From assembly GCA_963755825.1 (NCBI GenBank), contig CAVWLA010000003.1, positions 1,472,940 through 1,536,939 of the forward strand: a stretch of DNA of 64,000 bases. Direction: 5' to 3'. Source of the stretch: an uncultured Acidobacteriota bacterium (GTDB taxonomy: Bacteria > Acidobacteriota > Thermoanaerobaculia > Multivoradales > UBA5704). The notes beneath the pieces were generated by a model, which saw only the letters and a list, made by a program, of their open reading frames with translations, made no database searches and had not been told where the DNA came from. Positions within the stretch are counted from its first letter, which is position 1. The number at the start of each line of letters is the position of its first letter. A program made the position numbers and the translations under genes. Below, piece after piece: positions 1 to 64,000 of this stretch.

Positions 1-2
1 TC

Positions 3-95
3 CGCGACGCCCATGGCCGCTATCAGACCGTGCTCACCGCGGCGGCGCCGCCCGTTCCGGCGCCGCCCAAGGCGGCCGCCGGCGGCCGGGGGTGA
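3..95 (+). CDS. 3' end of an upstream gene running off the window (C-terminus ...RDAHGRYQTVLTAAAPPVPAPPKAAAGGRG*), product unknown
   Basis: High-GC3 reading frame entering from the window edge and ending at TGA 93-95; too short to assign a family. Confidence 0.25.
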   Translation, partial: RDAHGRYQTVLTAAAPPVPAPPKAAAGGRG

Positions 96-660
96 GGGTG
101 AAATGTTTCGCCGGCGGACGTCACATCGATTGACATGATCGCCGGCCTCGCCTCTCCAGCCTCTGCTCCCGGCCGCCGGCCGCGGCTCCGCGACGCTCGC
201 CATCCGCACGGGGGGTGGAGAGAGGTCGCCGAGCCCGGCGCCGGGGATCGTCCCCGCGCGCCACGCCGGGCACCGGGAGCGGAGGCTCTTTTTCCCCGTG
301 CCGAGAGGCCGCACAGGATCGCCGTCGAGACGCCATCCGCCGAGGCTCCGGCGGCAGCGGTCGCACCGAATTCTCCGCCGTCGCAGGACGACCTCGAACG
401 GGAGGCCGGCCCCGGCGCCGAGTGCGCTCTCCCTGCCAGCGCCCCCGCCCGCGGTCGCTCGCCGATCCGGGCCGGCGCCGCCGAGCGGGAGCTCCTCGCC
501 GGGCTCGCCGGCGGCGCGCTCCTCGCCGCCGCCGCGCTCTGTACCGCGTCACCGGCCGCCGGCGCCGAGCTCTGGCTCACCGCGGCGGCGGTGGGGAGCG
601 TCCTCGCGCTCCTGGCGCTCGGCCGCTGGCTGGGCTCCCCCGCCGGCCGCTAGCCGATCG

Positions 661-2076
<1,416 letters not shown>

Positions 2077-2237
2077 GATGTCTCCCGCGCCGGCCGCAGC
2101 CGGCGCCGAACCGTTTCGATGTGAGAAAAGATGGCAGGGGCGGCCGCGCGGCGGCGGCCCTCCCGGCTGGTATCGTATCGAGGACCGCCCGCACGCGCAC
2201 CACCGGCCATCCATCACCCATTCCGAGGAGACCTCCC

Positions 2238-2762
2238 GTGGACGATCCCCGCTACCCCGTCGGCAAGTACACCCGTCCGGCGACGCTCGCCGCCGCCGAC
2301 CGCCAGGCCGCCATCGCCGAGACCGCCGGTCTGCCGGCCAACCTCCGCGCCGCCGTGGCGGGCCTGACCGACGCCCAGCTCGACACCCCTTACCGCGCCG
2401 GCGGCTGGACGGTGCGCCAGGTCGTCCACCACGTGCCGGACAGCCACGCCAACGCCTACGTCCGCTTCAAGCTCGGCCTGACCGAGGACGCGCCGACCGT
2501 CCGCCCCTACCAGGAGGCGCTATGGGCCGAGCTGCCGGAGGCGAAGAGCGCGCCGATCGAGCCCTCGCTCGCCTTCCTGGACGCCCTCCACGTCCGCTGG
2601 GTGCTGGCGCTCGAGGCGGTGCGCGAGGAGGAGTGGCGGCGCACGGTGGTCAACCCGGAGACCGGCTCCTACCGGCTCGACCAGCTCCTCGCCCTCTACG
2701 CTTGGCACAGCCGCCACCACGTGGCGCACATCGTCGAGCTGCGCCGGCGCGAGGGCTGGTGA
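2238..2762 (+). CDS. DinB/YfiT-like putative metal-dependent hydrolase (DinB_2 family)
   Basis: [18 protein letters not shown]...[10 protein letters not shown] His-triad pattern of the DinB/YfiT fold. GTG start at 2238 is preceded by gaggag; the upstream part of the ORF is not coding-like. Confidence 0.65.
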
Positions 2763-2770
2763 GCCGCGGC

Positions 2771-3355
2771 ATGGTGGGAGCCGAGGACGGAGCCGAGCGG
2801 GGATCAGGGGACGGCGCCGAGCGCGGATCGGGGGCCGCAGCGCCCTCCCGCAGCTGGGGCCGCGCCGTCGGCGTCGGCCTGGCTCTGGTGGTGACGGTGG
2901 CGGCCGATCAGGAGCTCAAGGCCATCGTCCGCAGCCGGCTCGAATGGCGGCGGCCGCTGGTGTTCCTCGGCGGCGCCGTGCGCCTCGAATACGCGGAGAA
3001 CCGCGGCGCCTTCCTCTCCCTCGGCGAGAGCCTGCCGGAGAGCGTGCGCTTCACCCTCTTCGTCCTCCTCGTCGGCACCGCGCTCGCCGCGGCGATCTTC
3101 TTCGCCCTGCGCGCCCGCTCCCTGCCGCGGCCCGAGCTCACGGCGCTGGCGCTGATGGCCGGCGGCGGCATCGGCAACCTCATCGACCGCGTCGCCCACG
3201 GCGGCGCCGTCGTCGACTACATGAGCATCGGCTGGGGCCCGCTCCGCACCGGCATCTTCAACCTGGCCGACGCCGCCATCACCGCCGGCGCCCTCCTCTT
3301 CATCTGGGCCAACCTCCGCCACAGCGGCGACGTACCCGACTCCTCGCCGAGCTGA
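2771..3355 (+). CDS. lspA: Lipoprotein signal peptidase II
   Basis: AENRGAFLSL, GGGIGNLIDRV, VVDYMSIG and FNLADAAIT motifs together with the TM-helix pattern. Only the C-terminal ~190 aa of the 426-aa ORF are coding-like; the start could lie a few codons downstream. Confidence 0.8.
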   Translation: MVGAEDGAERGSGDGAERGSGAAAPSRSWGRAVGVGLALVVTVAADQELKAIVRSRLEWRRPLVFLGGAVRLEYAENRGAFLSLGESLPESVRFTLFVLLVGTALAAAIFFALRARSLPRPELTALALMAGGGIGNLIDRVAHGGAVVDYMSIGWGPLRTGIFNLADAAITAGALLFIWANLRHSGDVPDSSPS

Positions 3356-3391
3356 GGCTCGCGCGGTCGGCCGGCCGATCCTCCCAGGCCG

Positions 3392-4339
3392 TCAGCCCAG
3401 CCACTCCGGGTGTTGCGCCGTGCTGTCGAACTTCTCGCTCGTCTTGTAGAGCTCGTACTTCCCGGCGGTGGCGGCGGGCGCGGTCTTCGCGAGGAGCGCC
3501 GCGATCTGACTCTCGCTCAGCGGCCGGAAGCTCTTCGCCGCCTCGATCGCCTGCTCGAGGATCTCGAGCTTGTCGCAGCCGGTGATGCAGACCGCGACCG
3601 GCAAGCTCATCGTGTAGTGCAGGCACTCGATCGCGGTGACGACGCCGCTGGTGAGGATGACATGGTCGCCCATCGGCTTCATCCCCAGGATGCCCATGCC
3701 GCGGGCGAGCGCCGCCGGCAGGACCCGCTCCTCGAAGCTCTTGAAATGGGCGTCCATGACGTTCAATGGCATTTGCACGGTGTCGAAGGTGAAGCCGTGC
3801 GCGGCGGCGGTCTCCAGCATGTGGAGATGGATCTCCGGGCTCTTGTGGCCGGTGAAGCCGACGTAGCGGACCTTCCCCGCCCGCTTCGCCGCCATCACCG
3901 CCTCGAAAGCGCCGCCCGGCGCGAAGATGCGGTCGGCGTCGCTCCTGCGGATGATCTCGTGGAGCTGGAGGAGATCGAGGCGATCGGTCCGCAGGCGCTG
4001 CAGCGACTCCTCGAGCTGCGCCGTCGCCGACTCCCGGGTGCGGCCGTCGATCTTCGTCATCAGGAAGGCCTTCTGCCGATAGCCGTCCTGGAGCGCCTTG
4101 CCCATCCACTCCTCGCTCTTGCCGTCGTTGTAGTCCCACGAGTTGTCGAGGAAGTTGATGCCGCGATCGAGCGCGGTCCGCACGATGCGGATGCCTTCCT
4201 GCGCGGACGAAGCCCGCCCGATATGGGCGCCCCCGATGCCGACCAGCGAGACCTTCTCGCCGGTCCTGCCGAGAGCGCGGTACGGGATGCCCTCCCTCTC
4301 TTCGCCAATCCCCTCCGCCGTCTCCCTCTCATCGTCCAT
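3392..4339 (-). CDS. Aldo/keto reductase family oxidoreductase (316 aa)
   Basis: Start at MDDERETAEG (ATG at 4339, preceded by ggagg). Has AKR motifs (YRALGRTGEKVSLVGIGG, GINFLDNSWDY, GKVRYVGFTGH) and an LGMKPMGD C-terminal region; the upstream 249 codons of the ORF are artefact. Confidence 0.85.
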   Translation of the reverse strand: MDDERETAEGIGEEREGIPYRALGRTGEKVSLVGIGGAHIGRASSAQEGIRIVRTALDRGINFLDNSWDYNDGKSEEWMGKALQDGYRQKAFLMTKIDGRTRESATAQLEESLQRLRTDRLDLLQLHEIIRRSDADRIFAPGGAFEAVMAAKRAGKVRYVGFTGHKSPEIHLHMLETAAAHGFTFDTVQMPLNVMDAHFKSFEERVLPAALARGMGILGMKPMGDHVILTSGVVTAIECLHYTMSLPVAVCITGCDKLEILEQAIEAAKSFRPLSESQIAALLAKTAPAATAGKYELYKTSEKFDSTAQHPEWLG

Positions 4340-4522
4340 CGGCTCACCTCCTCGGCGGCTCTCCTGGATGGAGCGCCCACCGCACCCTGTGGAGCAAGAG
4401 ATGGGCCAGGGATCGGCGGCGGCTGGATGCAGCGATCGCGCGGCGAGACGGCACCAGGTCTCGCCTTCGCCGGAGACAGCTTTCGCACCATAATCGCTCC
4501 CTCCCCTCACCAGGAGACCGCG

Positions 4523-5149
4523 ATGGCAGAGACCACGAAGCAACCGTCCCCCTACGGCGTCCATCCCGGCGTCGAGAAGGTCGCCGCCTGGCTCGACACG
4601 CTCCCCGCGACGACCGGCCGCTCGCTCGACGACTGGCTGCAGGTGATCGAGCGCTCCGGCCCGGCGGGAGAGGACGAGCGCCGCGACTGGCTCAAGAAAG
4701 AGCACGGCTTCGGCACCAACCAGGCGAGCTACCTCGCCGAGCGCTCGTGCGGCAAGGGCGTCGAGGACGGCGACCCGCGGGCCTACCTGGCGGCGGCCGA
4801 GCGCTGGGTCGATGCCATGCTCGCCGGCCCGCGCGAGGCCCTGCGGCCGCTCTACGACGAGCTCCTCGCCCTCGGCCTCTCCTACGCCGGCGTGCGCGCC
4901 TGCCCCTGCCAGACCATCGTCCCCCTCTACCGTCGCCACGTCTTCGCCCAGATCAAGCCGGCGACCCGCACGCGCATCGACTTCGGCCTCGCCCTGGGCG
5001 ACACCCCGGCCGCGGGCCGCCTCCTCTCGACCGGCGGCTACGAGAAGAAAGACCGCATCACCCACCGCATCGCCGTCTCGCGGCACGAGGACATCGACAC
5101 TTTCTTAAAGGAGTGGCTGGCGGTCGCCTACGCGCGAGACGCGAGGTAG
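4523..5149 (+). CDS. DUF4287/DUF5655 domain-containing protein (208 aa)
   Basis: ATG at 4523 follows a caggaga SD. The WLKKEHGFGTNQASYLAE segment matches my recollection of DUF4287, and the C-terminal half looks DUF5655-like. High GC3. Confidence 0.55.
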   Translation: MAETTKQPSPYGVHPGVEKVAAWLDTLPATTGRSLDDWLQVIERSGPAGEDERRDWLKKEHGFGTNQASYLAERSCGKGVEDGDPRAYLAAAERWVDAMLAGPREALRPLYDELLALGLSYAGVRACPCQTIVPLYRRHVFAQIKPATRTRIDFGLALGDTPAAGRLLSTGGYEKKDRITHRIAVSRHEDIDTFLKEWLAVAYARDAR

Positions 5150-5212
5150 GCGGCGCGAGGCGCTCGGGCTCGCCGCGCTTCCAGGCGGGGCGAGCGAGCC
5201 CGCCAAATCCCT

Positions 5213-7468
5213 GTGCTAACTTCCCCGCCCATGCCGGCCCTCCGGCGGTTCGCAGCCGCCGTCGCACTCTCCCTCCTCGCCTGCTCGTCGGCGAGTGGGC
5301 CGCCGCGCGCGCGGGTGTGGGACCTCGTCGCCCTCCTGCCGCTCGCCGAGACGGAGAGCGAGGTGGCGACGATCGACGTCGGCTCGCCGGCGGCGCGCGA
5401 GCACCTGGCGAGCGGCTGGTACAGCAACCAGAAGGGGACCGACGGCTCGACCTCGGTGTGGAGCCGCGGCGAGATCTCGGTTCTCGAGTTCTTCCTCGCC
5501 GCGCCGCGCGATCTGCGGGTGGAGATCCGCTGCGCGCCGCTCTCGCCGAGCGCGCCCGAGGCCGGCGGCGCCGGCGACGGCGGGCCGCAGGTCGTGCGCA
5601 CCGCGGTCAACGGCCGCTGGCGCAAGGACCTGATCCTCGCGCCCGGCATGCACGCCTACGCGGTCGACCTGCCGCGGGCCGACCTCCACGCCGGCATCAA
5701 CCGCCTGATCTTCAGCTATCGCTACGTCTCCGAGCCGCGGCGCGAGAACGGCCACCGCCGCCTCGCCGTCGAGTGGGACGCGCTGCGCTTTCTGCCCGCC
5801 GGCGCCGCCGGCGCCGAGCCGGCGGGCGAGCCGGGCGCCCTCTTCCTCCCCTTCGGCAGCGAGGTCTCCTACTTCCTCGATCTGCCGGGCGCCGCCGAGC
5901 TGGCGCTCGACCGCATCGAGACCCGCGGCGCCGCCGCCGGACGGCTGGACGTCGCGGCCGAGGTCGAGGGCGGGCCGCCGATGGCGCGCACGCTCGCCGC
6001 CGGCTCGTCGGCGCACGCGCTCGAGCTGCCGGGGCGCCGGGCGCACCTCCTCCACCTCGTCCTCCGCGCCGTCGGCTCGCCGGCGGACGCCGCCGGCGGC
6101 CTGCTGCTCGCGGCGCCGACCGTCCGCGCGACGGCGTCGCCGGCGCGCCTGGCGCGGCCGGCGGCGCGCGACGGCAACGCCGCCGCTCCGCAGCTCGCGG
6201 CGCCGAGGCCCGGCGCGCCGCCGCCGAACATCGTCGTCTACCTGGTCGACACCCTGCGCGCCGACCGCCTCGGCTGCTACGGGTCGGCCAAGCCGACCTC
6301 TGCGGCCCTCGACGGCTTCGCCCGCGGCGCCGTCCTCTTCGAGCACGCCTTCGCGCAGTCGAGCTGGACGCGGCCGACGGTCACCACCCTGATGACCGGT
6401 CTCGGGCCGCTGGCGCACGGCGTCACCACGCTCGAGGACAAGCTGCCGGCGGCGGCGACGACGCTCGCCGAGCGGCTGCAGGCGGCGGGCTACCGCACGG
6501 CGGGCTTCAGCACCAACCCGCAGGTGAGCGTCGGCACCGGCCTGTCGCAGGGATTCGCCAACTTCACGCTCTTTCCCGGCGGCACGCGCTCCGCCGCCGT
6601 CAATCCGCCGGCGCTGCGCTGGCTGGACGCCGGCCGCGGTAGATCGCCCTTCTTTCTCTACATCCAGACCATCGACCCGCACGTCCCCTACGCGCCGGCT
6701 CCCGAGCTGGCCCGGCGCTTCGCGCCCGGCGTGCCGGTGGACACCGGCACCGCCCAGGGGGCGGACCGCGTCTTCCGGGCGCGCGGCGAGGAGCGCGAGC
6801 GCCTCGTCGGCCAGCTCTCCGCGCTCTACGATGCCGAGGTGGCGGGCAACGTCGAGAGCTTCGGCGAGCTCGTCGCGGCGCTCCGCGCGCGCCGCCTCTT
6901 CGACTCCACGCTCATCGTCTTCGTCGCCGATCACGGCGAGGAGTTCGACGAGCACGGCGCCCTCGGCCACGGCTTCAACCTCTACGGCGAGACGCTCCAC
7001 GTGCCGCTCGTCGTCAAGTGGCCGGGCGAGACGCGCGGCGCGCGCGTGCGGCGCCTGGTGCAGCAGATCGACCTGGTGCCGACGATCCTCCGCGCCGCCG
7101 GCATCGCGGTGCCGCCGGGCCTGCCGGGGAGCGACCTGCGGTCGCTCGCCGCGGCGAGCCCGGCGAGCGACCGGCCCGTCCTCTCCCATCTGAGCTACGG
7201 CGGCCGCGAGGGGGTCAGCCTGATCGACGGCGGCTGGAAGGTGATCGTGCCGCTCACCCCGATGTTCGGCGGCGGCGCCGAGCTCTATCGCCTCGACGAC
7301 GACGCCGCCGAGCGCGTCGACCGCAGCGAGCGCGACCCGGTGCGAGCCGGCTACCTGCGGGCGCGCGTTCGCCGCGAGCTCCTCCTCGCCCATCCGAAGC
7401 CGGCCGCCGAGCGGACGCCGATCGACGGCGAGACGCGGAAGGCGCTGGCGGCGCTCGGCTATCTTTGA
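5213..7468 (+). CDS. Alkaline-phosphatase-superfamily (sulfatase-like) lipoprotein
   Basis: Signal peptide with an LLACSS lipobox. Sulfatase-domain blocks: NIVVYLVDTLRADRLGCYG, SSWTRPTVTTLMTG, LIVFVADHGEEF, HVPLVVKWPG. C-terminus ends ...LAALGYL. The motif SSWTR replaces the canonical C/S-x-P-x-R. Confidence 0.75.
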   Translation: MLTSPPMPALRRFAAAVALSLLACSSASGPPRARVWDLVALLPLAETESEVATIDVGSPAAREHLASGWYSNQKGTDGSTSVWSRGEISVLEFFLAAPRDLRVEIRCAPLSPSAPEAGGAGDGGPQVVRTAVNGRWRKDLILAPGMHAYAVDLPRADLHAGINRLIFSYRYVSEPRRENGHRRLAVEWDALRFLPAGAAGAEPAGEPGALFLPFGSEVSYFLDLPGAAELALDRIETRGAAAGRLDVAAEVEGGPPMARTLAAGSSAHALELPGRRAHLLHLVLRAVGSPADAAGGLLLAAPTVRATASPARLARPAARDGNAAAPQLAAPRPGAPPPNIVVYLVDTLRADRLGCYGSAKPTSAALDGFARGAVLFEHAFAQSSWTRPTVTTLMTGLGPLAHGVTTLEDKLPAAATTLAERLQAAGYRTAGFSTNPQVSVGTGLSQGFANFTLFPGGTRSAAVNPPALRWLDAGRGRSPFFLYIQTIDPHVPYAPAPELARRFAPGVPVDTGTAQGADRVFRARGEERERLVGQLSALYDAEVAGNVESFGELVAALRARRLFDSTLIVFVADHGEEFDEHGALGHGFNLYGETLHVPLVVKWPGETRGARVRRLVQQIDLVPTILRAAGIAVPPGLPGSDLRSLAAASPASDRPVLSHLSYGGREGVSLIDGGWKVIVPLTPMFGGGAELYRLDDDAAERVDRSERDPVRAGYLRARVRRELLLAHPKPAAERTPIDGETRKALAALGYL

Positions 7469-7589
7469 ACAGCGCCCGTCCTCGGCGCTGGCATGCGCGG
7501 CCGGCCGCGAACGCTGTTGATAGACTCGGCGCGATGCTCTTCCATGGCGGGTTTCATCTCCCCGGCGCCCTCCGCGGAGGGCGGCGGCG

Positions 7590-8996
7590 ATGAGCGATCG
7601 TGCCCTGCGCGTCGGCATGGTCGGCACCTTCGACGTCGACAACTATGGCGACCGCCTCTTCCCGCTGATCGCCCAGGCCGAGCTGGCGGAGCGGCTCGGC
7701 GCGGTCGACGTCCACTGCTTCTCGTACCAGGCCAAGACGGCGGCCGAGTGGCCCTTCCCGGTGACCTCGGTCACCGAGCTGCCGCGGCTCGTCCCGACCC
7801 TCGACGGCCTCCTCGTCGGCGGCGGCTTCCTCATCCGCTTCGACAAGCGGGTCGCCCCCGGCTACCTGCCGCCGAGCCCGGCGATCCATCACCCCACCGG
7901 CTACTGGCTGACGCCGGCGCTCCTCGCCCTGCAGCACGGCATCCCCCTGCTGTGGAACGCGCCCGGCGTCGACTACGGCCGCCTCCCCGCCTGGGCCGAT
8001 CCGCTGCTGGAGCTGGCGCTCGGCGAGAGCGCCTACATCGCCGTCCGCGACGAGCCGTCGCGCGATGAGCTCGCCCGCTTCGTCGCCGCCGACCGCATCG
8101 ACCTGGTGCCCGACACCGCCTTCGGCGTCGGCCGCCGGCTCGGCGGCGCGCCGAGCGCCGAGTTCGCCCGGCTGCGCGACGGCCTCGGGCTGACCGGGCG
8201 CTACATCATCATCCAGGGGACGCCCGGCCTCGAGGGCTGCCATCGCTTCCTCAAGCGGCACGCCGAGCTGTGGCGCGAGCATCGCCTGCTGGCGCTCGCC
8301 GTCGGCCCGGTCAACGGCGACGACGCCAACCTGCCGAATGCCGATCTCCCCGCGCTCGTGCGGCTGCCCGCCTCGCCCCATCCGTTCCTCCTCGCCGAGA
8401 TCATCCGGCGGTCGGCGGCGGTCATCGGCCCCAGCTACCACCTGGCGATCACCGCGCTCACCGCGGGCGTGCCGGTCTTCACCCACGCGGACCTGAGCCT
8501 GGGGAAGTTCCCCGGCCTGGCCGGCCTCGCGGGCCTCTTCCCGATGCCGGACGAGGGCGACGACCCGGCCGGCTTCATGGCGCGGCTGGGGCAGAGCGCG
8601 GTCTCGCCGCAGGTCGGCACCGCGCTCGGCCAGCTGGCGCACCACTGGGACCGCGTCGCGGCCGTCCTCGGTGCCGGCGCGAGCGGCGCTCGCGGCGGTC
8701 GATCCGATACGGCGCGGGAGGCGGTCGGCCGTTTCTGGCAGTCGCTGCCGGGCATCCTGGAGGCGGCCTCCCTGCAGGCCGACGCGCTCGCTCGCGGCGA
8801 GGCGGAGCGGCAGATCGCGGCGGCCGAGGCGGCGGCGGCGAGCGGCCGCGAGCGCGTCGCCGAGCTCGGCCGGGTGCTGACCCTGGCGCGGAGCGAGATC
8901 GCTCGGCGCGACCGCCGCATCACCCAGCTCCTGCAGTCGACCTCCTGGAAGCTCAGCGCGCCGCTGCGCTTCGTCGGCCGGCGCCTGGGCCGCTAG
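7590..8996 (+). CDS. Polysaccharide pyruvyl transferase family protein with a C-terminal coiled-coil extension
   Basis: N-terminus MVGTFDVDNYGDRLF and overall pattern typical of PF04230 (CsaB/WcaK-like). ggaggg SD upstream of the ATG. Confidence 0.7.
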   Translation: MSDRALRVGMVGTFDVDNYGDRLFPLIAQAELAERLGAVDVHCFSYQAKTAAEWPFPVTSVTELPRLVPTLDGLLVGGGFLIRFDKRVAPGYLPPSPAIHHPTGYWLTPALLALQHGIPLLWNAPGVDYGRLPAWADPLLELALGESAYIAVRDEPSRDELARFVAADRIDLVPDTAFGVGRRLGGAPSAEFARLRDGLGLTGRYIIIQGTPGLEGCHRFLKRHAELWREHRLLALAVGPVNGDDANLPNADLPALVRLPASPHPFLLAEIIRRSAAVIGPSYHLAITALTAGVPVFTHADLSLGKFPGLAGLAGLFPMPDEGDDPAGFMARLGQSAVSPQVGTALGQLAHHWDRVAAVLGAGASGARGGRSDTAREAVGRFWQSLPGILEAASLQADALARGEAERQIAAAEAAAASGRERVAELGRVLTLARSEIARRDRRITQLLQSTSWKLSAPLRFVGRRLGR

Positions 8997-9013
8997 CGGT
9001 TGAAAAGACGATC

Positions 9014-9769
9014 ATGCTCGACCTGACGCGCATCGCCGAGAGCAGCCTCGCGACCGAGCCCTATACCTGGGCGCCGATCGACGGCCTCTTCGCCGCCAAG
9101 GCAGCCGCGGAGTTGGTGGCGACCTACCCGCGCGATCATTTCAAGACCGTGCGCGGCCACGATGGAGAGAAGGAGTTCCTCTACGAGTCCCGCGCCTTAG
9201 TCGACATGGGCGGCGGCACCGCCCACCCCGCCGAGCTCTCCCCCGCCTGGCGGGAGCTCGCCGGCGACCTGCAGTCGCCGGAGTACCGCGCCGCCATGTC
9301 GCTCTTGACCGGCTACGACCTGTCGGCGGCGCCGATCGAGGCCAACCTCTTCCACTACGGCCCGGGAGCCTGCCTCGGGCCGCACCTCGACCTCCCCGAC
9401 AAGCGCATCACCCACGTCCTCTACTTCAACGGCCGCTGGGACGCGGCCGAGGGCGGCTGCCTGAACGTCCTGCGCTCCGGCAACCCGGAGGACGTCGCGG
9501 CGGAGATCCTGCCGCTCATCGGCAACTCCGTCGTGCTGGTGCGCTCGGACCGCTCCTGGCACGCCGTCCGCCACGTCGCCGCGGACTGCCGGCGCTCGCG
9601 GCGGAGCGTCACGGTGACCTTCTACCGCCCGGGCGCGGTGAGCACCATGTGGCCGCCCGGCGACACCACGCCGCTCCATCGCTACGAAGCCCCCGACGGC
9701 GCCGCCGATGCCTCGCCCAAGCCATCCGCCTGGGCCAGGCTCCGCCGAGCGGCATCCGGCGGCCGCTGA
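9014..9769 (+). CDS. 2OG-Fe(II) oxygenase superfamily protein (prolyl-hydroxylase-like)
   Basis: HLDLPDKRITHVLYFN ... SWHAV pattern (HxD...H plus an Arg). Internal ATG at 9014, in frame with ORF 8270..9769, whose upstream part is not coding-like. Confidence 0.65.
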   Translation: MLDLTRIAESSLATEPYTWAPIDGLFAAKAAAELVATYPRDHFKTVRGHDGEKEFLYESRALVDMGGGTAHPAELSPAWRELAGDLQSPEYRAAMSLLTGYDLSAAPIEANLFHYGPGACLGPHLDLPDKRITHVLYFNGRWDAAEGGCLNVLRSGNPEDVAAEILPLIGNSVVLVRSDRSWHAVRHVAADCRRSRRSVTVTFYRPGAVSTMWPPGDTTPLHRYEAPDGAADASPKPSAWARLRRAASGGR

Positions 9770-9784
9770 AGCCTCGCCAGCCGG

Positions 9785-10475
9785 TCAGCGCGGCGGGGCG
9801 GCGAGAAGCTCGGCGAGGGCCCTCTCCTTCCTCGCCTGGGCCTCGTGCTCGAGATAGAGGGTGGGCCGGCGCGGCGCGCTCGGCGCACTCGCTCTCGGCG
9901 AGGCGGCAGCGCTCGCAGGTGAGGTTGACGGCGATCCGCGGCACCGCCGGGTCGTTCCAGAAGCGCACCGTCTGCTTGAAGTGATCGTCGAGGAGGAAGC
10001 CGAGCGAGACGCTCGAGCCGGCGCCGCTCGCCAGAGCCAGGGGCCGCGCCGTGGCGATGGCGAAGAACTCGGCGTTCTCGTCGATGAACTGCGAGCGCTG
10101 GGCGGCGAGGTCGGGATGGGCCGCGAGGGTGTCGAAGTCGAGCCGGTAGCCGAAGTCCTCCTCGAGCACCCGGCGGAGCGCCCCCGGCTCCAGCGCCTCG
10201 CCGCCCGTCCAGCCGCGCGCGGCGCGAAAGCGGGCCGCCGCCTCTTCCAGGTCGGCGAAGTAATTGGCGTTCATCCGCTGGTAGGAGCGCAGGGCGGCGA
10301 GCAGGAACTGCTCGACCTGCACGTCGTAGGTGCGGCCGATGTCGAGGAGCGCGCGGATGAGCGCCGCGGCGCGCTCCGGCTGGTCGGTCGCCAGGCCGAA
10401 GAGATCCTCCGGCTGCACCCCGAAGAGCTCGAACGGAAACCCCTGCAGGAAGTCGGAGCTGAAGACCGCCTTCAC
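9785..10475 (-). pseudogene. N-terminally truncated ScfR/PrpR-family C-terminal (DUF2083, Cys-rich Fe-S type) domain gene with an apparent 3' frameshift
   Basis: Has the C-terminal Cys cluster (VNLTCERCRLAESECAERAAP) but no HTH or ImmA-like peptidase domain; the only start candidate is GTG at 10475 (no ATG, stop 20 codons upstream). After CAERAA the codon bias moves to the -1 frame (…TLYLEHEAQARKERALAELLAAPPR*, TGA at 9785-9787), while the annotated frame turns GC3-poor (CCT CTA TCT CGA). Confidence 0.5.
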
Positions 10476-10534
10476 CGGATCGAGCGCCTCGCCGACCTGC
10501 GGCGAGACCAGCTCCTCGAAGGGGACCCGGAGGC

Positions 10535-10759
10535 ATGTTCACCCTCGCCCGCGACTACCGCGACCGCGGCATGCTCGCCTACTCCGAGCTGCAGCAGGCC
10601 GAGTTCGCCGCCGAGAAGGACGGCTACACCGCCACCCGCCACCAGCGCGAGGTCGGCACCGGCTACTTCGACCGCGTCCGCGAGGTGGCGACCGGCGGTC
10701 TCGCCAGCACCGCGGCGATGGAGGAGTCGACGGAGACGGCGCAGTTCGCCGGGCGTTGA
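10535..10759 (+). CDS. Small hypothetical protein (74 aa)
   Basis: ggagg SD 5 nt upstream of the ATG, and very high GC3 throughout (MFTLARDYRDRGMLAYSELQQAEFAAEKDGY...). Divergent from the DUF2083 remnant. Confidence 0.5.
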   Translation: MFTLARDYRDRGMLAYSELQQAEFAAEKDGYTATRHQREVGTGYFDRVREVATGGLASTAAMEESTETAQFAGR

Positions 10760-10798
10760 GCCGGCGGCCCGCCGGATGGGCTCGTCGACCCCGCCGCG

Positions 10799-14041
<3,243 letters not shown>

Positions 14042-14182
14042 CGGGCGCAGAGTGTAGCGCAGGCCGGCGGCCGGCTGGGACCGCGGCGTCCAGGGGGCGC
14101 CCCCTGGCAGGGAACTTGTATGATCGGGGAGGCAGGCAGCAGATCTCGGCGACGCCGCCCCCGGCGCCGGAAAGGACCCCGC

Positions 14183-14698
14183 ATGGACCCCGCCAACGTC
14201 GATCGGCTGCGCCAGCTCCTCCAGCTCCACGGCGAGGCGCTGGAGCAGAAGCGGCTCCATCCGGAGGCCGGCCGCGAGCAGACGGCCGCGCTCCGCGAGC
14301 GCTTCAACGCCGCCGTGCGGGCGACCATCCTCCCCGTCCTCGAGGAGGTGAAGAACCTGATGGTCGGCCGCGTCGAGTCGGCCGCCCTCTTCCACCAGCT
14401 GACCGCCGCCGGCCTCAGGGTCAGGCTCGACCGCTGGGAGGACTTCGAGCGCTCGCTGCTGTTCTTCGGCGACCCCGGCACGCGCTCGATCCGCATCACC
14501 CATGAGGGGATCGGCTTCGGCCTGCTGTCGCGGAAGGTCGACATCGGCGAGCTGTCGCCCGAGCTGGTCGAGGAGGAGGCGATGAAGTTCCTCCGCCGCC
14601 TCTTCGGCGACGAGCAGCTCCGCCGCAGTGAGCCGGCGGCGGCCGACCGCCGCCCCGCCGCCACCCCGCGCGCCGGCGACGATCTCGTCCGCCCGTAA
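14183..14698 (+). CDS. Hypothetical protein (171 aa)
   Basis: ATG at 14183 with high-GC3 coding ([25 protein letters not shown]...). It is the only coding-like part of the 1284-aa antisense ORF; divergent from carB. Confidence 0.5.
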
Positions 14699-14804
14699 AC
14701 GTCGGTCGACAGCCCGAAGCCCGGCCCTGCCGCGTTGCCAGGGTCCGCCCGCCGCGATACCATTCCGGAGCTTCTGCAGATCCTCGAACCAAGGAGAGCG
14801 CGCC

Positions 14805-15953
14805 GTGGATTTTTCCCTCACCCCTGAGCAACGCGCCATCGAAGAGACGGCGCGCGAGTTCGCCCGCCGCGAGGTGGACCCCATCGTCGACGAGATCGAC
14901 GAGAGCCAGCGCTACCCGCGGGAGGTGATGGCGAAGGCCGGCGAGCTGGGATTCCTCGGCATCATCTTCCCGGAGGAGTACGGCGGCGCCGGGCTCGGCT
15001 ATGTCGAGTACGTGCTGGTGGTGACCGAGCTGTCGAAGGTCGACCCCTCGGTCGGCATCAGCGTCGCCGCCCACAACTCGCTGTGCAGCAACCACATCTA
15101 CAAGTTCGGCGACGAGGCGCAGAAGCGCCGCTGGCTGGTGCCGCTGGCCAAGGGCGAGAAGATCGGCGCCTGGAGCCTGACCGAGCCGGGCGCCGGCTCC
15201 GACGCCGCCGGCACGCGGACGCGCGCCGAGAAGGTCGACGGCGGCTGGCTTCTCAACGGCGCCAAGACCTTCACCACCCACGGCAAGGTGGGCGACGTCT
15301 GCGTCGTCTTCGCGGTCACCGACGCCGAGGGTCCGCGGCACCACAACATCTCGGCCTTCGTCCTCGACAAGGGGATGGACGGCTTCCGCACCGGCAAGAA
15401 GGAGAACAAGCTGGGGATCCGCGCCTCCGACACCTCGGAGGTGATCATGGAGAACTGCTTTGTCGGCCCCGACCGGCTGCTGGGCAAGGAGGGCGAGGGT
15501 TTCGTCCAGGCGCTCCAGATCCTGGACGGCGGCCGCATCTCGATCGCCGCGCTCGGCCTCGGCACCGCCATCGGCGCCTACGAGACGGCTCTGCGCTACT
15601 CCAAGCAGCGCGAGCAGTTCGGCAAGCCGATCGCCGAGTTCCAGGCCATCCAGTTCGCCCTCGCCGAGATGTCCACCCGCATCGCCGCGGCGGAGATCCT
15701 GACTCTCGCGGCCGCCGAGGCGATGGACCGCGGCCAGAAGGTGAGCCGGCTCGCCTCCGAGGCCAAGCTGGCGACCGGCGAGGCCGCCGTCTTCTGCTCC
15801 GAGCGCGGCGTGCAGATCCATGGCGGTTACGGCTTCATCAAGGACTACCGCGCCGAGAAGTACTACCGCGACGCCAAGATCTGCACCATCGGCGAGGGGA
15901 CGAGCGAGATCCAGCGCCTGGTGATCGCGCGCCAGCTCCTCAAGGGCAACTGA
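14805..15953 (+). CDS. Acyl-CoA dehydrogenase (short/branched-chain type)
   Basis: GTG at 14805 after an aaggagag SD. ACAD motifs: [35 protein letters not shown]. Confidence 0.9.
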
Positions 15954-16958
15954 ATGCCGGCGCCCGCGCGCCGCTCCGGCTCCCAGCGCGAAGATCTCGA
16001 CGACCTCGTCGCCCGCCTGCTCTCCCGCGAGCCGCGCGCCGTGGCGCGAGCGATCTCGCTCGCCGAGGGCGGCGGGCCGGCGCAGCGCGAGCTCATCGGC
16101 CGCATCTACGAGAAGACCGGCCGGGCGCGTGTCCTCGGCATCACCGGCCCGCCCGGCGCCGGCAAATCGACGCTCGTCGACCGCCTGACCCGCCTCTACC
16201 GCGAGCGCGGCGAGACCGTCGCCGTCCTCGCCGTCGACCCCTCGTCGCCGTTCTCGGGCGGCGCCATCCTCGGCGATCGCATCCGCATGCAGGGCCACTA
16301 CACCGACCCCGGCGTCTATATCCGCTCGATGGCGACGCGCGGCAACATGGGCGGCCTGGCGCGCGCCTCGCGCGACGCCGTCGATCTCGTTGATGCGGCG
16401 GGCTTCGACCGCGTGCTGGTCGAGACGGTGGGCGTCGGCCAGGACGAGGTCGACGTCGTGCGCAGCGTCGACACCGTCGCGGTGGTGACCGTCCCCGGCC
16501 TCGGCGACGACATCCAGGCGATCAAGGCGGGCATCCTCGAGATCGCCGACGTCTTCGCCGTCAACAAGGCCGACCGCGAGGGGGCGGAGCGCTCCGTGCG
16601 CGACCTCCAGATGATGCTAGGGCTGGCCGGCGAGCACGGCGAGTGGGTGCCGCCGATCCTCAAGGTGGTGGCGAGCCGCGGCGAGGGGGTGGCCGAGCTC
16701 GCCGAGGCCGCCGACGGCCATCTCGCCTGGCTGACGGCGAGCGGCGAGCTCGCGGCGCGGCGGCGGAGCCACCTGCGCCTGCGCGTCGAGACCATCCTCA
16801 AAGAGCGGGTGGTGCGCGAGGCCGACCGCGTCCTCGGCTTCGACCGCGAGGTCGAGCGCGGCTTCCTCGCCCGCCTCGACCCCTACCGCGTCGCCGACCG
16901 CCTGTTCGAGGGCGTCGTCCGCACCGAGGCCGCCGCCGCGCGAGAAGGGGGCGCATGA
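15954..16958 (+). CDS. meaB: Methylmalonyl-CoA mutase-associated GTPase MeaB (ArgK family)
   Basis: P-loop GITGPPGAGKSTL, VETVGVGQ and NKAD motifs. Its start abuts the stop of the ACAD gene. Confidence 0.9.
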   Translation: MPAPARRSGSQREDLDDLVARLLSREPRAVARAISLAEGGGPAQRELIGRIYEKTGRARVLGITGPPGAGKSTLVDRLTRLYRERGETVAVLAVDPSSPFSGGAILGDRIRMQGHYTDPGVYIRSMATRGNMGGLARASRDAVDLVDAAGFDRVLVETVGVGQDEVDVVRSVDTVAVVTVPGLGDDIQAIKAGILEIADVFAVNKADREGAERSVRDLQMMLGLAGEHGEWVPPILKVVASRGEGVAELAEAADGHLAWLTASGELAARRRSHLRLRVETILKERVVREADRVLGFDREVERGFLARLDPYRVADRLFEGVVRTEAAAAREGGA

Positions 16959-17389
16959 TCCGCGGCATCGACCACGTCGGCATCGCCGTGCGCTCGATTG
17001 CCGAGGGGCGCAAGCTCTACGAGGCGATGGGGCTCCACGTCGAGGCGATCGAGGAGGTGCCGGCGGAGAAGGTCCGCGTCGCCCTCATCCCCTGCGGCGA
17101 GTCTCGCATCGAGCTCCTCGAGCCCACCGCCGCCGACTCGCCCATCGCCAAGTTCCTCGACAAGCGAGGGCCGGGCATCCATCACCTCTGCCTGGCGAGC
17201 GACGGCGTCGCCGGCGACGACCGGCGCCTCCGCGGCGAGGGGTTCGAGGTGCTCCGCCCCGAGCCGACCCGCGGCGCCGGAGGCTGCTGGGTGCAGTTCG
17301 TCCACCCGCGCTCGACCGGCGGAGTGCTCCTCGAGCTCGCCGAGCCGGGCGAGGACGAGCACCTTCCGGAACCGGAGCCCCAGGCATGA
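16955..17389 (+). CDS. mce: Methylmalonyl-CoA epimerase (glyoxalase/VOC family)
   Basis: MIRGIDHVGIAV...GPGIHHLCL VOC fold. ATGA overlap with the meaB stop. Confidence 0.85.
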   Translation: MIRGIDHVGIAVRSIAEGRKLYEAMGLHVEAIEEVPAEKVRVALIPCGESRIELLEPTAADSPIAKFLDKRGPGIHHLCLASDGVAGDDRRLRGEGFEVLRPEPTRGAGGCWVQFVHPRSTGGVLLELAEPGEDEHLPEPEPQA

Positions 17390-17736
17390 TCCGCGCCGGC
17401 GCGCTCGTCATCGTCCATCTGAGCAATCCGACCGAGAAGTACTGGGGTCTGCTCCAGGACCTCGGAGTGGCGGGGGTGACGGTCCGCGGCATCAGCCTGG
17501 CGAGCTTCGACGACTGGATGCGCCAGGCGACCCGGCCGGGTGACCAGTCGCTCGGCCTGTCGACCATGTTCGTGCCGCTCTTCCGCGTCGAGCGCGTCTT
17601 CCTCGACGAGCCGGTGGGAGAGGTCGAGAGCTACCGCCAGCGCTTCGAGCACCGCGTCGGCGCCCCCGTCGAGCGCTTCCTGGGCCTCGACGACCTTGCC
17701 GGCCCGCGCGACGACGACACGCAGGTGCCTTCCTAG
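17386..17736 (+). CDS. Hypothetical protein (116 aa), last gene of the meaB-mce unit
   Basis: ATGA overlap with the mce stop; high GC3. Confidence 0.55.
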   Translation: MIRAGALVIVHLSNPTEKYWGLLQDLGVAGVTVRGISLASFDDWMRQATRPGDQSLGLSTMFVPLFRVERVFLDEPVGEVESYRQRFEHRVGAPVERFLGLDDLAGPRDDDTQVPS

Positions 17737-17793
17737 TCAGGTCCTCCCCGTCGCCACCACCTCACCGGCCGACACTCAAGGACCAGCACAGCA

Positions 17794-18116
17794 CAGCCAG
17801 GAATAGGTACCTGGCACCTTTCTGGCAGCTCGTACCTCGCCAGTGAGCGGTCTCTCTCGCTAGCAGACAGCCAGGAGTGGGTACCTGGCACCTTCCTTTC
17901 CCTCGGGCTCGACCGCCGGCCCGCCGAGAGATCGTTGTTGCCGATGCCGCGATGAACCCTCGTCACGCAGAGCGAGAGTGTATTGCCTCCTATTTGCCAT
18001 AAGCCTCTCCACTCAATACCCAGTGATAAGTACCTGGCACCTTTTGATCCGCGTTTAGCCGTCGGTTGGTCGGACCATTTCGCCAGCTGGAGGACAGACA
18101 TAGGTACCTGGCACCT
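17794..18116 (+). repeat. Four direct copies of a 16-18-nt repeat, (A)TAGGTACCTGGCACCT(T), at ~17803, ~17877, ~18026 and ~18099, arranged as two pairs with 73-74-bp spacing. Copies 1 and 2 share a longer 27-nt repeat, CAGCCAGGA(A/G)T(A/G)GGTACCTGGCACCTT
   Basis: Read directly from the sequence. The core AGGTACCT is an 8-bp palindrome. The surrounding ~390 bp are clearly GC-poorer than the rest of the window and non-coding. Confidence 0.8.
17812..17827 (+). promoter_or_regulatory. Sigma-54-like -24/-12 element, TGGCACctttcTGGCA, inside repeat copy 1
   Basis: Matches TGGCAC-N5-TTGCW with GG and GC exactly 10 nt apart and one mismatch (TGGCA instead of TTGCA). The other three copies lack the -12 GC. 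Confidence 0.35.
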
Positions 18117-18134
18117 CGTGTTAGCCTCGCGGGC

Positions 18135-18842
18135 GTGATCGTAGTCGACCTCGGCGCCGAGCTCCTCTTCGTCACCCAGCCCGACCACGCGCACCTGAGT
18201 GGCGACATTCTGGGGCTCTGGCGGGCCGACGGCCTACCCGACAATCCGCGGCGGGCCGAGGTCCTCTTCGCCGGCCGCGAGCACGACAACGGCTGGCGCG
18301 AGGCCGACGCGGCGCCGCGCTGGGACGCCGCCGCCGGCCATCCGCACACCTTCGTCTCGATGCCCACCGCCGAGCGCATCGCCATCTGGGAGCGCGCCAC
18401 CGCCCGCTTCGCCGCCAGCCACCCCTACGCCACGCTGCTCATCGCGCAGCACGCCCGCGCTCTCCACCGCGACCGCGTTGGTGACGAGGCCTGGGGCGAT
18501 TTCCATGATTACCTCGACGAGCTCGAGCGCGGCCTTCTCGAGGCGACCGGCGCCGCTCCCGAGGACGTCGCCGCCGACTACCGCTTCCTCGACCTCGCCG
18601 ACCTCATCTCGCTCTCGGCCCTGAACCGCGCCCCCGAGCGCTTCGCCCGCCACGGCTCGAGCGGCCGCCGGGAGGGCGACGCCGTCCACCTCGACCCCTT
18701 CCCCCTCGCCGGCTCGACCGCCTTCTCCGTCCCCTGTCGCCGCATCCCCAACCGCCCCTATGCCGGCGACGCCGACCTCGGCGGCGAGCTCGCGGCGGCG
18801 CGCTGGCAGAGCGTCCGCGTGCGCCTCGCCCCCGAGCCCTGA
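18135..18842 (+). CDS. Hypothetical protein (~235 aa; start uncertain, GTG at 18135 within ORF 18066..18842)
   Basis: High GC3 from about 18135 onward (IVVDLGAELLFVTQPDHAHLSGD...); no family confidently recognised. Confidence 0.5.
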   Translation: MIVVDLGAELLFVTQPDHAHLSGDILGLWRADGLPDNPRRAEVLFAGREHDNGWREADAAPRWDAAAGHPHTFVSMPTAERIAIWERATARFAASHPYATLLIAQHARALHRDRVGDEAWGDFHDYLDELERGLLEATGAAPEDVAADYRFLDLADLISLSALNRAPERFARHGSSGRREGDAVHLDPFPLAGSTAFSVPCRRIPNRPYAGDADLGGELAAARWQSVRVRLAPEP

Positions 18843-18911
18843 GGAGCGCGCCAGGGCACCCGCCGATCGGCTATCGTCCGAGCCGGAGCGCGGAGGCGCG
18901 AGGAGGCGGCG

Positions 18912-19244
18912 ATGATCGGCAGGACCTGGCATGGCTGGACGACGTTCGAGAACGCGGACGCCTACGAGGCTCTGCTCCGCACCGAGATTCTCCCCGGCAT
19001 CCATCGGGTGGCCGGCTTCCGCGGCGCCTACCTCTTGCGCCGCGAGGACGGCGATGAGATGGAGTTCGTCACCCTCACCCTCTTCGATTCGCTGCAGGCG
19101 ATCGAGGAGTTCGCCGGCGAGGACTGCGAGGCGGCGGTGGTGCCGCCGGCGGCACGGCATCTGCTGTCGCGCTTCGATTCGCGCGCCATCCACTTCGAGG
19201 TGCGGCTGACCGCCACCGACCTGGCGCGCCCGGCGGCTTTCTAG
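18912..19244 (+). CDS. Antibiotic-biosynthesis-monooxygenase (ABM/Dabb)-like small protein
   Basis: gaggagg SD; ~110 aa with an ABM-like ferredoxin-fold pattern (EFVTLTLFDSLQAIEEF). Confidence 0.55.
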   Translation: MIGRTWHGWTTFENADAYEALLRTEILPGIHRVAGFRGAYLLRREDGDEMEFVTLTLFDSLQAIEEFAGEDCEAAVVPPAARHLLSRFDSRAIHFEVRLTATDLARPAAF

Positions 19245-19732
19245 GAGGCGCCCTCGGGCCGCGGCGAGAACGGCGGCTTGGCAACCTCCGCCGCCCGCCC
19301 GTCCTCACCGGCGAAGACGACCTGCTCGAAGACGCGCCGGTAGAGGAGCAGGAGGTCGGCGAAGACACGGGAGAAGGCCTGGTCGGTCGACTCCGAGAGC
19401 AGCGGGTGGATCTTGAACAGCGGGGGCAGCGGCGACGGCTCGCCCGCGGCGCCCTCCATCCGGGGCGCACCGCTGGGCAGCGCGTCGGTGCGGGCAAGCT
19501 CCGCGGCGCGTTCGTCGACCAGGTAGAGGGTGTAGAAGAACTCGAAGTGGCCCACGCCGAGGGCGTTCAGGACCTTCTCCAGCGAGTCGAGCTTGGGCAG
19601 CTCCTTGCCGTTCTCGTATTTCGACAGCTGGCTCTTGCCGATCCCCGCCTCGCGCGCCACCCGCGCCTGGCTCTTACCCCGCAGCTCGCGCAGCAGGCCG
19701 AGCGTCCTGCCCAGATTGGCGAACATGTCCAC
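19241..19732 (-). CDS. XRE-family HTH transcriptional regulator
   Basis: N-terminal HTH_XRE (LRELRGKSQARVAREAGIGKSQLSKYENGKELPKLDSLEKVLNAL). Its stop overlaps the ABM gene stop in a convergent CTAG; divergent from ogt. Confidence 0.75.
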   Translation of the reverse strand: MDMFANLGRTLGLLRELRGKSQARVAREAGIGKSQLSKYENGKELPKLDSLEKVLNALGVGHFEFFYTLYLVDERAAELARTDALPSGAPRMEGAAGEPSPLPPLFKIHPLLSESTDQAFSRVFADLLLLYRRVFEQVVFAGEDGRAAEVAKPPFSPRPEGAS

Positions 19733-20027
19733 AAGCGAAATGTACCGGGTGGCGCGGACTCAGGCAAGCTGTAAGTCTTTCTCTACATGATACTTACGCC
19801 GGACCAAGAAATACCCAGAAAGGGCTATTTCATGCTCTTTTATGGAAACGATCATCCATATCTGTTTCTGTATCGGCTTGAAGGTGCCGATCTCAATCAC
19901 GCATCGCGCCGCGATTGGTGTCTCCGCCGGCGAACCTCGCGGAGGTGACGTGCTGAGCGTTCCGGCGGGGCGCGACGGACAGGTTTCCCGGTCTCCTTCC
20001 GCGAGGCGTCGTGTTACCCTCAGGGGC

Positions 20028-20579
20028 ATGCCCGATGCCCAGGAAGACGGCGGCGCCGCCGCCCAGGAGGGCCAGGCCGAGCCGTTGCGCGTGCTTGTTC
20101 CCTCACCCCTGGGACCGCTCGGGATCGAGCTGACGGGGGCGGCGATCAGCCGCCTGCTGATCGATCCCGGCCGCGAGGCCAAGGCTGCCTTCACCCCCTT
20201 CCATAAGTTGAGGGGATCGGACCTGCTGGACGAGCTCTTCGGCCGCCTCTCCGAGTACTTCGCCGGCGCGCGGCGACGGCTGGAGATCGAGTTCGACCTC
20301 GCCGCGAGCGGCCTCGACGGCTTCGCCAAGCGCGTGCTCAAGGAGACGGCGAAGACCCCCTACGGCAAGACGCGGACCTACCGCAGCCTGGCCGACGCCG
20401 CCGGGCGTCCGGACTCCTACCGCCAGGTGCTCTCGATCCTGCTCGAGAACCCCATCCCGATCCTCATCCCCTGCCACCGCGTGGTGACCAGCCGGTCGGG
20501 GATCGGCAGCTACATCGGCGGCGGCGACCGCAAGAAGTGGCTCCTCGACCTCGAGGCCCAGGGTGGCGAGCCGCTCTGA
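20028..20579 (+). CDS. ogt: Methylated-DNA--protein-cysteine methyltransferase
   Basis: Active-site IPCHRVV motif and C-terminal DNA-binding domain. Internal ATG at 20028; the upstream ORF portion is AT-richer and non-coding. Confidence 0.85.
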   Translation: MPDAQEDGGAAAQEGQAEPLRVLVPSPLGPLGIELTGAAISRLLIDPGREAKAAFTPFHKLRGSDLLDELFGRLSEYFAGARRRLEIEFDLAASGLDGFAKRVLKETAKTPYGKTRTYRSLADAAGRPDSYRQVLSILLENPIPILIPCHRVVTSRSGIGSYIGGGDRKKWLLDLEAQGGEPL

Positions 20580-20619
20580 CCCCCGCGGCCCCGCGGCCGA
20601 CAGACCTTAAGCAGCCCGG

Positions 20620-20652
20620 ACAAAAGAAAAGCGGGGCCCGAAGGCCCCGCCG
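20620..20652 (-). terminator. Rho-independent terminator for the minus-strand PEGA-protein gene
   Basis: 8-bp GC stem (GCGGGGCC-cgaa-GGCCCCGC) followed on the minus strand by TTTTCTTTT. Confidence 0.55.
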
Positions 20653-20676
20653 GTGCTCGCGAGCTGCCGCGCGCGG

Positions 20677-21867
20677 CTACTGCTGCTGCAGGTCGATCTG
20701 GAGGACGGTGTCCTCGCCGCCCTTGGCGGTGAAGTGCCGCTCCTCCGAGTGACGGCCAGGACGGACGATCGACAGCGTGTGATCGCCGGCGAGGACCATG
20801 AGGCCGCCGCCCTGCGCGACCTCCTCGGCGGTGCCGGCGAAGCGGCCGTCCAGGTAGACCGAGGCGTCGCCCGGCGTCACCTGCAGCCGCAGCATGCCCT
20901 GGTGGCGCGATCCGGCCACCGGCGGCGGCGGAGCGCCGCGGTCGTCGTCGCGATCCCCATCGGGCCGCCTCGGCGCCCGGTCGGCGCGATCGCGCCAATC
21001 GCCGTTTCCGCCGCGGTCGTCGCCGTCGCGCGAGTAGCGGTCGGCGCGATCCTGCATCTCACGATCCTGCTGCAGGCGCGCGTCGCGGCGGTCGTGCGTC
21101 TTGGTCTGCAGATCCTCGGGGCGGATCGACGGGCCGCGGTCGAGGCGGTCGGTCCAGTCCACCACCAGGCCGCGGTAGATGGTCACCTGGCGGGCGAGGG
21201 TCTTGTAGCCCTCGCGGTAGAAGACCAGGTCGTAGGTGCCGGGATCGAGCCACAGGTACTGCGGCCAGCCGTCGAAGTCGTCGACGACGCCGATGTACTG
21301 CCCGTCGAGATAGACCTGGGTGTCGGCCGGCGACAGGTCGAGGTCGAGGGCGCCCTGGTCGTCGCGGCGGGCGCGGTCGCCGCCGTAGGCGTAGGGAGGC
21401 GCGTCCCAGCCGTCCCACCCGTAGTAGCCGTAGTACGGCCAGTAGTCATAGGGGAAGCCCCAGAAGAACGGCGTCCCCCAGGTGAACGCGAAGCTGCCGT
21501 AGAAGCGCGGGAAGTAGCCGAAGTGGCCAGGGCCGAAGCCGAAGCCGAAACGGCCGAAGTTGCCGCGCCGGAAACCGTTGCCATGGAAGCCGCCGACGTT
21601 GCCGTGGAAGCCGCCGTGGAAACCGGTGCTGCCATGGAAGCCGCCGGTGCCGTGTGAGCCGCTGCCATGGCCGGAGGTCGAGATGTGCGACGAGTGCATG
21701 CCGCCGCCCGAGTGGCCGCCGCCGCTGTGGCCGCCGCCGTGGGACGCGGCGAATGCCGGGACGCTCGCCATCAGCAGGGCGGCGCCCAGCATGGCCGGGA
21801 CGGAGAGCCGCCCCGCGCGATGGTCGCGGAACCGGATGGTCCGCGCTTGCTCCAAGAACCGAATCAT
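20677..21867 (-). CDS. Secreted Gly/His-rich, aromatic-rich protein with two PEGA domains (396 aa)
   Basis: ATG at 21867 overlaps the stop of the upstream GT2 gene (ATGA). Signal peptide (...LLMASVPAFAAS); HGGGHSGGGHSGGG and GFHGxxGFHG repeats; an FGYFPRFYGSFAFTWGTPFFWGFPYDYWPYYGYYGW block; an RDDR low-complexity linker; two PEGA-like segments (VYLDGQYIGVVDD..., VYLDGRFAGTAEE...). The first 258 codons of the ORF are artefact. Confidence 0.7.
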   Translation of the reverse strand: MIRFLEQARTIRFRDHRAGRLSVPAMLGAALLMASVPAFAASHGGGHSGGGHSGGGMHSSHISTSGHGSGSHGTGGFHGSTGFHGGFHGNVGGFHGNGFRRGNFGRFGFGFGPGHFGYFPRFYGSFAFTWGTPFFWGFPYDYWPYYGYYGWDGWDAPPYAYGGDRARRDDQGALDLDLSPADTQVYLDGQYIGVVDDFDGWPQYLWLDPGTYDLVFYREGYKTLARQVTIYRGLVVDWTDRLDRGPSIRPEDLQTKTHDRRDARLQQDREMQDRADRYSRDGDDRGGNGDWRDRADRAPRRPDGDRDDDRGAPPPPVAGSRHQGMLRLQVTPGDASVYLDGRFAGTAEEVAQGGGLMVLAGDHTLSIVRPGRHSEERHFTAKGGEDTVLQIDLQQQ

Positions 21868-22787
21868 GGCGTTTCTCCTTCGCCGTCGTGCCACGCTCTG
21901 TGAAGACCTCGGATGTAATGGTACCTGAGGGCTTCTTGCCACGCACGAGGCATCGTTACAGGAAGATTTTGCAAGCCGCGGACCAGGGCCTCGCGGACCC
22001 TCTGGCGCCGCCCCGAGGGCAGCGGCGGCGGACCGTCCGGCCCGACGCCGACGAACGATCCGAGCTCGGGATGGAGGCGGTAGAAGACGACTCCGCAGTA
22101 GCCGGCCTTCTCCTGGCGCACGGCGAAGCGCTGGAAATCGGTCGGATGGTCGTGGGCGACGACAGCCGCCGGCTCGTAGACCATGCGCAGGCCGCGCCGC
22201 TGCAGGCGGTAGGCGACCTCGATATCTTCCCATGCCGCATAGGGAAACGAGAGGTCGAAGGGCTCGGCGAGGAGGAGGTCGCGGGCGAGCGAGATGTTCG
22301 AGGTGTAGAAGAAGTTGAAGGGGACCTCCTCGCGGTCGCGGATGAGCGCGTAGCCGAACTGCAGGCCGTGCTCGTTGATGTAGCGCAGGAAGGGCGTCAG
22401 GCGCATCCGCGGGTGCCAGCCGGTGTAGCCCAAGACCGCCACGCGCGGGTCGTCGCCGCGCTCCGTATGGGCGGCGCGATGGGCCGCCAGCCATCCTCTC
22501 GCGGGGACGGTGTCGTCCCCCAGAAAGGCCACCCAGCGGCCGGCGGCGACGGCGACCCCGGTGTTCCTCGCCGCCGCCGGTCCGGCGTTCTCCTGGGTGA
22601 GCGAGCGCAGGGCGAGCGACCCCGGGCGGGAGCGCAGCCATTCGGTCGTCCCGTCGTGCGACCCGTCGTCGACCACCACCACCTCGAAGCTCGGCGCCCC
22701 CTCCTGCGCCTCGAGCGCGGCGAGCACCTCGCGGAGCACCTCGAGCCGGTTGTGGGTGGGGATGACGACCGAGACCTCGGGACCCAT
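21864..22787 (-). CDS. Glycosyltransferase family 2 protein
   Basis: VSVVIPTHNRLEVL...VVVDDGSHDGT, the GT-A fold DxD region and AWEDIE. Confidence 0.85.
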   Translation of the reverse strand: MGPEVSVVIPTHNRLEVLREVLAALEAQEGAPSFEVVVVDDGSHDGTTEWLRSRPGSLALRSLTQENAGPAAARNTGVAVAAGRWVAFLGDDTVPARGWLAAHRAAHTERGDDPRVAVLGYTGWHPRMRLTPFLRYINEHGLQFGYALIRDREEVPFNFFYTSNISLARDLLLAEPFDLSFPYAAWEDIEVAYRLQRRGLRMVYEPAAVVAHDHPTDFQRFAVRQEKAGYCGVVFYRLHPELGSFVGVGPDGPPPLPSGRRQRVREALVRGLQNLPVTMPRAWQEALRYHYIRGLHRAWHDGEGETP

Positions 22788-23207
22788 GCCTGAAGCTTAC
22801 CCCCGGAAGCTCACCCGAGGCGGCGGGTGCGGGGCCGAGCCGAGCCCGGCCCCGCGAGGGGCGGCAAGCCCGTGCGAGCGGTTGCGTGGACCGACCGCGC
22901 GGGAGGTGGGATGAGGGCCGGGGCTCGGGGTTCGCGGCGGGAACTGCCGCCGTCGAGCCGGGCGACCGGGTGGGACGTCCGCCCCGAATGGCCCTTCAAG
23001 AGACCAAGGTGCTCACTAATTAATAAAGGTGACAATCGTCTATGCGATTCCGGGTCCGCGGACTGCGGGTGCCGGAACACTTCCCCGCCCTCGCCGGTTC
23101 TCCCTGTCGGAGCCCGTGCCGCGGGTCCGCGGCGCCGGCCTCTCCAACCACACAATGTTCGACGGCGCGGCCGCGGCTGGCCGCAGCCGAGGCCAAGGAG
23201 GTCTCAG

Positions 23208-23681
23208 ATGACGGAGAAGGCGATGTTCGGGGCGGGTTGCTTCTGGGGGGTGGAGACGGCGTTCCGGCAGGTTCCGGGGGTGGTGGACGCCGCCGTCGGC
23301 TATTCGGGCGGGCAACTCGCCCAGCCCAGCTATCGGGACGTCTGCTCGGGGCGGACCGGCCACGCCGAGGTGGTCGAGGTCGAGTTCGACCCCGCCAAGG
23401 TCTCCTTCGACCAGCTCCTCGACGTGTTCTGGGCCAACCACGATCCCACCACCAGGAACCGCCAGGGGCCGGACGTCGGCGAGCAGTACCGCTCGGCGAT
23501 CTTCTACACCACCCCCGAGCAGAAGGCCGCCGCCGAGGCGAGCCGGGCGCGCGAGGAGGCGAGCGGCCGCCACCGCCGGCCGATCGTCACCGAGATCACC
23601 CCCGCCGCCGAGTTCTGGCGCGCCGAGGAGTACCACCAGCGCTACCTCGAGAAGCGCGGCCAGGCGCACTGCCGCATCTGA
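23208..23681 (+). CDS. msrA: Peptide-methionine (S)-S-oxide reductase
   Basis: GAGCFWGVE active-site motif, ggagg SD, 157 aa. Confidence 0.9.
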
Positions 23682-23705
23682 GACCGGCCAGCCGAGTGCC
23701 GGCGG

Positions 23706-24947
23706 TCAGCTCCCCGCCTCCATCTCCCGCGCCAGCTCGCCGAGGATCGCCATCGCCTCGCCGAGCTGGTCGTCGGCGAGGTAGGGCGCCGGACCCAGGC
23801 GGAGCACGTCGCCGCGGTGGTCGGTCGCGACGCCGCGCTCGGCGAGGCCGCGGCAGAGGTCGGCGGCGCGGGGGGAGGCGAGGGCGAGGAAGCCACCGGT
23901 GCCGCTCAGCGGCAGGTCGCGGTCGCGGGCGATCAGCCGCGACGGCAGGTCGAGGGCGTCGAAGAGCTCGGCGAGGAGGCCCACCTGGTGCTGGCTCACC
24001 TCGCGGAGGAGGTCGACGCCGAGGCCGTGTTCGGCGAAGAAGTCGAGGACCGCGGCCGCCCGGTAGTGGCTCGTCGGGTCGTAGGTGGCGCCCGCCCAGC
24101 GGGCGGCGCCGCGCGGGTAGCCGACACCGCCGCCCGGCGGCGCCGCGAGGTGGTCGAACTCGGCGTACCAGCCGGTGACGACGGGGCGCAGATCGGCGCC
24201 CGCCGGCACCCGCAGGAAGCAGTTCCCCTCCCCCATCTGGCAGTACTTGTATCCGCCGCCGACGACGTAGGCGCCGGCGAGGCCGAGCCTGGCGAGCGGC
24301 AACGGCACGACGTTCGCCGCGTGGTAGGCGTCGACCAAGAGCGCCGCGCCGGCGCGCTCGGCGGCCGCCATCGCGCGGTCGAGCCCGGGGACGATGGCGC
24401 CGCTGCCGAAGAGCACGGCGGAGACGAGGACCGCCGCCGTCCGCCCGTCGACGGCGCCGGCCAGCCGCTCGGCGATCGCCGCCGCCGGCCGCGCCGGCAC
24501 GCGGACCACCTCGATCCCCTCCTCGGCGAGGCGGTCGAGCTGGCGGCGGAGGGTGTGGAACTCGCCGTCGGTCGTCACCAGACGCGGCCGCTGGCGGAGC
24601 GGCAGGGCGGAGAGGAAGCGGACGACCAGCTCGTGGGTGCTGCCGCCCAAGGCGTAGTCGCCGCCCGCCTCGTCGTCGAGGAGCCGCGCGAAGCCGCGCC
24701 GCACACGCTCGGCGACGGCGAAGGCGCGCTCCCACTTGGCGTCGACGGCGTCGGCGGCATCGTCCCAGGCGAGGAGCTGGCCGTCGCGGGCGCGGTCCGG
24801 CCACGCCTGGTGCGAGTGCCCGGTCAGCAGCAGGCGCGAGCCGACGCGGAAGCGCGCGTAGTGCGGCGCCAGGGCGTTGGGAGTGCAGTAGAGATCGCCG
24901 GGGGCGATCGGAGCCAGGGGAGCGACGGGAGCGGCAGGCGCCGGCAT
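23706..24947 (-). CDS. kynU: Kynureninase
   Basis: PLP-dependent aminotransferase class V fold with a GGGYKYCQMGEG block; positioned directly downstream of kynA. Confidence 0.8.
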   Translation of the reverse strand: MPAPAAPVAPLAPIAPGDLYCTPNALAPHYARFRVGSRLLLTGHSHQAWPDRARDGQLLAWDDAADAVDAKWERAFAVAERVRRGFARLLDDEAGGDYALGGSTHELVVRFLSALPLRQRPRLVTTDGEFHTLRRQLDRLAEEGIEVVRVPARPAAAIAERLAGAVDGRTAAVLVSAVLFGSGAIVPGLDRAMAAAERAGAALLVDAYHAANVVPLPLARLGLAGAYVVGGGYKYCQMGEGNCFLRVPAGADLRPVVTGWYAEFDHLAAPPGGGVGYPRGAARWAGATYDPTSHYRAAAVLDFFAEHGLGVDLLREVSQHQVGLLAELFDALDLPSRLIARDRDLPLSGTGGFLALASPRAADLCRGLAERGVATDHRGDVLRLGPAPYLADDQLGEAMAILGELAREMEAGS

Positions 24948-24975
24948 CGATGAGCTCGGGTGTCGACTCGCCCGT

Positions 24976-25752
24976 CTAGAGGTGCGGGCGGATCGCCCAG
25001 AGGTCCGGGAAGAGCGGCTGGAAGAGGGTGCGCTTCAGGTAGTCGGCGCCCGCCGAGCCGCCGGTGCCGCGGCGGGTGCCGATCGTCCGCTCGACCATCT
25101 TGACGTGGCGGTAGCGCCACTCCTGGAGGCCCTCGTCGAGGTCGACCATGCGCTCGCAGATCTCGCGCGTCGCCGGGTCGCGATGGTAGACGTCGACGAG
25201 CAGGCGCTGCACCTCCTCGTTCTCCTGCGGCGGCTGGGAGATGTCGCGGTGGAGCGCCGCCTCCGGTACCGCGTAGCCCTGGGTGACGAGATAGCGCAGG
25301 AACGAGTCGTAGAGGCTGGGGCGCGCCAGCAGCGCGGCGAGGCCGGCGCGCTGCGCCTCGTCGTAGTGCTGCCCGATCGTCGGGCTGCGGTGGCCGAGGA
25401 GGATCTCGACCTCGCGGAACTGGATCGACTGGAAGCCGCTCGCGGTGTCCAGCCGGTCGCGGAAGGAGAGGAAGGAGACCGGCGTCATCGTCTCCAGGAT
25501 GTCGACCTGGCCGACCAGCGTCTTGAAGATGGTGAGCGTCCGCTTGAAGGCTGCCTGCGCCGTCGGCGCGTCGCCCGCCGTCAGCGAACGCTGGATCATC
25601 TCCACCTCGTGGCGCACCAGCTTGAACCACAGCTCGTAGACCTGGTGGATGACGATGAAGAGCAGCTCGTCGTGCTCCGGCCCTGCCGACTGCGCGACCT
25701 GCAGCGAGAGCAGCTCGTCGAGCTTCAGATAGCTGTTGTAGGTGACGGTCAA
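24976..25752 (-). CDS. kynA: Tryptophan 2,3-dioxygenase
   Basis: LTYNSYLKLDELLSLQ, FIVIHQVYELWFK and the heme-binding region. Start placed at the TTG at 25752, 7 nt downstream of an aaggag SD; upstream in-frame codons have poor GC3. Confidence 0.8.
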   Translation of the reverse strand: MTVTYNSYLKLDELLSLQVAQSAGPEHDELLFIVIHQVYELWFKLVRHEVEMIQRSLTAGDAPTAQAAFKRTLTIFKTLVGQVDILETMTPVSFLSFRDRLDTASGFQSIQFREVEILLGHRSPTIGQHYDEAQRAGLAALLARPSLYDSFLRYLVTQGYAVPEAALHRDISQPPQENEEVQRLLVDVYHRDPATREICERMVDLDEGLQEWRYRHVKMVERTIGTRRGTGGSAGADYLKRTLFQPLFPDLWAIRPHL

Positions 25753-25858
25753 GGCGCCGCTCCTTTGGCCGCCAAGGTTACGGGAGGGGCGGAGCGCGGT
25801 CAAACGACGACGGCGCGCCCCGGCCGGCGGCTGGCGCGGGAGGTTATATCCTCGCTGC

Positions 25859-28207
<2,349 letters not shown>

Positions 28208-28497
28208 TCGCAAGCGGGGTGAAACGCCGGAGGCTTCTCCGGCGCCTATGACAGGGGCCGCGATCCGGCGGCGAGCGCTCGCTGCGAGTGTTCTACGCGA
28301 GCGCTGAAACGCCGTGCGGCAGGCACCGGCGGACCGGCCGGGCGCCGATTCGCGGTAGAATGAGGCGCATCGAGCCGGTCAGAAATACGCCCTTCGCGGG
28401 CCCGCACCGCCGATCTGCGCCGGCCGCGGGCGCCGCGGCGGGTCGAGAAACCACCGGGGGATTTCGCCCCCGACACGTCCTCAAGGAGGTCACGAAC

Positions 28498-29130
28498 ATG
28501 AAGCGCGTCTCAACCAGTCTGCTGGGTGCCGCCCTGCTGGCCGCCCTGCTCGTCCCGGCCCTCGCGGTGGCCAAGCCCCAGAGCACCAAGCCCCGCATCG
28601 CCGTCCTCGAGTTCAAGAACAAGGCCGACAACCAGTGGTGGTTCCACGGCGGCGCGGCCGCGGCGCAGGACGTCTTCGTCACCCAGCTGGTGAAGAGCGG
28701 CAAGTTCCGCGTCGTCGAGCGCGAGCAGCTCGAGGCGCTGATGAAGGAGAAGGGGCTCACCCTCTCGGGCGACGTCGATCCCTCGACCGCCATCCGCGTC
28801 GGCAAGCTCCTCGGCGTCAACTATCTGCTGACCGGCGCCGTCACCGAGTACGGCTCCGAGGAGAAGGGCGCCCACGGCGGCTCCTTCCGCGGCCTGCCGA
28901 GCTTCGGCGTCGGTAAGAAGAACTTCGTCGCCGCGCTCAACGCCCGCCTGATCGACACCTCGACCGGCGAGGTGGTGTGGGCCGACGAGGCGCGCAGCGA
29001 GGACAGCCACGTCAAGGTCGACGTCGGCGGCTTCGGCGGCGGCGTCTCGAACGACGAGCGGATGTTCGACAAGGTCATGAAGCCCTGCATCGAGCAGCTC
29101 ACCGCGAGCCTCAAGGCGGCCGACCTGTAG
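28498..29130 (+). CDS. CsgG/HfaB-family periplasmic protein (curli-type secretion-channel component-like)
   Basis: aggagg SD and a Sec signal peptide. RIAVLEFKN...FVTQLVKSGKFRVVEREQLEALMKEKGLTLSGDVDPSTAIRVGKLLGVNYLLTGAVTEY matches the CsgG-domain pattern. Confidence 0.6.
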   Translation: MKRVSTSLLGAALLAALLVPALAVAKPQSTKPRIAVLEFKNKADNQWWFHGGAAAAQDVFVTQLVKSGKFRVVEREQLEALMKEKGLTLSGDVDPSTAIRVGKLLGVNYLLTGAVTEYGSEEKGAHGGSFRGLPSFGVGKKNFVAALNARLIDTSTGEVVWADEARSEDSHVKVDVGGFGGGVSNDERMFDKVMKPCIEQLTASLKAADL

Positions 29131-29160
29131 GACGGGGGAGCCAGCCGGCAGGACCTGTGA

Positions 29161-29191
29161 GGACCCGGCCACGGCCGGGTCCTTTTCATTT
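29161..29191 (+). terminator. Rho-independent terminator after the CsgG-like gene
   Basis: Perfect 10-bp stem GGACCCGGCC-ac-GGCCGGGTCC followed by TTTTCATTT. Confidence 0.7.
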
Positions 29192-29196
29192 CCGGG

Positions 29197-31170
29197 CTAC
29201 GTGGGCTTGAAGGCGACGCGCATCACGGTCCACATCTTGACCCGCACGCCGTCCTTGGTCGCCGGCCGGTAGGACGAGTGGCGGGCGGCCTCCATCGCCG
29301 CCTCGTCGAAGCCGAAGCCGACCTTGGCGCCCACCGGCTGTGTCTGCACGACGCGGCCGAGCTCGTCGACGAGGACGCGGATCTGCACGTCCGCCGACTT
29401 GTTCATGTGCCGCGCCGCCGAGGGGTAGCGGGGCTCGGGCATGCCGGCCATCTTCGGCGCCACGACGCCGGGGCCGGGCTGCACCAGGTCGCCGAGCTGG
29501 ACCTTGGGCGGCGCCGGCTCGGCGTCCGCCGCCGGCGGCGGGGTCGCCGCGGCGACGCTCGGCGCCGAGGTAGCCGGGCTCGCGGCGGCGGCGGTCGACT
29601 TGGCGCCGGCGGGGGCCGGCACCGCGGCACCGGCCGCCGGCGCCGGAGATGGCGACGGCACCGCCGGCGGCGGGGCGGACTCCGGCACCACCGGCGGCGC
29701 CTCGGCGCGGGCGACGCGCGTCTCGGCGGCGGCTGGCGAGGCGCCCGCCGCATGCGTCGAGGAGGTCTCCTTCTTGCTGTCCTGGAGCTGCTTCTGGAGG
29801 GCCTTGATCCGCTCGTCGTACTGGTCCTTGAGCTTCGCCTCCATCTCCTTGCTGCGGGCGTCGAACATGGCGGTGATCTGGGCCTGGATCTCCTCCGGCT
29901 TCGGCGCCGCCGGCGCCGCGGCGCCCAGCGCCGGCAGCGGGGCGGCAACCGGCTGCGCGGCGGCCGCCGGGGCCGGCGGCGGCGCCGGCTTGCGGCCGAA
30001 GAGGAACCAGCCGCCGCCGCCGAGGACAGCGATGGCGAGCGCTGCGGCGATGGCGATCCACACCCCCTTGCCGCCGCCCGCCGCCGGCTTCGCGGCGGCG
30101 ACGCCGGGGAGCGTCGCCTCGCGCACCCCCGCCTTCTCTCGCCCGTCGGCCGCCTGGCGGCCGGCAGCGGCAGCGGCGGCAGCGGCGGCGGGCCGCGCCA
30201 CGGCGGCCGGCGCCGCCGACGGCGGCGGCGCCGAGGCGGCGTAGCGCTTCTCCGCCTGGATCTCCTCGCTCTCGCGCTCGATCTCGTCGCGGAAGAGGTT
30301 GTGCATGAAGAAGGCGAGGTTGAAGGTGGTCGGGCTGTAGTGCCCCTCGATCATCAGCTTCGAGATCGCCTTGTGCCAGGTGACGGCGTCGGCGATGCGC
30401 TCGCCGCGCGGCACCAGGCTCTTCTTGAGCAGCGCCGCGAGCGGCGCCGGCAGCGGCGTCCCCTCGTTGGCGACCACCGCGGCGTCGATCGCGGCGCCGG
30501 GGTCGCCGCCAGCCAGCCGCTCGCCGGTGAGCATCTCGAGGAGGAGGGCGCCCAACGACCAGACATCATCGGCGCGCGACAGCGGCTGGCCGGCGAGCGT
30601 CTCGGGCGAGAGATAGGGCGTGAGCTCGGCGTCGCGCCAGCCGCCGGCCGCCAGCTCGCGGAGGCCCGGCGCCAGCTCGAAGCCGAGCAGGCGCGCCTCG
30701 CCCTCGTTGGAGATCATCACCAGGTGCGGCACCACGAAGCCGTGCAGGATGCGCTCGTCCGCCACCCGGCTCTCGTAGGCGGAGGCGAGGGCGAGCGAGA
30801 TGCGCTCGGCGATCAGCATGGCATGGTCGGCGGGGATCGGCGAGCCCTGCTTCGCCGCCTGCGCGAAGAGCACAGCGAGATTCTTGCCGGAGATGTAGTC
30901 GTAGGCGGCGTAGGCGTAGTTGCGCACCCGCCCGAGGTCGACGCCGCCGCCGATGTTGGGGCTCTTCAACGCCTGCTGCACGGCGGCGCGGCCGGAGACT
31001 TTGGCCCACAGCTTGTCGCCGTCCATCCCCTTGCCGTTCAGCACCCTGAGCAGGACGACCTGCTCCATCCCCCCGTCGCCCACCTTGCCGGCGCGGAAAG
31101 TCTCGCCGAGAGCATCCTCGGTCAGCTTCTTGAGCAATAGGTAACTGCCGAACTCCTCGGGGATGTTCAT
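29197..31170 (-). CDS. Degenerate Ser/Thr-kinase-like (pseudokinase) domain - TM segment - Pro/Ala-rich linker - TonB C-terminal domain fusion protein (657 aa)
   Basis: N-terminal kinase-like fold (YLLLKKL..., APE-like LSPETLAGQP, DVWSLGALLLEMLTG) but without a Gly-loop, VAIK Lys, HRD or DFG. Hydrophobic TM segment (VWIAIAAALAIAVLGGGGWFLF), then a long A/P-rich region. C-terminal TonB-C signature: PEPRYPSAARHMNKSADVQIRVLVDELGRVV...YRPATKDGVRVKMWTVMRVAFKP. ATG at 31170 with an aggag SD. Confidence 0.7.
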   Translation of the reverse strand: MNIPEEFGSYLLLKKLTEDALGETFRAGKVGDGGMEQVVLLRVLNGKGMDGDKLWAKVSGRAAVQQALKSPNIGGGVDLGRVRNYAYAAYDYISGKNLAVLFAQAAKQGSPIPADHAMLIAERISLALASAYESRVADERILHGFVVPHLVMISNEGEARLLGFELAPGLRELAAGGWRDAELTPYLSPETLAGQPLSRADDVWSLGALLLEMLTGERLAGGDPGAAIDAAVVANEGTPLPAPLAALLKKSLVPRGERIADAVTWHKAISKLMIEGHYSPTTFNLAFFMHNLFRDEIERESEEIQAEKRYAASAPPPSAAPAAVARPAAAAAAAAAGRQAADGREKAGVREATLPGVAAAKPAAGGGKGVWIAIAAALAIAVLGGGGWFLFGRKPAPPPAPAAAAQPVAAPLPALGAAAPAAPKPEEIQAQITAMFDARSKEMEAKLKDQYDERIKALQKQLQDSKKETSSTHAAGASPAAAETRVARAEAPPVVPESAPPPAVPSPSPAPAAGAAVPAPAGAKSTAAAASPATSAPSVAAATPPPAADAEPAPPKVQLGDLVQPGPGVVAPKMAGMPEPRYPSAARHMNKSADVQIRVLVDELGRVVQTQPVGAKVGFGFDEAAMEAARHSSYRPATKDGVRVKMWTVMRVAFKPT

Positions 31171-31421
31171 GCCTTCTCCTCTCCCGGCCGGTGCCTCGCG
31201 AGGCAGCCGCACAGTCGGTCACGCGTCGGGTGGCGCGGGCTCCCGGTGAATGGGACCTTGATACACCAGGCCCAGGGGGCTGTCAATCGAAACCGGTCCC
31301 CGACGCCGACCGGAGGGCGCCGGCCGCGCGATCCCCGCCGAGCCGCCGCCTCGGGGCCGCGGCTCGGGAGGCGGCGAAGATCTTGTCGCAGAGGTCGCCG
31401 AGCTTCTCCGGCGCACCGCCC

Positions 31422-32558
31422 TCACCGCCGGCTCGAGCTGTCGCTTCCCGCCTTGGCCTGGCGGCGCTCGCGCTCGTGCTTGTCGCGGAAGAAGCGGCGC
31501 TGCCAGATGTCGACGTTGCGGTTGTGCTCGGCGTAGGTCTCGGCAAAGACGTGGGTGCCGTCGTTGCGGCTGACGAAGTAGAGGTAGGCGTTGTGCGCCG
31601 GGGCGCCGGCGGCGAGCAGGCTCTTCAAGCCCGGCGAGCAGATCGGCCCCGGCGGCAGGCCGGCGTAGCGGTAGGTGTTGTAGGGCGAATCCATCTGCAG
31701 GTCGACGCGGCGGATGTTGCCGCCCCAGGTCCCCTGGCGCTTCATGGCGTAGATCACCGTGGGGTCGGCGGCGAGGCCGATGTGGCGGTCGAGGCGGTTC
31801 TGGTAGACGGCGGCGATGAGCGGCCGCTCGCCGTCGAGCTTCGCCTCCTTCTCGACGATGCTGGCGAGCGTCACCAGCTCGCGCACCCCCTGCGGGCGCG
31901 GCTGCGCCACGAGGAGCGGCCGCACCTCCTTCTCGAACCGGGTGCGGAAGGTCTTCACCATCGCCTTGACGATCTCGCCCTCCGGCGTCCGCCGGCGGAA
32001 GGCGTAGGTCTCGGGGAAGAGGTAGCCCTCGAGGTCCTGCGCCGCGGGATCGAGGTCGGCGATCAGCTCGGGCGAGCGCATGAGGTCGAGGAAGTGGTCG
32101 CGGCGGCCGAGGCCGGCGGAGACGAGGAGATCGGCGGTCTCCTCGAGCGTCAGCCCCTCGACCACCGTGACGCGCAGATTGACGACGTCGCCGCGGATCA
32201 GCTTGCGCAGCACCTCGGCGGTGGTGAGCGGCCTGTCGAAGCGGTAGTCGCCGGCCTGGATCGGCGGGTTGTGAAGCACGTAGACCAGATAGACGCGGGC
32301 GAGCCCGGCGTTGGCGAGCACGCCGGCGCTCTCCAGGCGCTCGAGAACGGTCACCGCCCGCGTGCCCGGATCGACGCTCACCTCGCGGGCGGCCTCGGGG
32401 TAGGCCTTGTAGGGTTGCTGGATCTGCCACAGCCAGTAGCCGGCGAGCGACAACGGCACGGCGAGGAGGAGCAGGAAGAGGAGGCGGCCGAAGACCATGC
32501 CGCGGCTGGCGCGCCCGGTGCGGCGCGGCTTGCGGGCCTTGGCGCTCTTCGCGCTCAC
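31422..32558 (-). CDS. mltG: Endolytic murein transglycosylase MltG (YceG family)
   Basis: YceG-like domain: N-terminal TM anchor, VTVVEGLTLEE and YNTYRYAGLPPGPICSPG motifs. Confidence 0.85.
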   Translation of the reverse strand: MSAKSAKARKPRRTGRASRGMVFGRLLFLLLLAVPLSLAGYWLWQIQQPYKAYPEAAREVSVDPGTRAVTVLERLESAGVLANAGLARVYLVYVLHNPPIQAGDYRFDRPLTTAEVLRKLIRGDVVNLRVTVVEGLTLEETADLLVSAGLGRRDHFLDLMRSPELIADLDPAAQDLEGYLFPETYAFRRRTPEGEIVKAMVKTFRTRFEKEVRPLLVAQPRPQGVRELVTLASIVEKEAKLDGERPLIAAVYQNRLDRHIGLAADPTVIYAMKRQGTWGGNIRRVDLQMDSPYNTYRYAGLPPGPICSPGLKSLLAAGAPAHNAYLYFVSRNDGTHVFAETYAEHNRNVDIWQRRFFRDKHERERRQAKAGSDSSSRR

Positions 32559-33034
32559 CGGCGGGCCTCGGATCCGGGGGGCAGACCATGCGCTCGGTCG
32601 AGCGCGTCGGTTTGATCCTGCGCTCGATCCAACGCATCCTGCAGCAGGATCTGGGCGGCGACGGCGTCGATGTGGGGGAGGTCGACGGAGCCGCGGCGGA
32701 GGTCGGCGCCGGCGGCGGCCAGGCGCTCTCGCGCCTCGACGCTGGTGAGCGCCTCGTCGACCAGCTCGCAGGGGAGGCCGGTGCGCTCGGCCAGGCGCGC
32801 CGCGAAGGCGCGGCAGCGGTCGGCGGCGGGACCGCGGCGGCCGTCGAGCCCCACCGGCTCGCCGACCACCAGGCGGGCGGCGCCCTCGGCGCGGGCGATC
32901 TCGGCGATGCGGCCGATCGCCCGGCGGTCGGTGTCGCGGAGGACGGAGGCGAGCGGCAGGGCGAGGCGCCCCTCGGGGTCCGAGATCGCCAGCCCGATCC
33001 GCCGCTCGCCGAAATCGACTCCCAGGGTCCGCAC
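32555..33034 (-). CDS. ruvX: Holliday-junction resolvase-like RuvX/YqgF
   Basis: TLGVDFGERRIGLAISD RNase-H-like motif. Start placed at the GTG 31 codons inside the ORF (at ORF start 33127 the upstream codons are Gly/Arg-rich filler). Overlaps the mltG start by 4 nt. Confidence 0.75.
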   Translation of the reverse strand: MRTLGVDFGERRIGLAISDPEGRLALPLASVLRDTDRRAIGRIAEIARAEGAARLVVGEPVGLDGRRGPAADRCRAFAARLAERTGLPCELVDEALTSVEARERLAAAGADLRRGSVDLPHIDAVAAQILLQDALDRAQDQTDALDRAHGLPPGSEARR

Positions 33035-33262
33035 CGGAGGAATTCTACCGCGCCCTGCCGACCCACCGACCGGCCCGCCCCCTCGGCCTGCCCGTCCGCC
33101 GCCGGGCGCGCCGCGGGCGCGCCGCACGGAGCGGAGCTTTTGCCTATGCTAGCATCCGCAATTCGAGGCAGAGGGGATCGACGCGCTCGCCGTCCTCGCG
33201 GCGGCGGCAACCCCGATTTCATCCGTTCCGAGCTGCGTCTGCGCACCTCCCGGGAGAGTCCG

Positions 33263-34447
33263 ATGGACGATGTCGTCATCCTGAGCGCCGCCCGCACGCC
33301 CATCGGGGCCTTCCAGGGCGCTCTCGCGAGCCTTCCCGCGCACGCCTTGGGCGCGCGCGCCGTCGGCGCCGCCGTCGAGCGCGCCGGCCTCGCCCCCGAG
33401 GAGATCGACCAGGTCAACTTGGGCTGCGTGCTCACCGCCGGCCAGGGCCAGGCGCCCGCCCGCCAGGCGGCGCTCGGCGCCGGCCTGCCGGTCTCGACCG
33501 GCGCCATCACCCTCAACAAGGTCTGCGGCTCGGCGATGCGCGCCGTGATGATCGCCGCCAACGACCTGCGCTGCGGCGATTTCAAGGTCGTCGTCGCCGG
33601 CGGCATGGAGAGCATGAGCCAGGCGCCGTACCTCGCCGCCGGCGTGCGCGACGGCCTCCGCCTCGGCCACGGCAAGCTCATCGACTCGGTCATCCACGAC
33701 GGCCTCTGGGACCCCTACAACGACCTCCACATGGGGAGCTGCGCTGAGCTCTGCGCCGCCGAGTACAAGATCGATCGCGCGGCGCAGGACGCCTTCTCTC
33801 TCGAGAGCTACCGCCGCGCCCGCGAGGCGACCGAGAAGGGGCTCGCCGCCGCGGAGATCGCCGCCGTCGAGGTGGCGCAGCGCAAGGGGCCGACCACCGT
33901 CGTCGACCGCGACGAGGAGCCCTTCAAGGTCGACCTGGCGCGCATGGGCGGCCTGAAACCAGCTTTCCAGAAGGACGGCACCATCACCGCCGCCAACGCC
34001 AGCAAGATCAACGACGGCGCCGCCGCCCTCGCCCTGACCACCGCCGCCCACGCGGCGCGGCTGGGCAAGAAGCCGCTGGCGCGGATCGTCGCCCAGGCCT
34101 CCTTCGCCCAGCGGCCGGAGTGGTTCACCACCGCGCCGGTCGGCGCCGTGCGCGCCGTCCTCGAGCGCGCCGGCCTGAAGGCGTCGGACATCGACCTCTG
34201 GGAGGTCAACGAGGCCTTCGCCGTCGTCGCCCTCGCCTTCATCCACGACCTCGAGCTGGCGCCCGATCGCGTCAACGTGCGCGGCGGCGCGGTCGCCCTC
34301 GGCCACCCGATCGGCGCCTCGGGAGCGCGCATCCTGGTCACCCTGCTCCACGCCATGGCCGAGCGCGGCGCCCGCCGCGGCTGCGCCGCGATCTGCATCG
34401 GCGGCGGCGAGGCGACGGCGGTGATCGTCGAGCGGTTGGACGCCTAG
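33263..34447 (+). CDS. Acetyl-CoA C-acetyltransferase (thiolase II)
   Basis: MDDVVILSAARTPIG, NKVCGSAMRAV, GHPIGASGARI, CIGGGEA; 394 aa. Confidence 0.9.
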   Translation: MDDVVILSAARTPIGAFQGALASLPAHALGARAVGAAVERAGLAPEEIDQVNLGCVLTAGQGQAPARQAALGAGLPVSTGAITLNKVCGSAMRAVMIAANDLRCGDFKVVVAGGMESMSQAPYLAAGVRDGLRLGHGKLIDSVIHDGLWDPYNDLHMGSCAELCAAEYKIDRAAQDAFSLESYRRAREATEKGLAAAEIAAVEVAQRKGPTTVVDRDEEPFKVDLARMGGLKPAFQKDGTITAANASKINDGAAALALTTAAHAARLGKKPLARIVAQASFAQRPEWFTTAPVGAVRAVLERAGLKASDIDLWEVNEAFAVVALAFIHDLELAPDRVNVRGGAVALGHPIGASGARILVTLLHAMAERGARRGCAAICIGGGEATAVIVERLDA

Positions 34448-34464
34448 AGGCCGCCGCGCCGCCC

Positions 34465-36912
34465 ATGCCGACACCCTCGAGGCTCTGCGCAGCGACGCTC
34501 TTCATCGCCTGGGCCGCGCTCTGGCCCGCCGCCCCGCTGCGGGGCCAGGAAGCCGCAGGCCAACCAGCGACGCAGCCGACGACTCCGGCGACGACCACGA
34601 CGCCGGCGCCTTCCACGACGCCGACGCACCACCACGGCGAGAAGAAGGAAGAGCCCGCCAAGCCGGCGACGCCCGTCGTTCCCGCCGCGCCGGTCAACCC
34701 GGCCGACATCATGGGGCCGCCGGCGGAGCTCGCCGCCCGCATCAACTTCACCCTCAACTTCCCCAAGGACAAGAAGGGCGGCGGCGGCACCGCGGTGGGC
34801 AGCGCCGCGACGCTCGAGTACGTGCGGCAGGACCACGCGGTGCTCACCGGCGACGTCCACGTCAAGTACCAGGACATGGACATCTACGCCGACCGCGCCG
34901 AGATCGACCTCACCACCAAGGCGGTGACCGGCGAGGGCAACGTCATCCTCGACCAGGGGCCGCGGCGGATGACCGGCGAGACGCTCACCTGGGACCTCGA
35001 CACCAAGACCGGCCGCCTCGACAACGCCACCGGCCAGATGTCGCCCGACTACTACTTCACCGGCACGACGATCGAGAAGACCGGCGACGACACCTACGAG
35101 GTCATCAACGGCATCTTCACCGCCTGCACACAGGACGATCCCGACTGGAGCTTCCACATGGCGCGCGCCGAGGTCCAGGTCGAGGGCTACGCCCGCCTGC
35201 ACCACACCTCGATGCGGGTCAAGCGCCTGCCGGTGCTCTACACCCCGTACCTGCTCTACCCGACGCGCACCGAGCGCACCTCCGGCCTCCTCATCCCCAA
35301 CATCGGCTACTCGGAGGCCCGCGGCGGCCTCCTCGGCCTCGCCTACTACCAGGTGCTGGGGCGGAGCTACGACACCACCTTCCACCTCGACGCCTACGCC
35401 AAGAACTACCTCGGCGTCGGCGACGAGTTCCGCTACAACCCCACCGAGGGGACGATCGGCTCGATCGTCGGCTACGCCATCAAGGACCCGGTGCTCGACA
35501 AGGAGCGCTGGAAGATCGACATCAACCACACCACCACCGACCTGCCGTTCGGCATGCGGGCGGTGGTCTCGGTGCTGCGCTTCTCCGACTTCAACTTCCC
35601 GCGCGACTTCGAGCGCGACTTCAGCATCAACACCCTGCGCACCGTCTACAGCAAGGGTTTCATCACCGGCAACTGGGGTCCCAACCTGCTCAACCTGCTG
35701 TTCGACGACCGCCAGACGCTGATCGGCTTCACCCCCAGCGGCAACTTCAACATCACCGAGCAGAGGAAGCTCCCCGAGCTCGAGTACCGCCTGCGCTCGA
35801 CCGAGCTGGGCAACTCGAACCTCTACCTGCAGATGAGGAGCTCGGTCGACCAGCTCGACGTCGCCCAGAAGGGCCTCGGCGTCTACAGCCGCGCCGACCT
35901 CTTTCCCGAGCTGACGCTCCCCGTGCACTCCTTCCCCTGGCTGTCGGCGTCGATCACCGCCGGCGAGCGCTACACCTGGTACGGCAACAGCCTCGACTCG
36001 ACGCTCACCCGCTTCTCCGGCCAGTCGCTCAGCCGCACCCTGCCCGAGGGAGAGGTCGAGCTCGTCGGGCCGTCGTTCTCGAAGATCTTCTCCTGGGACA
36101 TCGGCCCCTTCGACAAGTTCAAGCACGTCATCGAGCCGCGCTGGACCTACAACTACGAGGGCGCCTTCGGCCACCCCGAGAAGATCCTCCTCTTCGACGA
36201 CGTCGACCCGACGCAGCAGCTGGGCATGAACTTCGGCCGCCTGGCGCTCGACAACCGCCTGCTCGCCAAGTCGGACGACGAGAAGGACGGCAGCGCCCGC
36301 GAGGTGCTGCTCTTCGAGATCGCCCGCAACTACAGCTTCGATCCCAACCAGCCGCAGCAGGAGACCCCCGACCTCAAAAAGAAGACCTCGGCGGGGCCGC
36401 TCGAGTTCCAGCTGCGCTTCAACCCGACGGCGACCACCAGCCTCGACGCGCGCGCCAGCTACGACACCCTCTTCTCGCACCTGCAGTCGACGTCGTTCTC
36501 CGGCAACCTGGCGATCGGCAAGCAGACCTTCGGCCTCACCTGGTTCACCTCCTACCAGCTCGGCTTCCAGCCCGTCGTCCTGCAGCCGGGCGTCGTGCCG
36601 TCGGTCATCAACACGCCGATCTCGGACCAGATCCGCTTCACCACCTCGCTCAACCTGTGGAACCAGCGTCTCGCCATCCAGGCCGGGCTCGCCTACGACC
36701 TGCAGCTCAAGCTCTGGCAGGATCAGCACTACGCGATCACCTACACCAGCCAGTGCTACGGCCTCACCCTCGAGCTGCGCCAGTTCCAGAGCCTCGACCC
36801 CAGCTTCCCCTCCGGGCTGCGGCAGGATCGCGACATCCGCTTCTCGCTGACGCTCAAGAACATCGGCTCGTTCCTCGACCTCACCAGCCGCAGCTCGTCG
36901 GCCGCGCAGTAG
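34465..36912 (+). CDS. lptD: LPS-assembly protein LptD (OstA family)
   Basis: Signal peptide, OstA N-terminal domain (YVRQDHAVLTGDVHVKYQDMDIYADRAEID...) and a large C-terminal beta-barrel. Internal ATG at 34465. Confidence 0.8.
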   Translation: MPTPSRLCAATLFIAWAALWPAAPLRGQEAAGQPATQPTTPATTTTPAPSTTPTHHHGEKKEEPAKPATPVVPAAPVNPADIMGPPAELAARINFTLNFPKDKKGGGGTAVGSAATLEYVRQDHAVLTGDVHVKYQDMDIYADRAEIDLTTKAVTGEGNVILDQGPRRMTGETLTWDLDTKTGRLDNATGQMSPDYYFTGTTIEKTGDDTYEVINGIFTACTQDDPDWSFHMARAEVQVEGYARLHHTSMRVKRLPVLYTPYLLYPTRTERTSGLLIPNIGYSEARGGLLGLAYYQVLGRSYDTTFHLDAYAKNYLGVGDEFRYNPTEGTIGSIVGYAIKDPVLDKERWKIDINHTTTDLPFGMRAVVSVLRFSDFNFPRDFERDFSINTLRTVYSKGFITGNWGPNLLNLLFDDRQTLIGFTPSGNFNITEQRKLPELEYRLRSTELGNSNLYLQMRSSVDQLDVAQKGLGVYSRADLFPELTLPVHSFPWLSASITAGERYTWYGNSLDSTLTRFSGQSLSRTLPEGEVELVGPSFSKIFSWDIGPFDKFKHVIEPRWTYNYEGAFGHPEKILLFDDVDPTQQLGMNFGRLALDNRLLAKSDDEKDGSAREVLLFEIARNYSFDPNQPQQETPDLKKKTSAGPLEFQLRFNPTATTSLDARASYDTLFSHLQSTSFSGNLAIGKQTFGLTWFTSYQLGFQPVVLQPGVVPSVINTPISDQIRFTTSLNLWNQRLAIQAGLAYDLQLKLWQDQHYAITYTSQCYGLTLELRQFQSLDPSFPSGLRQDRDIRFSLTLKNIGSFLDLTSRSSSAAQ

Positions 36913-36921
36913 GAGCCCGCG

Positions 36922-37989
36922 ATGAAGGGACTCATCCTTTCGGGTGGCAAAGGGACGCGCCTGCGCCCGCTCACCCACACCTCGGCCAAGCAGCTGGTGC
37001 CGGTCGCCAACAAGCCGGTGCTCTTCTACGCCATCGAATCGATCGTCGCGGCGGGGATCAGCGAGATCGGCATCATCGTCGGCGACACCCGGCGCGAGAT
37101 CCGCGCCGCGGTGGGCGACGGCGCGCGCTTCGGCGCCCGCATCACCTACATCGAGCAGGACGCGCCGAGCGGCCTCGCCCATGCCGTGATGATCGCCGAG
37201 GAGTTCCTCGGCGACTCGCCGTTCGTCATGTACCTGGGCGACAACCTGATCGCCGGCGGCATCACCGGCCTGGTCGACGAGTACCGGAGCGGCGGCTGCA
37301 ACGCCGAGATCCTCCTCGCCGAGGTGCCGAATCCAGAGCAGTTCGGGGTCGCCGAGCTGACCGCCGACGGCCGCGTGCACCGGCTGGTCGAGAAACCAGC
37401 CGATCCGAAGAGCAACCTGGCGCTCGTCGGCGTCTACATGTTCGACCGCACGATCTTCGAGTCGGTCCACCGCATCCGCCCGTCGGCGCGCGGCGAGCTC
37501 GAGATCACCGACGCCATCCAGGATCTGATCGACCGCGGCCTCTCCGTCCATCCGCACATCGTGCGCGGCTGGTGGAAGGACACCGGCAAGCTCGACGACA
37601 TGCTGGAGGCAAACCGCATCGTCTTGGAGACCCTCGCCGTGCCGATCCAGGGCGACATCGGCAACGGCAGCCGCATCGAGGGAAGGGTGGAGCTCGGGCG
37701 AGACGTCGAGATCGTCGATTCGCTGGTGCGCGGGCCGGTCGTCATCGGCGACGGCGCGCGCCTCGCCAACGCCTTCGTCGGCCCCTACACCTCGATCGGC
37801 GAGCGCTGCCGCCTGGAGCGCTGCGAGGTGGAGAACTCGATCATCCTCGCCGACTGCGAGATCCGCGACATCCCGCTGCGCATCGACGGCTCGCTCATCG
37901 GCCGCAACGTGCGCATCGTGAAGACCGACTTCAAGCCCAAGGCCTACCGCTTCATGCTCGGCGACAACTCCGAGGTGGGGATCACCTAG
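36922..37989 (+). CDS. rmlA: Glucose-1-phosphate thymidylyltransferase, long form (355 aa) with a C-terminal LbH domain
   Basis: MKGLILSGGKGTRLRPLT...VEKP sugar-nucleotidyltransferase motifs. Confidence 0.85.
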   Translation: MKGLILSGGKGTRLRPLTHTSAKQLVPVANKPVLFYAIESIVAAGISEIGIIVGDTRREIRAAVGDGARFGARITYIEQDAPSGLAHAVMIAEEFLGDSPFVMYLGDNLIAGGITGLVDEYRSGGCNAEILLAEVPNPEQFGVAELTADGRVHRLVEKPADPKSNLALVGVYMFDRTIFESVHRIRPSARGELEITDAIQDLIDRGLSVHPHIVRGWWKDTGKLDDMLEANRIVLETLAVPIQGDIGNGSRIEGRVELGRDVEIVDSLVRGPVVIGDGARLANAFVGPYTSIGERCRLERCEVENSIILADCEIRDIPLRIDGSLIGRNVRIVKTDFKPKAYRFMLGDNSEVGIT

Positions 37990-38055
37990 TGGCGCACCGC
38001 GCAAGGCAGACGGGCGGCGTGCCGGCGGATGGCGCCCTCCTCATCCTTCCATTTC

Positions 38056-38147
38056 GTCATCCTGAGCGCGGCGAAGGATCTCGGCGGCCGGAGGCTCGCG
38101 AAGCCCGCCGCTCCCCCGCCCGGATCCTTCGCTGCGCTCAGGATGAC
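38056..38147. repeat. REP-like palindromic element: 25-bp inverted arms GTCATCCTGAGCGCGGCGAAGGATC / GATCCTTCGCTGCGCTCAGGATGAC (one mismatch) around a 42-nt GC-rich loop
   Basis: Read directly. It sits in the rmlA-rmlD intergenic space and produces the two short opposite-strand ORFs 38029..38188 and 38041..38235 (...VILSAAKDL..., ...HCHPERSEGS...LRRAQDDE...). I recall these strings as translations of a palindromic repeat family seen in several high-GC soil-bacterial genomes. Confidence 0.7.
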
Positions 38148-38188
38148 AATGAAGCGTCGTCGCGGATCTCCTCCCCGGCGTCCGCGTC

Positions 38189-39055
38189 ATGAGAACCCTC
38201 ATCCTCGGCGGCGGCGGGATGCTCGGCCGCGCCATGGCGGCGGAGGCGCGGCGGCGCGGCTGGCCGGCGCTGGCGCTGCCGCGCGCCGTGGCCGACCTCG
38301 CCGACCGCGAGCGGCTGCTCTACTGGGCGGATTCGTTCCGGCCCGAGCTCGTCGTCAACTGCGCCGCGATGACGCAGGTCGACGCCTGCGAGAGCGCGCG
38401 CGACGAGGCGCTGGCGACGAACGGCGAGGCGGTCGCCAACGCCGTCGCGGCGGCCGCCGCCGCCGGCGCCCGCTTCCTCCACGTCTCGAGCGACTACGTC
38501 TTCGACGGCGGCGCGCGCGACCCCTACCGCGAGGACCACCCGACGGCGCCGCTCTCGGTCTACGGCGAGAGCAAGCTCTTGGGCGAGCGCCGCGCCCTCG
38601 CCGACCCGCGGGCGCTCGTCGTCCGCGCCAGCTGGCTCTTCGGCCCCGGCGGCCCCAACTTCGCCGCCACCATGCTGGCGCTCGTCGCCGCCGGCAGGAC
38701 GCCGCTCCGCGTCGTCGACGACCAGGTGGGGTGCCCCACCTACACGCCGTTCCTCGCCCGCGCCCTGGCCGACCTCGCCGGGCGCCGCGAGGTGACCGGC
38801 ATCGTCCACTACCGCAACCGGGAGCCCGTCTCCTGGTACGCTTTCGCCCGCGCCATCGTGCGGCTGTCGGCCGCCGGCCCGGCATCGGCCGAGGTCGTGC
38901 CGGTCACCACCGCCGAGTTCCCCCGCCCGGCGCCGCGGCCCGCCTATTCGGTGCTCGACGTCGGCCGCTTCGAGGCGGCGGTCGGGCGGCCGGTCGAGCC
39001 GTGGGAGGCGGGCCTCTGTGAATACCTGGAGTCGATCTCTCGAGGAGGGAAGTAG
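38189..39055 (+). CDS. rmlD: dTDP-4-dehydrorhamnose reductase
   Basis: MRTLILGGGGMLG...SSDYVFDG...YGESKLLGE RmlD pattern. Confidence 0.85.
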   Translation: MRTLILGGGGMLGRAMAAEARRRGWPALALPRAVADLADRERLLYWADSFRPELVVNCAAMTQVDACESARDEALATNGEAVANAVAAAAAAGARFLHVSSDYVFDGGARDPYREDHPTAPLSVYGESKLLGERRALADPRALVVRASWLFGPGGPNFAATMLALVAAGRTPLRVVDDQVGCPTYTPFLARALADLAGRREVTGIVHYRNREPVSWYAFARAIVRLSAAGPASAEVVPVTTAEFPRPAPRPAYSVLDVGRFEAAVGRPVEPWEAGLCEYLESISRGGK

Positions 39056-40039
39056 ATGAAGTCCGCACTGATCACCGGCATCACCGGCTTCGCCGGCTCT
39101 CACCTGGCGGAGCTCCTGCTCGCCGAGCATCCCGACGTGCAGGTCTTCGGCACCTATCGCTGGCGCAGCCGCATGGAGAACATCGAGCATCTCGGCGACC
39201 GCGTGACGCTCCTCGAGGCCGACCTCCGCGACTACACCTCGATGCACGGCGCCGTCGCCAAGTCGCGCCCGGACTACATCTTCCACCTCGCGGCGCAGAG
39301 CTTCGTGCCCTCCTCGTGGAGCGCGCCGTCGGAGACGCTGGCGACCAACGTCGCCGGCGAGACCAACCTCTTCGAGGCGGTCCGCGCGCTCGAGATCGAC
39401 CCGGCGATCCAGATCGCCTGCTCGTCGGAGCAGTACGGCCTGGTGCTCCCCACCGAGGTGCCGATCAAGGAGACCAACCCGCTGCGGCCGCTGTCGCCCT
39501 ACGCGGTCTCCAAGGTGGCGCAGGACTTCCTCGGCTACCAGTACTTCCAGAGCTATGGCATGCGGGTCATCCGCACCCGCGGCTTCAACCACACCGGCCC
39601 GCGGCGCGGCCAGGTCTTCGTCACCTCCAACTTCTGCAGCCAGGTGGCGGCGATCGAGGCCGGCCTCCAGGAGCCGGTCATCCGGGTGGGCAACATCGAC
39701 GCCATCCGCGACTTCACCGACGTGCGCGACATGGTGCGCGCCTACTGGCTGGCGGTGACCCGCGCCAAGCCCGGCGAGGTCTACAACATCGCGAGCGGCG
39801 AGGGGATCACCATCCGCGCCCTGCTCGACAAGATCCTCGCCCTCTCGCAGGTCGAGGTGAAGGTCGAGGTCGACCCGTCGCGGCTCCGGCCGTCGGACGT
39901 CGAGATCCTCATCGGCGACAGCTCGAAGTTCCGCGCCGACACCGGCTGGGCGCCGCAGATCCCCTTCGACCAGACGGTCGGCGACCTCCTCCAGTACTGG
40001 CGCGAGCGGATGTCGCGCCGCCGCCCCGCCGGCGCCTGA
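39056..40039 (+). CDS. gmd: GDP-mannose 4,6-dehydratase
   Basis: MKSALITGITGFAGSHLAELLL, YAVSKVAQD and FNHTGPRRGQVFVTSN, matching the Gmd FNHESPRRGxTFVTRK block; 327 aa. Confidence 0.75.
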   Translation: MKSALITGITGFAGSHLAELLLAEHPDVQVFGTYRWRSRMENIEHLGDRVTLLEADLRDYTSMHGAVAKSRPDYIFHLAAQSFVPSSWSAPSETLATNVAGETNLFEAVRALEIDPAIQIACSSEQYGLVLPTEVPIKETNPLRPLSPYAVSKVAQDFLGYQYFQSYGMRVIRTRGFNHTGPRRGQVFVTSNFCSQVAAIEAGLQEPVIRVGNIDAIRDFTDVRDMVRAYWLAVTRAKPGEVYNIASGEGITIRALLDKILALSQVEVKVEVDPSRLRPSDVEILIGDSSKFRADTGWAPQIPFDQTVGDLLQYWRERMSRRRPAGA

Positions 40040-40055
40040 GGGCATCGCACCGGCC

Positions 40056-40976
40056 ATGCGCGTCCTCGTCACCGGCATCGGCGGCTTCGTCGGCAAGAAT
40101 CTGGCGCGCTGGCTGATCGCCCATGGCGATCAGGTGAGCGGCACCTATCTCGACGAGCGGCCGGACCTCGCCGGCGCCGACCTCTACGAGGCCGACCTGT
40201 TGGACACCCCGGCGCTCGAGCGGGCCATCCGCGAGGCCGACCCGCAGGCGATCGTCAATCTGGCCGGGCTGTCGCACGTCGGCGAGTCGTGGAAGCGGAT
40301 GGCCGAGTACTTCCGCGTCAACGTCCTCGGCACCGAGAACCTGCTGCGCGCCGCGGCGGGGCGGCGGGTGGTGATCGCCTCCTCGGCCGAGGTCTACGGC
40401 AAGGTGCCGGCCGAGCGGCAGCCGATCGGCGAGGACGAGCGGGTCGATCCGCACACCCCCTACGCCCTCACCAAGGCGGCCGCCGAGCGCTTCGCCTTCG
40501 CGCATGGCGCCGTCGTCGCGCGCTCCTTCAATCTGGTGGGGCCGGGGCAGGCGCCGACGTTCGCCCTCCCCGCCTTCGCCGCCCAGCTCGCCGCCATCGC
40601 CCGCGGCGAGCAGGAGCCCGTCCTCCGCGTCGGCAACCTGTCGGCCCGCCGCGACTTCATCCACGTCGACGACGGCGCCGCGGCCTACCGGGTGCTGGCG
40701 GAGCACGGCCGCCCGAGCGAGGTCTACAACATCGCCTCCGGCAGCGCCCCCTCGATCGGCGAGGCGCTCGAGCGGCTGATGGCGATCTCAGGCGTCGAGG
40801 CGCGGGTCGAGCCCGACCCGGCGCGCCTGCGGCCGGACGACCTGCCGCTCCTGGCGGGCGACAACCGCCGCCTGCGCGCCCTCGGCTGGCGGCCCGAGCG
40901 CAGCCTGGACGACGCTCTCGCCGACCTCTGGGCTACCCTGCGGCCGGCGCCGGCCGCAGAGCCGGCCGCAGGATAG
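40056..40976 (+). CDS. NAD-dependent epimerase/dehydratase, GDP-4-keto-6-deoxy-D-mannose reductase (Rmd)-like
   Basis: MRVLVTGIGGFVGKNLARWL, YALTKAAAE and the SDR extended fold; sits immediately after gmd. Confidence 0.65.
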   Translation: MRVLVTGIGGFVGKNLARWLIAHGDQVSGTYLDERPDLAGADLYEADLLDTPALERAIREADPQAIVNLAGLSHVGESWKRMAEYFRVNVLGTENLLRAAAGRRVVIASSAEVYGKVPAERQPIGEDERVDPHTPYALTKAAAERFAFAHGAVVARSFNLVGPGQAPTFALPAFAAQLAAIARGEQEPVLRVGNLSARRDFIHVDDGAAAYRVLAEHGRPSEVYNIASGSAPSIGEALERLMAISGVEARVEPDPARLRPDDLPLLAGDNRRLRALGWRPERSLDDALADLWATLRPAPAAEPAAG

Positions 40977-40989
40977 GCGGCGCTCCCGG

Positions 40990-41427
40990 TCAGTTGAAGG
41001 CGGGCTCGGCGGCGGGGCTCTCGATCGGCAGCTTGCGCCGCTCGGCGAGCCAGGCGCGCGCCTCGCGCTCGGTGGGGTGGAACTCGAACGGCACCTTGGC
41101 GATGCCGCCCATGCGGAACATGTTCATGGCGGTGAAGATGAGCTTGGCGAGCACCCGCGCCTTGAGCGGCGCCTGGTAGATCGCGATGCCGCCGAGCGGC
41201 AGCTGCTGCAGCCCGTTGCCCGCCTCCTTGCGCCCGCCGGGCTCGATGGTGTCGAGCTCCGAGAGGTCGATCAGGTAGAAGATCCGCTCCTTGCCCCGCA
41301 CGTAGTCGAAGTGGATGCGATTGAGCTCGCGCGCATCCGCCTCGGTGACCACCCCGCTCAGCTTCATCCGCAGCAGGTCCGGCTCCTCGAAGCCGGTCCA
41401 GTGCGTCCCGACGAAATCATCAGCCAT
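40990..41427 (-). CDS. Hypothetical protein (145 aa), last gene of the minus-strand TonB-C paralog array
   Basis: High GC3; no family recognised. Confidence 0.45.
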   Translation of the reverse strand: MADDFVGTHWTGFEEPDLLRMKLSGVVTEADARELNRIHFDYVRGKERIFYLIDLSELDTIEPGGRKEAGNGLQQLPLGGIAIYQAPLKARVLAKLIFTAMNMFRMGGIAKVPFEFHPTEREARAWLAERRKLPIESPAAEPAFN

Positions 41428-41531
41428 TGAAAGTTCTCCCTCTCCGTTCGTTCCCTAAGTGCGCATTCACACGCGAACCGGGACTCCTGCGGAGAGGGAG
41501 ATCAGCGGGCGGTAAAGACGAGGTCGTACCG

Positions 41532-41786
41532 TTAGCGCGAGGGCGACGGTGTGCCGCCGAGCTTGGCGGGCTCGAAACGCGAGTCGCAGAGGGCGTCGAG
41601 GCCGCTGGCGTCGAGGTCGCGCAGGCCGCTCGTCCGCCGCAGCTCGGCCTCGCGGATGACGCCCCGCGGATCGATGATCATCTCGTAGCCGGCGGTGCCG
41701 GGGCCCGCGGTCTGGCCGAGGTACAGCGGATAGCGGGCGACGGCCTCCTCGAGGCCTCGCCCAGCTTGCGCAGCACGTGCTATCAC
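41532..41786 (-). pseudogene. Remnant of a TonB-C-domain paralog (84 aa, truncated 3' duplicate)
   Basis: ...GYEMIIDPRGVIREAELRRTSGLRDLDASGLDALCDSRFEPAKLGGTP aligns with the C-terminal TonB-C repeat of the upstream gene (...GFVRQPEILRSSGSHDLDASALQAVCDWTFQPAMLASKPV...) but stops prematurely. Confidence 0.4.
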
Positions 41787-41814
41787 GGCATCGGCCGCGC
41801 GGCGGCCTCCGACC

Positions 41815-42971
41815 TCACCGGCGGCCGACCTCGAAGTTGACGGTCAGCGTGTAGTAGGCCAGCACCGGCTTCGAGGCCAGCATCGCCGGCTGGAACGTCC
41901 AATCGCAGACCGCTTGGAGGGCGCTCGCGTCGAGGTCGTGCGAGCCACTGCTGCGGAGGATCTCGGGCTGGCGGACGAAACCGCCGGTGTCGATGATGGA
42001 ATCGAGGATGACCGTGCCGGTGGTATTTGGATGGACCATCGACCTCGGGAAGCGCGGAGGAGGGTGCTTGGAGACGCGCGGTCGCGTGACCTCGTCCTTG
42101 CCCCGTCCGAATTCCTCGGGCTGTAGGGAGCCCGATCGATTCCGGTCGAGGAGATCTCCCGGCTTGCCGGTCGGCTCGTTGGCGCCGAGGTGGTAGAAGC
42201 TCGCGACCGGCTTGCCGCCGACCATCGCCGGCTGGAAGGTCCAGCCACGGACGGCCTGGAGCACCGCGTAGGTCATCGATCGAAAGCTGCCTCCGATCAC
42301 CACCGGATCGCGCGGCCGGCCCTCCGCGTCGACGACGATCTCGGCGGCCGCCCACCGCGGACCGAGCGATGGAGGAGCGCGCCGGGCATCTCGGGAGCGG
42401 CGCCCGAGAGCCGTTGCGCCCGCCGCGTCGCAACGCCGGGGGTGCTCTCTCCCGGCGCTGCCGCCGCGGCAGCCGCCGCAACCTGGTGCACGTCGAGACC
42501 GGCAGGCGACGCGCCGAGCTGGCGCAACGGGTGGGCAACGAGCGCCTTTCCCACCTCGCTGAAGGACGAGGGATCGACGTTGCCGAGCGGATGGGCATCG
42601 AGGTTCTGCGCCACCTGCCAATCCCACGCCGCCTCCTCCTGCCGGCCGAGGCCGGACTCGGCGAGCGCCCGGTAGGCAACCAGGCGCGCCAGCGGCGGTG
42701 CGTCGATTCTGCCCTGCAGGACCCTGGCGATCGCGGGCTCGATCGCGTCGACCGCCGCCTGCCACTCGCCGCGCTGCAGAGACTGCTCGATCTGTTTGCC
42801 GGTCTCCTCGGCCGCCTTGATCTGCGCCGCCTGGGCCGCCACCAGCTCCGGCGCGGCGTCTGCCGGCGGCTTCTCTGCCTTAGCGGAAGCCGCCGCGAGC
42901 ACCAGCGACAAAACGGTGAGGAAGATCGTCGCCATCCATCTCATGGGTTTCTCCATCGCGGCTCCTTGCAT
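41815..42971 (-). pseudogene. Secreted tandem TonB-C-domain protein, paralog 1, with an apparent frameshift (or sequencing error) near 42.33-42.42 kb
   Basis: The signal peptide and N-terminal domain lie in ORF 42297..42971 (MRWMATIFLTVLSLVLAAASAKA...AWDWQVAQNLDAHPLGN...AHPLRQ). The two TonB-C-like repeats lie in a different frame, ORF 41815..42765 (PPSLGPRWAAAEIVVDAEGRPRDPVVIGGS...WTFQPAMVGGKPV... and TGTVILDSIIDTGGFVRQPEIL...WTFQPAMLASKPV...). Both halves align colinearly with the intact paralog 43086..44600. Confidence 0.5.
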
Positions 42972-43085
42972 CGAGTGGTCGCGGGAAGCCTCGCCGTCGG
43001 CGGCCGGAGGCTTCTATCCCACCCGAGCGAGGTGCGACCGTCGAACGACCTCGGCACCGTCGACGCCGCCATGCGGCGCCGCGGA

Positions 43086-44600
43086 TCACTCAGGTGAGAA
43101 TTCGATTGTAACGGAATAGAAGGAATTGACCGGCGCGCCGCCCTGGATCGCCGGCTGAAAGCGGAAGCCGCAGAGCGCGTCGAGGGCCGCGGCGTCGAGG
43201 TTGGGCGAGGCGCCGGGGGAGCGCACCTCGGGCTGGCGGAGGCCTCCCGCGGCGTCGACGACGCCGGAGACGACGACGGCGTCGAGCAGCCGCTGCGCCT
43301 TGAGGAAGCGCGGGTAGGCCGGCCGCGCGTGCTCGACCACCCGCGGGCGGAGCGGCGGCGCGGCGGCCCGGCCCTCGCGCTCACGGCGCCGATCGCCGCC
43401 GCCGTGGACCACCCAGCGCTCGCTCCCCCAGCGGTTGCGGTCGAGGAGCGCCCCCGCGGCGCCGTAGGGTCCGAGATCGGCGTCGTAGAGCGCCGGCGAG
43501 AGGACCTCGGCCGCCTGCCAGCGGCAGATAGCGGCGGGAGCGGCGCCCACGCTGGCCGGCGCCAGGATGGCTTCGGCGAGAGCGCGGAGAGCGAGGGCGG
43601 CGCCGAGGAGGGCGGGGCTGCGCTCGGCGCCGTCGAGCGCCTCCTGCCAGCGCCGCGCCGCGAGCCGACCGGCCTCGGCGAGGCGGCCGGCGCGGAGGAG
43701 CGCCTCGACGGCGCCGAGATCGACCTTCGCGCTGCCGCCGGCGCCGGCGGTAGCCAGCAGGCCGGCGAGCGGCAGGCCGGCCGGCGGATCGACGGTGAGC
43801 TCGGCGAGGACGGCGACCGGAGCGCCGCCGGCGGTCGCCGGCGCGAACCGGAAGCCGCGCAGGCTCTCCAGGGCGCGCACGGCGGCGGCGCCGGTGCGGC
43901 CGGCGACGACCACCGGCTCGCGCACCCGGCCAGCCGCATCGACGGCGAGCTCGATGCGCAGGCTCGGCGGAACTCCCTGGTGGCCCTGGCGCAGGAGCGC
44001 CGGGGCGGGGAGCTCGCCGGCCAGCCGGCGCGGCGGGCTGGCGCCCTCGGCGGCGTGGATCGCCACCCCGTCGGGCGCCGCGCCGGGTCGCCGCAGCGGG
44101 TGCGCCGCGAGGAGGGCGCCGGCGGCGCCGAAGCCGCCGAGCTCCGCGCCGGTGAGCACGCCCGGCGTCAGGTTCTCGGCCTCGTGCCAGTGCCAGAGGG
44201 CGTCCTCGGCGCTCCCCGATCCGGCCTCGGCGAGGGCGAGGCGAGAGAGCGAGTCCGCGAGGTCGAGCGCCGGCGCGCCGCTGGCGCCCAGCCCGAGGGC
44301 GAGCTCGGCGCGCGCGGCGGCCGCCGCCTTGGCGAAGCGGCCGGCGCGCAGGTCGCCGTCGAGCGTCGCCAGCCGGCGGGCGGGCTCCTCGATCCACGGC
44401 AGGCGCTCGGTGTCGTCGGCCCCAGCCGCCGGAGGCGCCGGCTGAGCAGCCGGCGCGGCGGATGTTGGGGCTGGCGGGGGCAAGGGAAGCGACGCCGGAG
44501 CCATGGGCGGCGCCGGAGGTGCCGCGAGGAGACCGCCGCCGACTCCAGCGAATACCGCGAGAAGAACGGCGAGGAGCGGCAGGAGGCGGCGGTTCGGCAT
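43086..44600 (-). CDS. Secreted Ala-rich protein with two C-terminal TonB-C-like domains, paralog 2 (504 aa)
   Basis: Signal peptide (MPNRRLLPLLAVLLAVFAG) and an Ala/Pro-rich region. TonB-C signatures: PAYPRFLKAQRLLDAVVVSGVVDAAGGLRQPEVRSPGASPNLDAAALDALCGFRFQPAIQGGAPVNSFYSVTIEF plus an upstream degenerate copy. Confidence 0.7.
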   Translation of the reverse strand: MPNRRLLPLLAVLLAVFAGVGGGLLAAPPAPPMAPASLPLPPPAPTSAAPAAQPAPPAAGADDTERLPWIEEPARRLATLDGDLRAGRFAKAAAAARAELALGLGASGAPALDLADSLSRLALAEAGSGSAEDALWHWHEAENLTPGVLTGAELGGFGAAGALLAAHPLRRPGAAPDGVAIHAAEGASPPRRLAGELPAPALLRQGHQGVPPSLRIELAVDAAGRVREPVVVAGRTGAAAVRALESLRGFRFAPATAGGAPVAVLAELTVDPPAGLPLAGLLATAGAGGSAKVDLGAVEALLRAGRLAEAGRLAARRWQEALDGAERSPALLGAALALRALAEAILAPASVGAAPAAICRWQAAEVLSPALYDADLGPYGAAGALLDRNRWGSERWVVHGGGDRRREREGRAAAPPLRPRVVEHARPAYPRFLKAQRLLDAVVVSGVVDAAGGLRQPEVRSPGASPNLDAAALDALCGFRFQPAIQGGAPVNSFYSVTIEFSPE

Positions 44601-44689
44601 GGCCGGTCGGCGACGTCGGTCGAGGTTCGCTCGCGGCCGGCCGGCGAGGGTCCGCCGGCCGGCGGGGCGGATGGTAGCCTAGCGCGCCG

Positions 44690-46822
44690 ATGCCCCTCTC
44701 GCACCGGATGCTCGAACGGCCGGCCCGCGCCTCCCGGCGGCCAGGCCGCCGCGGGCTCGCGAGCTCCCTCGCGGCGCTCGCCCTCGGCGCGCTGGCGGCG
44801 GCGCTCGCCGGCTGCGGCACCGGCGAGAGCCCTCCGGCGCCGGCCGCGGCGCCGACAACCGGCTCCGCGGCGACGCCGGCGGCGGGCGCCGGACCGGCCA
44901 TCGAGCCGCGCATCGCCCGCGCCGCGCTCCCCGGCCGGCGCGTCGTCTTCGTCGGCCTCGACGGCGCCGACTGGGACCTCCTCGACCCCTACATGGCGGC
45001 CGGCGTGATGCCGAGCTTGGCGGCGCTCGTCCGCGACGGGCGGAGCGGCGTGCTGACGACCATCCATCCGCCGCTCTCGCCGCTCGTCTGGACGACGATG
45101 ATGACCGGCGTCGGCCCGCTCGAGCACGGCGTCCTCGACTTCACCCGCTTCGATCCGCAGAGCGGCGCCCGCGAGCCGATCACCAGCGCTGAGCGGCGGG
45201 TGCCGGCGATCTGGAACATGGCGACGGCGGCCGGCCGGAGCGTCGCCGTCTTCGGCCTCTGGGCGACCTACCCGGCCGAGCCGGTGCGCGGCGTCGTCGT
45301 CTCCGACCGCCTCTTCTCCTTCGAGTTCGGCGAGGCGGCGCCGCCTCCCGGCGCCGTCTACCCCGCCGGCCGCGAGGCGTGGGCGAAGCAGGCGCTCGCC
45401 GCGGCCGAGGCGGCGAACGGCTACGCCGCCCTCCACGCCTACTTCCCCTGGCTCGGCGAAGCGGAGTTCCGCCGCGCCCTCGCCGCGCCGAACGCCTTCG
45501 CGCAGCCGGTCTCGGCGCTGCGCCGCATCCTCGTCGAGACCGACGTCTACCACCGCCTGGCGGCCGATCTGCTGTCGCGGCCGGCGCCGCCGGCCGGCGA
45601 GCTGCCCGACCTCACCGTCCTCTACATCCAGGGGACGGACGCCGTCGGCCACCTCTTCGCGCCCTACGCGCCGCCGCGCCTGCCGCGCGTCTCGGCGGAG
45701 GATTTCGCGCGCTACGGCGACGTGCCGCGGCGCTACTTCGCCGCCGTCGACGCGCTGGTGGGCACCATGCGGCGGCTCGCCGAGCGCTCGGGGGCGGTCC
45801 TCTTCATCGCCTCCGATCATGGCTTCCGCTGGCACGACCGGCCGGACGAGGCGCCGCGATTCGCCGCCGCCACCGCCGGGCGCTGGCACCGCGAGGAGGG
45901 CATCTCGCTCCTCTGGGGACCGGGGATCGAGCGCGGCGCGAGCGGCAACCACGCGGACCGCGCGAGCGTCCGTCAGGTCTGCTCGACCCTCCTCGCCCTC
46001 CTCGGTCTCCCTCCCGATCGCCGCCTCGCCGGGCCGCCGCTCGCGGGGGTCAGCGCGCCGGCGCTCGCCGACGTCCACTACGAGCAGGGCTTCCGCCCAT
46101 CGGCCGCCGGCGGCTCGCGGGCGGCGGCGCCCGCCGATGCCGAGGCGGTGGCCAAGCTGCGCGCTCTGGGCTACATCGGCGCCGCCGAGCCGGCGCGCGC
46201 AGCCGCTCCGCCTGCCGGCGGCGCTCCGGCGAGCGACGCCACCCGCACCGCCGGCTCCTACGACAACGAGGGGTTGATCCTCCGCGAGGCGGGGCGCCCG
46301 GCCGAGGCCGCCGCGGCCTTCGAGCGCGCCGTGGCGCGCGATCCCCACAACGCCTCGGCGCTATGGAACCTGAGCGACCTCCTGGCGGCGGGCGGCGGCG
46401 GCTCGCCGGCGGACCTCGACCGCGCCGACCAGCTGCTCGTCGAGGCCATCGCCGCCGGGCTGCCGGACGGCGCCGCCCATCTCCGCGAGCGGGCGGCCCG
46501 CGACGGCCGCGAGGGCGACCCCGAGCGCAGCCTCCGCCTCCTCGCCGCGGCGACCGCGGCGCGCCCCGACGACGCCGAGATCTGGCTGCTCGCCGGCCGC
46601 TACCGCGTCGAGCGGCGCGACTGCCGAGGGGCGCTCGACGCCTTCGAGCAAGCCGAGCGGCTCGCCCCCACCAACGCCATCAGCTTCGGCTCGTCGGCCC
46701 TCGCTCGGCTCTGTCTCGGCGACGCGCCGGGCGCCGCGGCCGATCTCCGCCGCTCCCTCGCCCTCGACCCCGACCAGCCCGCCCTGCGCCGGGCGCTCAC
46801 CGAGATCCAGGCCGGCCACTGA
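44690..46822 (+). CDS. Type I phosphodiesterase / nucleotide pyrophosphatase (AlkP-superfamily) lipoprotein with C-terminal TPR repeats
   Basis: LAGCG lipobox; VVFVGLDGADWDLLDPYM...HPPLSPLVWTTMMTG...FIASDHGF; ...LRALGYIG; then TPR-like helices (DPHNASALWNLSDLL...). Confidence 0.7.
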   Translation: MPLSHRMLERPARASRRPGRRGLASSLAALALGALAAALAGCGTGESPPAPAAAPTTGSAATPAAGAGPAIEPRIARAALPGRRVVFVGLDGADWDLLDPYMAAGVMPSLAALVRDGRSGVLTTIHPPLSPLVWTTMMTGVGPLEHGVLDFTRFDPQSGAREPITSAERRVPAIWNMATAAGRSVAVFGLWATYPAEPVRGVVVSDRLFSFEFGEAAPPPGAVYPAGREAWAKQALAAAEAANGYAALHAYFPWLGEAEFRRALAAPNAFAQPVSALRRILVETDVYHRLAADLLSRPAPPAGELPDLTVLYIQGTDAVGHLFAPYAPPRLPRVSAEDFARYGDVPRRYFAAVDALVGTMRRLAERSGAVLFIASDHGFRWHDRPDEAPRFAAATAGRWHREEGISLLWGPGIERGASGNHADRASVRQVCSTLLALLGLPPDRRLAGPPLAGVSAPALADVHYEQGFRPSAAGGSRAAAPADAEAVAKLRALGYIGAAEPARAAAPPAGGAPASDATRTAGSYDNEGLILREAGRPAEAAAAFERAVARDPHNASALWNLSDLLAAGGGGSPADLDRADQLLVEAIAAGLPDGAAHLRERAARDGREGDPERSLRLLAAATAARPDDAEIWLLAGRYRVERRDCRGALDAFEQAERLAPTNAISFGSSALARLCLGDAPGAAADLRRSLALDPDQPALRRALTEIQAGH

Positions 46823-46917
46823 AGCGCGGCCCGGCCACGAGGACGCCCTCCAAAAAAGAGGAACCGGGAGCCTCGATCACGAACCGCCAGATCAAGAGCT
46901 GGTGCAGCAGGGGGCGA

Positions 46918-48372
46918 TCAAGGGCTGTGCGTGGCCTGCTTGAAGGCGGCCAGGAGGCGGCGCGCTAGCGCGGCGGTGAGACGCTCTTCGCCGGCCGCCT
47001 GGCGGAAGAGGGTCAAGGCCGCGAGGCGCTCGCGCTCCACCCTCTGCGCGGCGAAGATCGGAGCGGACTCGGCCGCGAGCGCCTTGACCTCCGCCGTCTT
47101 CCCCTCGCCGGCCAAGAGCGCGGCGAGCTCGAGCGTCGCGAGCGCCGCGTCGTAGGCGATCCTGCGCTCGACGAGCTCGTCGCGCACTTCGCGCAGGGCG
47201 GCTGCCGCCTCGTCCGGCCGGCCGCTCGCGGCGGCGATCCGCCCTTCCAGCCAGCGGAGGCGCGTGCGGTGGAGCCCCTTGCCCGAGCGCTCGGCCAGCC
47301 CGCGCACCTCGGCGACCAGCGGCTCCGCCTCGGCGTGGCGGCCCACCGCGTCGAGGTTTTCCGCCAGGTTGAACCGCAGGGCGAACCAGACCCTCTCGTC
47401 GGCAGGGTCGGCGAGGGGGATCGCCCGCTCGAGCGTGGCGATCGCCGTCTCGTAGTCGCCGACCTCCTCCAGCGTCTTCGCCTTCTTGACCAGAATTCTC
47501 GCGACGGCGTTGGGAGGACAGATGGCGAGGGCCTGATCGAGCAGGGCGAGAGCTTCCGGGACCCGCCGCTCACCCCGGCACAAGGAAGCTTCGAGGTCGA
47601 GCCGGCGCGAGGCGTCGAGCAGGCCGTGCTCGTCGTCCGCTCCGAGGGGCCAAGCGGCCCGCGAGCGGGCGAAGGCCTCCTTCGCCGCCGGCAGCTCGCC
47701 GCTCGCCCGGAGGGCGTTGCCGTGGAACGCCTCGCAATGGCCCTGCAGCTCCGAACGCCATCGCTCGCCGCCAGGTGCGAAGCGGGCGATCTCCACGGCG
47801 AGCCGGGCGAGCGCGATGGCCGGACGCGGATCGTGCGCCGCCGCCGCCTCGCTCTCGCCGCAGAGGAGCACGGCGAGGGCCCAGCTCCGGAACCGCTCGC
47901 CCGCCCGCACCAGACCGAGGCGCTCCTCCTGCGAGAAGGGCTCGAGGAGCTGGCGGAGGCCCGGGGCCGCCAGCCGGTCCGCCGCGCTGGGAGCGGGCGG
48001 CGCGGGCTCCGCACGGGCGAGGAGGAGCGCCGCGCGCGTGAAGCCTTCCGCCGCGCGGCCGGCGCCGGCGGCGAGGGCGTCGGCCTCCGCGCCCGGCGGC
48101 CCGCCGGCGCGGAGCGTCCCGCCGGCGCCGATGACCTGCCGGACGACGTGGAGGCAGGCGAGGAGAGGATCGAGGAGAGGCAGCGGGAAGCGCAGGGCGG
48201 CCATCAGGCGGTCGAGGCTGCGGCCGGACGGCGCCACCTTGCCGGTCTCGTACTCGCAGAGCGAGCTGGCCGCGACGCCTGCCCTCTCGGCCAGCTCGGC
48301 CTGCGTCTCGCGGTGAAACCAGCGGAGCAGGCCGAGCGCCGCGCCCAGATCTACGGGGTCTCTCGCCGTCAT
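46918..48372 (-). CDS. XRE-HTH + TPR-repeat transcriptional regulator, paralog A (484 aa)
   Basis: ATG at 48372. HTH_XRE LRWFHRETQAELAERAGVAASSLCEYETGKVAPSGRSLDRLMAAL followed by ~400 aa of TPR-like helices. Colinear with paralog B: shared blocks ILVKKAKTLEE.GDYE.A.ATLERA, FALRFNLAENL, RLRWLEGRIAAA and ALREVRDEL. Confidence 0.75.
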   Translation of the reverse strand: MTARDPVDLGAALGLLRWFHRETQAELAERAGVAASSLCEYETGKVAPSGRSLDRLMAALRFPLPLLDPLLACLHVVRQVIGAGGTLRAGGPPGAEADALAAGAGRAAEGFTRAALLLARAEPAPPAPSAADRLAAPGLRQLLEPFSQEERLGLVRAGERFRSWALAVLLCGESEAAAAHDPRPAIALARLAVEIARFAPGGERWRSELQGHCEAFHGNALRASGELPAAKEAFARSRAAWPLGADDEHGLLDASRRLDLEASLCRGERRVPEALALLDQALAICPPNAVARILVKKAKTLEEVGDYETAIATLERAIPLADPADERVWFALRFNLAENLDAVGRHAEAEPLVAEVRGLAERSGKGLHRTRLRWLEGRIAAASGRPDEAAAALREVRDELVERRIAYDAALATLELAALLAGEGKTAEVKALAAESAPIFAAQRVERERLAALTLFRQAAGEERLTAALARRLLAAFKQATHSP

Positions 48373-48567
48373 CGCCCTCCCATGGGACTCACCGATTCGC
48401 CGTGCCCGCGAAGCGCCGGAGCGATCCCTCCTCGCGCAAAGCCTAACTCTCTTCGGCCTTGGGCCGAACATTTCGGGGTTACCCTGGCGCACCATTGCCG
48501 GAAAGGGAGCGTGCCCGGGCGGCCATGGAGGCCGCCGGGCGGCGCCTCCCCCGAAAGGAGCAAATCC

Positions 48568-48876
48568 ATGTCCCATTCCATCCGCCGCAGGATCGCCACC
48601 CTCGCCCTCGGCGCGCTGCTCGCCGCCCCGTGGGCCGCACAGGCCGGGGAGCGGCGCCCGGCCGCGCCGCGAGGCGCGCGAGCGGCAGCTCAGGTGCCCG
48701 CCGGTCCCCTCGGTCGCCTCTGGGGTTCCCTCCAGGCGCTCTGGAGTGAGGAGGGGTGCACGATCGATCCGAGCGGTGCCCGCTGCGCCAGCCACGCGCA
48801 GGGCGCCGGCACGCCCATCAGCCCGGCTCCCGCGGGATGCACGATCGACCCCAACGGCGCCGCCTGCTCGCGGTAG
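48568..48876 (+). CDS. Small secreted peptide precursor (102 aa) with two CTIDP(S/N)GA(R/A)C repeats
   Basis: aaaggag SD 7 nt upstream of the ATG. Sec signal peptide MSHSIRRRIATLALGALLAAPWAAQA|GE. The predicted mature ~76-aa part contains two Cys-bracketed 10-residue loops (GCTIDPSGARC, GCTIDPNGAAC). Lies between the two HTH-TPR regulators. Confidence 0.6.
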   Translation: MSHSIRRRIATLALGALLAAPWAAQAGERRPAAPRGARAAAQVPAGPLGRLWGSLQALWSEEGCTIDPSGARCASHAQGAGTPISPAPAGCTIDPNGAACSR

Positions 48877-48937
48877 CTACAGAGGAGCTCCCCTCTCCCG
48901 GCGAGGACCTCACCGGGGGAGGGCGGCCGCCGCGCCC

Positions 48938-50425
48938 TCAGGCGGCTTCGAAGCGGAGCTGCGGCTGGTGGCGCGCGCGGTAGAGGTAGCGGACCACGTC
49001 CCGCGCGATCTCGGGCGTCGCCGACTCGCGCTCCGCGGCGCGGCGGAAGAAGGCGAGCGCCTTCCGCGCCTCGGCGTGGACCTCCTGGCGCTCGAAGACG
49101 GCGGCCATCTGCCGCGCCAGCGTGCGGACGACGTCCATCCGCCCCTGGACCGCGTACTGCTCCGCCAGCTCGAGCGAGACGAGGGCCATGTCGTAGGCCA
49201 TCCCCCGCGTGGCGAGCTCGCCGCGGACCTTGCCGAGGGCGGCGATCGCCTCCCCGGTCCGCCCGAGGCCCGCGGCGATCCGCCCGTCGAGCCACAGCAG
49301 GCGCACGCGGTAGAGGTCGCCGCGCAGCCGGAGCGCCAGCGTCCGCACCTCGGCGACCATCGGCTCGGCCTCGGCGTGGCCGCCGACGTGCAGGAGGTTC
49401 TCGGAGAGATTGAAGCGGAGGGCGAAGCGCAGGTGAGGGTCGCCCGCCGCCTCGACCAGCGGCTTCGCCTCCCGCAGGGTCGCCACGGCGGCCGCGTAGT
49501 CGGCCGTCTCCTCGAGCGTCTTCGCCCGCTTGATGAGGATGCGCGCCGAGGAAGCGGCGCCCGGGGAGACGGCGAGCGCGCGCTCGAGCAGGGCGAGGGC
49601 CTCGGGGAATCGCCGCTGGGCTCGGCGCAGAGAGGCCTCGAGGTCGAGGACGCGGGAGGGGTCGAAGGGGCTCGGCCCGGCAGGCTCCTCGCTCCAGAGC
49701 GCCCGCGCGCGGCGGAAGGCCTCGTCGGCGGCGGGCAGGCTCTTGCCCTGCACCCGCCGGGCGTTGGCGACGAACGCCCAGGCGTGGCCCTGGGCGCGGA
49801 GCCCCTCGTCGCCCTCGACGCCGCGGGCGATCCACAGCGCCAGGTCCGCCAGCTCGGCGGCCTGGGAGGGCTCGTGGGCCGCCGCCCTCTCGCTCTCCTC
49901 GCAGATCAGGGCGCAGAGCGCGGCGGTCTTCCGCTCGGGGATGCAGTCGAGGAGCGGCCGCCGGCGCGCCGCAGGATGGGCGGCGAGCATCTCCCAGACC
50001 TCGCGGGCCACGCCCTTCGCCTCCTCCACCTCGGCACGGGCGGCGTGGACGGTCGCCGCCGCGCGCAGGAAGGTGGAGCTGGCGCGCGCGCCGTCCGCCG
50101 CCAGCCGCTCGATCGCCTGGCGCGCCGCCGCGCGCGCGTCCCGCGGGGCGCGGCGGGCGGCGATCTCGGCGCGCCCCTCGCGCAGCAGATCGAGCACGCG
50201 GTCGACGATGGAGTCCGGCAGGTTCATCGCCGCGGCGAAACGGCCGAGCGCCTCGCGCGTCGGCACGCTCTTGCCGCGCTCGAGCTCCGAGATCCAGCCG
50301 GGCGTCAGGCCGGTCAACGTGGCCAGCTCCTGCGCGCTGCGCAGACCGGCGACGCGCCGCAGGATGACGAGCGCCTCGCCTTCCACGGGCGGGCCCTCGG
50401 TCATCTCCTCTTCATCCTCTCTCAT
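48938..50425 (-). CDS. XRE-HTH + TPR-repeat transcriptional regulator, paralog B (495 aa)
   Basis: ATG at 50425. HTH_XRE LRSAQELATLTGLTPGWISELERGKSVPTREALGRFAAAMNL and a TPR-like body colinear with paralog A. Confidence 0.75.
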   Translation of the reverse strand: MREDEEEMTEGPPVEGEALVILRRVAGLRSAQELATLTGLTPGWISELERGKSVPTREALGRFAAAMNLPDSIVDRVLDLLREGRAEIAARRAPRDARAAARQAIERLAADGARASSTFLRAAATVHAARAEVEEAKGVAREVWEMLAAHPAARRRPLLDCIPERKTAALCALICEESERAAAHEPSQAAELADLALWIARGVEGDEGLRAQGHAWAFVANARRVQGKSLPAADEAFRRARALWSEEPAGPSPFDPSRVLDLEASLRRAQRRFPEALALLERALAVSPGAASSARILIKRAKTLEETADYAAAVATLREAKPLVEAAGDPHLRFALRFNLSENLLHVGGHAEAEPMVAEVRTLALRLRGDLYRVRLLWLDGRIAAGLGRTGEAIAALGKVRGELATRGMAYDMALVSLELAEQYAVQGRMDVVRTLARQMAAVFERQEVHAEARKALAFFRRAAERESATPEIARDVVRYLYRARHQPQLRFEAA

Positions 50426-50636
50426 GCGCTGGTCCTGAAACAAAGGATATCCGCCGCGGCAGCGGCGTGACAGTTGAAGCGCGTCGGAAACCCGGAAAAG
50501 CGGGGCGGATCGCCGAACGGCGCTTTTTTTCGCAGCAACCGCTTGGTTGCGGCGGCGCAGGCCCGTACCGTCCTCCTCGCGCCGGCCGTGCTCGATGGCT
50601 GCCCTCATGGCGGCCTCGCCGGCGGGGAGCCTGCGG

Positions 50637-52067
50637 ATGGGAGAAACGACGAATGCCGTGCTCGATCAGCTTCGATCCCTGGCCGCCGTCCTGGCCTGCG
50701 TCCGCGGCCGCCTGATCGAGCTGTCAGCGGCCCTGCCGGAGGAGGAGCCGGCGGCCGAGGGACCGGAAGGCGCGGAGGTCGAGCCGGGCCTGCGGTCGGT
50801 CCTCTCCTGCGTGCTCACCGACTCGATCGAACCGGCGATTCGCGACCTGCTCCTGGCCGCCGAGCACGAGCCGGCGCAGCCGCCAGCGGCGACTCCCGCC
50901 GCACGGACCCGTGAGGCCGATGAGCCCGGCTACCGGGCTCTCTTCGCGCGGCTCGCGACCAGCCTGCCCCGCTCTGCCGCTGCCGCCGAGCGCACCCGCC
51001 GCGAGACGGACCGCCTCTACCGCGATCTCGTCGCGTCGACGAGAACCGACCGGCTGGAGGCGACGGGAGAGCTCCGCTTCCATCGGCTCGACCTCGTGGA
51101 GCGCCTTCTCGAAGACGCTCGAGGCGCGCTGCCTTCCGACCCAGGCTCGGCCGAGGAGCTGGCGAGCCTCGCCGCGGCGATCGCCGGCCGGCTCGCCGAT
51201 GCCGACGAGAGCTCGGAGGGCAGAGCGCGGGCGGCCTGCTGGATCGCGCACGCTCGCCGCATCGCCGGCGATCTCGCTGGCGCCGAGAGGGCCCTCTCCG
51301 GAGCGACGCTCTACGCCGCGGGATATTCCGACGAGCAGGCCGAGCTCTGCCGCGCGGTCGCCCTCCTGCGCTGGGAGCAGGGGCGGATGGAGGAGGCGAG
51401 AGCGATGCTCGAACGCGCCGAGGAGCTCTGGGCTGGCGAGGAAGCGCCTCACGAGCAGGGAGCCTGCCAGGTGCTCGCGGCGCTGCTCTCGATCGAAGAG
51501 GGCAGAGCGCGGGATGCGGTGAGACCGCTGCGCGATGCGCTGCCGCTCCTCATCGATCCCTGGCTCACCGTCTACGGCCGCCTCGCGCTGGCGCTCGGCT
51601 TGGCCGAGAAGGGACAGGCGAAGAGAGCGCGGGAGCAGCGCGGCGAGAGCGGGCGGTCGGCGCCGCTCGCGCCACCGGCGGCGCACCTCTTCGCGCTCCA
51701 TCTCGAGGCGAGGATCGCCTTGAGCCTGGGCGAGCACGCCGCGGCGAGCGCGATGCTCGAAGACCTGCGCCGCGAGGCGATCGAGCGGCGGTGGCTGCCA
51801 GAGGCCGCGCTCGCGACGCTCAACCTCGCCCGCCTGGACATCGAACGCGGGTCGGAGCCGGAGGCGGCGGCGGAGCGCCTGGCCGAGCTGGAAGCGATCT
51901 TCACGGGATCTGAGCCGCTGGACGGCCTCGTCGCGGCCTTGCGGGAATTCCCGCAGCAGATCGCCGCCGGCGAGAGCCTCGCGGAGTTCACCCCGTCTCT
52001 TGCGGCGACCATGCTGCGGCTGCTGCGGCTGCGTGGCGTTCGCGGCGGGGCGCTCCCGTTCGCCTGA
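50637..52067 (+). CDS. TPR-like helical protein without HTH, paralog C (~476 aa; start uncertain, ATG at 50637 after a gggag SD)
   Basis: All-helical; resembles the TPR bodies of A and B (LERAEELW, RLALALGLAEKGQ, LEARIALSLGEHAAA) but has no DNA-binding domain. Divergent from regulator B. Confidence 0.55.
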   Translation: MGETTNAVLDQLRSLAAVLACVRGRLIELSAALPEEEPAAEGPEGAEVEPGLRSVLSCVLTDSIEPAIRDLLLAAEHEPAQPPAATPAARTREADEPGYRALFARLATSLPRSAAAAERTRRETDRLYRDLVASTRTDRLEATGELRFHRLDLVERLLEDARGALPSDPGSAEELASLAAAIAGRLADADESSEGRARAACWIAHARRIAGDLAGAERALSGATLYAAGYSDEQAELCRAVALLRWEQGRMEEARAMLERAEELWAGEEAPHEQGACQVLAALLSIEEGRARDAVRPLRDALPLLIDPWLTVYGRLALALGLAEKGQAKRAREQRGESGRSAPLAPPAAHLFALHLEARIALSLGEHAAASAMLEDLRREAIERRWLPEAALATLNLARLDIERGSEPEAAAERLAELEAIFTGSEPLDGLVAALREFPQQIAAGESLAEFTPSLAATMLRLLRLRGVRGGALPFA

Positions 52068-52133
52068 CGCCTCGCGATCCGGCCGATATCCGATAGAATT
52101 ACAAGCCGCCAACCCGCTCGAGGAGCCATCCGC

Positions 52134-52310
52134 ATGGCGATCCGCCCCTTCACCGCTTCCGTCAGCTATCGAAATCGAGAAGGCGCCCTCCTCGAGGAGG
52201 AGATCCCGGTCCTCGCCGAGAACTACGAGACGGCGAACCGCCTCGCCTTCACCTACGTCCTGCAGGTCCTGAAGCTCCGCGAGTTCGAGCTCCGGCTCGT
52301 CGGCTCCTGA
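52134..52310 (+). CDS. Small hypothetical protein (58 aa; absent from the ORF track)
   Basis: gaggag SD 9 nt upstream of the ATG, high GC3, TGA at 52308 (MAIRPFTASVSYRNREGALLEEEIPVLAENYETANRLAFTYVLQVLKLREFELRLVGS). Confidence 0.45.
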   Translation: MAIRPFTASVSYRNREGALLEEEIPVLAENYETANRLAFTYVLQVLKLREFELRLVGS

Positions 52311-52472
52311 AGTCGGCTCCCGAGGCCGGCTCCTGAGCGCTGGCGCCGCCCGGCGGCGTGAGCCGTTGTGGTAGCGTTCCTCCCCGCAACATCACCGTAT
52401 TCGGCCAACACCCCCGAGCGGCTGCGCACGAGCGCGGCCGGCCGCGGGCGATCCGACCCAAGGAGGTCTCCG

Positions 52473-55283
52473 ATGCAGACGCTCGGCCGCTGTCTCCTTC
52501 TCCTCACGCTCGCCGCCGGGGTGCTCTCGCCGCTCGCCGCCCAGACCACCGGCGGCGTCGTCGGCCGGGCGACGGACGAATCCGGCGGTCCGCTGCCGGG
52601 CGTCCTCGTCGAGGCGACCGGCGCCGCTCTGCAGGGCTCGCGCAGCGCGACGACCGACGCCAAGGGCACCTACCATCTGACCCTCCTGCCCCCCGGCCAG
52701 TACACCATCAGCTTCACCCTGCAGGGCTTCGGCAGCGAAACGCGGCGGGCGATCGCCGTCGAGCTCGACCGCGACGCGACGATCGACGCGGTCTTGAAGC
52801 CGCGCGCCGCCGAGGAGATCACAGTCGTCGGCGAGGCGCCGGTCGTCGACACCACGACGACCGAGCTGGGGACGAACCTCGACAGCCGCCAGATCGAGAC
52901 CCTGCCGACCGGCCGCAACTATTCGTCGGTGGTGCAGATCACCCCCGGCGTCTCCTCCGACGCCAACCCCGACAACTCCCAGCAGACGACGATCACCGTC
53001 TACGGCTCGTCGGGAGCGGAGAACGCCTTCTACATCGACGGCGTCAACACCACCAACGTCGAGTACGGCTTCCAAGGCAAGGAGCTCAACTTCGAGTTCA
53101 TCGAGGCGATCGACGTCAAGACCGGCGGCTACGAGGCGGAGTTCGGCCGCGCCACCGGCGGCATCGTCAACGTCATCACCAAGTCCGGCGGCAACGCCTT
53201 CCACGGCGACGCCTTCGGCTACTACGACAACGACTCGCTGCAGTCGAGCGCCAAGACGGTGTTCTCGAACAGCGGCACGGTCGAGGGCTTCACCCGCGAC
53301 GACTACGGCGCCGACCTCGGCGGCTACCTCGTCAAGGACAAGCTGTGGTTCTTCGGCGCCTACGACAAGGTGAGCAACACGACGAAGAGCGCGCTGCCGT
53401 CGGGGCCGGCGATGGGCGACGTCGTCAGCTCCGACAGCACGCACGATCTCGGCGCCGGCAAGCTCACCTACCACTTCTCCGCCAGCCAGTCGCTCATCGC
53501 CAGCTTCTTCCAGGACCCGCGGACCGACACCGGCGCCATCAACGACGCCAACCACACGTTGAACGGCGACCCGCTCACCTACACCGGCGAGCAGCAGTAC
53601 GGCGGCAAGGACTACGCCCTCCGCTACCAGGGCGTCGCCGGCTCGAGCTGGGTGTTCACCGCGCAGGCCTCGCGCCACCAGGAGCAGAACTCGGTGGGCC
53701 CCGCCTCGGCGGCCGGCGACACGATCCAGTACATCGCTTCGGACAACAAGAACTTTCAGACCGGCGGCTTCGGGCTCATCCAGGACAAGACCTTCAAGCG
53801 CGACTTCCTCGGCGGCTCGGCCGAGCGCTATCTCGGCGGCCACGAGATCAAGGGCGGCATCGAGTACGAGAAGGAGTCGGCCGACGTCGTCAAGCGCGAG
53901 TCGGGCGGCCAGCTGGTGACGGTGTACGCCAACCCGAACGATCCCAGCCAGCCGATCTACAGCCACGCCTACTGGACGACGCCGACCGCGACGGTCCCCA
54001 ACGCGCCGGTCTCGGCGCTCTTCGCCTCGCCGTCGCACAAGGTCACCACCGCCTACCTGCAGGACCGCTGGACGGCGCGCTCGAACCTCACCCTGACCTA
54101 CGGCCTGCGCTGGGACCGCCAGCAGATCATCGACGCCGAGGGTACCCAGCAGATCGACCTCAAGAAGGACTTCGCGCCGCGCCTGGGCGCCATCTGGGAT
54201 CCGCGCAGCGATCACAAGAGCAAGGTCTACGCCTCGGCGGGGCGTTTCTACGAGCAGATTCCGATGGACCTCGTCATCCGCTCCTTCTCTTTCGAGCGGC
54301 AGCCGCGCATCGTCAACTTCTCGCCCACCGACAACCATCCGGACCCCAACGCCGAGGCCATCCTGGGCACCGGCTCGACCATCCTCGGCGGCTTCACCGA
54401 GCCGGCGGACCCCAACATCGGCGGCCAGTATCTCGACGAGTACATCGTCGGCGCCGAGCGCGAGGTGCTGCCCAGCGTCTCGGTCGGCATCAAGGGGATC
54501 TACCGCAGCTACGGACAGGTGATCGAGGACTTCCTCTGCATCAACGACGGCACCTACTGCATCGGCAACCCCGGCAAGGGGATCTTCAAGCGCGACTTCA
54601 CCCTCGACTACTCGACGACCTATCCGACGCCGGCGCCGCAGCGCATCTACCGCGGCATCCAGCTCGACGTCAACAAGCGCTTCTCGAACAATTGGCAGGG
54701 GCTCGCCTCGTACATCTACTCGAAGCTCGACGGCAACTACGACGGCGAGTACTCGCCCTTCACCAACGTCGGCGCCGACCCCAACATCTCGGCCGCCTAC
54801 GACTACTACGACTTCTTCACCAACGGCACCGACCTCACCCGCATCACCAACAAGGGTCCGCTGTCGAACGAGCGCCAGCACCAGCTCAAGCTCTCCGGCG
54901 TCTACTTCACCCCCTGGAAGCTGCAGATCGGCCTCTCCGGCTACTACAGCAGCGGCACGCCGCTCACCCGCTACGGCTTCTCGGACGCCTACGGCCGCTA
55001 CGAGTTCTTCCTCACCGAGCGCGGCGCCGAGGGGCGCTCGCCGTCGATCTACGAGGCCGACCTCCACCTCGGCTATCCGCTCACCTTCGGGCCGACGACG
55101 GTCAACCTCCTCTTCGACGTCTTCAACCTGCTGAACGCCCAGCGGCCGATCCTGCTCGACGAGCGCTGGGACTTCGCCGAGGCGGACAACACCTCGCCCA
55201 CCCCCACCAACCCCGACTACAAGAGACCCATCCTGCGAACACCGCCGACCTCGCTGCGGCTGGGGCTGAGGGTGAGCTTCTAG
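52473..55283 (+). CDS. TonB-dependent outer-membrane receptor with an N-terminal carboxypeptidase-regulatory-like domain (936 aa)
   Basis: aaggagg SD and a signal peptide. CarbopepD_reg-like VVGRATDESGGPLPGVLVEA...GTYHL; plug domain (TLPTGRNYSSVVQITPGV); a large barrel ending ...LRLGLRVSF with a terminal aromatic residue. Confidence 0.85.
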   Translation: MQTLGRCLLLLTLAAGVLSPLAAQTTGGVVGRATDESGGPLPGVLVEATGAALQGSRSATTDAKGTYHLTLLPPGQYTISFTLQGFGSETRRAIAVELDRDATIDAVLKPRAAEEITVVGEAPVVDTTTTELGTNLDSRQIETLPTGRNYSSVVQITPGVSSDANPDNSQQTTITVYGSSGAENAFYIDGVNTTNVEYGFQGKELNFEFIEAIDVKTGGYEAEFGRATGGIVNVITKSGGNAFHGDAFGYYDNDSLQSSAKTVFSNSGTVEGFTRDDYGADLGGYLVKDKLWFFGAYDKVSNTTKSALPSGPAMGDVVSSDSTHDLGAGKLTYHFSASQSLIASFFQDPRTDTGAINDANHTLNGDPLTYTGEQQYGGKDYALRYQGVAGSSWVFTAQASRHQEQNSVGPASAAGDTIQYIASDNKNFQTGGFGLIQDKTFKRDFLGGSAERYLGGHEIKGGIEYEKESADVVKRESGGQLVTVYANPNDPSQPIYSHAYWTTPTATVPNAPVSALFASPSHKVTTAYLQDRWTARSNLTLTYGLRWDRQQIIDAEGTQQIDLKKDFAPRLGAIWDPRSDHKSKVYASAGRFYEQIPMDLVIRSFSFERQPRIVNFSPTDNHPDPNAEAILGTGSTILGGFTEPADPNIGGQYLDEYIVGAEREVLPSVSVGIKGIYRSYGQVIEDFLCINDGTYCIGNPGKGIFKRDFTLDYSTTYPTPAPQRIYRGIQLDVNKRFSNNWQGLASYIYSKLDGNYDGEYSPFTNVGADPNISAAYDYYDFFTNGTDLTRITNKGPLSNERQHQLKLSGVYFTPWKLQIGLSGYYSSGTPLTRYGFSDAYGRYEFFLTERGAEGRSPSIYEADLHLGYPLTFGPTTVNLLFDVFNLLNAQRPILLDERWDFAEADNTSPTPTNPDYKRPILRTPPTSLRLGLRVSF

Positions 55284-55493
55284 CGGAGAAGCATCGAGCG
55301 ACAGGGGCCGATTTCCGCGACGGCCGAAACGGGAAGCGTGGGCGCGAGCGGGAAAGGATTCGCCGCGATGAGGAAGAGACCGATCCTTCGGCTCTCCGGT
55401 CGTCGAAATGGAGAAGGACCAATGCGGGCGACGGTTGCGGCGGGAGCGATGCGGCTCGTCCTGCGCGGTGGAGGCGGAGAGTAGCCCGAGCGG

Positions 55494-59249
<3,756 letters not shown>

Positions 59250-59320
59250 GCGGTTCTCCCTTGGGCGGAAAACCGTATGCAGGGTCCGCGCCCGCCGCAG
59301 CGGCGCGAGCGCGGCGGGTT

Positions 59321-60676
59321 TCAGTCCGGTTCCATGATCTCCGCGAGCTCCGCCCGTACCAGCGGCAGATCGTCGGGGAGCCATGCCGCGAAGCCCGGGC
59401 TGGCGAAGAGCTCGGCGTCGCCCGGATAGGTGGGGACCAGATAGGGGGGGAAGCGCGCGAAGATCTCGCGGTCGCTCCGCCGCCGGCGGCGCTGGACGGT
59501 GGCGCGCCGCGCCGCCGCGGCGTCGAGATGGCCGAGGAGATAGGAGAGGGCGCGCAGCTGGGCGATCGTCCGCTCGTCGTCGAGGATGGGATAGGGCGTC
59601 GGTCTCTCCATCGCCGACGGACCGCGGAGCTTTCGCCAGACACGGCGCAGGAGATCGCGCGCGCCGTACTCGCGCAGGCGGAGCGCGAAGCCCGCCGGGG
59701 TGAGGCCGGAAGGACGGCTGTCTGCCGCCGCCTGCTGGAGGGTCGGCTCCGCGGCAGGACCGCCGGCCGGCGCGGCGACCGGCGCGGTGTTGGCGATCCA
59801 GCCGGCATAGGGGTCGATGCGGAGCGTCGCGCCGCCCGGGTTGGCGGCGACGAGCGCCTGGGTGCGCGCCAGGAAGGTGAGGAGGAGCGCCGGCATCACC
59901 CGCTCCCAGAGGCCGGGCTCGTAGTTGGTGTAGGCGGTGAGAAAGGCGTTGCGCTCGAAGAGGAAGCCGCGGTTGAAGAGGCCGAGGAGGTCGCTCGTCG
60001 CGCTCGATCGGTGATGGACGACGGCCGCCGGCGCGAAGAGCACCCGCTCGCCGCCCGCCCACAGCCGCCAGCCGAGATCGACGTCCTCGAGATAGGCGAA
60101 GTACTCGGCCTGGAAGCCGCCGGCGGCGAGGAAGGACGCGCGGCGGACGAGCATGTTGCCGCCGCAGGCGAAGAACAGCTCCTCCCCCGCCTGCGGCACG
60201 CGGGCGGTGGCGAGCGGCCGCCGGAAGTCGAGCTGGAAGGCGTGGCCGTCGAAGGTCATCAGCCCGCGGCCGAAGTCGAGGCGCTCGCCCTCCCAGTCGA
60301 CGATGCGGCCGGAGACCGCCGCGACGTCCGCCGGGGCGGCGGCGAGCGCCTCGACCAGAGCGGCGAGCCAGCCGGGCTCCGGCCGTGTGTCGTTGTTCAG
60401 GAACGCCACGGCGTCGCCGTCGGCCGCCTCCACCAGCCTGCCGTTGCCGCCGCAGAAGCCGAGGTTGACCGGGCTGGCGAGGAGGCGCACCTTGGGGTAG
60501 GCGGCGGCGAGCCAGGACGCCGTGCCGTCGGTCGAGCCGTTGTCGAGCACCAGGATCTCCCACGGCACGCCGGGATCGTCCTGCCGGGCGAGAGCGGCGA
60601 GGCAGGTCTCCAGGTGATGGCGGCCGTTCCAGGAGAGGATGGCGACCGAGACCTTGCGCAGGGCGGGTTGGCTCAC
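59321..60676 (-). CDS. Glycosyltransferase family 2 protein
   Basis: VSVAILSWNGRHHLETCL...ILVLDNGSTDGT...EDVDLGWR. Its GTG start overlaps the TGA of the upstream GT4 gene (GTGA). Confidence 0.8.
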   Translation of the reverse strand: MSQPALRKVSVAILSWNGRHHLETCLAALARQDDPGVPWEILVLDNGSTDGTASWLAAAYPKVRLLASPVNLGFCGGNGRLVEAADGDAVAFLNNDTRPEPGWLAALVEALAAAPADVAAVSGRIVDWEGERLDFGRGLMTFDGHAFQLDFRRPLATARVPQAGEELFFACGGNMLVRRASFLAAGGFQAEYFAYLEDVDLGWRLWAGGERVLFAPAAVVHHRSSATSDLLGLFNRGFLFERNAFLTAYTNYEPGLWERVMPALLLTFLARTQALVAANPGGATLRIDPYAGWIANTAPVAAPAGGPAAEPTLQQAAADSRPSGLTPAGFALRLREYGARDLLRRVWRKLRGPSAMERPTPYPILDDERTIAQLRALSYLLGHLDAAAARRATVQRRRRRSDREIFARFPPYLVPTYPGDAELFASPGFAAWLPDDLPLVRAELAEIMEPD

Positions 60677-61938
60677 CGGCCGCCGCTCCAGCGGCGGAGC
60701 CGGCGCCGCAGGCGAAAGGCGAGCCGGTCCTGCGGCACCACCGTCGGCGGCCGGAAGGCGAAGCGCTCCTTGGTGGGGTCGGTCGCCGGCTGGCGGCAGA
60801 AGGCGACGAGCGGCGCCAGCACGCGCTCCCAGCGGAACTCGGCGAGGAGGGCGCGGGCGCCGGCGCGGCGCGCGCGGGCCGCCGCCTCGGTCTCCTCGTC
60901 GAGCGCCTCGACGAGCGCCCGCGCCAGGGCCGCCTCGTCGCCCGCCGGCACCACCCAGCCGGCGCCGTGAGCGGCGAGGAGCCGCGCCATGGTGCCGCCC
61001 TCGCTGGTCACCACCGGGCAGCCGGCGGCCAGCGCATCGAGGAAGCGGGTGCGCAGCGACAGCCGCGTCTCCAGGCTCGGCCGGTGCGGCGCCACCAGCA
61101 GGTCCACCTCGCGCAGCAGGTCGTAGCGGCGGTCGGCCGGCACCCAGTCGAGCACCTGCACCCGCTCGCCCCACCACCCCTGCCGGCGGCAGCGCGCCTC
61201 GACCTCCGCCAGCAGCCGCTGCGGCGTGCTCTCGAGGTTGGGGTTGCGGATGAGGAGGAGCGTCCAGCCCGGGCGCTCGAGGGCGGCCAGCGCGTCGAGG
61301 AGCGTCCAGGGGTCGTACCAGTCGTAGAGGCCGCCGAAGAGGAGCCGCCGCTCGCCGTCGCGGCGCGGCGGCAGCAGCGGCCGGTGGGGCGCCAGCTCCT
61401 CGGCGATGCCGAAGGGCACCGGCGCGATGAGCGTCGCGAGGTCGGGATCGCGGCCGATGCGCTCCGGGTTGGCCCGCCCCAGGGCGGCGAGGAAACCGAG
61501 ATAGAAGGTCCGCTGCTCCTCGGAGGAACAGAGGAAGAAATCGCCGCGCGAGAGCTGCAGGACCCACGTCGCATGGTCGTTGCGGTAGGGATCGAGCCCC
61601 AGCGTCTCGGCATACGAGAGGTTCTCGATCAGCCAGGGATCGTAGAGGTCGACGGCGACCGGCAGCTGCGGCAGCTCGACGATGACGTCGTTGGCGAGCT
61701 GGCCCTGGGCGACCGCGGCGCCGCAGTCGGCGAGGAGCGCGGCGAGCCGGCCGCGCTCGAAGCGGCGGACGGGGACCTCCCCAACGACCTCGGCCATCTC
61801 CTCGACGGCGGCCGGCGAGATCAGCACCACCTCGATCCCCGGCCGCGGCAGGCGGCGCGCCAGCTCGACGTAGCGGATGCCGATCCCCGCCATCCGCGCG
61901 CGGATCGGCTCGGAGGAGACGAGGGCGACGCGGGTCAC
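60673..61938 (-). CDS. Glycosyltransferase family 4 (GT-B, group 1) protein
   Basis: GT-B pattern with the C-terminal EGGTMARLLAAHGAGWVV... block typical of GT4. Its start overlaps the upstream gene by 4 nt. Confidence 0.75.
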   Translation of the reverse strand: MTRVALVSSEPIRARMAGIGIRYVELARRLPRPGIEVVLISPAAVEEMAEVVGEVPVRRFERGRLAALLADCGAAVAQGQLANDVIVELPQLPVAVDLYDPWLIENLSYAETLGLDPYRNDHATWVLQLSRGDFFLCSSEEQRTFYLGFLAALGRANPERIGRDPDLATLIAPVPFGIAEELAPHRPLLPPRRDGERRLLFGGLYDWYDPWTLLDALAALERPGWTLLLIRNPNLESTPQRLLAEVEARCRRQGWWGERVQVLDWVPADRRYDLLREVDLLVAPHRPSLETRLSLRTRFLDALAAGCPVVTSEGGTMARLLAAHGAGWVVPAGDEAALARALVEALDEETEAAARARRAGARALLAEFRWERVLAPLVAFCRQPATDPTKERFAFRPPTVVPQDRLAFRLRRRLRRWSGGR

Positions 61939-63899
61939 CGCGATCCCCGGCGCTGCAGCCAGAGATGGGCGCGCCAGGCGCGGGTCGACTCCATCTCCCG
62001 GAGCAGGCCGTTCAGCCGCGCGATCTCGGCATAGGTCCTGCCCAGGTGATCGCCCTCCTCGGCGGCGGCGGCGCGCAGCTTCACCTCCTCGGCATAGAGC
62101 CGGCGCAGCTCGCCGCCCAGCCGCTCGTGCTCGCTCCGCAGCGCCGCCAGCTCGCCTTCGCGCGCCGCGAGGATGCCGTTCTTCTCGTGGAAGCGCACCT
62201 CGAAGTCGAAGCGCTGGCGCGCCAGCTCCTCGTGGGCACGCCCCAGCTCGGCGAGCTCGCCATGGAGGCGAGCGGTCTCCTGCCGTGCGGCGGCCGCCTC
62301 GCGGCCGCGGGCGGCGCGCGCCTCGCGCTCGTCCACCAGCTCGCCGCGCAGGGTGTCGACGGCGCGCGCCAGCACCTCGGGCGTCAGCCGCGCCGCGTGC
62401 TTGGCGAGGACGCGCGCCTTGACGGTCAGGAAGTCGCCGCGCTCGCGCGGCCGCTCGCCGAAGACGTGATGGCCGCCGCCGCGAAAGTGGCGGTACTCGC
62501 AGGTGACGCGGGCGAGGTGGTGGAAGGGGACGAGGGCCGACAGGCGGATGAGGTAGTCCCAGTCCTCGAAGAACGGCAGCTCCGGATCGAACGGCCCGAC
62601 CGCGGCGAAGAGCGAGCGCTCGATCGCCAGGGTGTTGAAGGGGATGTAGTTGTCGACGAGGAGGATGTCGGGATCGAAGTCGCGGCTGTAGGGGAGCCGC
62701 CGCTCGCGGCAGCTCCAGCCGCCGGCCTCGAGATCGCAGTCGAGCGCGTAGGAGGCGACCGCGGCGTCAGTGTAGGCGACGCGCACGCCGGCGGCGGAGA
62801 CCAGACCGGCGAGGGTCGCCAGGTGCTCCGGGGCCGCCAGATCGTCGTCGTCGAGGAAGGCGACGTAGTCGCCGGTCGCCGCCGCCACGCCGGCCTCGGC
62901 GGCGGCGGCGCGGCCGCGGTTCGCCGGCAGGTCGACACGGACGATGGGGAGCGGGAAGTCGACGGGAACCTCGGGCGGCGCACCGCCGTCGTTGACCAGC
63001 ACCACCTCCGCCCGCCGATAGGTGCCGGCGGCGAGGCTCCCGAGGGCCTCGGCGAGGAGCTCGGGGCGGTCGCGGGTGCGGACGACGACCGAGATCCTCG
63101 GCCCCTCGCGCACTTCGAGCAGCTCGGGGACGCCGCCGAGGTGGTGGATGAGCTGCGCCGGGCTGCGTGTCGCGAAGTCCGCCGGCGTGAGGCGCCGGTA
63201 GGCCTCGGCGAAGGTGATGCCGGCGGCGAGCGAGAGGGTGCGGAAGCGGCGCAGGCCGAGGGCGCCGGCGAGGTAGCCGTGGCGCTCCTCCTGGCTCGCG
63301 TAGCAGGCCATCGCCCGCTCGAGCGTCCCGCCCTCGCCGCTGACGTCGACGAGGAGGTCGGGATGCGCCGGGTAGTTGACCTCGTAGGCCAGGACGCGCA
63401 GCGACGCCAGGGCCACGGACCGCGCGTCGCCCTCGCGCAGGCCGCCGAGGACGCGGTGGAGGGCGCCGAAGGCGGCGCGATGGTCGCGGGTCACCTCGAG
63501 CGGCGAGGGGATGAAGACGAGCTCCGGGCGCTGCGTGTCGAGGGCGGCGCCGATGCCAGCCGCCAGCTCGTCGAGGTAGCTGTCGAGCTCGCCGTCGGGG
63601 AGGTCGAGATGCTCGCTGCCGGCGACCCCGAGCACGGCGACGGCGGCGGCGGCCTCAGCCTTGCGCCGGGAGCGATAGGCCTCGCGGTCCTCGGCGCGGT
63701 CGAAGCGCACCTCCTCGCCGCCGGCGCAGTCGGTGAGGAAGAGGACGCGCACCGCGGCGCCGGCCGCGGCGAGCTGCGCCACGGCGCCGCCGCAGCCGAG
63801 CACCTCGTCGTCGTAGTGAGGCGCCACGACGAGCGCCGAGCCCGCCGTCACCCGCTCGGCGACGCCGGGGAGCTGGGGGAGCCTGCCGCGCTCGCTCAA
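61935..63899 (-). CDS. Bifunctional PIG-L/LmbE-family deacetylase - GT2 glycosyltransferase with a C-terminal coiled coil (654 aa)
   Basis: N-terminal PHYDDEVLGCGG (LmbE/PIG-L zinc deacetylase); a central GT2 domain (ISVVVRTRDRPELL...VVLVNDGGAPPE...AFLDDDD); a C-terminal Ala/Glu/Arg-rich heptad region. TTG start overlaps the upstream stop (TTGA). Confidence 0.75.
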   Translation of the reverse strand: MSERGRLPQLPGVAERVTAGSALVVAPHYDDEVLGCGGAVAQLAAAGAAVRVLFLTDCAGGEEVRFDRAEDREAYRSRRKAEAAAAVAVLGVAGSEHLDLPDGELDSYLDELAAGIGAALDTQRPELVFIPSPLEVTRDHRAAFGALHRVLGGLREGDARSVALASLRVLAYEVNYPAHPDLLVDVSGEGGTLERAMACYASQEERHGYLAGALGLRRFRTLSLAAGITFAEAYRRLTPADFATRSPAQLIHHLGGVPELLEVREGPRISVVVRTRDRPELLAEALGSLAAGTYRRAEVVLVNDGGAPPEVPVDFPLPIVRVDLPANRGRAAAAEAGVAAATGDYVAFLDDDDLAAPEHLATLAGLVSAAGVRVAYTDAAVASYALDCDLEAGGWSCRERRLPYSRDFDPDILLVDNYIPFNTLAIERSLFAAVGPFDPELPFFEDWDYLIRLSALVPFHHLARVTCEYRHFRGGGHHVFGERPRERGDFLTVKARVLAKHAARLTPEVLARAVDTLRGELVDEREARAARGREAAAARQETARLHGELAELGRAHEELARQRFDFEVRFHEKNGILAAREGELAALRSEHERLGGELRRLYAEEVKLRAAAAEEGDHLGRTYAEIARLNGLLREMESTRAWRAHLWLQRRGSR

Positions 63900-64000
63900 T
63901 CGGCATAGCCGAGAGCGCGCAGGCGCCGCTCGGTCTCCGGGTCGTGAGCGAGTTTTCGTGCCGCCCCCGTGGTGTCGTGGACCCAGAGGTCGAGGCCGCC
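63896..64000 (-). CDS. 3' end of a gene running off the window; sulfatase/AlkP-superfamily-like C-terminus (...RRLRALGYAD*)
   Basis: C-terminal ...LRALGY motif shared with the two other AlkP-superfamily genes in the window (5213..7468, 44690..46822); high GC3. Confidence 0.4.
   Translation of the reverse strand, partial: GGLDLWVHDTTGAARKLAHDPETERRLRALGYAD

Follow-up and report, generated by a model that had tools for sequence, protein, structure and literature searches.

The DNA analysed here (the window, 64 kb) comes from an uncultured soil acidobacterium of the class Thermoanaerobaculia. It contains a non-coding island of 398 bp, which extends from the TAG stop codon (17734-17736) of a gene for a 116-aa protein to the GTG start codon (18135) of a DUF3891 gene. 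At a GC content of 0.606, where the window as a whole has 0.726, the island is GC-poor, as had been noted in the preliminary description of this DNA. That description also placed it directly behind a meaB-mce operon; the island does lie downstream of this operon, but mce is not the last gene, since the 116-aa gene (17386-17736) follows it. The features of the region are listed below; L166 denotes a related locus at which the neighbouring protein is 96% identical.

17386-17736, + strand: conserved hypothetical gene, 116 aa, taken from the ORF list; closes the acyl-CoA dehydrogenase-meaB-mce operon, with conserved synteny
17737-18134, no strand: non-coding island
17747-17763, + strand: 17-nt block CCCGTCGCCACCACCTC, identical in the window and L166
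17803-17819, + strand: motif copy 1 (O1), ATAGGTACCTGGCACCT; the surrounding 27-nt block is unchanged in L166
17812-17827, + strand: sigma-54-like string TGGCACctttcTGGCA, overlapping copy 1, with two mismatches to TGGCACG-N4-TTGCW
17877-17893, + strand: motif copy 2 (O2), GTGGGTACCTGGCACCT, 74 bp past copy 1
18026-18042, + strand: motif copy 3 (O3), ATAAGTACCTGGCACCT, 149 bp past copy 2
18100-18116, + strand: motif copy 4 (O4), ATAGGTACCTGGCACCT, 74 bp past copy 3; core at 18103-18116
18119-18127, + strand: predicted extended -10 element TGtTAGCCT, 7 nt ahead of the GTG start
18135-18842, + strand: DUF3891 gene, 235 aa, GTG start (Pfam PF13030, E = 3.5e-38)

The 116-aa protein has more than 1000 homologues, chiefly in Thermoanaerobaculia, and gave no family match in Pfam or NCBIfam. 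Its final codons (QVPS) read AGGTGCC at 17723-17729, a heptamer that by chance resembles a half-site of the motif. The N-terminus of the DUF3891 protein (V/M-I-V-V-D) lines up with those of its orthologues, and a sequence comparison with the Protein Data Bank gave no match. Judged by title, the articles retrieved with the motif string are unrelated cloning or biomedical work, and nothing relevant to DUF3891 or to the string was among them. A tRNA/tmRNA scan of the island found none. No reading frame of the island is kept in L166, and the substitutions are without clear 3-periodicity. The minus-strand ORF at 17733-18194 was rejected as coding; in L166 it is open in a different frame and broken in the window's frame.

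Four copies of a pseudo-palindromic motif

The motif, described at a length of 14-17 bases with a core of 14 nt, GGTACCTGGCACCT, occurs four times in the window. The cores start at 17806, 17880, 18029 and 18103, with a single mismatch in copy 3, and all four lie on the strand of the flanking genes. When up to two mismatches are allowed, the 14-mer is still found four times in 64 kb, against 0.18 +/- 0.44 in dinucleotide-preserving shuffles (n = 100), none of which reached four. The repeats are real and not a product of chance. An isolated motif-like match at 30372 and pairs of TGGCAC at 44184 and 45830 fall within long ORFs or GC-rich stretches, and we set them aside as chance. The four direct copies of the preliminary description were thus recovered, the first three exactly where it had put them (17803, 17877 and 18026) and the fourth one base further on (18100 instead of ~18099). 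The start-to-start distances of 74, 149 and 74 bp agree with the spacing it had given (73-74 bp within pairs, ~150 bp between them). It had further extended copies 1 and 2 to a repeat of 27 nt and called the core palindromic: the longer repeat exists, measuring 31 nt at 90% identity, and the core is a pseudo-palindrome only.

The sites follow the consensus A-w-AGGTrCC-w-GGyACCT-w-T, a pseudo-palindrome of 15-19 bp. AGGTACC-T-GGCACCT equals its own reverse complement at 12 of 15 positions (14 of 19 with flanks). The same bases can be read as tandem heptamers, GGYACCT GGYACCT, a reading that suits the variants GGCACCT GGCACCC and GGCACCT GGTAACT in the related locus L001; from the present sites the palindromic and the direct-repeat reading are inseparable. 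The CtsR box, RGTCAAA-NAN-RGTCAAA, is an operator built from such a tandem heptad direct repeat, and the motif resembles it in so far as its core reads GGYACCT GGYACCT. It differs from the CtsR box in sequence, has no 3-nt spacer and comes with neither a CtsR-type regulator nor a heat-shock gene context.

At 10.5 bp per helical turn, 74 bp (twice in the window) and the 21 bp that separate copies in L001 and L002 correspond to 7.0, 7.0 and 2.0 turns, and the 149-bp middle gap to 14.2-14.4 turns. Alignment of pair (1,2) with pair (3,4) scored 62 compared with 38.8 +/- 6.5 in shuffled controls, a weak sign of duplication that lies chiefly in the motif flanks; the spacers by themselves show no significant similarity. 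The equal 74-bp spacings may be inherited in part from the duplication of a two-site module, in which case they were not independently selected. An origin of the 74-bp units from a duplicated promoter plus gene start was rejected, the spacers being not significantly similar to either. Tandem Repeats Finder reported nothing in the region.

The predicted DUF3891 promoter and the island in relatives

A scan with the sigma-70 consensus found no -35/-10 pair; the predicted promoter, an extended -10 box, was recognized when orthologues were compared. TGtTAGCCT contains the sole TAnnnT on the + strand of the region and is also kept in L166. Of 76 DUF3891 orthologues, 56 have a TAnnnT box whose end is 4-10 nt (in most cases 6 nt) from the start codon that follows; TGcTAGCCT stands at the equivalent position in L001, L002, L168/169, L173 and L174, and TGCTAGCGT in L172. 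The 7 nt between the -10 box and the GTG hold no Shine-Dalgarno sequence. The DUF3891 mRNA looks leaderless, with a predicted transcription start that coincides with the start codon. Class-wide, a TAAGCT-like -10 box is seen 6 nt from the start codon, and both DUF3891 and apparently a neighbouring divergent gene look leaderless.

O4 is separated by 2 nt from the extended -10 box predicted in this way, and its core covers about -32 to -19 of the predicted promoter. In L001 and L002 the proximal core spans -39 to -26. The distance of the proximal motif to the -10 box thus varies between loci, and the core lies inside the RNA polymerase footprint throughout.

The window and L166 agree at 55 of 56 positions of the motif cores. 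Identity falls to 65-67% over the remaining island and is 70-86% in the flanking genes at third codon positions; the 34 nt from O4 to the start codon are unchanged. L001/L006 and L002, whose neighbouring protein is 83-84% identical, carry two to three motif copies directly upstream of the DUF3891 gene, and the rest of the island aligns poorly there. A distal site in L001, 77 bp away (7.3 turns), is decaying in L002. MAFFT pairs copy 3 of the window with the penultimate copy of L001/L002, and both have the flank CTGCAT. The 12-13 sites come from four loci in two sub-lineages and are hence non-independent observations. When a profile of 12 sites was run over ~1.07 Mb (the window and related loci), it returned one further isolated match, in L079. 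In the ~88 kb examined from motif-bearing genomes, we found no second locus with the motif that would point to a regulon or to an autoregulated regulator gene.

Seven close relatives have 25-50 bp at the position of the island, with a mostly identical -10 box and without the motif. As far as these genomes tell, the island is confined to one small Thermoanaerobaculia clade, and the seven 'empty' relatives show the predicted extended -10 box alone to be the ancestral promoter. Because they have the -10 box alone, we regard the motif as an added regulatory layer and not as a core promoter element. The comparison shows a conserved, clade-restricted motif next to a conserved, predicted -10 box.

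A proposed operator array and its alternatives

We propose, with moderate confidence, that the four repeats are an operator array, that is, candidate sites where a single sequence-specific transcription factor would bind, probably as a repressor. A phased operator array, one of the options in the preliminary description, fits best with the pseudo-palindromic sites, their conservation, the proximal copy on the predicted promoter and the near-integral helical turns. The size and symmetry of the sites are as would be expected of a dimeric DNA-binding protein. The extended -10 box TGtTAGCCT would drive the leaderless mRNA of DUF3891, the presumed regulated target, and a protein on O4, at about -32 to -19, would stand in the way of RNA polymerase, which makes repression its most likely action. 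O3, O2 and O1, located 74, 223 and 297 bp further upstream, would be auxiliary operators that raise local occupancy via cooperative binding or looping. Gain of the island would uncouple DUF3891 from the upstream operon and place it under dedicated control. We infer the transcription start, protein binding, repression over activation and cooperativity or looping. The product of a neighbouring XRE gene (19241-19732) is an unlikely binding protein: the gene also occurs in motif-less genomes, and its own AT-rich upstream region is without the motif.

Multi-operator repressor arrays are found in hipBA, with four TATCC-N8-GGATA HipB operators, in lac (O1/O2/O3), in gal (OE/OI) and in lambda (OR/OL). 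As in these systems, several near-identical pseudo-palindromic sites are present, one of them overlapping the (here predicted) core promoter and the others tens to hundreds of bp off at near-integral helical turns. Our proposed array differs in motif sequence, places every site ahead of an extended -10 promoter that is predicted to be leaderless and would control an uncharacterized DUF3891 gene.

It is possible, if unlikely, that the bound factor activates, the array recruiting RNA polymerase in a class II or MerR-like manner, or that a -35-like element is part of the motif itself. The hexamer CTGGCA equals TTGACA at four of six positions and stands 16 nt ahead of TAGCCT in L001/L002, as it does ahead of a decayed TAGCCG after copy 3 of the window; the centre of O4 in the window, at about -25.5, is a MerR-like position. 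However, this geometry is not conserved, since in both the window and L166 only 8 nt separate CTGGCA from the -10 box. Variable distances between motif and -10 box are easier to accommodate for repressors than for activators or a sigma-factor element. Extended -10 promoters require no -35 element, and the relatives appear to function with the -10 box alone.

We also consider it clearly unlikely that the repeats are a functionless relic, left by recent tandem duplications or by a mobile or REP-like element of small size and low copy number, and conserved through youth or gene conversion. Such an origin would agree with the somewhat better than shuffled alignment of pair (1,2) with pair (3,4), with the lack of an island in most relatives and with an island GC content below that of coding DNA. 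Yet a comparison of the window with L166 finds just ~65% identity left in the spacers but 55 of 56 positions unchanged in the cores, and in L001/L002 the motif is kept amid unalignable surroundings. The left part of the island is homologous to the short ancestral spacer. No dispersed copies are found in the 64 kb and none are clustered in ~1 Mb of related loci, comparison of filled with empty sites reveals neither terminal inverted repeats nor a target-site duplication at the island ends, and viral contigs contain no matches to motif pairs. REP/BIME elements and MITEs likewise form clusters of short imperfect palindromes in intergenic regions of lower GC, but the present repeats are limited to one locus and to direct orientation, recurring neither between other genes of the window nor across ~1 Mb of related DNA, and the terminal repeats and target-site duplication of MITEs were not found. 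The MITE put forward in the preliminary description is not borne out by these searches, which covered ~1.07 Mb. A CRISPR array was rejected: the 31-nt units are 68-90% identical, the repeat expected between copies 2 and 3 is missing, and no cas domains were found among the ORFs scanned.

An element acting at the RNA level seems improbable. Here the island would be transcribed, from the sigma-54-like site or by read-through from the operon, and the boxes would form a sponge or a regulatory leader of DUF3891. The copies share the strand of the flanking genes and contain the anti-Shine-Dalgarno-like CACCU, copy 1 carries GG-N10-GC within a block, GGAATAGGTACCTGGCACCTTTCTGGC, that is unchanged in L166, and a 6-bp hairpin is possible at copies 1 and 2 of the window. 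The hairpin is absent, however, at copies 3 and 4 and at copies 1, 3 and 4 of L166, and the whole island folds no better than shuffled sequences on either strand (z = -0.22 and -1.00). An Rfam cmscan of 17000-19000 (both strands, E <= 10) gave just two chance-level matches to unrelated families. The sigma-54 match from which the RNA would start is at chance level and is missing from the L001/L002 copies, the region has no second promoter-like -10 box, and the conserved leaderless -10 box beside the start codon speaks against a long leader. Repetition of a short motif across a few hundred non-coding bases is reminiscent of the CsrB/RsmY/RsmZ sRNAs, and a CsrB/RsmZ-like sRNA had been suggested on account of several GGA motifs. 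These are present but not enriched (6 compared with 5.0 +/- 2.0 expected). The island lacks a covariance-model match to CsrB, RsmY or RsmZ, repeated hairpins and a promoter/terminator pair; and where those sRNAs repeat a short degenerate loop motif, the repeat here is a long exact 14-mer. The suggestion finds no support in these results. One form of an RNA-level role, which we hold to be quite improbable, has the island transcribed, e.g. from the sigma-54-like site of copy 1, with the boxes capturing an RNA-binding protein or a complementary RNA as a sponge or decoy particular to this clade. It would, if true, represent a regulatory RNA family without Rfam counterpart, arisen within one Thermoanaerobaculia lineage.

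TGGCAC is the canonical sigma-54 -24 element, and, as the preliminary description had stated, it is part of every copy, with a correctly spaced -12 GC at copy 1 alone. Four sigma-54 (-24/-12) promoters, or one such promoter with an array of enhancer-binding-protein sites, are nevertheless highly improbable: GG-N10-GC is present in only one of four copies in the window and one of four in L166 (copy 1 each) and in none of the five L001/L002 copies; the conservation of the repeat runs to the wrong side, upstream of TGGCAC (ATAGGTACC) and not through the -12 region; the remaining copies lie downstream of copy 1, while enhancer-binding-protein sites are expected upstream; and a Sigma54_activat domain occurs in none of the 27 window ORFs scanned. 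A promoter motif scan found seven sigma-54 consensus matches of copy-1 quality in the window, against 5.5 expected by chance. We judge TGGCACctttcTGGCA to be a chance by-product of the TGGCAC within the motif.

Implications for Thermoanaerobaculia

To our knowledge, almost nothing has been established about the cis-regulatory DNA of Thermoanaerobaculia, which are known nearly wholly from soil and sediment metagenomes. The repeats are most likely a lineage-specific set of ordinary binding sites for a regulator, and what is found at this locus does not overturn current ideas. It offers a natural experiment, in which close relatives with a bare, predicted leaderless promoter can be set beside those with the same promoter behind an acquired array of two to four sites. 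The locus would thereby illustrate how a gene leaves the influence of an upstream operon for dedicated control. The motif could serve as bait for finding the regulator and, through it, the role of DUF3891 proteins, and the leaderless -10 pattern may help gene calling and promoter prediction across the phylum more generally.

The repeats and their gene neighbourhood

The island fills the 398 bp between the TAG stop of the preceding gene (17734-17736) and the GTG with which the DUF3891 gene begins (18135), and it carries four direct copies (O1-O4, numbered 5' to 3') of a motif with the 14-nt core GGTACCTGGCACCT. A search at ≤ 2 mismatches finds this core four times in 64 kb of window, always inside the island, against 0.18 ± 0.44 expected from dinucleotide-preserving shuffles, none of 100 of which reached four. 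The starts of successive copies lie 74, 149 and 74 bp apart. A 31-nt repeat (90% identity) is common to copies 1 and 2, and the GC content of the island is 60.6% versus 72.6% for the window. The preliminary description had reported four direct copies, pairs spaced by 73-74 bp and set ~150 bp apart, an extended repeat at copies 1 and 2 and a low GC content, all of which these measurements bear out.

Features of the island and adjoining genes (window positions)
15954-16958, +, MeaB gene
17386-17736, +, 116-aa gene without known family; its start overlaps the preceding stop
17803-17819, +, copy 1 with conserved 5' flank (core from 17806)
17877-17893, +, copy 2 with conserved 5' flank (core from 17880)
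18026-18042, +, copy 3 with conserved 5' flank (core from 18029; variant, AGTACC...)
18100-18116, +, copy 4 with conserved 5' flank (core from 18103)
18119-18127, +, predicted extended -10 box TGtTAGCCT, 7 nt before the GTG
18135-18842, +, DUF3891 gene with GTG start (Pfam E = 3.5e-38)

Upstream, the + strand carries in order an acyl-CoA dehydrogenase, MeaB, a glyoxalase-fold methylmalonyl-CoA epimerase-like gene and the 116-aa gene, whose protein has > 1000 homologues; those with a named source come almost without exception from metagenome-assembled genomes of Thermoanaerobaculia (Acidobacteriota). The DUF3891 protein of the window matched no NCBIfam family and no Protein Data Bank sequence, and a literature search on the family returned no paper mentioning it. 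Downstream follow an ABM-fold gene, an XRE-type HTH regulator (minus strand) and an MGMT-domain gene; this gene order is kept in relatives. In L001, a related locus from another genome, MeaB and the epimerase are called as a single 463-residue product (4613-6004), either a gene fusion or a gene-calling/frameshift artefact; the window, L002 and L003 each have two distinct genes that overlap. The divergent gap (19733-19841) that separates the XRE-type regulator (19241-19732, minus) from the MGMT-domain gene (19842-20579) is richer in AT than any other spot nearby (GC 0.485); it has an imperfect inverted repeat (19802-19816/19823-19837) and no copy of GGTACCTGGCACCT. Two adjacent large TPR proteins on the minus strand (46921-48876, with an HTH_3 domain, and 48941-50665) are the only further DNA-binding candidates among 27 window ORFs scanned; motif copies are absent nearby.

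The consensus from 13 sites, nTA(R)GTACCTGGCACCT(Y), is a pseudo-palindrome centred on T (AGGTACC-T-GGCACCT) that matches its own reverse complement at 12 of 15 positions, or 14 of 19 with flanks. Two tandem heptamers (GGYACCT GGYACCT) are an equally good parse, with which the L001 variants GGCACCTGGCACCC and GGCACCTGGTAACT agree slightly better. Under either parse, size and symmetry suit a dimeric DNA-binding protein. Neighbouring-site gaps of 74, 74 and 21 bp correspond to 7.0, 7.0 and 2.0 turns (10.5 bp per turn), and the middle gap of 149-151 bp to 14.2-14.4 turns.

At the 3' end of the 116-aa gene, the codons for Q-V-P-S read AGGTGCC (17723-17729; AGGTACC in L001/L002, ~6333-6339), an inverted-orientation half-site of the repeat. 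This likeness is probably a coincidence, because island-less genomes keep these codons for the protein too. GTAC is under-represented in the whole window (69 observed versus 158 expected from base composition) and GGTACC (KpnI site) is also rare (6 versus 21, three of the six inside the island); CCWGG shows no depletion (288 versus 304).

Filled and empty relatives

The island is found at four loci: the window, L166, L001 (same contig as L006) and L002. L166, with a 116-aa protein 96% identical to that of the window, has four copies at 74/151/74 bp; L001 and L002 (83-84%) have a 227-bp island with two good copies 21 bp apart, and L001 a third, degenerate copy 77 bp upstream. Seven close relatives (L007, L168/169, L170, L172, L173, L174; 116-aa proteins 76-84% identical) have only 25-50 bp separating the 116-aa gene from DUF3891, in most of them roughly the -10 box alone, and lack the motif. 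The motif cluster is likewise absent from the other 74 DUF3891 loci (the remainder of L007-L085) and from 80 further 116-aa-gene loci (~946 kb), and a 12-site profile over ~1.07 Mb recovered just its own sites and one isolated match in L079. In a low-resolution neighbour-joining tree of the short 116-aa protein the filled loci cluster together with L170, a pattern that a single gain and a single loss of the island could explain.

The window and L166 align with few gaps: their four cores are identical at 55 of 56 positions and the rest of the island at 65-67%, lower than third codon positions of the flanking genes (70-86%). Between window/L166 and L001/L002, recognisable shared elements are practically limited to the motif copies and the -10 box. 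Since the motif is conserved above the diverged remainder, it appears to be under selective maintenance and not just young.

Some shorter similarities were also seen. L001 (6447-6479) and L002 (6450-6482) share a block, CGTTTTCGTCAACA(A/C)GACGTCTCCGCTCCGCAT, with a small palindrome (CGTC-N5-GACG), which is not in the window or L166. Close to the island's left end, the 17-nt block CCCGTCGCCACCACCTC (17747-17763) is invariant between window and L166 and loosely resembles the L001/L002 island start and the L172 spacer. In L170, which clusters with the filled loci, the spacer measures 27 bp (747-773), CCCCGCCTCCGGCGCCAGGATCCCCGC, and lacks the usual TGcTAGCCT; its GCCAGGA is similar to the sequence flanking copies 1 and 2 of the window on their 5' side, and the spacer may have arisen from an island by deletion.

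The predicted DUF3891 promoter and candidate operators

Among 76 DUF3891 orthologues from GTDB species representatives, 56 have a TAnnnT hexamer, often TAAGCT, whose end lies 4-10 nt (in most cases exactly 6) upstream of the start codon, a placement that we estimate from base frequencies at ~2% of cases by chance in GC-rich DNA; no Shine-Dalgarno sequence was found before the DUF3891 start. We take such a placement to mark a -10 box from which transcription would begin at the start codon, and DUF3891 genes across Thermoanaerobaculia look leaderless. In the window, TGtTAGCCT is the sole TAnnnT on the + strand across a 460-nt region and is kept in the closest relative; the equivalent position holds TGcTAGCCT in L001, L002, L168/169, L173 and L174, and TGCTAGCGT in L172. 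The core of copy 4 would cover about -32 to -19 of the predicted transcription start. In L010, L011, L014, L016, L017, L020, L022, L030, L031 and others, a GATCTTAC(T/A)A element ~20-60 nt upstream of DUF3891 adjoins a divergent gene (start codon, …cttcttCAT, ~10 nt off), which may have a leaderless promoter too (TAAGAT) because the element reads TAGTAAGATC on the minus strand.

We favour, with moderate confidence, the reading of the four repeats as a putative operator array for one transcription factor, an option raised at the outset: the motif is conserved above the island and copy 4 lies beside the predicted -10 box. O4 would abut this box, and the promoter of related genomes is predicted to work without any upstream element. 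The proximal site is separated from the box by 5 nt in the window/L166 pair and by 13 nt in the L001/L002 pair. A steric block tolerates such variation, so repression is tentatively the likeliest action; an activator site or a promoter (sigma-factor) element would accommodate it much less easily and is unlikely. In the proposed operator array, O1-O3 would raise occupancy via cooperative binding or looping, and gain of the island would detach DUF3891 from the upstream operon and give it a control of its own.

Alignment of pair (1,2) to pair (3,4) scores 62 versus 38.8 ± 6.5 for shuffles holding only the cores fixed (2 of 300 as high); the spacers alone resemble neither one another nor the promoter or gene start to a significant degree. 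A two-site module may have been duplicated, though this is not established, and such a duplication would mean that the equal 74-bp spacings are partly inherited. That the island is a functionless duplication or a low-copy repeat relic is quite unlikely. The MITE or mobile relic suggested earlier gained no support in the DNA searched, ~88 kb of it from motif-bearing genomes: blastn against the window and all loci returned orthologous islands only, neither terminal repeats nor a target-site duplication was found at the island, its left end is homologous to the short ancestral spacer as in L172, and viral contigs had no motif pairs.

An RNA-level element, structured or sponge RNA, is very unlikely. 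The GGA motifs that had suggested a CsrB/RsmZ-like sRNA are present without enrichment (6 versus 5.0 ± 2.0 expected), an Rfam search of the region gave no family even at E ≤ 10, folding energy is ordinary (z = -0.22 on the + strand, -1.00 on the - strand), and no second -10-like box able to drive an sRNA was found in the region. A 6-bp hairpin at window copies 1 and 2 is missing from copies 3 and 4 and from three of the four L166 copies.

Sigma-54 promoters at the repeats are scarcely credible: a sigma-54-like string, TGGCACctttcTGGCA, does lie at copy 1 (17812-17827) as first described, but only copy 1 has GG-N10-GC in the window and in L166, their other six copies and all five of L001/L002 lack it, the conserved flank sits upstream of TGGCAC and not in the -12 region, a scan for TGGCACG-N4-TTGCW (≤ 2 mismatches) gave a chance-level 7 window matches versus 5.5 ± 2.4 expected, and no Sigma54_activat domain occurs among the 27 window ORFs scanned. 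Defining tests failed for sigma-54 promoters, CsrB-type RNAs, MITE/REP elements (searches covering ~88 kb of DNA from motif-bearing genomes) and CRISPR arrays, the last having been rejected for degenerate units, one absent expected repeat and no detected tandem structure. Coding sequence in the island was discarded as the repeat spacing is not a multiple of three, and a 153-aa minus-strand ORF as it is open in another frame in L166.

Analogues and significance

Multi-operator repressor arrays with auxiliary sites include those of HipB (four operators), lac, gal and lambda. These are the closest analogues of the island, which on paper would operate in the same way. No named regulator family can be claimed because no protein is known for the motif; a literature search with the motif string returned only papers unrelated by title (cloning, biomedical). 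The array is unlikely to surprise a specialist. The motif could be used as bait for finding the regulator, and the locus would represent an array of cis-regulatory sites specific to one lineage, neatly illustrating a gain of regulation in an uncultured phylum.

Follow-up and report, generated by a model that had tools for sequence, protein, structure and literature searches.

The locus analysed here carries two genes on the minus strand of the window, by which we mean the whole 64,000-nucleotide stretch of DNA that was studied. The upstream gene encodes a family-2 glycosyltransferase (GT2) and the downstream gene a protein with two PEGA domains (Table 1). The ATG of the PEGA-protein gene (21867-21865) and the TGA of the GT2 gene (21866-21864) together form the tetranucleotide ATGA, and an AAGGAG ribosome-binding site is found 7 nt 5' of this ATG, within the 3' end of the GT2 gene. 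A terminator-like hairpin, composed of a 9-bp stem with 8 G-C pairs and a loop of 4 and followed by the T-run TTTCTTTTGT, is located 25 nt past the stop of the PEGA-protein gene. An earlier note on this DNA had reported both the ATGA coupling and a rho-independent terminator, and both can be read from the sequence.

The operon promoter presumably lies in the intergenic region that separates the GT2 gene from the divergent msrA gene. Within this region are an AT-rich island at 23012-23031 and a GC-rich hairpin at 22829-22855; a scan for the sigma-70 consensus gave no match there. A search of Rfam yielded no match, either over the whole window at gathering thresholds or between positions 20400 and 23400 at E<=1. 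Genes for msrA, TDO, a kynureninase-like protein, MGMT and an HTH protein surround the pair. Two long antisense open reading frames on the plus strand (20653-21657 and 21654-22793) were rejected as genes, being high-GC shadows of the conserved minus-strand genes.

Table 1. Features of the GT2-PEGA locus, in the direction of transcription of the pair
Feature	Position	Strand	Basis or remark
Divergent intergenic region, GT2 to msrA	22788-23208		Operon promoter presumed here
GT2 glycosyltransferase gene	21864-22787	minus	ORF, 307 aa product
AAGGAG ribosome-binding site of the PEGA-protein gene	21880-21875	minus	Sequence
ATGA overlap, GT2 stop with PEGA-protein start	21864-21867	minus	Sequence
Double-PEGA protein gene	20677-21867	minus	396 aa plus stop
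Signal-peptide-like N-terminus, residues 1-40	21748-21867	minus	KD scan, homologue comparison
Gly/His/Ser-rich disordered head, residues 41-115	21523-21747	minus	Composition, AF2
Aromatic/Gly-rich "sticker" segment, residues 116-165	21373-21522	minus	Composition, predicted disordered
PEGA domain 1, residues 172-240	21148-21354	minus	Pfam stretch 179-239; AF2 pLDDT ~95
Charged helix, residues 255-281, T-K-T-H-D/E-R-R-D-x-R ... R-E	21025-21105	minus	AF2 pLDDT ~75
Arg/Asp-rich disordered linker, residues 282-322	20902-21024	minus	pLDDT ~50
PEGA domain 2, residues 323-392	20692-20901	minus	Pfam; AF2 pLDDT ~96
Intrinsic-terminator-like hairpin	20651-20620	minus	Predicted from sequence

Conservation of the gene pair

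A word-indexed search retrieved 563 homologues of the PEGA protein at E<=1e-3, and its C-terminal core alone retrieved 185 cluster representatives (50% identity) at E<=1e-30. Judged by these comparisons the gene is real, well beyond chance. All records bearing names come from Thermoanaerobaculia, Acidobacteriota or Holophagales MAGs. We found no literature on this PEGA family or on its pairing with a GT2, nor any that connects PEGA proteins with a coupled GT2 or an aromatic/Gly-rich disordered region.

Of 80 genome loci, 72 have a GT2 orthologue as the immediate upstream neighbour on the same strand. Upstream sequence is lacking in six of the remaining eight, which leaves 74 testable loci, 72 of them with the pair. 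Seen from the other gene, a PEGA gene is present 3' of the GT2 in 62 of the 64 metagenome loci with enough downstream sequence, and on this count the pairing is close to obligate both ways. The overlap measures 4 nt (ATGA, GTGA or TTGA) in half of the genome loci with the pair (36/72), most others showing an overlap or a gap of at most 28 nt, and an AAGGAG- or AGGAG-like site precedes the PEGA-gene start by 6-8 nt in most related loci. The coupling described in the earlier note recurs among the relatives, and the functional link between enzyme and neighbour that the note had drawn from it is strongly reinforced by the comparative data.

Outside the pair, a convergent downstream MGMT gene is syntenic in 39 of 80 loci, and every other neighbour, housekeeping genes in kind, occurs in at most 22 of 81. 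Since there is no other widely conserved neighbour, the genes make up a two-gene module and not part of an exopolysaccharide (EPS) cluster; membership in such a cluster was rejected because the neighbours are unconserved and mostly housekeeping. One divergent GT2 orthologue, L145, is found among other glycosyltransferases and has no PEGA gene. Taken together, these gene orders indicate that the two genes form a genuine operon, which a whole class of soil and sediment Acidobacteria has retained with hardly an exception.

Such persistence might reflect co-transcription without any direct biochemical link, both genes being inherited and regulated together in a stable neighbourhood. The synteny of MGMT and the recurrence of several housekeeping neighbours do show that this part of the chromosome is as a rule stable within the clade. 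However, about 97% of testable loci retain the pair, whereas no other neighbour exceeds 49%, and the overlapping-codon distance is maintained down to ~36% identity of the PEGA protein and ~61% of the GT2, also in loci with wholly different flanks. We regard this explanation as improbable.

The glycosyltransferase

The assignment to family 2, already proposed in the earlier note, holds, the enzyme scoring above threshold against both Pfam PF00535 (Glycos_transf_2; 84.6 bits, cutoff 23.3, E 9.5e-24) and PF13641 (60.8 bits, gathering threshold 27). Its AF2 model (pLDDT 90.9, pTM 0.88) displays a GT-A Rossmann-like fold, to which a conserved helical extension is added at the C-terminus (residues ~218-301). 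Foldseek comparison of this model with the PDB placed K4CP chondroitin polymerase first (E 3e-14); the matches, namely K4CP, WrtF, TarS/TarP, AvpGT and ppGalNAc-T (E 1e-11 to 3e-14), are generic GT-A enzymes, and PglI-like enzymes are among the structural neighbours as well. The protein has neither a transmembrane segment (maximum 19-aa KD 1.15) nor a signal, and is predicted to be soluble and cytoplasmic. A membrane-bound or processive enzyme was ruled out by the absence of a transmembrane segment.

Across 73 orthologues, D40/D41, G90-D91-D92, W186-E187-D188 and H212-D213-H214 are invariant or nearly so. G90-D91-D92 aligns with the D-C-D of K4CP, which makes it a variant "GDD" of the DxD-type motif, and W186-E187-D188 aligns with the GGED of K4CP. 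With active-site residues intact in these orthologues, the protein is predicted to be an active enzyme.

The best curated match was EpsD (NF041875; 176.2 bits, E 1e-51, equivalog cutoff of 370 not reached), a glycosyltransferase of exopolysaccharide biosynthesis; such enzymes act on lipid-linked glycan intermediates. The mycofactocin glycosyltransferase MftF came second (TIGR03965; 133.8 bits, E 8e-39, equivalog cutoff of 280 not reached). Both matches span the whole GT-A domain, every other curated family scoring at most 67 bits, and no protein-glycosylating GT family was matched above its cutoff. No mycofactocin (mft) or EPS gene context was found around the pair. The hydroxyl to which MftF transfers sugar belongs to a tyrosine-derived moiety (PMC7491314).

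The double-PEGA protein

The N-terminus consists of a long basic n-region, the h-region VPAMLGAALLMASVPAFAA and an AFA|AS site with small residues at -3/-1. Residues 23-41 (mean KD 1.82) are the sole hydrophobic stretch of this kind in the protein; residues 1-40 share 74% identity with the relative L005, and an N-terminal hydrophobic 12-mer is present in 211 of 228 family members. By these heuristics the N-terminus qualifies as a Sec (SPase I) signal peptide, as had been supposed, and the protein is predicted to be exported. The ribosome-binding site, the conserved overlap and the conservation of residues 1-25 favour Met1 as the start and speak against a later Met, an option left open in the earlier note. 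The protein was rejected as a lipoprotein, since it contains no Cys (family median 0) and hence no lipobox, and as a Tat substrate, for it has no consistent twin-Arg motif (S/T-R-R-x-F-L-K).

Pfam returned only PEGA and CarboxypepD_reg matches, and the AF2 model adds no further folded domain. The PEGA profile (PF08308) scored 39 bits (cutoff 20.8) over two stretches, modelled as two confident beta-sandwiches set apart by the charged helix, in agreement with the two PEGA domains seen earlier. PEGA-1 bears a near-invariant, family-specific insert, VDDFDGWPQYLWL, DDFDGWPQYLW. In PEGA-2 the residues P332, D334, S336, Y338, D340, G341, F343, G345, H363, R369, P370 and G371 are invariant, and the chain ends in ...LQIDLQQQ. 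H258, R260, R261, D262 and R264 are conserved in the charged helix. The RD/DR linker noted before is likewise present: residues 251-322 include 16 Arg and 19 Asp+Glu among 72, of which the disordered part (282-322) holds 9 Arg and 10 Asp in 41 residues and a conserved DWRDR motif (W291, R294). Foldseek found only generic transthyretin-like or carboxypeptidase-regulatory sandwiches in the PDB (E ~1e-3), rhamnogalacturonan lyase and SGBP-type sandwiches among them, and searching PDB sequences with the family profile brought up nothing meaningful.

The segment ahead of PEGA-1 is predicted to be disordered at residues 41-165, with pLDDT <50 across residues 1-160. It falls into two parts. The head counts 12 His, 30 Gly and 13 Ser+Thr among its 75 residues, arranged in HSGGG and GFHG repeats and encoded by short tandem repeats with periods of 12, 15, 18 and 21 nt. 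It is under the weakest purifying selection in the protein (dN/dS 0.44-0.73). While the spacer is Gly/His/Ser-rich in the protein of the window, it is Ser/Thr/Arg/Pro-rich in most relatives, which have Ser/Thr-rich spacers instead of His/Gly, and some have no spacer at all. Ser+Thr reach a family median of 25% in it and extreme values in distant members; His has a median of 3.5% and attains at least 8% in 58 of 206 members (about 28%). The Ser/Gly/His spacer is missing altogether from six short variants (273-294 aa), which nevertheless retain an intact overlapping GT2. The His/Gly repeats are thus local variation, fast-evolving and lineage-specific, and not the core of the family.

By contrast, Trp, Tyr, Phe and Gly enrichment before PEGA-1 is, from sequence composition, a universal feature among the 228 members: the 60 residues ahead of this domain contain a median of 35% Phe, Trp and Tyr, and at least 25% in 213 of them. 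In the protein of the window these residues make up 52.5% of positions 116-155. The aromatic segment is under constraint (dN/dS 0.20-0.37), and FTWGTPFFWGFPYDYWPYYGY within it is nearly identical among the closest relatives. Of the Gly/His/aromatic region singled out in the earlier note, the aromatic part is therefore retained family-wide and the His/Gly part in a minority only.

These results bear on the function first proposed, a self-assembling surface, S-layer or matrix protein that binds metal (Ni/Cu/Zn) with the His/Gly repeat as its functional core. Besides the abundance of His in the head, cleavage after AFA would leave a mature Ala-Ser-His N-terminus, an X-X-His arrangement that resembles an ATCUN Cu/Ni site. 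PEGA domains were originally described from surface-layer-like proteins (PMC2447325). On the other side, the His-rich tract is confined to a minority, is missing from the short variants and is the least constrained segment, so that metal binding can be no more than a lineage-specific add-on. Neither Pfam nor the AF2 model revealed an S-layer anchor, a sorting domain (SLH, PEP-CTERM and the like) or a beta-barrel, and with no lipobox Cys either, the proposed surface location finds no backing. In a diderm host, a protein with nothing but a Sec signal would be expected to stay in the periplasm, unless it is exported a step further. We consider the metal-binding explanation very improbable. Self-assembly itself is still plausible, with the conserved aromatic/Gly segment rather than the His/Gly repeat as its basis.

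Possible functions of the pair

The explanation towards which we lean, tentatively and short of an even chance, is that the cytoplasmic glycosyltransferase modifies the pre-protein ahead of Sec export, giving rise to a self-associating envelope glycoprotein. As the GT2 has no transmembrane segment or signal and its partner has a signal-like segment, the two proteins could meet only before export. The GT2 would act on the nascent or unfolded pre-protein inside the cytoplasm, and the modified chain would then leave via Sec with cleavage of its signal peptide. The mature glycoprotein would self-associate via the aromatic segment, possibly assisted by Arg-aromatic contacts with its own Arg/Asp linker, and would be docked by its PEGA domains, serving as a scaffold of the envelope or matrix. 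In the lineage of the window, the His/Gly repeats may add pH or metal responsiveness. Whether the protein is exported and cleaved, glycosylated directly and self-associating, and where it ends up, is inferred here from what the data do show: the layout of the operon, the nearly obligate pairing, the arrangement of domains, the predicted disorder, the intact active-site residues of the GT2, and the patterns of composition and selection.

Direct glycosylation agrees with the reciprocal pairing, the tight coupling and the two-gene module, with the invariant catalytic-type residues of the enzyme, and with the predicted disorder of residues 1-160, which would offer an accessible substrate with a Ser+Thr-rich spacer. 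The constraint on the aromatic segment counts in favour as well. As a lead only, MftF, the second-closest curated family, acts on a tyrosine-derived moiety and the PEGA partner is Tyr-rich. Against glycosylation, the variants without spacer still keep an intact GT2, so that a sugar attached to this protein would have to sit on the aromatic segment or on the folded core and not on the spacer; the Ser/Gly/His spacer as an obligatory target is weakened accordingly. Also, the enzyme is better conserved than its partner (61-88% against 36-77% identity among orthologues), which is easier to reconcile with a conserved acceptor, a small molecule or a lipid, than with a low-complexity peptide that evolves fast. 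The identity of the best curated match, the glycosyltransferase surroundings of L145 and the lack of a recognisable outer-membrane export or anchoring module in the PEGA protein also count against it.

Several of these observations suit the main rival explanation, itself somewhat doubtful, in which the GT2 adds a sugar to an acceptor that is not a protein, lipid-linked or otherwise. This would be a single step in making an envelope glycan or glycolipid, with the remaining genes at other sites, and the product would be bound, organised or anchored outside the cytoplasm by the PEGA protein via its aromatic segment and beta-sandwiches. EpsD at 176 bits, as well as the neighbours K4CP, WrtF, TarS/TarP and PglI-like enzymes, which act on glycans or polymers, point in this direction, as do the higher conservation of the enzyme, its retention beside spacer-less partners and the position of L145 within a glycosyltransferase cluster. 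Aromatic residues and transthyretin-like sandwiches are moreover common in carbohydrate-binding proteins, in line with the rhamnogalacturonan lyase and SGBP-type matches. However, the neighbourhood has no conserved priming transferase, flippase, polymerase or ligase, a pathway-level link needs no translational coupling of one glycosyltransferase with one exported protein, and the aromatic segment is predicted to be disordered, unlike known carbohydrate-binding modules.

Returning to glycosylation of the pre-protein, a bolder version, to which we give little credence, would make the pair a bacterial counterpart of cohesive low-complexity domains tuned by glycosylation, the exported stickers and spacers forming an envelope condensate or hydrogel whose material properties the cytoplasmic GT2 sets before export. 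Glycosylation might then occur on Tyr, because of the MftF-like affinity of the enzyme and its retention beside aromatic-only variants.

Thermoanaerobaculia are abundant, almost entirely uncultured Acidobacteriota from soils, sediments and bioreactors, and to our knowledge nothing has been reported on their envelope proteins. The GT2-PEGA pair is among the most stable gene couplings of the clade, and this stability, together with the conservation of the GT2, suggests a core envelope function. If the GT2 glycosylates its neighbour, dedicated protein glycosyltransferases would gain a new class, based on GT2, together with a simple enzyme-substrate pair for heterologous testing. Self-association of the aromatic/Gly segment, if real, would make it a natural example of a low-complexity "sticker" domain that a bacterium exports, relevant to envelope biology and engineered living materials. 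Should neither be true, an attractive, unsupported metal-binding reading is still corrected.

Comparison with known systems

In Aah-AIDA-I, TibC-TibA and HMW1C-HMW1, as here, a single glycosyltransferase gene is co-transcribed with that of one exported repeat or low-complexity protein, and in both cases a cytoplasmic enzyme and a Sec-exported substrate imply that any modification must precede export. Enzymes of the Aah/AIDA-I type are heptosyltransferases (BAHT) or GT41 N-glycosyltransferases, and their substrates are autotransporters or two-partner-secretion (TPS) proteins with outer-membrane export modules. In contrast, the enzyme here is a GT2 and its partner has no autotransporter or TPS domain. 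By analogy, the GT2-PEGA pair may work like these systems but is not a member of them.

The Ser/Thr-rich disordered spacers of most PEGA-family members recall the serine-rich-repeat glycoproteins Fap1 and GspB. In both sequence and structure the GT2 also resembles CgT/GalT1 (5hea), a GT-A enzyme from the Fap1 pathway, though weakly (E 9e-11). Unlike these Gram-positive systems, the pair has no SecA2/Y2, LPXTG anchor or GtfA/B, and its hosts are diderm Acidobacteriota. With PEGA proteins at large (PF08308) the partner shares two bona fide PEGA domains, and it differs by the family-specific insert in PEGA-1; PEGA is a generic module for which we know of no assigned activity.

Cohesive aromatic/Gly-rich low-complexity domains are known from FG-nucleoporins, whose Ser/Thr spacers are O-GlcNAc-modified, from FUS-like LARKS and from the His/Gly/Tyr proteins of squid beak. 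Disordered GF, FG, YG and WG stickers beside Ser/Thr- or His/Gly-rich spacers are common to these and to the PEGA protein, a likeness to be read as a compositional analogy only. A dedicated cytosolic glycosyltransferase would be a further common trait, and the Arg-rich region could by the same analogy supply cation-pi partners. There is no homology with the eukaryotic domains, and the sticker segment described here belongs to an exported bacterial protein, destined for another compartment.

Organisation of the operon and its flanks

The gene of the glycosyltransferase (GT2) and that of its double-PEGA partner (the PEGA protein) overlap at an ATGA on the minus strand. The earlier note had named both products and had described the coupling and a terminator downstream; the Pfam matches bear out the two identities, and the overlap and a terminator-like hairpin are both in place (see the table). 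As read from this arrangement, the two proteins are made together.

Features of the GT2-PEGA locus and predicted regions of the PEGA protein
Feature	Position	Strand	Details
DUF3891 protein	18066-18842	+	128 bits; downstream of the MGMT gene
Small ABM-family monooxygenase-like protein	18912-19244	+	24.5 bits; downstream of the MGMT gene
XRE-type HTH_3 regulator	19241-19732	-	downstream of the MGMT gene
Convergent MGMT (O6-methylguanine-DNA methyltransferase)	19842-20579	+	PF01035, 86.7 bits
Hairpin	20651-20620	-	9-bp stem with 8 G-C pairs, then TTTCTTTTGT; 25 nt past the PEGA-protein stop
PEGA-protein ORF	20677-21867	-	396 aa; Pfam PEGA 39 bits (cutoff 20.8), two stretches
ATGA overlap	ATG 21867-21865 / TGA 21866-21864	-	PEGA-protein start on GT2 stop
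AAGGAG (RBS)	21880-21875	-	7 nt 5' of the PEGA-protein ATG
GT2 ORF	21864-22787	-	307 aa; Pfam Glycos_transf_2 84.6 bits (cutoff 23.3)
Divergent GT2/msrA intergenic region	22788-23208		421 bp; ~72% GC
GC-rich inverted repeat	22829-22855		GCGGGGCCG...CGGCCCCGC; ~40-70 nt 5' of the GT2 start
Isolated AT-rich island	23012-23031		CTCACTAATTAATAAAGGTG; within the GT2/msrA intergenic region
Kynureninase-like ORF	23706-24947	-	413 aa; KYNU_C 26.6 bits, just below cutoff 27
Tryptophan 2,3-dioxygenase	24976-25950	-	PF03301, 197.8 bits
Disordered region	residues 1-160		AlphaFold2 pLDDT <50
Beta-sandwich (PEGA-1)	residues 172-240		AlphaFold2 pLDDT ~95
Helix	residues 255-281		AlphaFold2 pLDDT ~75
Low-confidence linker	residues 282-322		AlphaFold2 pLDDT ~50
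Beta-sandwich (PEGA-2)	residues 323-392		AlphaFold2 pLDDT ~96

The GT2/msrA intergenic region gave neither an Rfam match nor a sigma-70 consensus match; its AT-rich island may mark promoters. The inverted repeat has no T-run beside it on either strand, and the 93-nt block that holds it is 87% identical to the closest relative (locus L005). Two long antisense ORFs that overlap GT2 and the PEGA gene, at 20653-21657 (+) and 21654-22793 (+) (334 and 379 aa), were rejected as genes: they are the shadow ORFs that a genome with 72.6% GC typically has, and they cluster across related loci too, because the sense genes are conserved. Many further long antisense ORFs in the window are likewise shadow ORFs and not genes.

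The MGMT ORF (245 aa) is longer than its called homologues (156-189 aa), and a codon further in is probably the true start. On the other side, the tryptophan 2,3-dioxygenase gene lies directly upstream of the kynureninase-like ORF, and the two look like a kynurenine-pathway pair. No more than 7 of 80 related loci have these genes beside the operon, and their position next to genes for a Trp/Tyr-rich protein is therefore probably a coincidence. The DUF3891 and HTH genes are found again close to the GT2-PEGA pair in 13-22 related loci; DUF3891 is also present, along with the malic enzyme gene, in L161, a locus of an Acidobacteriota MAG. There, genes for an ECF sigma factor and a zf-HC2 anti-sigma factor lie divergently just upstream of GT2-PEGA (4633-5726, -), which could hint at envelope-stress control; this arrangement is absent in the window.

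Conservation of the pair

When one genome per species was scanned, PEGA-protein relatives turned up in 154 genomes. The best 80 of these 154 loci all belong to Thermoanaerobaculia, Acidobacteriota or 'Holophagales' MAGs, and in 72 of the 80 a GT2 orthologue immediately precedes the PEGA gene on the same strand. Of the remaining eight, six break off with no sequence upstream, leaving two true exceptions, L036, with a GHMP-kinase-like gene in place of GT2, and L049. The PEGA-family gene of L036 (~6400-8700) has a short aromatic N-region. The reciprocal test started from the GT2 alignment, with which at least 502 metagenome loci were found, and took the 80 best; of the 64 whose downstream sequence spans 900 bp or more, 62 have a PEGA gene behind GT2 in the same orientation. 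The pairing seen in the window is kept in nearly all of these relatives.

The metagenome exceptions are L145, whose GT2 (61% identity) lies amid other glycosyltransferases, and L160, where a multi-pass membrane protein comes next. In L145 (3992-7467) one flank of GT2 is a 443-aa ORF that we read as glycosyltransferase-like, and the other is the beginning of a 901-aa ORF in which a glycosyltransferase-type domain appears to be present; the nearest named relative of this GT2, P0388 (66%), is again PEGA-coupled, with a 4-nt overlap. Judged from its translation, the L160 membrane protein (345-2410) resembles HTTM-type proteins.

When the ORFs of the loci were clustered, only GT2, the PEGA gene and the convergent MGMT gene were widely shared. 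The MGMT gene keeps its synteny in 39 of 80 loci, as a rule in convergent orientation with 25-130 bp between it and the PEGA stop. Other neighbours occur in at most 22 loci and are housekeeping genes, named from their sequences (lytic transglycosylase-like, HIT-family, MurA, PrmC, PrfA, PBP1-like). The pair is a self-contained two-gene module. Membership of an exopolysaccharide cluster was rejected, since no neighbour other than MGMT is widely shared. That the two genes are purely co-inherited, with no biochemical link between their products, is improbable.

Start and export of the PEGA protein

Sequence searches returned 563 homologues of the PEGA protein at E<=1e-3; the C-terminal core (residues 165-396) alone found, among representatives of clusters at 50% identity, 185 at E<=1e-30 and 2680 at E<=1e-3. 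The start at Met1, which the earlier note had left open to challenge by a later Met, is backed by the RBS and by the N-terminal 40 residues, which are conserved (74% identical in the L005 orthologue; MIRLSEQAR... shared by the closest relatives in the family alignment). It is also backed by start position: with the candidate start nearest the GT2 stop taken in each locus, the homologous gene begins at that stop or a few codons off in most of the 72 related loci. In 36 of the 72 the two genes share exactly 4 nt; among the rest, overlaps of 14-38 nt or gaps of at most 28 nt prevail.

The sole hydrophobic stretch, residues 23-41 (mean KD 1.82), ends in AFA|AS, and 211 of 228 full-length members have a hydrophobic N-terminal segment. 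There is no Cys, which rules out a lipoprotein, and no consistent twin-arginine motif. From these features together we infer Sec export with cleavage by signal peptidase I. The predicted cleavage after AFA would leave a mature N-terminus Ala-Ser-His (residues 41-43; 21739-21747, -). Several relatives would likewise begin ASH or AGH, and many others differ (RSS, QER, etc.). An X-X-His sequence whose N-terminus is free is known as the ATCUN Cu(II)/Ni(II) motif.

Low-complexity half and folded core

The composition described in the earlier note was recovered by residue counts: the 75 residues from 41 to 115 include 12 His, 30 Gly and 13 Ser+Thr, Phe/Trp/Tyr make up 52.5% of residues 116-155, and the charged linker region (251-322) has 16 Arg and 19 Asp+Glu of 72. 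Conservation of the Gly/His/aromatic region, on which its interpretation depended, stood for one part and fell for the other. Among 228 full-length members, the 60 residues before PEGA-1 have a median content of 35% for Phe/Trp/Tyr and of 22% for Gly; aromatic residues make up at least 25% of this stretch in 213 members. The block FTWGTPFFWGFPYDYWPYYGY is almost identical within the window's subclade in the family alignment. In contrast, the spacer between signal peptide and aromatic segment reaches 8% His in only 58 of 206 members and 30% Gly in 51; its median Ser+Thr content is 25% (at least 25% in 108 of 206), and distant members have extreme Ser/Thr/Arg/Pro-rich spacers. Six short variants (273-294 aa) are essentially spacer-less, their signal peptide being followed at once by an aromatic segment of the WGPGWGWWGP type. 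At the DNA level the His/Gly part consists of short tandem repeats whose periods are 12-21 nt. In comparisons with the two closest orthologues, the His/Gly head has a dN/dS of 0.44-0.73, the aromatic segment one of 0.20-0.37 and PEGA-1 plus helix one of ~0.2; these are rough NG86 values from a genome of 72.6% GC. Member composition, short variants and dN/dS together indicate that the aromatic/Gly segment is a conserved, constrained low-complexity element, and the His/Gly repeat a lineage-specific version of a fast-evolving spacer.

Metal binding at the surface as the primary function, suggested by the His-rich repeats of the window, is very unlikely: tests of the PEGA protein for a conserved His-rich metal binder, a lipoprotein and S-layer anchoring modules all came out negative. 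The last result also goes against the earlier S-layer/surface reading.

An AlphaFold2 model built on a 117-sequence alignment gives the regions listed in the table. The protein bears the hallmarks of an exported protein whose 120 N-terminal mature residues are predicted to be disordered. A Foldseek search of the PDB with the model returned only transthyretin-like/carboxypeptidase-regulatory sandwiches (E ~1e-3), and the family profile gave no meaningful match among PDB sequences. In family alignments the C-terminal core is strongly conserved: PEGA-1 carries the near-invariant insert VDDFDGWPQYLWL, the helix a TKTHERRDxR...RE motif, the linker DWRDR, and PEGA-2 the canonical PxDASVYLDGRFxGT...G.H.L..VRPG.

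The glycosyltransferase and its possible acceptor

AlphaFold2 models GT2 with confidence (pLDDT 90.9) as a GT-A fold that is extended by helices at its C-terminus, and no TM segment was detected (maximum 19-residue KD 1.15). D40/D41, G90-D91-D92, W186-E187-D188 and H212-D213-H214 are invariant or nearly so in 73 orthologues, also in those paired with short variants. These features show GT2 to be a soluble enzyme of the cytoplasm whose catalytic-type residues are intact. Its neighbours in sequence and structure are generic (K4CP chondroitin polymerase, WrtF, TarS/TarP, AvpGT/PglI, polypeptide GalNAc-transferase, and CgT/GalT1 of the Fap1 pathway). The two top NCBIfam models were EpsD (176 bits) and MftF (134 bits), all others scoring at most 67 bits; both scores are far under the equivalog cutoffs, and GT2 is a member of neither family. 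MftF adds glucan to the hydroxyl of mycofactocin's tyrosine-derived moiety (PMC7491314). The likeness to MftF, beside a Tyr-rich partner, is a lead only.

A single glycosyltransferase tightly coupled in translation to a single exported protein would most simply be an enzyme with its substrate. We tentatively favour this relation, in which GT2 would modify the PEGA protein before export, the only stage at which the two could meet. Since short variants without a spacer keep GT2, the spacer would not be the sole or obligatory target, which points to the aromatic segment (Tyr, Ser) or the folded core. After export, the aromatic/Gly segment, with Arg-rich regions beside it, might let the mature protein self-associate by aromatic and cation-pi contacts, with the PEGA sandwiches as docking modules, as its composition suggests.

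GT2 is unusually conserved across the clade (61-88% identity, vs 36-77% for the PEGA protein). This conservation, the affinity to EpsD and the glycosyltransferase surroundings in L145 would also suit an enzyme that carries out a single step on an acceptor other than a protein, lipid-linked or otherwise, and whose product the exported protein binds or organises. We rank this main alternative only slightly below the favoured reading; that no other conserved pathway gene lies near the pair counts against it.

Comparison with known systems

Membership of the GT2 and PEGA superfamilies was confirmed for the respective genes. Public records name the PEGA-protein family 'PEGA domain-containing protein' or 'hypothetical protein', and our literature search found no paper on this family, on its coupling to GT2 or on PEGA proteins in Thermoanaerobaculia. 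No long-standing question depends on the pair; its conservation is striking and it is easily testable in a heterologous host. Modification of an exported protein by a dedicated glycosyltransferase, as favoured here, has parallels in Aah/AIDA-I, TibC/TibA, HMW1C/HMW1 and the serine-rich-repeat adhesins, and the Ser/Thr-rich spacers of most PEGA-protein members fit such systems. The pair is thus of a known type, in which a dedicated glycosyltransferase accompanies an exported low-complexity protein, but its parts are different ones and its disordered aromatic/Gly segment is unusual.

Follow-up and report, generated by a model that had tools for sequence, protein, structure and literature searches.

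TonB and TolA of Escherichia coli sit in the inner membrane by way of an N-terminal signal-anchor helix, which bears a conserved Ser/His (SHLS) motif and couples the protein to ExbBD or TolQR. The C-terminal domain of TonB docks on the TonB box by strand addition. A second kind of envelope protein, the bitopic Hanks kinase that senses the cell wall, is familiar from monoderm bacteria; the PASTA kinases there control MltG along with other enzymes of the wall. In Firmicutes, IreK and StkP, both PASTA Hanks kinases, phosphorylate MltG (PMC12369325, PMC7011611). A third kind dispenses with catalysis. The type VIIb secretion system has such a protein in YukC/EssB, a bitopic pseudokinase of the membrane that serves as a scaffold (PMC9600267).

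Here we analyse a gene whose product resembles each of these systems in part. It lies in a 64-kb stretch of DNA, called the window below, and its parts are these:

29197..31170, minus strand: the pseudokinase-TonB_C gene, stop codon included, encoding a bitopic protein of 657 amino acids (open reading frame, codon bias, Pfam)
30346..31170, minus strand: Hanks-type pseudokinase domain, residues 1-275 (alignment to StkP and to the active paralogue P0326; AF2; Foldseek)
30241..30345, minus strand: C-terminal helical extension of the pseudokinase (SPTTFNLAFFMHNLFRDEIERESEEIQAEK), residues 276-310 (conservation, AF2)
30067..30240, minus strand: low-complexity Ala-rich linker, predicted to be cytoplasmic, residues 311-368 (AF2 pLDDT below 50)
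29995..30066, minus strand: single transmembrane (TM) helix (GVWIAIAAALAIAVLGGGGWFLFG), residues 369-392 (hydropathy maximum; AF2 helix 370-391)
29749..29898, minus strand: conserved amphipathic helix, predicted to be periplasmic, residues 425-474 (alignment of 30 homologues; AF2)
29440..29748, minus strand: Ala/Pro-rich spacer, predicted to be periplasmic, residues 475-577 (composition, alignments)
29200..29439, minus strand: TonB_C domain, residues 578-657 (Pfam and TIGRFAM above cut-offs; PDB matches; AF2)

The order is thus pseudokinase with helical extension (residues 1-310), linker, TM helix, periplasmic helix, Ala/Pro spacer and TonB_C (residues 578-655). The open reading frame has a GC3 of 0.95. 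We take the ATG at 31170 as the true start because all homologues in a 30-member alignment share the N-terminus MNIPEEFG and because GGAGAGGAG lies immediately 5' of this ATG. A chance open reading frame or a decaying pseudogene is ruled out by strong conservation (more than 900 homologues) and by the invariance of the pseudo-active-site residues. From an alignment of 47 diverse members, AF2 gives a model with pLDDT values of 95-98 in the kinase domain and 94-98 in TonB_C; this model supersedes an earlier model on 30 close homologues, in which residues 60-160 scored below 50.

Could the kinase domain be active? Its fold is recognizable: Pfam Pkinase matches residues 62-223 at 41.4 bits against a curated cut-off of 31.7, and the best Foldseek matches are the bacterial Hanks kinases PknA, PknB, PknI and Stk1, with target-normalised TM-scores of 0.68-0.80 against the first, second and third of these. 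The SPE motif (188-190) and the F-helix DDVWSLG are retained. The catalytic motifs are replaced in alignments to StkP and P0326. The Gly-rich loop GxGxxG is absent, its equivalent reading LTEDALGETF; the VAIK lysine of beta3 is R42; HRDxxxxN has become HGFVVPHL, with HGF (143-145) for HRD and L150 for the catalytic-loop Asn; and DFG has become GFE (163-165). HRD has kept its His and DFG its Phe, and no metal-binding Asp or Asn is left. HGF and GFE are invariant across 30 homologues. The beta3 residue differs among family members (R, Q, E, H, Y or C), which speaks against conserved ATP binding. The alignments support the view that this domain is an inactive pseudokinase scaffold from which every residue required for phosphotransfer is gone. 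A match to the antiphage kinase model NCBIfam MADS6 (51 bits, cut-off 460) was set aside as generic kinase-fold similarity.

Relocated residues might instead support non-canonical chemistry, for instance AMPylation, glutamylation or an atypical phosphotransfer, as in SelO or SidJ. Close relatives share several invariant charged residues near what was the active site (H143, E156, E158, R160 and E165), as this idea would have it. We nevertheless consider it highly improbable, given the missing metal ligands and variable beta3 position, together with the conserved acidic residues at the Gly-loop equivalent. Furthermore, the invariance does not extend to the 47 diverse members, where G157 alone is invariant and conservation of H143, G144 and G163 is 90% or more.

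A non-catalytic scaffold has precedents. Like YukC/EssB and the MviN/MurJ-linked pseudokinase of M. tuberculosis, the protein has a cytoplasmic pseudokinase on a membrane anchor; the M. tuberculosis protein is also a precedent for ties to the cell envelope. It differs from both in extracytoplasmic domain, genomic context and phylum, and its pseudokinase seems to be a separate lineage, unrelated to EssB and MviN, since neither is among the best PDB hits listed.

The highest regional conservation of the family (0.58) falls in the extension that follows the kinase domain. F283 is invariant and L285 and A286 are at least 90% conserved among the 47 diverse members, and T282-H290 is invariant in an 18-member subset. 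AF2 places two helices here, at 282-292 and 294-308, with pLDDT values of 96-97. Within the linker that comes next, the motif REK.GVRE.TLPG (344-356) is invariant in 30 homologues and is not kept family-wide. We set it aside as a possible phospho-site because its conservation is limited to close relatives.

In 119 family members a TM helix occupies the corresponding position, although its sequence is not conserved. Lys/Arg residues directly N-terminal of the helix indicate an N-in topology, which would place the pseudokinase in the cytoplasm and the segment after the helix, about 185 residues, in the periplasm. The sequence-only reading had anticipated much of this plan: a kinase-like N-terminal domain stripped of its catalytic hallmarks, a loss now seen in motif alignments to a confidently modelled kinase fold; one TM helix with the pseudokinase on the cytoplasmic side, in agreement with the hydropathy maximum, the AF2 helix and the flanking positive charges; and a C-terminal TonB_C, which passes the Pfam and TIGR01352 thresholds. 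It had put the TM helix straight after the kinase, where the extension and a cytoplasmic linker of about 55 residues intervene. It had also described an Ala/Pro-rich linker of about 250 residues. An Ala/Pro-rich spacer does exist, but the whole segment is shorter and includes the conserved 50-residue helix (425-474).

AF2 models that segment as one helix (pLDDT 82-88). Its invariant residues among 30 homologues are Q431, I432, F436, M443, E444, Y451, D452, I455, K456, L458, Q459, Q461 and L462. It is likely a coiled coil or a helix for docking or dimerisation, judging from this pattern and the model. The spacer beyond it varies in length and sequence, lacks EP/KP repeats and ends in a conserved lead-in, GDLVQPGPGV..PK.

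The C-terminal domain is a TonB_C by several measures. Pfam TonB_C scores 47 bits (cut-off 24.6) over residues 578-655, covering profile positions 1-78 of 79; TIGR01352 (tonB_Cterm) scores 41.6 against 27.1; and of eight PDB sequence matches at E<=1, seven are TonB C-terminal domains, the top six among them. The YP motif is at Y582-P583, and the last strand, V.VKMW...RV.F, is highly conserved. For a TonB, so much conservation in this domain is unusual, most of all in the last strand, and it points to a single dedicated partner.

Is the protein then a true energy-transducing TonB, powering TonB-dependent receptors through an ExbB-ExbD encoded elsewhere, with the pseudokinase as a regulatory add-on? 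Points of likeness to TonB and TolA are a full-length TonB_C above cut-off, a long, extended or helical spacer, which here contains proline, a single inner-membrane helix, and a C-terminal domain predicted to reach the outer membrane. The database names of family members, only "TonB family protein" or "energy transducer TonB", agree, and the window encodes a TonB-dependent receptor. The TM helix, however, lies 370 residues from the N-terminus, behind about 310 residues that form a folded cytoplasmic domain, and the conserved Ser/His coupling motif is absent, with a His in the TM core of only 2 of 119 members. Neither exbB nor exbD, which the sequence-only reading had raised as companion genes, occurs in the window, and the annotated related loci lack both. 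Whereas TolA has the SHLS helix and a tolQ-tolR-tolA-tolB-pal context, our gene lacks nearby tolQR as well as exbBD, and its conserved neighbour, mltG, does not belong to transport. Because of the TM sequence and the missing exbB/exbD, and given the signs of a single dedicated partner, we regard a canonical TonB as distinctly unlikely.

The genes around the pseudokinase gene offer a different lead:

31422..32558, minus strand: mltG, encoding a YceG family endolytic transglycosylase, directly upstream on the same strand (Pfam YceG, 270.9 bits)
32555..33127, minus strand: ruvX (YqgF), first gene of a ruvX-mltG-pseudokinase string (Pfam RuvX, synteny)
28288..29130, plus strand: gene for a CsgG/LpoB-like secreted protein, convergent (Pfam CsgG 115 bits, LpoB 42.6 bits)
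29159..29184, no strand: GC-rich hairpin of 11 pairs between the convergent genes, a terminator-like site and a likely terminator on its sequence

On its upstream side, the pseudokinase gene adjoins mltG in 69 of the 75 species loci that could be tested. The convergent CsgG-like gene downstream is less widely kept: 44 of 65 loci have it no more than 800 bp away. Inherited gene order could account for much of the mltG adjacency, since the entire neighbourhood is conserved in Thermoanaerobaculia (LptD, thiolase, CsgG-like, maeB). Four distant loci, L003, L086, L087 and L088, also have mltG upstream, and the argument for a specific link stands on them. L003 has a GC content of 36.5% and 28-34% identity; neighbours other than mltG differ in L003, L086 and L088, and the CsgG-like gene is present in L087 and absent from the other three. 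In other bacteria ruvX and mltG already form an old pair, and the pseudokinase gene may merely have come to lie beside it.

The gap between mltG and the pseudokinase gene is 251 bp in the window and gives no Rfam match to a riboswitch or other RNA element. It contains a TTGACA-N17-TATCAA element that a sigma-70 promoter scan did not accept; we therefore claim no promoter for the pseudokinase gene, and co-transcription with mltG is supposition.

The place of the gene in this conserved string makes peptidoglycan and envelope growth its most likely pathway. We favour, with middling confidence, a non-catalytic adaptor or sensor that spans the envelope and is tied to peptidoglycan remodelling. The pseudokinase scaffold would bind a partner in the cytoplasm. 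The TM helix would put the remainder of the protein in the periplasm, where the amphipathic helix could dimerise or dock and the Ala/Pro spacer would extend TonB_C to the outer membrane; there TonB_C would attach to its partner by strand addition, as TonB does on the TonB box. We infer the partners, the direction of signalling and independence from ExbBD.

How does this adaptor compare with the kinases that control MltG in monoderms? PASTA kinases (PknB, StkP, IreK, Stk1) are its nearest kinase relatives by sequence and fold, and they share its bitopic plan, in which one TM helix joins a cytoplasmic kinase fold to a binding domain outside the cytoplasm. It differs from them in having no catalytic residues, a TonB_C in place of PASTA and a diderm host. 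No PASTA domain was found in the protein, which scores 55.8 against the cut-off of 450 for NCBIfam PknB_PASTA_kin. Unlike the phosphorylated MltG of Firmicutes, the MltG of the window has a short cytoplasmic tail, only about 20 residues.

Related genomes hold an active-kinase version of the same architecture, which the sequence-only reading had missed. These paralogues (P0224 and P0326, for example) are of the same class, Thermoanaerobaculia, and are homologous to the pseudokinase protein across kinase, TM, spacer and TonB_C. They differ in having intact GxG, VAIK, HRD and DFG motifs and an N-terminal extension of 170-440 residues. Some carry a receiver (REC) domain, which is above cut-off in P0246 and matched more weakly in P0224 and P0239. 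The genes conserved around the paralogues are also distinct: ruvC/yebC lie to one side and accD and folC to the other, and mltG is not adjacent. In two relatives, both MAGs, the pseudokinase gene and an active paralogue share contigs.

In the cytoplasm, the pseudokinase would most plausibly partner with this active REC-kinase-TonB_C paralogue or with the targets of that kinase, and would serve as allosteric regulator or scaffold. A bolder version, which we put forward as doubtful, is that the two proteins form a heteromeric receptor pair whose TonB_C domains sense the state of the outer membrane or peptidoglycan, the pair controlling MltG-dependent termination of glycan strands and so matching the growth of the outer membrane to that of the cell wall in a diderm. 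Such a pair would be comparable to eukaryotic pseudokinase/kinase pairs and a new kind of trans-envelope receptor in Thermoanaerobaculia.

The receiver-bearing paralogues show the same design used in signalling, and this bears on another idea, close to the earlier proposal that the protein couples the occupancy of an outer-membrane receptor to the cytoplasm. TonB_C would sense the exposure of a TonB box when a receptor binds its ligand, and the pseudokinase would relay the signal to a cytoplasmic partner. A periplasmic TonB_C joined to a cytoplasmic protein-binding scaffold would permit this. Yet no TonB-dependent receptor gene is linked to the pseudokinase gene in the annotated loci examined; the one in the window (52368..55283), which had been named as a candidate, is 21 kb away with nothing found to connect them, and the conserved link is to mltG. 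We hold such cell-surface signalling to be unlikely.

At E<=1e-30 the family comprises about 359 clusters at 50% identity, and a genome profile scan found relatives in 273 species genomes. Among the best 80 of these 273, nearly all are labelled Thermoanaerobaculia or other Acidobacteriota. A distant member, P0268, drew only three matches when used as the query of the protein collection. The literature searched contained no description of a pseudokinase-TonB_C fusion, in keeping with the earlier suspicion that it is undescribed. The text of the STK Atlas preprint covers seven pseudokinase families (such as GLW, derived from PTCK), and TonB is nowhere mentioned in it. Judged by this text, the pseudokinase-TonB_C family might still be the same as GLW.

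We know of nothing comparable to the wall-sensing kinases of monoderms that has been established for diderms. The family described here gives a class of Acidobacteriota a kinase-fold receptor whose outer domain is a module that normally contacts outer-membrane proteins. The receptor comes in two forms, one catalytically dead and tied to mltG, the other live and, in some members, equipped with a receiver domain. The names carried by hundreds of members, "TonB family protein" and "energy transducer TonB", are probably misleading where iron or nutrient uptake is inferred from genomes. Should the dead form prove to regulate the live form or MltG, bacteria would offer a case of pseudokinase/kinase pairing, and outer-membrane state would be coupled to wall synthesis in a new way.

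The minus-strand open reading frame at 29197..31212 is the only one there with strong coding bias (GC3 0.95, GC2 0.54). Every homologue starts MNIPEEFG, and GGAGAGGAG lies immediately upstream of ATG 31170, so the start chosen in the sequence-only reading is correct. The fusion of a pseudokinase to a TonB C-terminal domain that it proposed is also real: the 657-aa product exceeds the Pfam curated cut-offs for both Pkinase (41.4 bits against 31.7; aa 62-223) and TonB_C (47 against 24.6; aa 578-655, profile positions 1-78 of 79). TIGR01352 (tonB_Cterm) likewise scores 41.6 against 27.1. The C-terminal 108 residues match eight PDB sequences at E<=1; seven of these, with the top six among them, are C-terminal domains of TonB proteins such as V. 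anguillarum TonB2 and E. coli TonB, and the YP motif aligns. Profile searches found no family-specific NCBIfam or Pfam model.

Is the kinase domain active? Residue-level alignments to StkP and to an active paralogue bear out the earlier claim that the catalytic hallmarks are lost:

Gly-rich loop GxGxxG: LTEDALGETF in the pseudokinase
VAIK: VLLR (R42)
HRDxxxxN: HGFVVPHL
DFG: GFE

The protein does retain SPE and the F-helix (DDVWSLGALLLEMLTG). None of HGF, GFE and R42 varies among 30 homologues of 62-80% identity, and H143, G144 and G163 are at least 90% conserved in 47 diverse members (28-66% identity). The beta3 position drifts across the family among R, Q, E, H, Y and C, which counts against conserved ATP binding. 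Judged from these residues, the domain is very probably catalytically dead; a cryptic, non-canonical enzyme is unlikely because the loop is acidic, the beta3 position varies and metal ligands are missing. The histidine of HRD and the phenylalanine of DFG, regulatory-spine residues of active kinases, are kept, consistent with a stably folded scaffold. An AF2 model from close homologues had a poor kinase core and was replaced by one from a diverse alignment (mean pLDDT 82 overall, 95-98 across aa 1-310). Foldseek groups this model with the bacterial Hanks kinases PknA, PknB and PknI of M. tuberculosis and Stk1 of S. aureus (target-normalised TM-scores 0.68-0.80). The domain retains a folded, conserved kinase architecture, yet is catalytically stripped.

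The layout first proposed, a kinase-like domain, a TM segment and a 250-aa Ala/Pro linker, had the order roughly right but missed extra helices, linkers and a conserved helix, as the residue-by-residue anatomy reveals:

aa 1-275: pseudokinase domain (StkP alignment, AF2, Foldseek)
aa 276-310: two helices (SPTTFNLAFFMHNLFRDEIERE...), the family's most conserved stretch (alignments)
aa 311-368: disordered Ala-rich linker, cytoplasmic (AF2)
aa 369-392: sole hydrophobic helix (TM)
aa 393-424: Pro/Ala linker
aa 425-474: conserved amphipathic helix, pLDDT 82-88, conserved hydrophobics 3-4 positions apart
aa 475-577: variable Ala/Pro spacer (composition, alignment)
aa 578-657: TonB_C, last strand (V.VKMW...RV.F) nearly invariant

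There is a single TM helix, and because Lys/Arg directly precedes it in nearly all members, the topology is very probably N-in. A genuine TonB_C domain tips the long periplasmic arm. It could make the protein a true TonB carrying a regulatory head, but this reading is weakened: the TM helix is unconserved and lacks the Ser/His motif, the C-terminal strand is unusually conserved, and no exbB or exbD occurs in the 64-kb window or in any annotated related locus. We consider it likely that the protein is not a canonical proton-motive-force-driven TonB. The sequence-only reading had instead envisaged TonB_C signalling outer-membrane receptor occupancy to the cytoplasm. Such signalling is possible, but we found no link between the gene and any TonB-dependent receptor, and 21 kb separates it from the one in the window.

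Several other genes in the window deserve mention:

43086..44600 (-): 504-aa protein whose N-terminus carries a signal-peptide-like hydrophobic segment and whose C-terminus is a TonB_C domain (52 bits), without a TonB-type TM anchor; by eye, an earlier segment looks like its C-terminal domain
46918..48795 (-), 48938..50608 (-), 50547..52067 (+): adjacent genes for three TPR proteins (500-625 aa), two with an HTH_3 domain, immediately upstream of the TonB-dependent receptor 52368..55283
55494..60563 (-): 1689-aa hybrid histidine kinase in which the HisKA, HATPase and receiver modules are duplicated; GAF and PAS domains are also present

The 504-aa protein indicates that this genome employs TonB_C outside classical TonB more than once.

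How widespread is the family? A word-indexed search returned more than 900 homologues; the matches listed name no organisms other than Thermoanaerobaculia or Acidobacteria/Acidobacteriota and are annotated solely as 'TonB family protein' or 'energy transducer TonB'. Searching 50%-identity representatives exhaustively gave 359 clusters at E<=1e-30, with full-length matches as low as 28% identity. When each species was represented by a single genome, a scan detected relatives in 273 genomes; the 80 best carry the labels Thermoanaerobaculia, Holophagales or Acidobacteriota MAG, together with one named Deltaproteobacteria. Very different lineages carry the family, since one distant locus (L003, 28-34% identity) has a GC content of 36.5%, against ~72% in the window.

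The conserved neighbour is mltG. In the window, ruvX, mltG and the pseudokinase gene follow one another on the same strand, and the last is convergent with the gene for a CsgG/LpoB-like secreted protein:

31422..32558 (-): mltG, encoding a YceG family endolytic transglycosylase (Pfam YceG, 270.9 bits)
31171..31421: 251-bp gap after mltG
29197..31170 (-): pseudokinase gene
29159..29184: GC-rich hairpin, 11-bp stem, between the CsgG-like and pseudokinase genes

The hairpin is probably a terminator common to both convergent genes. The 251-bp gap compares with 38-103 bp in L002, L003, L086, L087 and L088; it has no Rfam match, and a promoter scan left its TTGACA-N17-TATCAA unscored. We searched for MltG by tblastn at 80 species loci (the best 80 of the 273), 75 of them testable. 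mltG lies directly upstream in 69, is 1.4-3.4 kb off in three (one with a RES-domain cassette between the two genes) and is absent from three. In the relative with the highest identity (74%), L001 (6787-7865; same as L011), mltG and the pseudokinase gene are separated by an insertion that comprises a 168-aa ORF plus a RES-domain gene and resembles a toxin-antitoxin-type cassette. Closer relatives also conserve LptD, thiolase, CsgG-like and maeB genes, so adjacency counts alone could mean inherited gene order. Stronger support comes from the distant L003, L086 (~32% identity) and L088 (~33%), which retain mltG directly upstream although other neighbours differ. L087 (~32%) also has mltG upstream but counts for less, since LptD, thiolase and CsgG flank it as in the window. 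Intergenic gaps in these four loci are 38-72 bp. L003 carries tandem pseudokinase-TonB_C paralogues (1543-3642 and 3648-5603; 699 and 651 aa) right after ruvX-mltG. The link between the two genes is conserved, and a functional link to MltG is somewhat favoured.

Related genomes also encode active paralogues. GxG, VAIK, HRDxxxxN and DFG are all intact in 6 of 150 representatives; the five scanned against Pfam all have a strong Pkinase match (125-152 bits) and a C-terminal TonB_C, and three have an N-terminal receiver domain (P0246 above the cut-off, P0224 and P0239 below it). This family is abundant in Thermoanaerobaculia (>1800 matches). In two MAGs a pseudokinase gene and an active paralogue share a contig (L052 and L090 on contig_8717; L047 and L091 on contig_5274), and the co-occurring paralogue has the same design. 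The active (REC)-Pkinase-TM-TonB_C proteins are ~1000-1280 aa:

L090: 8001-11219
L091: 8001-11852
L005: 8001-11264

Their context differs from that of the pseudokinase gene: one flank has ftsX and PatA_N, followed by ruvC in two loci and by yebC in two; the other has a 77-aa ORF, accD and folC; and none of the loci examined has mltG.

Full-text literature searches returned no account of a pseudokinase- or kinase-TonB_C fusion, in keeping with the original impression that it had not been described. The 2025 Atlas of bacterial Ser/Thr kinases lists seven pseudokinase families, and its accessible text never mentions TonB. One of these, GLW, derived from the PTCK family and represented by a MAG protein, could, from its description, overlap with ours. 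The architecture is catalogued, the domain combination being visible in database annotations, yet it is neither described nor studied. It belongs, as a variant, with known bitopic Hanks-type receptors and pseudokinase scaffolds.

What might such a protein do? In Firmicutes, MltG is phosphorylated by PASTA Hanks kinases (PMC12369325, PMC7011611), and YukC/EssB is a bitopic membrane pseudokinase acting as a scaffold (PMC9600267). These precedents support reading the protein as an adaptor or sensor. Its TonB_C domain would dock by strand addition onto an outer-membrane-anchored partner, and the pseudokinase would bind a partner in the cytoplasm, for which the active paralogue or its targets are the most plausible candidates; that the paralogue itself is the partner is less likely than not. 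The pathway served would be peptidoglycan and envelope growth. We give about even credence to this overall picture, in which the protein may act as a non-catalytic trans-envelope adaptor or sensor tied to that growth.

Follow-up and report, generated by a model that had tools for sequence, protein, structure and literature searches.

Three consecutive ORFs on the minus strand of a 64,000-nucleotide stretch of DNA from a soil acidobacterium (the whole stretch analysed, hereafter the window) encode TonB_C domains (Pfam PF03544), and they raise the question of whether such a row of paralogs is being built up or taken apart, and of what its products might do in the cell. The preliminary description had seen an intact gene, a frameshifted one and a remnant, belonging to a family that was both expanding and decaying. 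The pattern stands, as does the family assignment: the PF03544 profile matches all three ORFs, and an NCBIfam profile search agrees. Three old paralogs, A, B and C, probably make up a tandem array here that is contracting: A is intact, B a pseudogene and C a stub. We count the anatomy, homology, lesions, synteny and direction of loss at this array as demonstrated; the fading of the TonB_C gene trio is ordinary gene decay, and the family in which it takes place is unstudied.

Anatomy of the array and its lesions

Paralog A (43086..44600, minus strand) is a single ORF of 504 aa with two TonB_C stretches (PF03544, E 7e-14, 52 bits; cut-off 24.6), and its description as intact is borne out by its filling positions 20–461 of the 463 in the family HMM within that one frame. 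Simple heuristics place a signal peptide at residues ~1–26, followed by a Pro-rich linker (~27–65), a first module made up of a helical domain (H1, 68–165) and a TonB_C domain (T1, 191–270), and a second of the same composition (H2, 278–388; T2, 420–501). The AF2 model (pLDDT 83.5, pTM 0.77) retrieves TonB C-terminal domains in Foldseek (TMt 0.7–0.86), and its helical part is weakly TPR-like.

The array lies between two synteny anchors. Upstream, a divergent gene for a type I phosphodiesterase with TPRs (44690..46822, plus strand; Pfam assignment) adjoins A in all A-clade loci, with 74–78% identity by tblastn in L001, L002, L003 and L021, the four loci in which A itself has orthologs of 64–82% identity. 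Downstream lies a SpoIIAA-like gene (40990..41427, minus strand; Pfam PF11964) that is 77–91% identical in L001, L002 and L006. Alignment with the same three loci reveals a conserved non-coding motif upstream of this gene, GTCCCGGTTCGCGTGTGAATGCGCACTTAGG (41454..41484, minus strand), which delimits the array on its downstream side in every relative that possesses the SpoIIAA-like gene. Scanning of 41300–44900 found neither sigma-70 promoters nor intrinsic terminators. Exact-sequence database look-ups of the ORFs as previously delimited gave no match, because database gene calls start at other codons.

Paralog B (41815..42956, minus strand; natural stop at 41815–41817) is divided between two frames, the signal peptide and H1 being read in one (42297..42956) and T1 and T2 in the −1 frame (41815..~42358); the longer ORF of the latter frame (41815..42765) matches PF03544 over two stretches with E 4e-23 and 82 bits. 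The halves are colinear with A, as had been noted, and also with homologs. By position and by best hit, the ortholog of B in L003 is P0013 (52% aa, 67% nt), which stands second in the intact array of that locus. The frameshift maps to a CC run (42359..42360, minus strand) at which homologs imply CCC, both by protein alignment and by DNA alignment with a 1-nt gap. The first frame ends in ..LLHRSV and the second continues with PRWAAAEIVVD, where the homolog consensus is RSVPKWLxAELVVD; the switch thus falls within 42355–42360, and the HMM places it at 42355/6. Such a 1-nt deletion would part the signal peptide and H1 from both TonB_C domains.

B also carries an in-frame deletion of ~290 nt that corresponds to H2, with its junction (..TGKP joined to GDLLDRNRSG..) at 42151..42168 on the minus strand. 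This second helical domain (~100 aa) is missing from B alone and present in 21/21 other family members compared, and B is unique among 22 members in being gapped at 31 otherwise conserved columns. Inserting a C at 42360 does yield an ORF of 380 aa, but it would not make B the normal gene that the preliminary description had expected from a single-base correction, because the 31 family-conserved columns would stay missing. With both lesions read from these alignments, B is a probable pseudogene of recent origin. The loss of H2 had escaped the preliminary description.

Of paralog C, the last ~100 codons survive, comprising the linker and T2 (41502..41798, minus strand); the first ~370 codons, some 1.1 kb at the 5′ end, are deleted. 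Within this remnant lies the 84-aa ORF (41532..41786, minus strand), which passes the PF03544 cut-off (25.7 bits against 24.6, E 1.6e-5) and scores E 1e-18 with the family-specific HMM. It ends at a TAA (41532..41534, minus strand) that, in DNA alignment, replaces a Tyr codon, which is still TAC in L006 and L003. Residues 370–475 of P0016 align by tblastn with 41792..41496 in a single frame (54% identity, E 5e-28). The colinear match of the remnant to the final 106 residues of P0016 runs straight across the TAA, and the ancestral sequence beyond it (RYDLVFTAR) stays in frame as far as the ancestral stop, a TGA (41502–41504) 30 nt downstream. Two other readings were discarded in favour of this alignment: a second 1-nt frameshift at the 3′ end of the fragment (PVALALTVRP), where tblastn instead shows the in-frame read-through of the TAA, and a different frame for 41700–41790 suggested by the GC3 profile, which fits less well than the single-frame alignment with a 7-codon gap. 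On this alignment, the 84-aa ORF is the product of a 5′ deletion in a third paralog, C, and thus part of a pseudogene. The premature end that had been noted is real; the accompanying claim that the fragment duplicates the last repeat of B is not, its best BLASTP match being the C-terminal TonB_C domain of P0016 (64%, vs 43% to B).

Direction of change

Relatives display other states of the array. In L003 and L004 (one MEGAHIT-named contig and one JGI assembly), the syntenic site holds all three genes, A, B and C, in tandem and intact (468, 462 and 477 aa), flanked by the same two genes, for the phosphodiesterase and an epimerase. L021 has two array genes, and in L001 and L002 A alone remains, followed directly by the conserved motif upstream of the SpoIIAA-like gene; elsewhere in the L001 genome, a different contig bears a copy of the B clade. 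A, B and C form separate clades in trees, 37–50% identical to one another and taken as old, and the remnant falls in the C clade. Since a relative has the intact trio at the syntenic site and closer relatives have cleanly lost B and C, the array, as far as these comparisons reach, is contracting and not expanding. Of the two trends ascribed to it earlier, decay is thus confirmed by a broken B and a stub of C, and expansion is unsupported given the age of the clades. Loss by way of a chimeric A/C gene in L001 was also weighed and dropped, as the C-terminus of the L001 gene is A-type.

Adjacency, a shared strand and a common architecture would also suit a recent local tandem duplication in an expanding family, with the 84-aa ORF as a partial duplicate of the last TonB_C repeat of B. 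This is highly improbable: the paralogs in the window are only 32–43% identical to each other, the fragment is nearer to P0013, P0014, P0015 and P0016 of other genomes (49–64%) than to B, and the syntenic site in L003 already holds A, B and C intact. The three-gene, two-gene and A-only loci of relatives represent other stages of the same loss. Together with the two dying genes described here, they make the locus a clean staged example of the loss of a paralog array, and one that calls for caution in annotation, as the pieces are now called as three separate small genes.

Origin of the frameshift in B

The frameshift in B is probably biological rather than a consensus error. A codon-bias scan of the 64 kb identified it as the sole same-strand switch of frame without a stop; a further flagged switch at 44681 proved an artefact (Pro-rich 5′ end of A, opposite strand). 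The closest relative of the window is a Nanopore-only MAG assembled with metaFlye and Medaka (PMC12313526). This relative and the Mb-scale contig suggest that the window is likely to be Nanopore-based too. If the missing base were a long-read consensus error, B would be an intact 380-aa variant of H-T-T order and C the only pseudogene. That the missing base belongs to a C run with a CCGCGG site next to it is compatible with this, as is the origin of relatives in Nanopore-only assemblies. So are the strong GC3 of B and the normal conservation of its retained parts, in which changes at conserved columns (11.8%) are mid-range and not in excess; both would fit a shorter gene that is still alive, and a few family representatives of ~400 aa do have one detectable helical domain. 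However, the window holds ~1,900 G/C runs of three or more and 155 CCGCGG sites, yet only this one frameshift, and consensus errors of R10.4-type data at 3-mers are rare. The affected gene also bears a unique domain deletion and neighbours an undoubted pseudogene, and the Logan k-mer assembly of run ERR11718634, possibly built from the same reads, gives identical split gene calls (219+153+84 aa). A sequencing error is therefore unlikely.

Expression of B through programmed −1 ribosomal frameshifting or phase variation can be given practically no weight and was dropped. The −1 relation of its two halves is the one point in favour; the context TCGGTCCGCGG lacks a slippery heptamer, a run of 2–3 nt is far too short a tract for phase variation, and 21/21 homologs are single-frame. 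Genuine decay of B remains the preferred reading. B evolves slightly faster than its clade. The frameshift site did not turn up a second time when JGI metagenomes were scanned for its sequence pattern. Another family member, in L022, is likewise frameshifted, on a MEGAHIT-named (k141_) contig taken to be a short-read assembly.

A family of exported multi-module proteins

The proteins belong to a family built of a signal peptide followed by one to four modules, each a TPR-like helical domain with the motif AEAG-G-x-E-x-A-x-W-x-W and then a TonB_C-like domain. A has all of these features, B retains H1-T1-T2, and C only T2. P0001–P0023 belong here, together with the ~150 cluster representatives (151 in a search with the helical domain) of what is a rare family, found mostly in Thermoanaerobaculia; lengths follow the count of matched stretches, and the longer forms bear TonB_C. 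In the literature searched, secreted tandem TonB_C/TPR proteins are not described. The family thus shows TonB_C in exported, anchor-less proteins of several modules.

Their kinship with TonB lies in the C-terminal α/β domain: PF03544 and TIGR01352 (38 and 57 bits; cut-off 27.1) both score above threshold, the YP motif is kept in T2, and the A model superposes on the TonB C-terminal domains of FoxA, BtuB and FhuA complexes (TMt 0.75–0.86). One homolog is even named ‘energy transducer TonB’ by NCBI. On the strength of this fold and this name, the family might be counted among true TonB energy transducers, the hydrophobic N-terminus of A, with 22 uncharged residues and then ~35 Pro/Ala-rich residues, being an uncleaved anchor with a TonB-like Pro-rich spacer. 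That reading is very unlikely. Where TonB has the N-terminal anchor helix that couples it to ExbBD, the N-termini of orthologs and paralogs show, by simple heuristics, a basic n-region, a short h-region of 10–14 residues and AxA-like sites, in agreement with the signal peptides reported earlier, and heuristic inspection of these N-termini found no Ser/His anchor motif of the SxxxH type and no His in the h-region. The body of two TonB_C domains per chain, each after a ~100-aa TPR-like helical domain, is unlike TonB, and scores with TonB equivalog models (E. coli TonB) are far under their cut-offs. No member of the MotA_ExbB or ExbD families was found among the neighbours in the window, L001–L003, L030 and L032, over the 6–10 kb covered on each side. 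We infer that the proteins are periplasmic and cannot serve as ExbBD-driven energy transducers, because Sec-type signal peptides replace the TonB anchor. The database label is probably wrong for the family, and such mislabelling probably swells TonB counts in Acidobacteriota.

TonB_C is also found away from the Ton motor, as a portable module in the periplasm, in MxcH-type TonB-dependent receptors (NCBIfam NF038079), to whose profile positions 2–85 the TonB_C domains of the window align, and in the pseudokinase-TM-TonB_C gene (29197..31218) that, like a TonB-dependent receptor gene (52368..55283), is present in the window as the preliminary description had reported. In those proteins, however, a barrel or a membrane-anchored kinase-like domain tethers TonB_C, whereas the present family carries it in one to four copies on proteins that are exported, soluble and built with helical repeats. 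TolA domain III has a TonB_C-like fold and belongs to the same Pfam clan. In Tol-Pal, this domain is paired with a TPR protein (CpoB) in envelope maintenance (PMC12204202), but there the two are separate proteins, and the system has a TolQR motor. Neither tolQR nor tolB nor pal lies near the array, and profile searches with TolA and CpoB models gave no sequence match.

Periplasmic C-terminal fragments of E. coli TonB reportedly inhibit transport through FhuA and FecA (Howard et al. in J Bacteriol, 2001). The idea that the family members are decoys arises from this concept, since an unanchored periplasmic TonB_C may fill TonB boxes without transducing energy; the fragments are artificial constructs, and box binding by the natural family would be a conceptual analogy. 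If it does occur, the family would be the natural counterpart of these laboratory-made inhibitors. The TonB C-terminal domain binds the TonB box by β-augmentation (PMC11658791). If the proteins of the family act on anything, they would most likely serve as non-energised adaptors, a tentative idea of low confidence in which their TonB_C domains would dock onto β-strand ‘box’ motifs in proteins of the outer membrane, with the helical domains engaging a second partner. The more specific proposal is doubtful: intact members might be soluble, multi-headed and non-energised binders of TonB boxes. Their tandem TonB_C domains would grip or sequester TonB-dependent receptors, or other proteins of the outer membrane, and the TPR-like domains would bring in a second partner. 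In this role they would regulate or scaffold transport at the outer membrane or assembly of the envelope, with the number of modules (1–4) and gene loss as forms of tuning. Gene contexts in the family are mixed, including sugar-nucleotide and LptD genes, glycosyltransferases and an ECF sigma factor, and these neighbourhoods point to envelope-polysaccharide functions at least as much as to TonB-dependent transport.

Three related genes with TonB-type domains

Because the GC content of the window is ~73%, long spurious open reading frames (ORFs) abound in it. The three minus-strand ORFs of the preliminary description are mutual homologs, all with TonB_C domains: Pfam PF03544 matches gene A (paralog 2, 43086..44600; E = 7e-14) and frame B of paralog 1 (41815..42765; E = 4e-23) in two stretches each, and the 84-aa ORF (41532..41786) with E = 1.6e-5 (25.7 bits, cut-off 24.6). 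With TIGR01352 in agreement, the proposed family assignment is borne out. Both halves of paralog 1 are colinear with paralog 2 by BLASTP, which upholds the anatomy described for A as intact and for paralog 1 (gene B, 41815..42956, minus strand) as split across two frames; the array finding is real.

An AlphaFold2 model of the A protein (pLDDT 83.5, pTM 0.77) has five regions, running from an N-terminal helix (residues 7-18) through a Pro-rich, disordered stretch to a helical bundle (68-165) with an alpha/beta domain (191-270) and a second bundle (278-388) with its own alpha/beta domain (420-501). In Foldseek, TonB C-terminal domains (6i97_D, 2gsk_B and 9ddz; TMt 0.75-0.86) matched the alpha/beta domains, and TPR-like proteins matched the helical parts only weakly (E around 1); in a profile search of PDB sequences, TonB C-terminal domains were the only matches. 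Every homolog (21 sequences, 444-516 aa) is laid out as signal peptide-H1-T1-H2-T2, with H1 and H2 being the TPR-like helical domains and T1 and T2 the TonB_C domains. With H1 alone as query, 151 proteins were found at E <= 1e-3 among 1.84 billion cluster representatives; lengths of ~230, ~450-510, ~650-720 and ~815-905 aa correspond to one, two, three and four matched stretches, and TonB_C is present in the long forms. Nearly all genome matches of the family are Thermoanaerobaculia/Acidobacteriota MAGs.

Of 20 family sequences inspected, 16 begin with an N-terminus resembling a Sec signal peptide and four A-clade entries have no recognizable one; the TonB anchor motif occurs in none of the 20, consistent with its reported absence. 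No exbB or exbD gene adjoins a family gene in any locus inspected (window, L001-L003, L030 and L032). The family proteins look exported, end in TonB-type domains and show no obvious coupling to a Ton motor; we infer that they cannot transduce proton-motive force.

Frame break and domain loss in gene B

Alignment of the reconstructed paralog 1 with database homologs located the frame break exactly. Where homologs have RSVPKWLxAELVVDAxGRPRDP, the window reads ...LLHRSV in frame A and PRWAAAEIVVDAEGRPRDP in frame B; therefore, one C is missing at 42360-42359, a CC where the homologs imply CCC. A codon-position GC HMM places the switch at 42355/6, DNA alignment with the L003 ortholog has a single-base gap at this site, and insertion of one C produces a 380-aa ORF. 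By the preliminary description, such a correction would make paralog 1 a normal gene, but ~100 aa between T1 and T2 would still be absent: '..TGKP' after T1 joins 'GDLLDRNRSG' before T2 directly, 31 otherwise conserved columns of the family alignment are gapped in paralog 1 alone, and the near-invariant Trp of NRWG is replaced by Ser. Repair of the frameshift would therefore leave paralog 1 atypical of the family; the preliminary description overlooked this domain deletion.

The frameshift itself could be a sequencing or assembly error. The window's nearest relative, MFD01213.bin.2.31, is a Nanopore-only metaFlye+Medaka MAG (PMC12313526), a similar origin is probable for the 3.08-Mb contig of the window, and the retained parts of B show good conservation and high GC3. 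In favour of a real frameshift, the same split products (219, 153 and 84 aa) are present in a Logan assembly of run ERR11718634, although that contig may derive from the same reads. Also against an error, this is the sole same-strand frame switch in 64 kb without a stop codon within ~20 nt; the window holds ~1,900 G/C runs of at least 3, 155 CCGCGG sites and 47 CCCGCGG sites without further frameshifts, so such contexts have not collapsed in general. The gene with the frameshift also carries a domain deletion, which is independent and no artefact, and adjoins an undoubted pseudogene; identity to outgroups is slightly lower for window B (0.358) than for its clade-mates (0.38-0.41). A biological frameshift is, in our judgment, quite likely.

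A second frame-switch flag, at 44681, was an antisense artefact of the Pro-rich 5' end of A. Also in favour of a real frameshift in B, a family member in L022 (567-2005, SMAG_U4104 k141_827497) is frameshifted, its frames changing inside the second helical domain (..RRALNDNER, then TTAFFGVALTEKALAEAGLG..); we take this MEGAHIT-named (k141_) contig to be a short-read assembly.

A third paralog and the direction of change

The 84-aa ORF, previously described as a duplicate of the last repeat of paralog 1, is only 43% identical to it, versus 64% to the C-terminal TonB_C domain of the database homolog P0016 (49-54% to P0013-P0015). In tblastn, P0016 residues 370-475 (to the last residue) match 41792..41496 in one frame, with '...GGTPSPSR*RYDLVFTAR*' in the window against 'GGKAIPTRYQYTLQFYIRKVP' in P0016. 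In the DNA alignment, L006 and L003 both have TAC where the window has TAA (41532-41534), and conservation with L006 covers the intergenic region downstream and the beginning of the SpoIIAA-like gene (40990..41427, minus strand). The ORF therefore belongs to the 3' remnant of a further paralog, C (41502..~41798, minus strand), which has lost ~370 codons from its 5' end and in which a stop has replaced a Tyr codon; the ancestral stop lies at 41502-41504.

Homologs of A (64-82% identical; P0001 is the database twin of its protein) occupy syntenic loci, with a phosphodiesterase-TPR gene (window 44690..46822, plus strand) on one side and a sugar-nucleotide/LptD cluster on the other. In L003/L004, three genes stand intact in tandem (P0008, P0013 and P0015; 468, 462 and 477 aa), L021 carries two array genes, and in L006, as in the window, the SpoIIAA-like gene comes next, after P0016. 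In L001/L007 and L002, B and C have left no trace, and A directly precedes the conserved motif ahead of that gene. Neighbour-joining trees separate clades A, B (P0013, L013) and C (P0014, P0015, P0016 and the window fragment), with window B as a long basal branch, and paralogs within the window share 32-43% identity. The paralogs are old, and the array was therefore inherited with three genes and is now undergoing reduction; relatives have three, two or one gene, and there is no sign of the expansion proposed earlier. The array represents ordinary, well-documented gene decay, and the TonB_C architectural variant involved is rare and unstudied.

The genome MFD01213.bin.2.31, with A alone at the syntenic locus, has a B-clade paralog on another contig (L013 5857-7308, contig_3575), and array 'loss' may therefore in part be relocation. 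In the same genome, the closest relative, the signal peptide (MPGLVLALVLALAPGLAGG...PPPAAPPAA) and mature part (..STEHLPWIEEP) of the A ortholog are in different frames (L001 7838-8010, = L007, contig_2874). The Pro-rich linker seems to hold a frameshift, the only one seen in the 17-kb locus, and it may reflect decay of A there too or Nanopore error. The corresponding parts in L002 (GCA_037025365.1, JBAIHP010000298.1) are also in different frames, separated by a ~110-nt palindromic repeat element (7902-8010) with nested 18-nt inverted arms (89-94% complementary; translation VILSGSEGSGG...ILRFAQDDKGG).

Gene neighbourhoods and possible role

Family neighbours are sugar-nucleotide/LptD genes in loci of the window type and an ECF sigma factor and protease in L030. 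A distant tandem pair (516 and 500 aa) lies inside a GT2/GT1 glycosyltransferase, sulfatase and PIG-L cluster (L032 7001-10053, JGI 3300061177), a second, independent tie of the family to envelope-polysaccharide genes. The TonB C-terminal domain contacts TonB boxes by beta-augmentation (PMC11658791); if this mode is kept, the family proteins would be passive periplasmic adaptors, clamps or decoys. Such a non-energized adaptor model for these predicted periplasmic proteins, which agrees with the earlier guess, is tentative, and a specifically TonB-box-directed role seems unlikely. As a lead on function, the repeated association with envelope-polysaccharide genes is just as good.

The motif ahead of the SpoIIAA-like gene is non-coding and ~31 nt long, GTCCCGGTTCGCGTGTGAATGCGCACTTAGG (window 41454-41484, L001 ~9470-9500, L002 ~9515-9545, L006 ~1545-1575). 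It is near-invariant between genomes with a protein identity of only 77-91%, and is probably a regulatory site. At 29197-31218 (minus strand), a 673-aa protein starts with a kinase-like domain without HRD/DFG-type motifs (HGF, LLGFE) and ends in a TonB_C domain with a YP motif; between the two lie, in this order, a TM helix (GVWIAIAAALAIAVLGGGGWFLF) and a coiled region rich in Pro/Ala. Its topology is TonB-like, but a pseudokinase takes the place of the short cytoplasmic tail. Between the phosphodiesterase-TPR gene and a TonB-dependent receptor are three paralogous HTH_3 + TPR genes (46918..48795 and 48938..50608, minus strand; 50547..52067, plus strand), which are not at the equivalent position in L001, L002 or L021. 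Identity between the receptor (52368-55283, plus strand; CarboxypepD_reg, Plug and barrel) and its counterparts in these three loci is 85-93%, a conservation far above that of the adjacent TonB_C array genes.

Follow-up and report, generated by a model that had tools for sequence, protein, structure and literature searches.

The 64-kb stretch of DNA analysed here (the window) contains a 5.3 kb cassette composed of three related helical-repeat proteins, two of which have a DNA-binding domain, around a small exported peptide. The four genes, for regulator A, the peptide, regulator B and the HTH-less paralog C, are gained or lost as a single block. The best reading of this block, a tentative one, is a self-contained system of peptide and receptor that is RRNPPA-like but found in a diderm phylum and assembled from sequence families unrelated to RRNPPA. 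The first observation of the locus, made in an earlier note, is confirmed and extends well beyond this single site. The features of the cassette, in the coordinates of the window, are as follows.

46809..52088, no strand: whole cassette (A, peptide, B, C), the block present or absent between related contigs
46918..48372, minus strand: regulator A, XRE HTH and TPR, 484 aa, transcribed away from the peptide gene
48452..48468, plus strand: inverted repeat TTCGGCC-TTG-GGCCGAA, a putative operator upstream of the peptide promoter
48490..48566, plus strand: conserved structured 5' leader of the peptide mRNA, beginning at a -10-like CACCAT (48490-48495)
48525-48529, plus strand: loop AUGGA of the leader apical hairpin
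48557-48560, plus strand: leader Shine-Dalgarno GGAG
48568..48876, plus strand: exported repeat peptide, 102 aa, between A and B
~48568-48645, plus strand: predicted signal peptide with a basic n-region, hydrophobic h-region and AQA site
48754-48786, plus strand: peptide loop 1
48835-48867, plus strand: peptide loop 2
48938..50425, minus strand: regulator B, XRE HTH and TPR, 495 aa, transcribed towards the peptide gene and away from C
50637..52067, plus strand: C, HTH-less paralog, 476 aa, three long N-terminal helices then TPR (profile alignment, AlphaFold2)

Extent and recurrence of the cassette

Two related contigs, L084 and L085 (82–87% nucleotide identity), run colinear with the window as far as position 46808 and resume at 52089, with only about 36 nt in place of 46809..52088. 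As exactly this block is missing from both, the cassette is a discrete indel. No terminal repeats or target-site duplications were seen at its ends. The source record calls A, the peptide, B, C and a 58-aa ORF, the five ORFs listed in the earlier note, with identical boundaries, and GC3 is 0.86–0.96 across them. The 58-aa ORF, though a genuine and conserved gene, does not belong to the cassette: L084 and L085 retain TonB, a phosphodiesterase, the 58-aa ORF and the start of the TonB-dependent receptor, in the same order, where the cassette is missing. These genes are flanking chromosome and are incidental. The 58-aa ORF and the TonB-dependent receptor were therefore rejected as parts of the system, and the link to the receptor drawn in the earlier note is not sustained. 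A TonB gene and a TonB-dependent receptor do flank the cassette in the window, but one or other of them is near only about 5 of 83 loci.

The order C, B, peptide, A is found in 67 out of 79 related loci, from approximately 43 genomes of Thermoanaerobaculia, Holophagales and other Acidobacteriota. The loci were seeded on the regulators; in these 67 the peptide and/or its leader adjoins a regulator with fixed order and orientation, and contigs seeded on the peptide have an identical gene order. Recurrence in so many independently retrieved loci places the arrangement far from chance, and the placing of a small signal-peptide ORF next to HTH-TPR pairs, on which the earlier note had called for a survey, is strongly conserved. 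The best 80 genome loci are exclusively from Thermoanaerobaculia, Holophagales or other Acidobacteriota, and among them at least 22 genomes have at least two loci, so that several diverged cassettes can be present in one genome. A C-like gene is immediately divergent from a B-type gene at 25 or more loci. Twelve loci, about 15% of the family, have no adjacent peptide, and a search of these for alternative small secreted Cys ORFs found none.

There are no further copies of the cassette within the 64-kb window. An HTH match at 19241..19732 is a standalone XRE protein of 163 aa. Using a crude ORF caller, no conserved neighbours were found beyond the TPR paralogs and the peptide. Biosynthetic, immunity, maturation, modifying-enzyme, protease and export or transporter genes are not conserved in or near the cassette, nor is any importer, including those of the Opp type, linked to it. 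The cassette was not found in the viral contigs and plasmids searched. Matches to the anti-phage defence models of PADLOC were limited to the HTH domains of A and B, against HTH-containing models, with C, the peptide and the 58-aa ORF having none.

The HTH-TPR regulators and the HTH-less paralog

A and B are colinear paralogs (44% identity, E 2e-79) with an N-terminal XRE-type HTH and a TPR body, as first described. The Pfam model HTH_3 is above cut-off in both; TPR_12 is above cut-off in A and slightly below it in B (29.3 vs 30.1 bits). The gene at the B position is consistently about 480–570 aa in other loci, and a conserved promoter-like region, TGTCAC...TTCAGAA, is located upstream of B. 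The earlier note saw C as a third TPR paralog lacking the HTH. Pairwise similarity to A and B is weak (E 7e-6 and 0.002), whereas hhalign of A residues 127–484 against C residues 115–476 gives a probability of 99.75% (E 3e-27, 350 columns). By this alignment C is assigned firmly, at the profile level only, as a distant paralog of the A/B TPR body. A comparison of C with PDB sequences gave no meaningful match, just two chance-level matches to phenylalanine ammonia-lyase (E 0.09–0.2). The AlphaFold2 model of C has a pLDDT of 87.9, and its top Foldseek match is the Rap of pLS20 bound to Phr*, with RapJ, RapH, RapF and MalT domain III among the others.

The TPR superhelix is predicted with high confidence. 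In the structure search NprR, PlcR, Rap and AimR rank among the leading matches, and peptide-binding TPR grooves make up many of the best folds, the top two for A included. Generic TPR proteins (LGN, APC subunits and MalT) reach scores just as high, so a peptide receptor cannot be told from other TPR proteins by this fold. No transmembrane-like segment is seen in A, B or C, whose highest Kyte-Doolittle score over 19 residues is ≤1.6, and the peptide has a signal peptide.

The exported repeat peptide

The description of the small gene as encoding a Sec-type peptide with a good Shine-Dalgarno sequence and two Cys loops stands. AAAGGAG is positioned 7 nt upstream of the ATG, the AQA site follows the hydrophobic region, and the loops GCTIDPSGARC and GCTIDPNGAAC are coded by a direct repeat with a spacing of 81 nt. 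The peptide also carries a conserved W..LW helix. W59, G63, C64, D67, P68, G70, C73, G90, C91, D94, P95 and G97 are invariant in 19 word-based homologs. A profile search (E≤1e-3) expands the family to 1,822 clusters at 50% identity, which no Pfam or NCBIfam model matches. The peptides are 74–140 aa in length and have 2–4 repeated C-x-[ILVA]-D-P-x-G-x-C units, with loops of 9–10 residues that each contain two Cys and one Asp; in some peptides the x of DPxG is His. Signal-peptide features are present in all 53 curated members and the number of Cys in the mature part is even in 52 of these, which suggests that the mature peptide forms disulfide loops.

Some loci, such as L041 and L055, have two or three tandem peptide genes. 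At their variable positions, loops of the same peptide resemble one another more than loops of different peptides do, with similarities of 0.50 vs 0.14 at C+1 and 0.49 vs 0.20 at the x of DPxG (neither reached in any of 1000 permutations), although recent tandem duplication alone could be the source of this.

Candidate operator and mRNA leader

The inverted repeat upstream of the peptide promoter may be an operator. Other loci have different inverted repeats in the same place: GGGTGAATTCACCC in L053 and CAGGTGAA-GAAA-TTCACCTG in L048. Downstream of it, a leader of about 73 nt, conserved and structured, lies 5' of every peptide gene. A covariance model of this leader, R1, has a single match in the 64-kb window (E 1.2e-10) and 67 matches in 83 sources, of which 63 are a few bases upstream of a peptide ORF or correspondingly placed on the peptide strand. 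In the covariance-model alignment, which is needed to show the structure and is biased towards the model, both base pairing and covariation lie above those of all 500 shuffles. The apical stem is more than 90% paired, including G-U wobbles, and the MFE z-scores of six loci are -3.0 to -3.9. RNAalifold on MAFFT leader alignments finds little structure because of register shifts. In Rfam 15 (positions 43000–56000, E≤1) no family matches the leader, with a chance snoRNA match elsewhere.

The G-U wobbles and the position between the promoter-like element and the Shine-Dalgarno sequence disfavour a reading of the leader as a DNA palindrome or operator. A CsrA-type GGA site is a weak proposal, with just 22 of the 67 apical regions containing GGA. 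Reading GGCAC... as a sigma-54 element was rejected by eye, as the -12 TTGC is absent and the spacing is wrong.

Comparison with known systems

RRNPPA quorum sensing through cytoplasmic receptors has been described as a family of the Bacillota (Firmicutes) and their mobile elements (PMC9765709, PMC11343458, PMC10075063). Several pheromones can be part of one propeptide and some Rap systems have several propeptide genes (PMC9765709, PMC11343458), comparable to the repeated units and tandem genes found here. Further likenesses to NprR-NprX, PlcR-PapR, Rap-Phr, AimR-AimP, Rgg-SHP and PrgX are the HTH and TPR superhelix of a predicted cytoplasmic receptor; the existence of an HTH-less paralog, in which a three-helix N-terminus is followed by TPR as in Rap; the gene for a small Sec-exported propeptide adjoining the receptor, here divergent or convergent; and the several diverged copies per genome. 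RRNPPA receptors are also among the top matches of the predicted structures. Full-text literature searches found no report of RRNPP(A) in Acidobacteriota, nor of XRE-TPR proteins with Acidobacteria peptides.

RRNPPA pheromones are short, linear, unmodified and Cys-free, and are imported by Opp in monoderms. The propeptides here, in contrast, have 2–4 Cys-bracketed loops within 74–140 aa, rather than a linear Cys-free 5–10-mer. Family membership is not supported by sequence: searches of Pfam and NCBIfam, and a profile search of PDB sequences, yield nothing beyond generic HTH and TPR matches and no RRNPPA subfamily, leaving no detectable homology. The host is a diderm of the Acidobacteriota rather than a member of the Bacillota, each peptide is surrounded by two HTH-TPR genes and an HTH-less paralog instead of a single receptor, its gene is preceded by a conserved structured mRNA leader, and no Opp-type importer is linked. 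RRNPPA are also found on Bacillota mobile elements, whereas the cassette was not found on viral contigs or plasmids. MalT/LAL-type and other TPR transcription regulators similarly join an all-helical TPR sensor domain to a DNA-binding domain, but A and B have neither the STAND NTPase domain nor the LuxR-type HTH of the former, their HTH being XRE-type and N-terminal. Eukaryotic LGN/Pins TPR domains are alike in fold only, with unrelated biology.

Proposed mechanism and alternatives

In the preferred RRNPPA-like reading, the peptide gene would be transcribed from its own promoter, with the locus-specific inverted repeat as the likely operator for the divergent HTH protein A. The structured leader would gate translation, possibly through pairing of its 5' CUCC with the Shine-Dalgarno sequence in many loci. 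Sec would export the pre-peptide, the 2–4 units would become disulfide loops, and proteolysis would probably free these as several copies of one signal. A re-imported and possibly reduced signal, or an unexported precursor, would then bind the TPR superhelix of B and/or A and change its DNA binding, and the signal may also bind the Rap-like C, which would act on a protein partner. The analysis shows that the genes are linked, how the three TPR proteins are related and folded, that the peptides carry an export signal and in nearly all cases an even number of Cys, where the cassette begins and ends, and that the leader is conserved; from these we infer the whole sequence of transcription, leader gating, export and release, and receptor binding.

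This reading draws on the tight, repeated linkage of regulator with peptide and/or leader, the gain and loss of the four genes together, the RRNPPA-like combination of diverged cassettes per genome and tandem peptide genes, the greater similarity of loops within peptides, the signal peptide of the peptide set beside the lack of transmembrane-like segments in A, B and C, and the lack of conserved biosynthetic, immunity and export genes nearby. Against it are the absence of RRNPPA sequence homology, with matches to generic HTH and TPR only; the equal scores of LGN, APC subunits and MalT; the loop similarity that recent tandem duplication alone could explain; the family loci without an adjacent peptide; and a diderm envelope that the peptide must cross or stay within, with importers unlinked and pheromones elsewhere being linear, Cys-free and Opp-imported. 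The signalling interpretation of the earlier note is partly supported, by the synteny, the HTH-less paralog and the precedent for repeat units and multiple propeptide genes (PMC11343458, PMC9765709), but not by sequence membership, by a fold that generic TPR arrays match as well, by the flanking genes or by the form of the peptide.

Nearly as likely is a regulated secreted effector. Here A, B and C would respond to a different input, such as another protein or a small ligand, and would do no more than control expression of the peptide. The peptide itself would work beyond the cytoplasm, perhaps in antimicrobial or competitive action, as a loop module resembling a protease inhibitor, or in an adhesin or matrix role. 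The peptide gene's own promoter, candidate operator and elaborate translational leader fit a tightly controlled output, loops bracketed by disulfides typify extracellular effectors, the mature Cys count is even in 52 of 53 family members, the cassette has no linked importer, and regulators that do not bind peptides, such as MalT through its domain III, are among the structural matches. However, immunity, maturation and dedicated export genes are not conserved in the cassette, many of the best-matching folds are peptide-binding grooves, and it is hard to explain why one small effector should have two or three dedicated TPR paralogs, or why several diverged copies coexist in one genome. It is improbable that the peptide is instead a periplasmic metal-binding or metallophore-like molecule, taken up through the neighbouring TonB and TonB-dependent receptor. 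The Cys, Asp and occasional His of the loops could bind metal and both genes flank the cassette in the window, but these flanks are kept without the cassette in related contigs and are rarely near other loci. XRE-TPR proteins are not known to act as metal sensors. More improbable again is a RiPP precursor in which the W..LW helix is the leader recognition element and the repeats are multiple post-translationally modified core peptides. Multi-core precursors are known in RiPP biosynthesis and the unit is repeated 2–4 times behind a conserved helix, yet modifying enzymes, proteases and transporters are not conserved within the cassette or beside it, and the N-terminus looks in every feature like a Sec signal peptide, not like a cytoplasmic leader.

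Significance

A broader proposal extends the preferred RRNPPA-like reading and is more doubtful than it. The Acidobacteriota (Thermoanaerobaculia and Holophagales) might use a large and hitherto unrecognised family of genetically encoded, disulfide-cyclised nonapeptide-like signals, released in multiple copies from a Sec-exported precursor and sensed by cognate cytoplasmic HTH-TPR receptors together with a modulator like Rap. Diderm bacteria would then have their own equivalent of RRNPPA, either of independent origin or separated from it very long ago, carried on mobile 5-kb cassettes that provide several orthogonal channels in each genome, with a new RNA leader gating signal production.

A widespread multi-copy cassette would make it testable whether diderm soil bacteria also communicate by ribosomal peptides, and by which route a peptide returns into a diderm cell. 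Should the peptide prove to be an effector and not a signal, three findings are still new: over 1,800 clusters of peptides without family annotation, a lineage-specific expansion of HTH-TPR regulators and an undescribed structured mRNA leader. All three are hosted by a phylum that is abundant in soil and genetically poorly understood.

Extent of the cassette and its chromosomal context

The open reading frames named in the earlier note are all real and correctly placed. They have coding-type GC3 values (0.86–0.96) in a window of about 73% G+C, and the source record, an NCBI/ENA contig of 3.08 Mb, gives them the same boundaries. The features of the cassette and of its flanks are listed below.

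Features of the cassette
46918..48372, minus strand, regulator A, HTH+TPR, 484 aa; HTH_3 and TPR_12 both above the Pfam cut-off
48452..48468, inverted repeat upstream of the peptide gene, candidate operator
48490..48566, plus strand, leader; sole covariance-model match in the window, E 1.2e-10
48568..48876, plus strand, peptide, 102 aa; AAAGGAG Shine-Dalgarno 7 nt upstream, Sec-type N-terminus ending in AQA
48938..50425, minus strand, regulator B, HTH+TPR, 495 aa; HTH_3 above the Pfam cut-off
50637..52067, plus strand, C, HTH-less paralog, 476 aa; weak TPR_12 match

Features of the flanks
43086-44600, minus strand, TonB_C-domain protein; conserved neighbourhood with the phosphodiesterase-TPR gene, the 58-aa ORF and the receptor
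44690-46822, plus strand, type I phosphodiesterase fused to TPR repeats; same neighbourhood
52134-52310, plus strand, 58-aa ORF; a real, conserved small gene without family match or signal peptide
52368-55283, TonB-dependent receptor, CarboxypepD_reg-type; same neighbourhood
55494-60563, minus strand, hybrid sensor histidine kinase, 1,689 aa, downstream of the receptor

A, the peptide gene, B and C are present or absent together, as a single 5.28-kb block, since two related JGI contigs (L084 and L085) keep both flanks without it. These contigs, which carry a mate of the 58-aa ORF from its 90%-identity cluster, share 82–87% nucleotide identity with the window and are colinear with it over 37540 to 46808, and then from 52089 onward. 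The intervening 46809..52088 is replaced by about 36 nt (L084:8431-8468; L085:489-526), the difference being an insertion or a deletion. Neither terminal repeats nor a target-site duplication could be seen at the cassette ends, and viral contigs and plasmids yielded no copies. In the retrieved contigs L002 and L003 and an 18-kb contig of P0019, a distant cassette adjoins a CHASE2 protein and, as type IV secretion or conjugation-like genes, a T2SSE ATPase and VirB4/TrbE; an integrative element may thus carry the cassette in that genome.

Because the flanks of L084 and L085 remain colinear without the cassette, the genes on either side of it (phosphodiesterase-TPR, TonB, 58-aa ORF, TonB-dependent receptor) are assigned to the chromosome around it, in a neighbourhood that is independent of the cassette. 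The inclusion of the 58-aa ORF in the locus, proposed in the earlier note, is therefore withdrawn. In L084 and L085 the gene preceding the 58-aa ORF is the phosphodiesterase gene; in L026 and L037 it is a C-like gene. Histidine-kinase-like ORFs lie near the cassette at about 15 loci, which may merely mirror the abundance of that family.

The regulators and the HTH-less paralog

A and B are colinear paralogs, as had been proposed, aligning end to end with 44% identity (E 2e-79); the TPR_12 match in B falls slightly short of the Pfam cut-off (29.3 bits vs 30.1). Pairwise likeness of C to A and B is weak (E 7e-6 and 0.002), but C is a genuine, if distant, HTH-less paralog, because the A/B and C families match in profile-profile comparison with 99.75% probability (E 3e-27, 350 columns), pairing A residues 127-484 with C residues 115-476. 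AlphaFold2 models of A and C are confident (pLDDT 89.9 and 87.9). The A model runs from the HTH through two long helices to a TPR superhelix, and that of C has three long helices where A has the HTH. No transmembrane-like segments are present in A, B or C. Elsewhere in the window (19241-19732, minus strand) there is a lone 163-aa XRE-HTH protein without a neighbouring peptide gene, where the leader model scores at chance level (E 0.7).

The exported peptide family

The small gene expected between A and B, for a peptide with a Sec-type signal, is borne out; a direct repeat with 81-nt spacing encodes the two loops of the peptide (GCTIDPSGARC and GCTIDPNGAAC). A word-based search gave 19 homologs that have in common a signal peptide, a W..LW helix and 2–4 copies of G-C-x-I-D-P-x-G-(x)-C. 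No model for the family exists in Pfam or NCBIfam. When 1.84 billion cluster representatives were searched with a HMMER profile, 1,822 clusters matched at E<=1e-3 and 755 of them at E<=1e-10; almost all are 90–170 aa long.

In each of the 53 curated peptides the N-terminus shows a basic n-region, a hydrophobic stretch of 10 or more residues and a small-x-small site. The Cys number of the mature part is even in 52 of the 53, as expected if the residues form disulfide pairs. Two repeat units are present in 21 members, three in 24 and four in 8. The consensus of the unit is [N/E/A]-G-C-x-[I/L/V/A]-D-P-x-G-x-C, with 0–7 residues, most commonly 1–3, between the end of the final unit and the C-terminus. 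Loops of one peptide resemble each other more closely than loops of different peptides do, both at C+1 (0.50 vs 0.14) and at the x of DPxG (0.49 vs 0.20), an excess at variable positions that was matched by none of 1000 permutations. This fits repeated copies of one signal, and could also reflect recent duplication.

The leader and promoter elements

About 75 nt 5' of the peptide start codons are conserved across diverged paralogs, and nearly all of the peptide genes found are preceded by a leader of ~73 nt. The covariance model has 67 matches in 83 sources (L001-L083), 63 of them either just ahead of a peptide ORF, within a few bases, or in the corresponding place on the peptide strand. The leader folds into a long imperfect hairpin with lower stems, an apical stem (GCGGCC/GGCCGC) that is >90% paired, with G-U wobbles, and an AUGG-type apical loop. 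Overall pairing and covariation are higher than in any of 500 shuffles or any slid control, on an alignment that was itself fitted to the model. Six loci have MFE z-scores from -3.0 to -3.9; a 5' CUCC is predicted to pair with the Shine-Dalgarno in several of these, and often among the leaders as a whole. The leader has no match in Rfam and is therefore a candidate new cis-regulatory RNA.

Further 5' come a -10-like CACCAT and an AT-rich element, together with inverted repeats that differ between loci and may plausibly serve the divergent HTH protein as operators. B-type genes have a common promoter-like region upstream (50426-50636 in the window, between B and C, with equivalents in about 15 loci), consisting of TGTCAC, about 17 nt, CACnnT or TATCCT, followed by TTCAGAA(A)C within the 5' UTR.

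Recurrence and gene order

Among GTDB species genomes there are 305 relatives of the A/B family. The 80 best lie without exception in Thermoanaerobaculia, Holophagales or unclassified Acidobacteriota MAGs; they come from about 43 genomes, at least 22 of which give two to four loci each. Of 79 regulator-seeded loci, 67 have a peptide gene directly adjoining the regulator, as counted by three independent detectors (tblastn, a motif and signal-peptide ORF scan, and the leader covariance model), so that the anticipated synteny of a small signal-peptide ORF with HTH-TPR genes is upheld. At the 12 loci lacking the peptide, some of them on truncated contigs, no alternative secreted Cys ORF was present near the regulators.

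Gene order is fixed, and identical in peptide-seeded contigs: the C-like gene is divergent from the B-type gene, the peptide gene convergent with B, and the A-type gene divergent from the peptide gene. At the B position the gene is full length throughout (about 480–570 aa). The A-position gene always has an N-terminal XRE HTH and falls into three length classes; its TPR part is therefore dispensable in some cassettes. No further gene families were consistently linked, using a crude ORF caller.

Some loci have tandem peptide genes: two diverged copies each in L055, L008 and L065, and three in L041 (6582-7924), each with a leader match, two of them weak (E 0.002-0.007). In L001 (8892-11227) the regulator genes are apparently split into 131-170-aa ORFs beside an intact peptide gene, which could be decay or assembly indel errors.

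Function and novelty

The regulators and the exported peptide very probably constitute one functional unit. RRNPPA (RNPP) systems, in which cytoplasmic receptors sense quorum-sensing peptides, are described as a feature of Bacillota (PMC10075063, PMC9765709, PMC11343458), and no report of this type from Acidobacteriota was found in the literature. The RNPP/Rgg-type architecture suggested in the earlier note is partly supported: the observation itself is confirmed, linkage is conserved and the predicted folds of A and C are compatible with RRNPPA-like receptors, yet these models are not distinguishable from other TPR arrays, and searches of Pfam and NCBIfam and a profile search of PDB sequences place A, B and C in no RRNPPA family.

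The best reading, a tentative one, is that the cassette is a candidate RRNPPA-like signal-and-receptor system. This is favoured because the cassette is inherited as a block and diversified in multiple copies, because the predicted folds are of a peptide-binding type, including that of C, which would be a Rap-like paralog, because repetition of the signal unit, as would apply to the 2–4 units of the peptide, has a precedent in Rap-Phr (PMC11343458, PMC9765709), and because no immunity, maturation or export genes are conserved next to the cassette. Its main rival, only slightly less likely, is an extracellular effector role for the peptide, under tight regulation, with the TPR domains sensing something else. 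A metallophore role, which the neighbouring TonB genes might suggest, is improbable, as comparison with L084 and L085 makes those flanks incidental; that the peptide is a RiPP is more improbable still, modifying enzymes not being linked to the cassette. Whichever function holds, the cassette is a large unannotated system, and it merits experimental work in any case.
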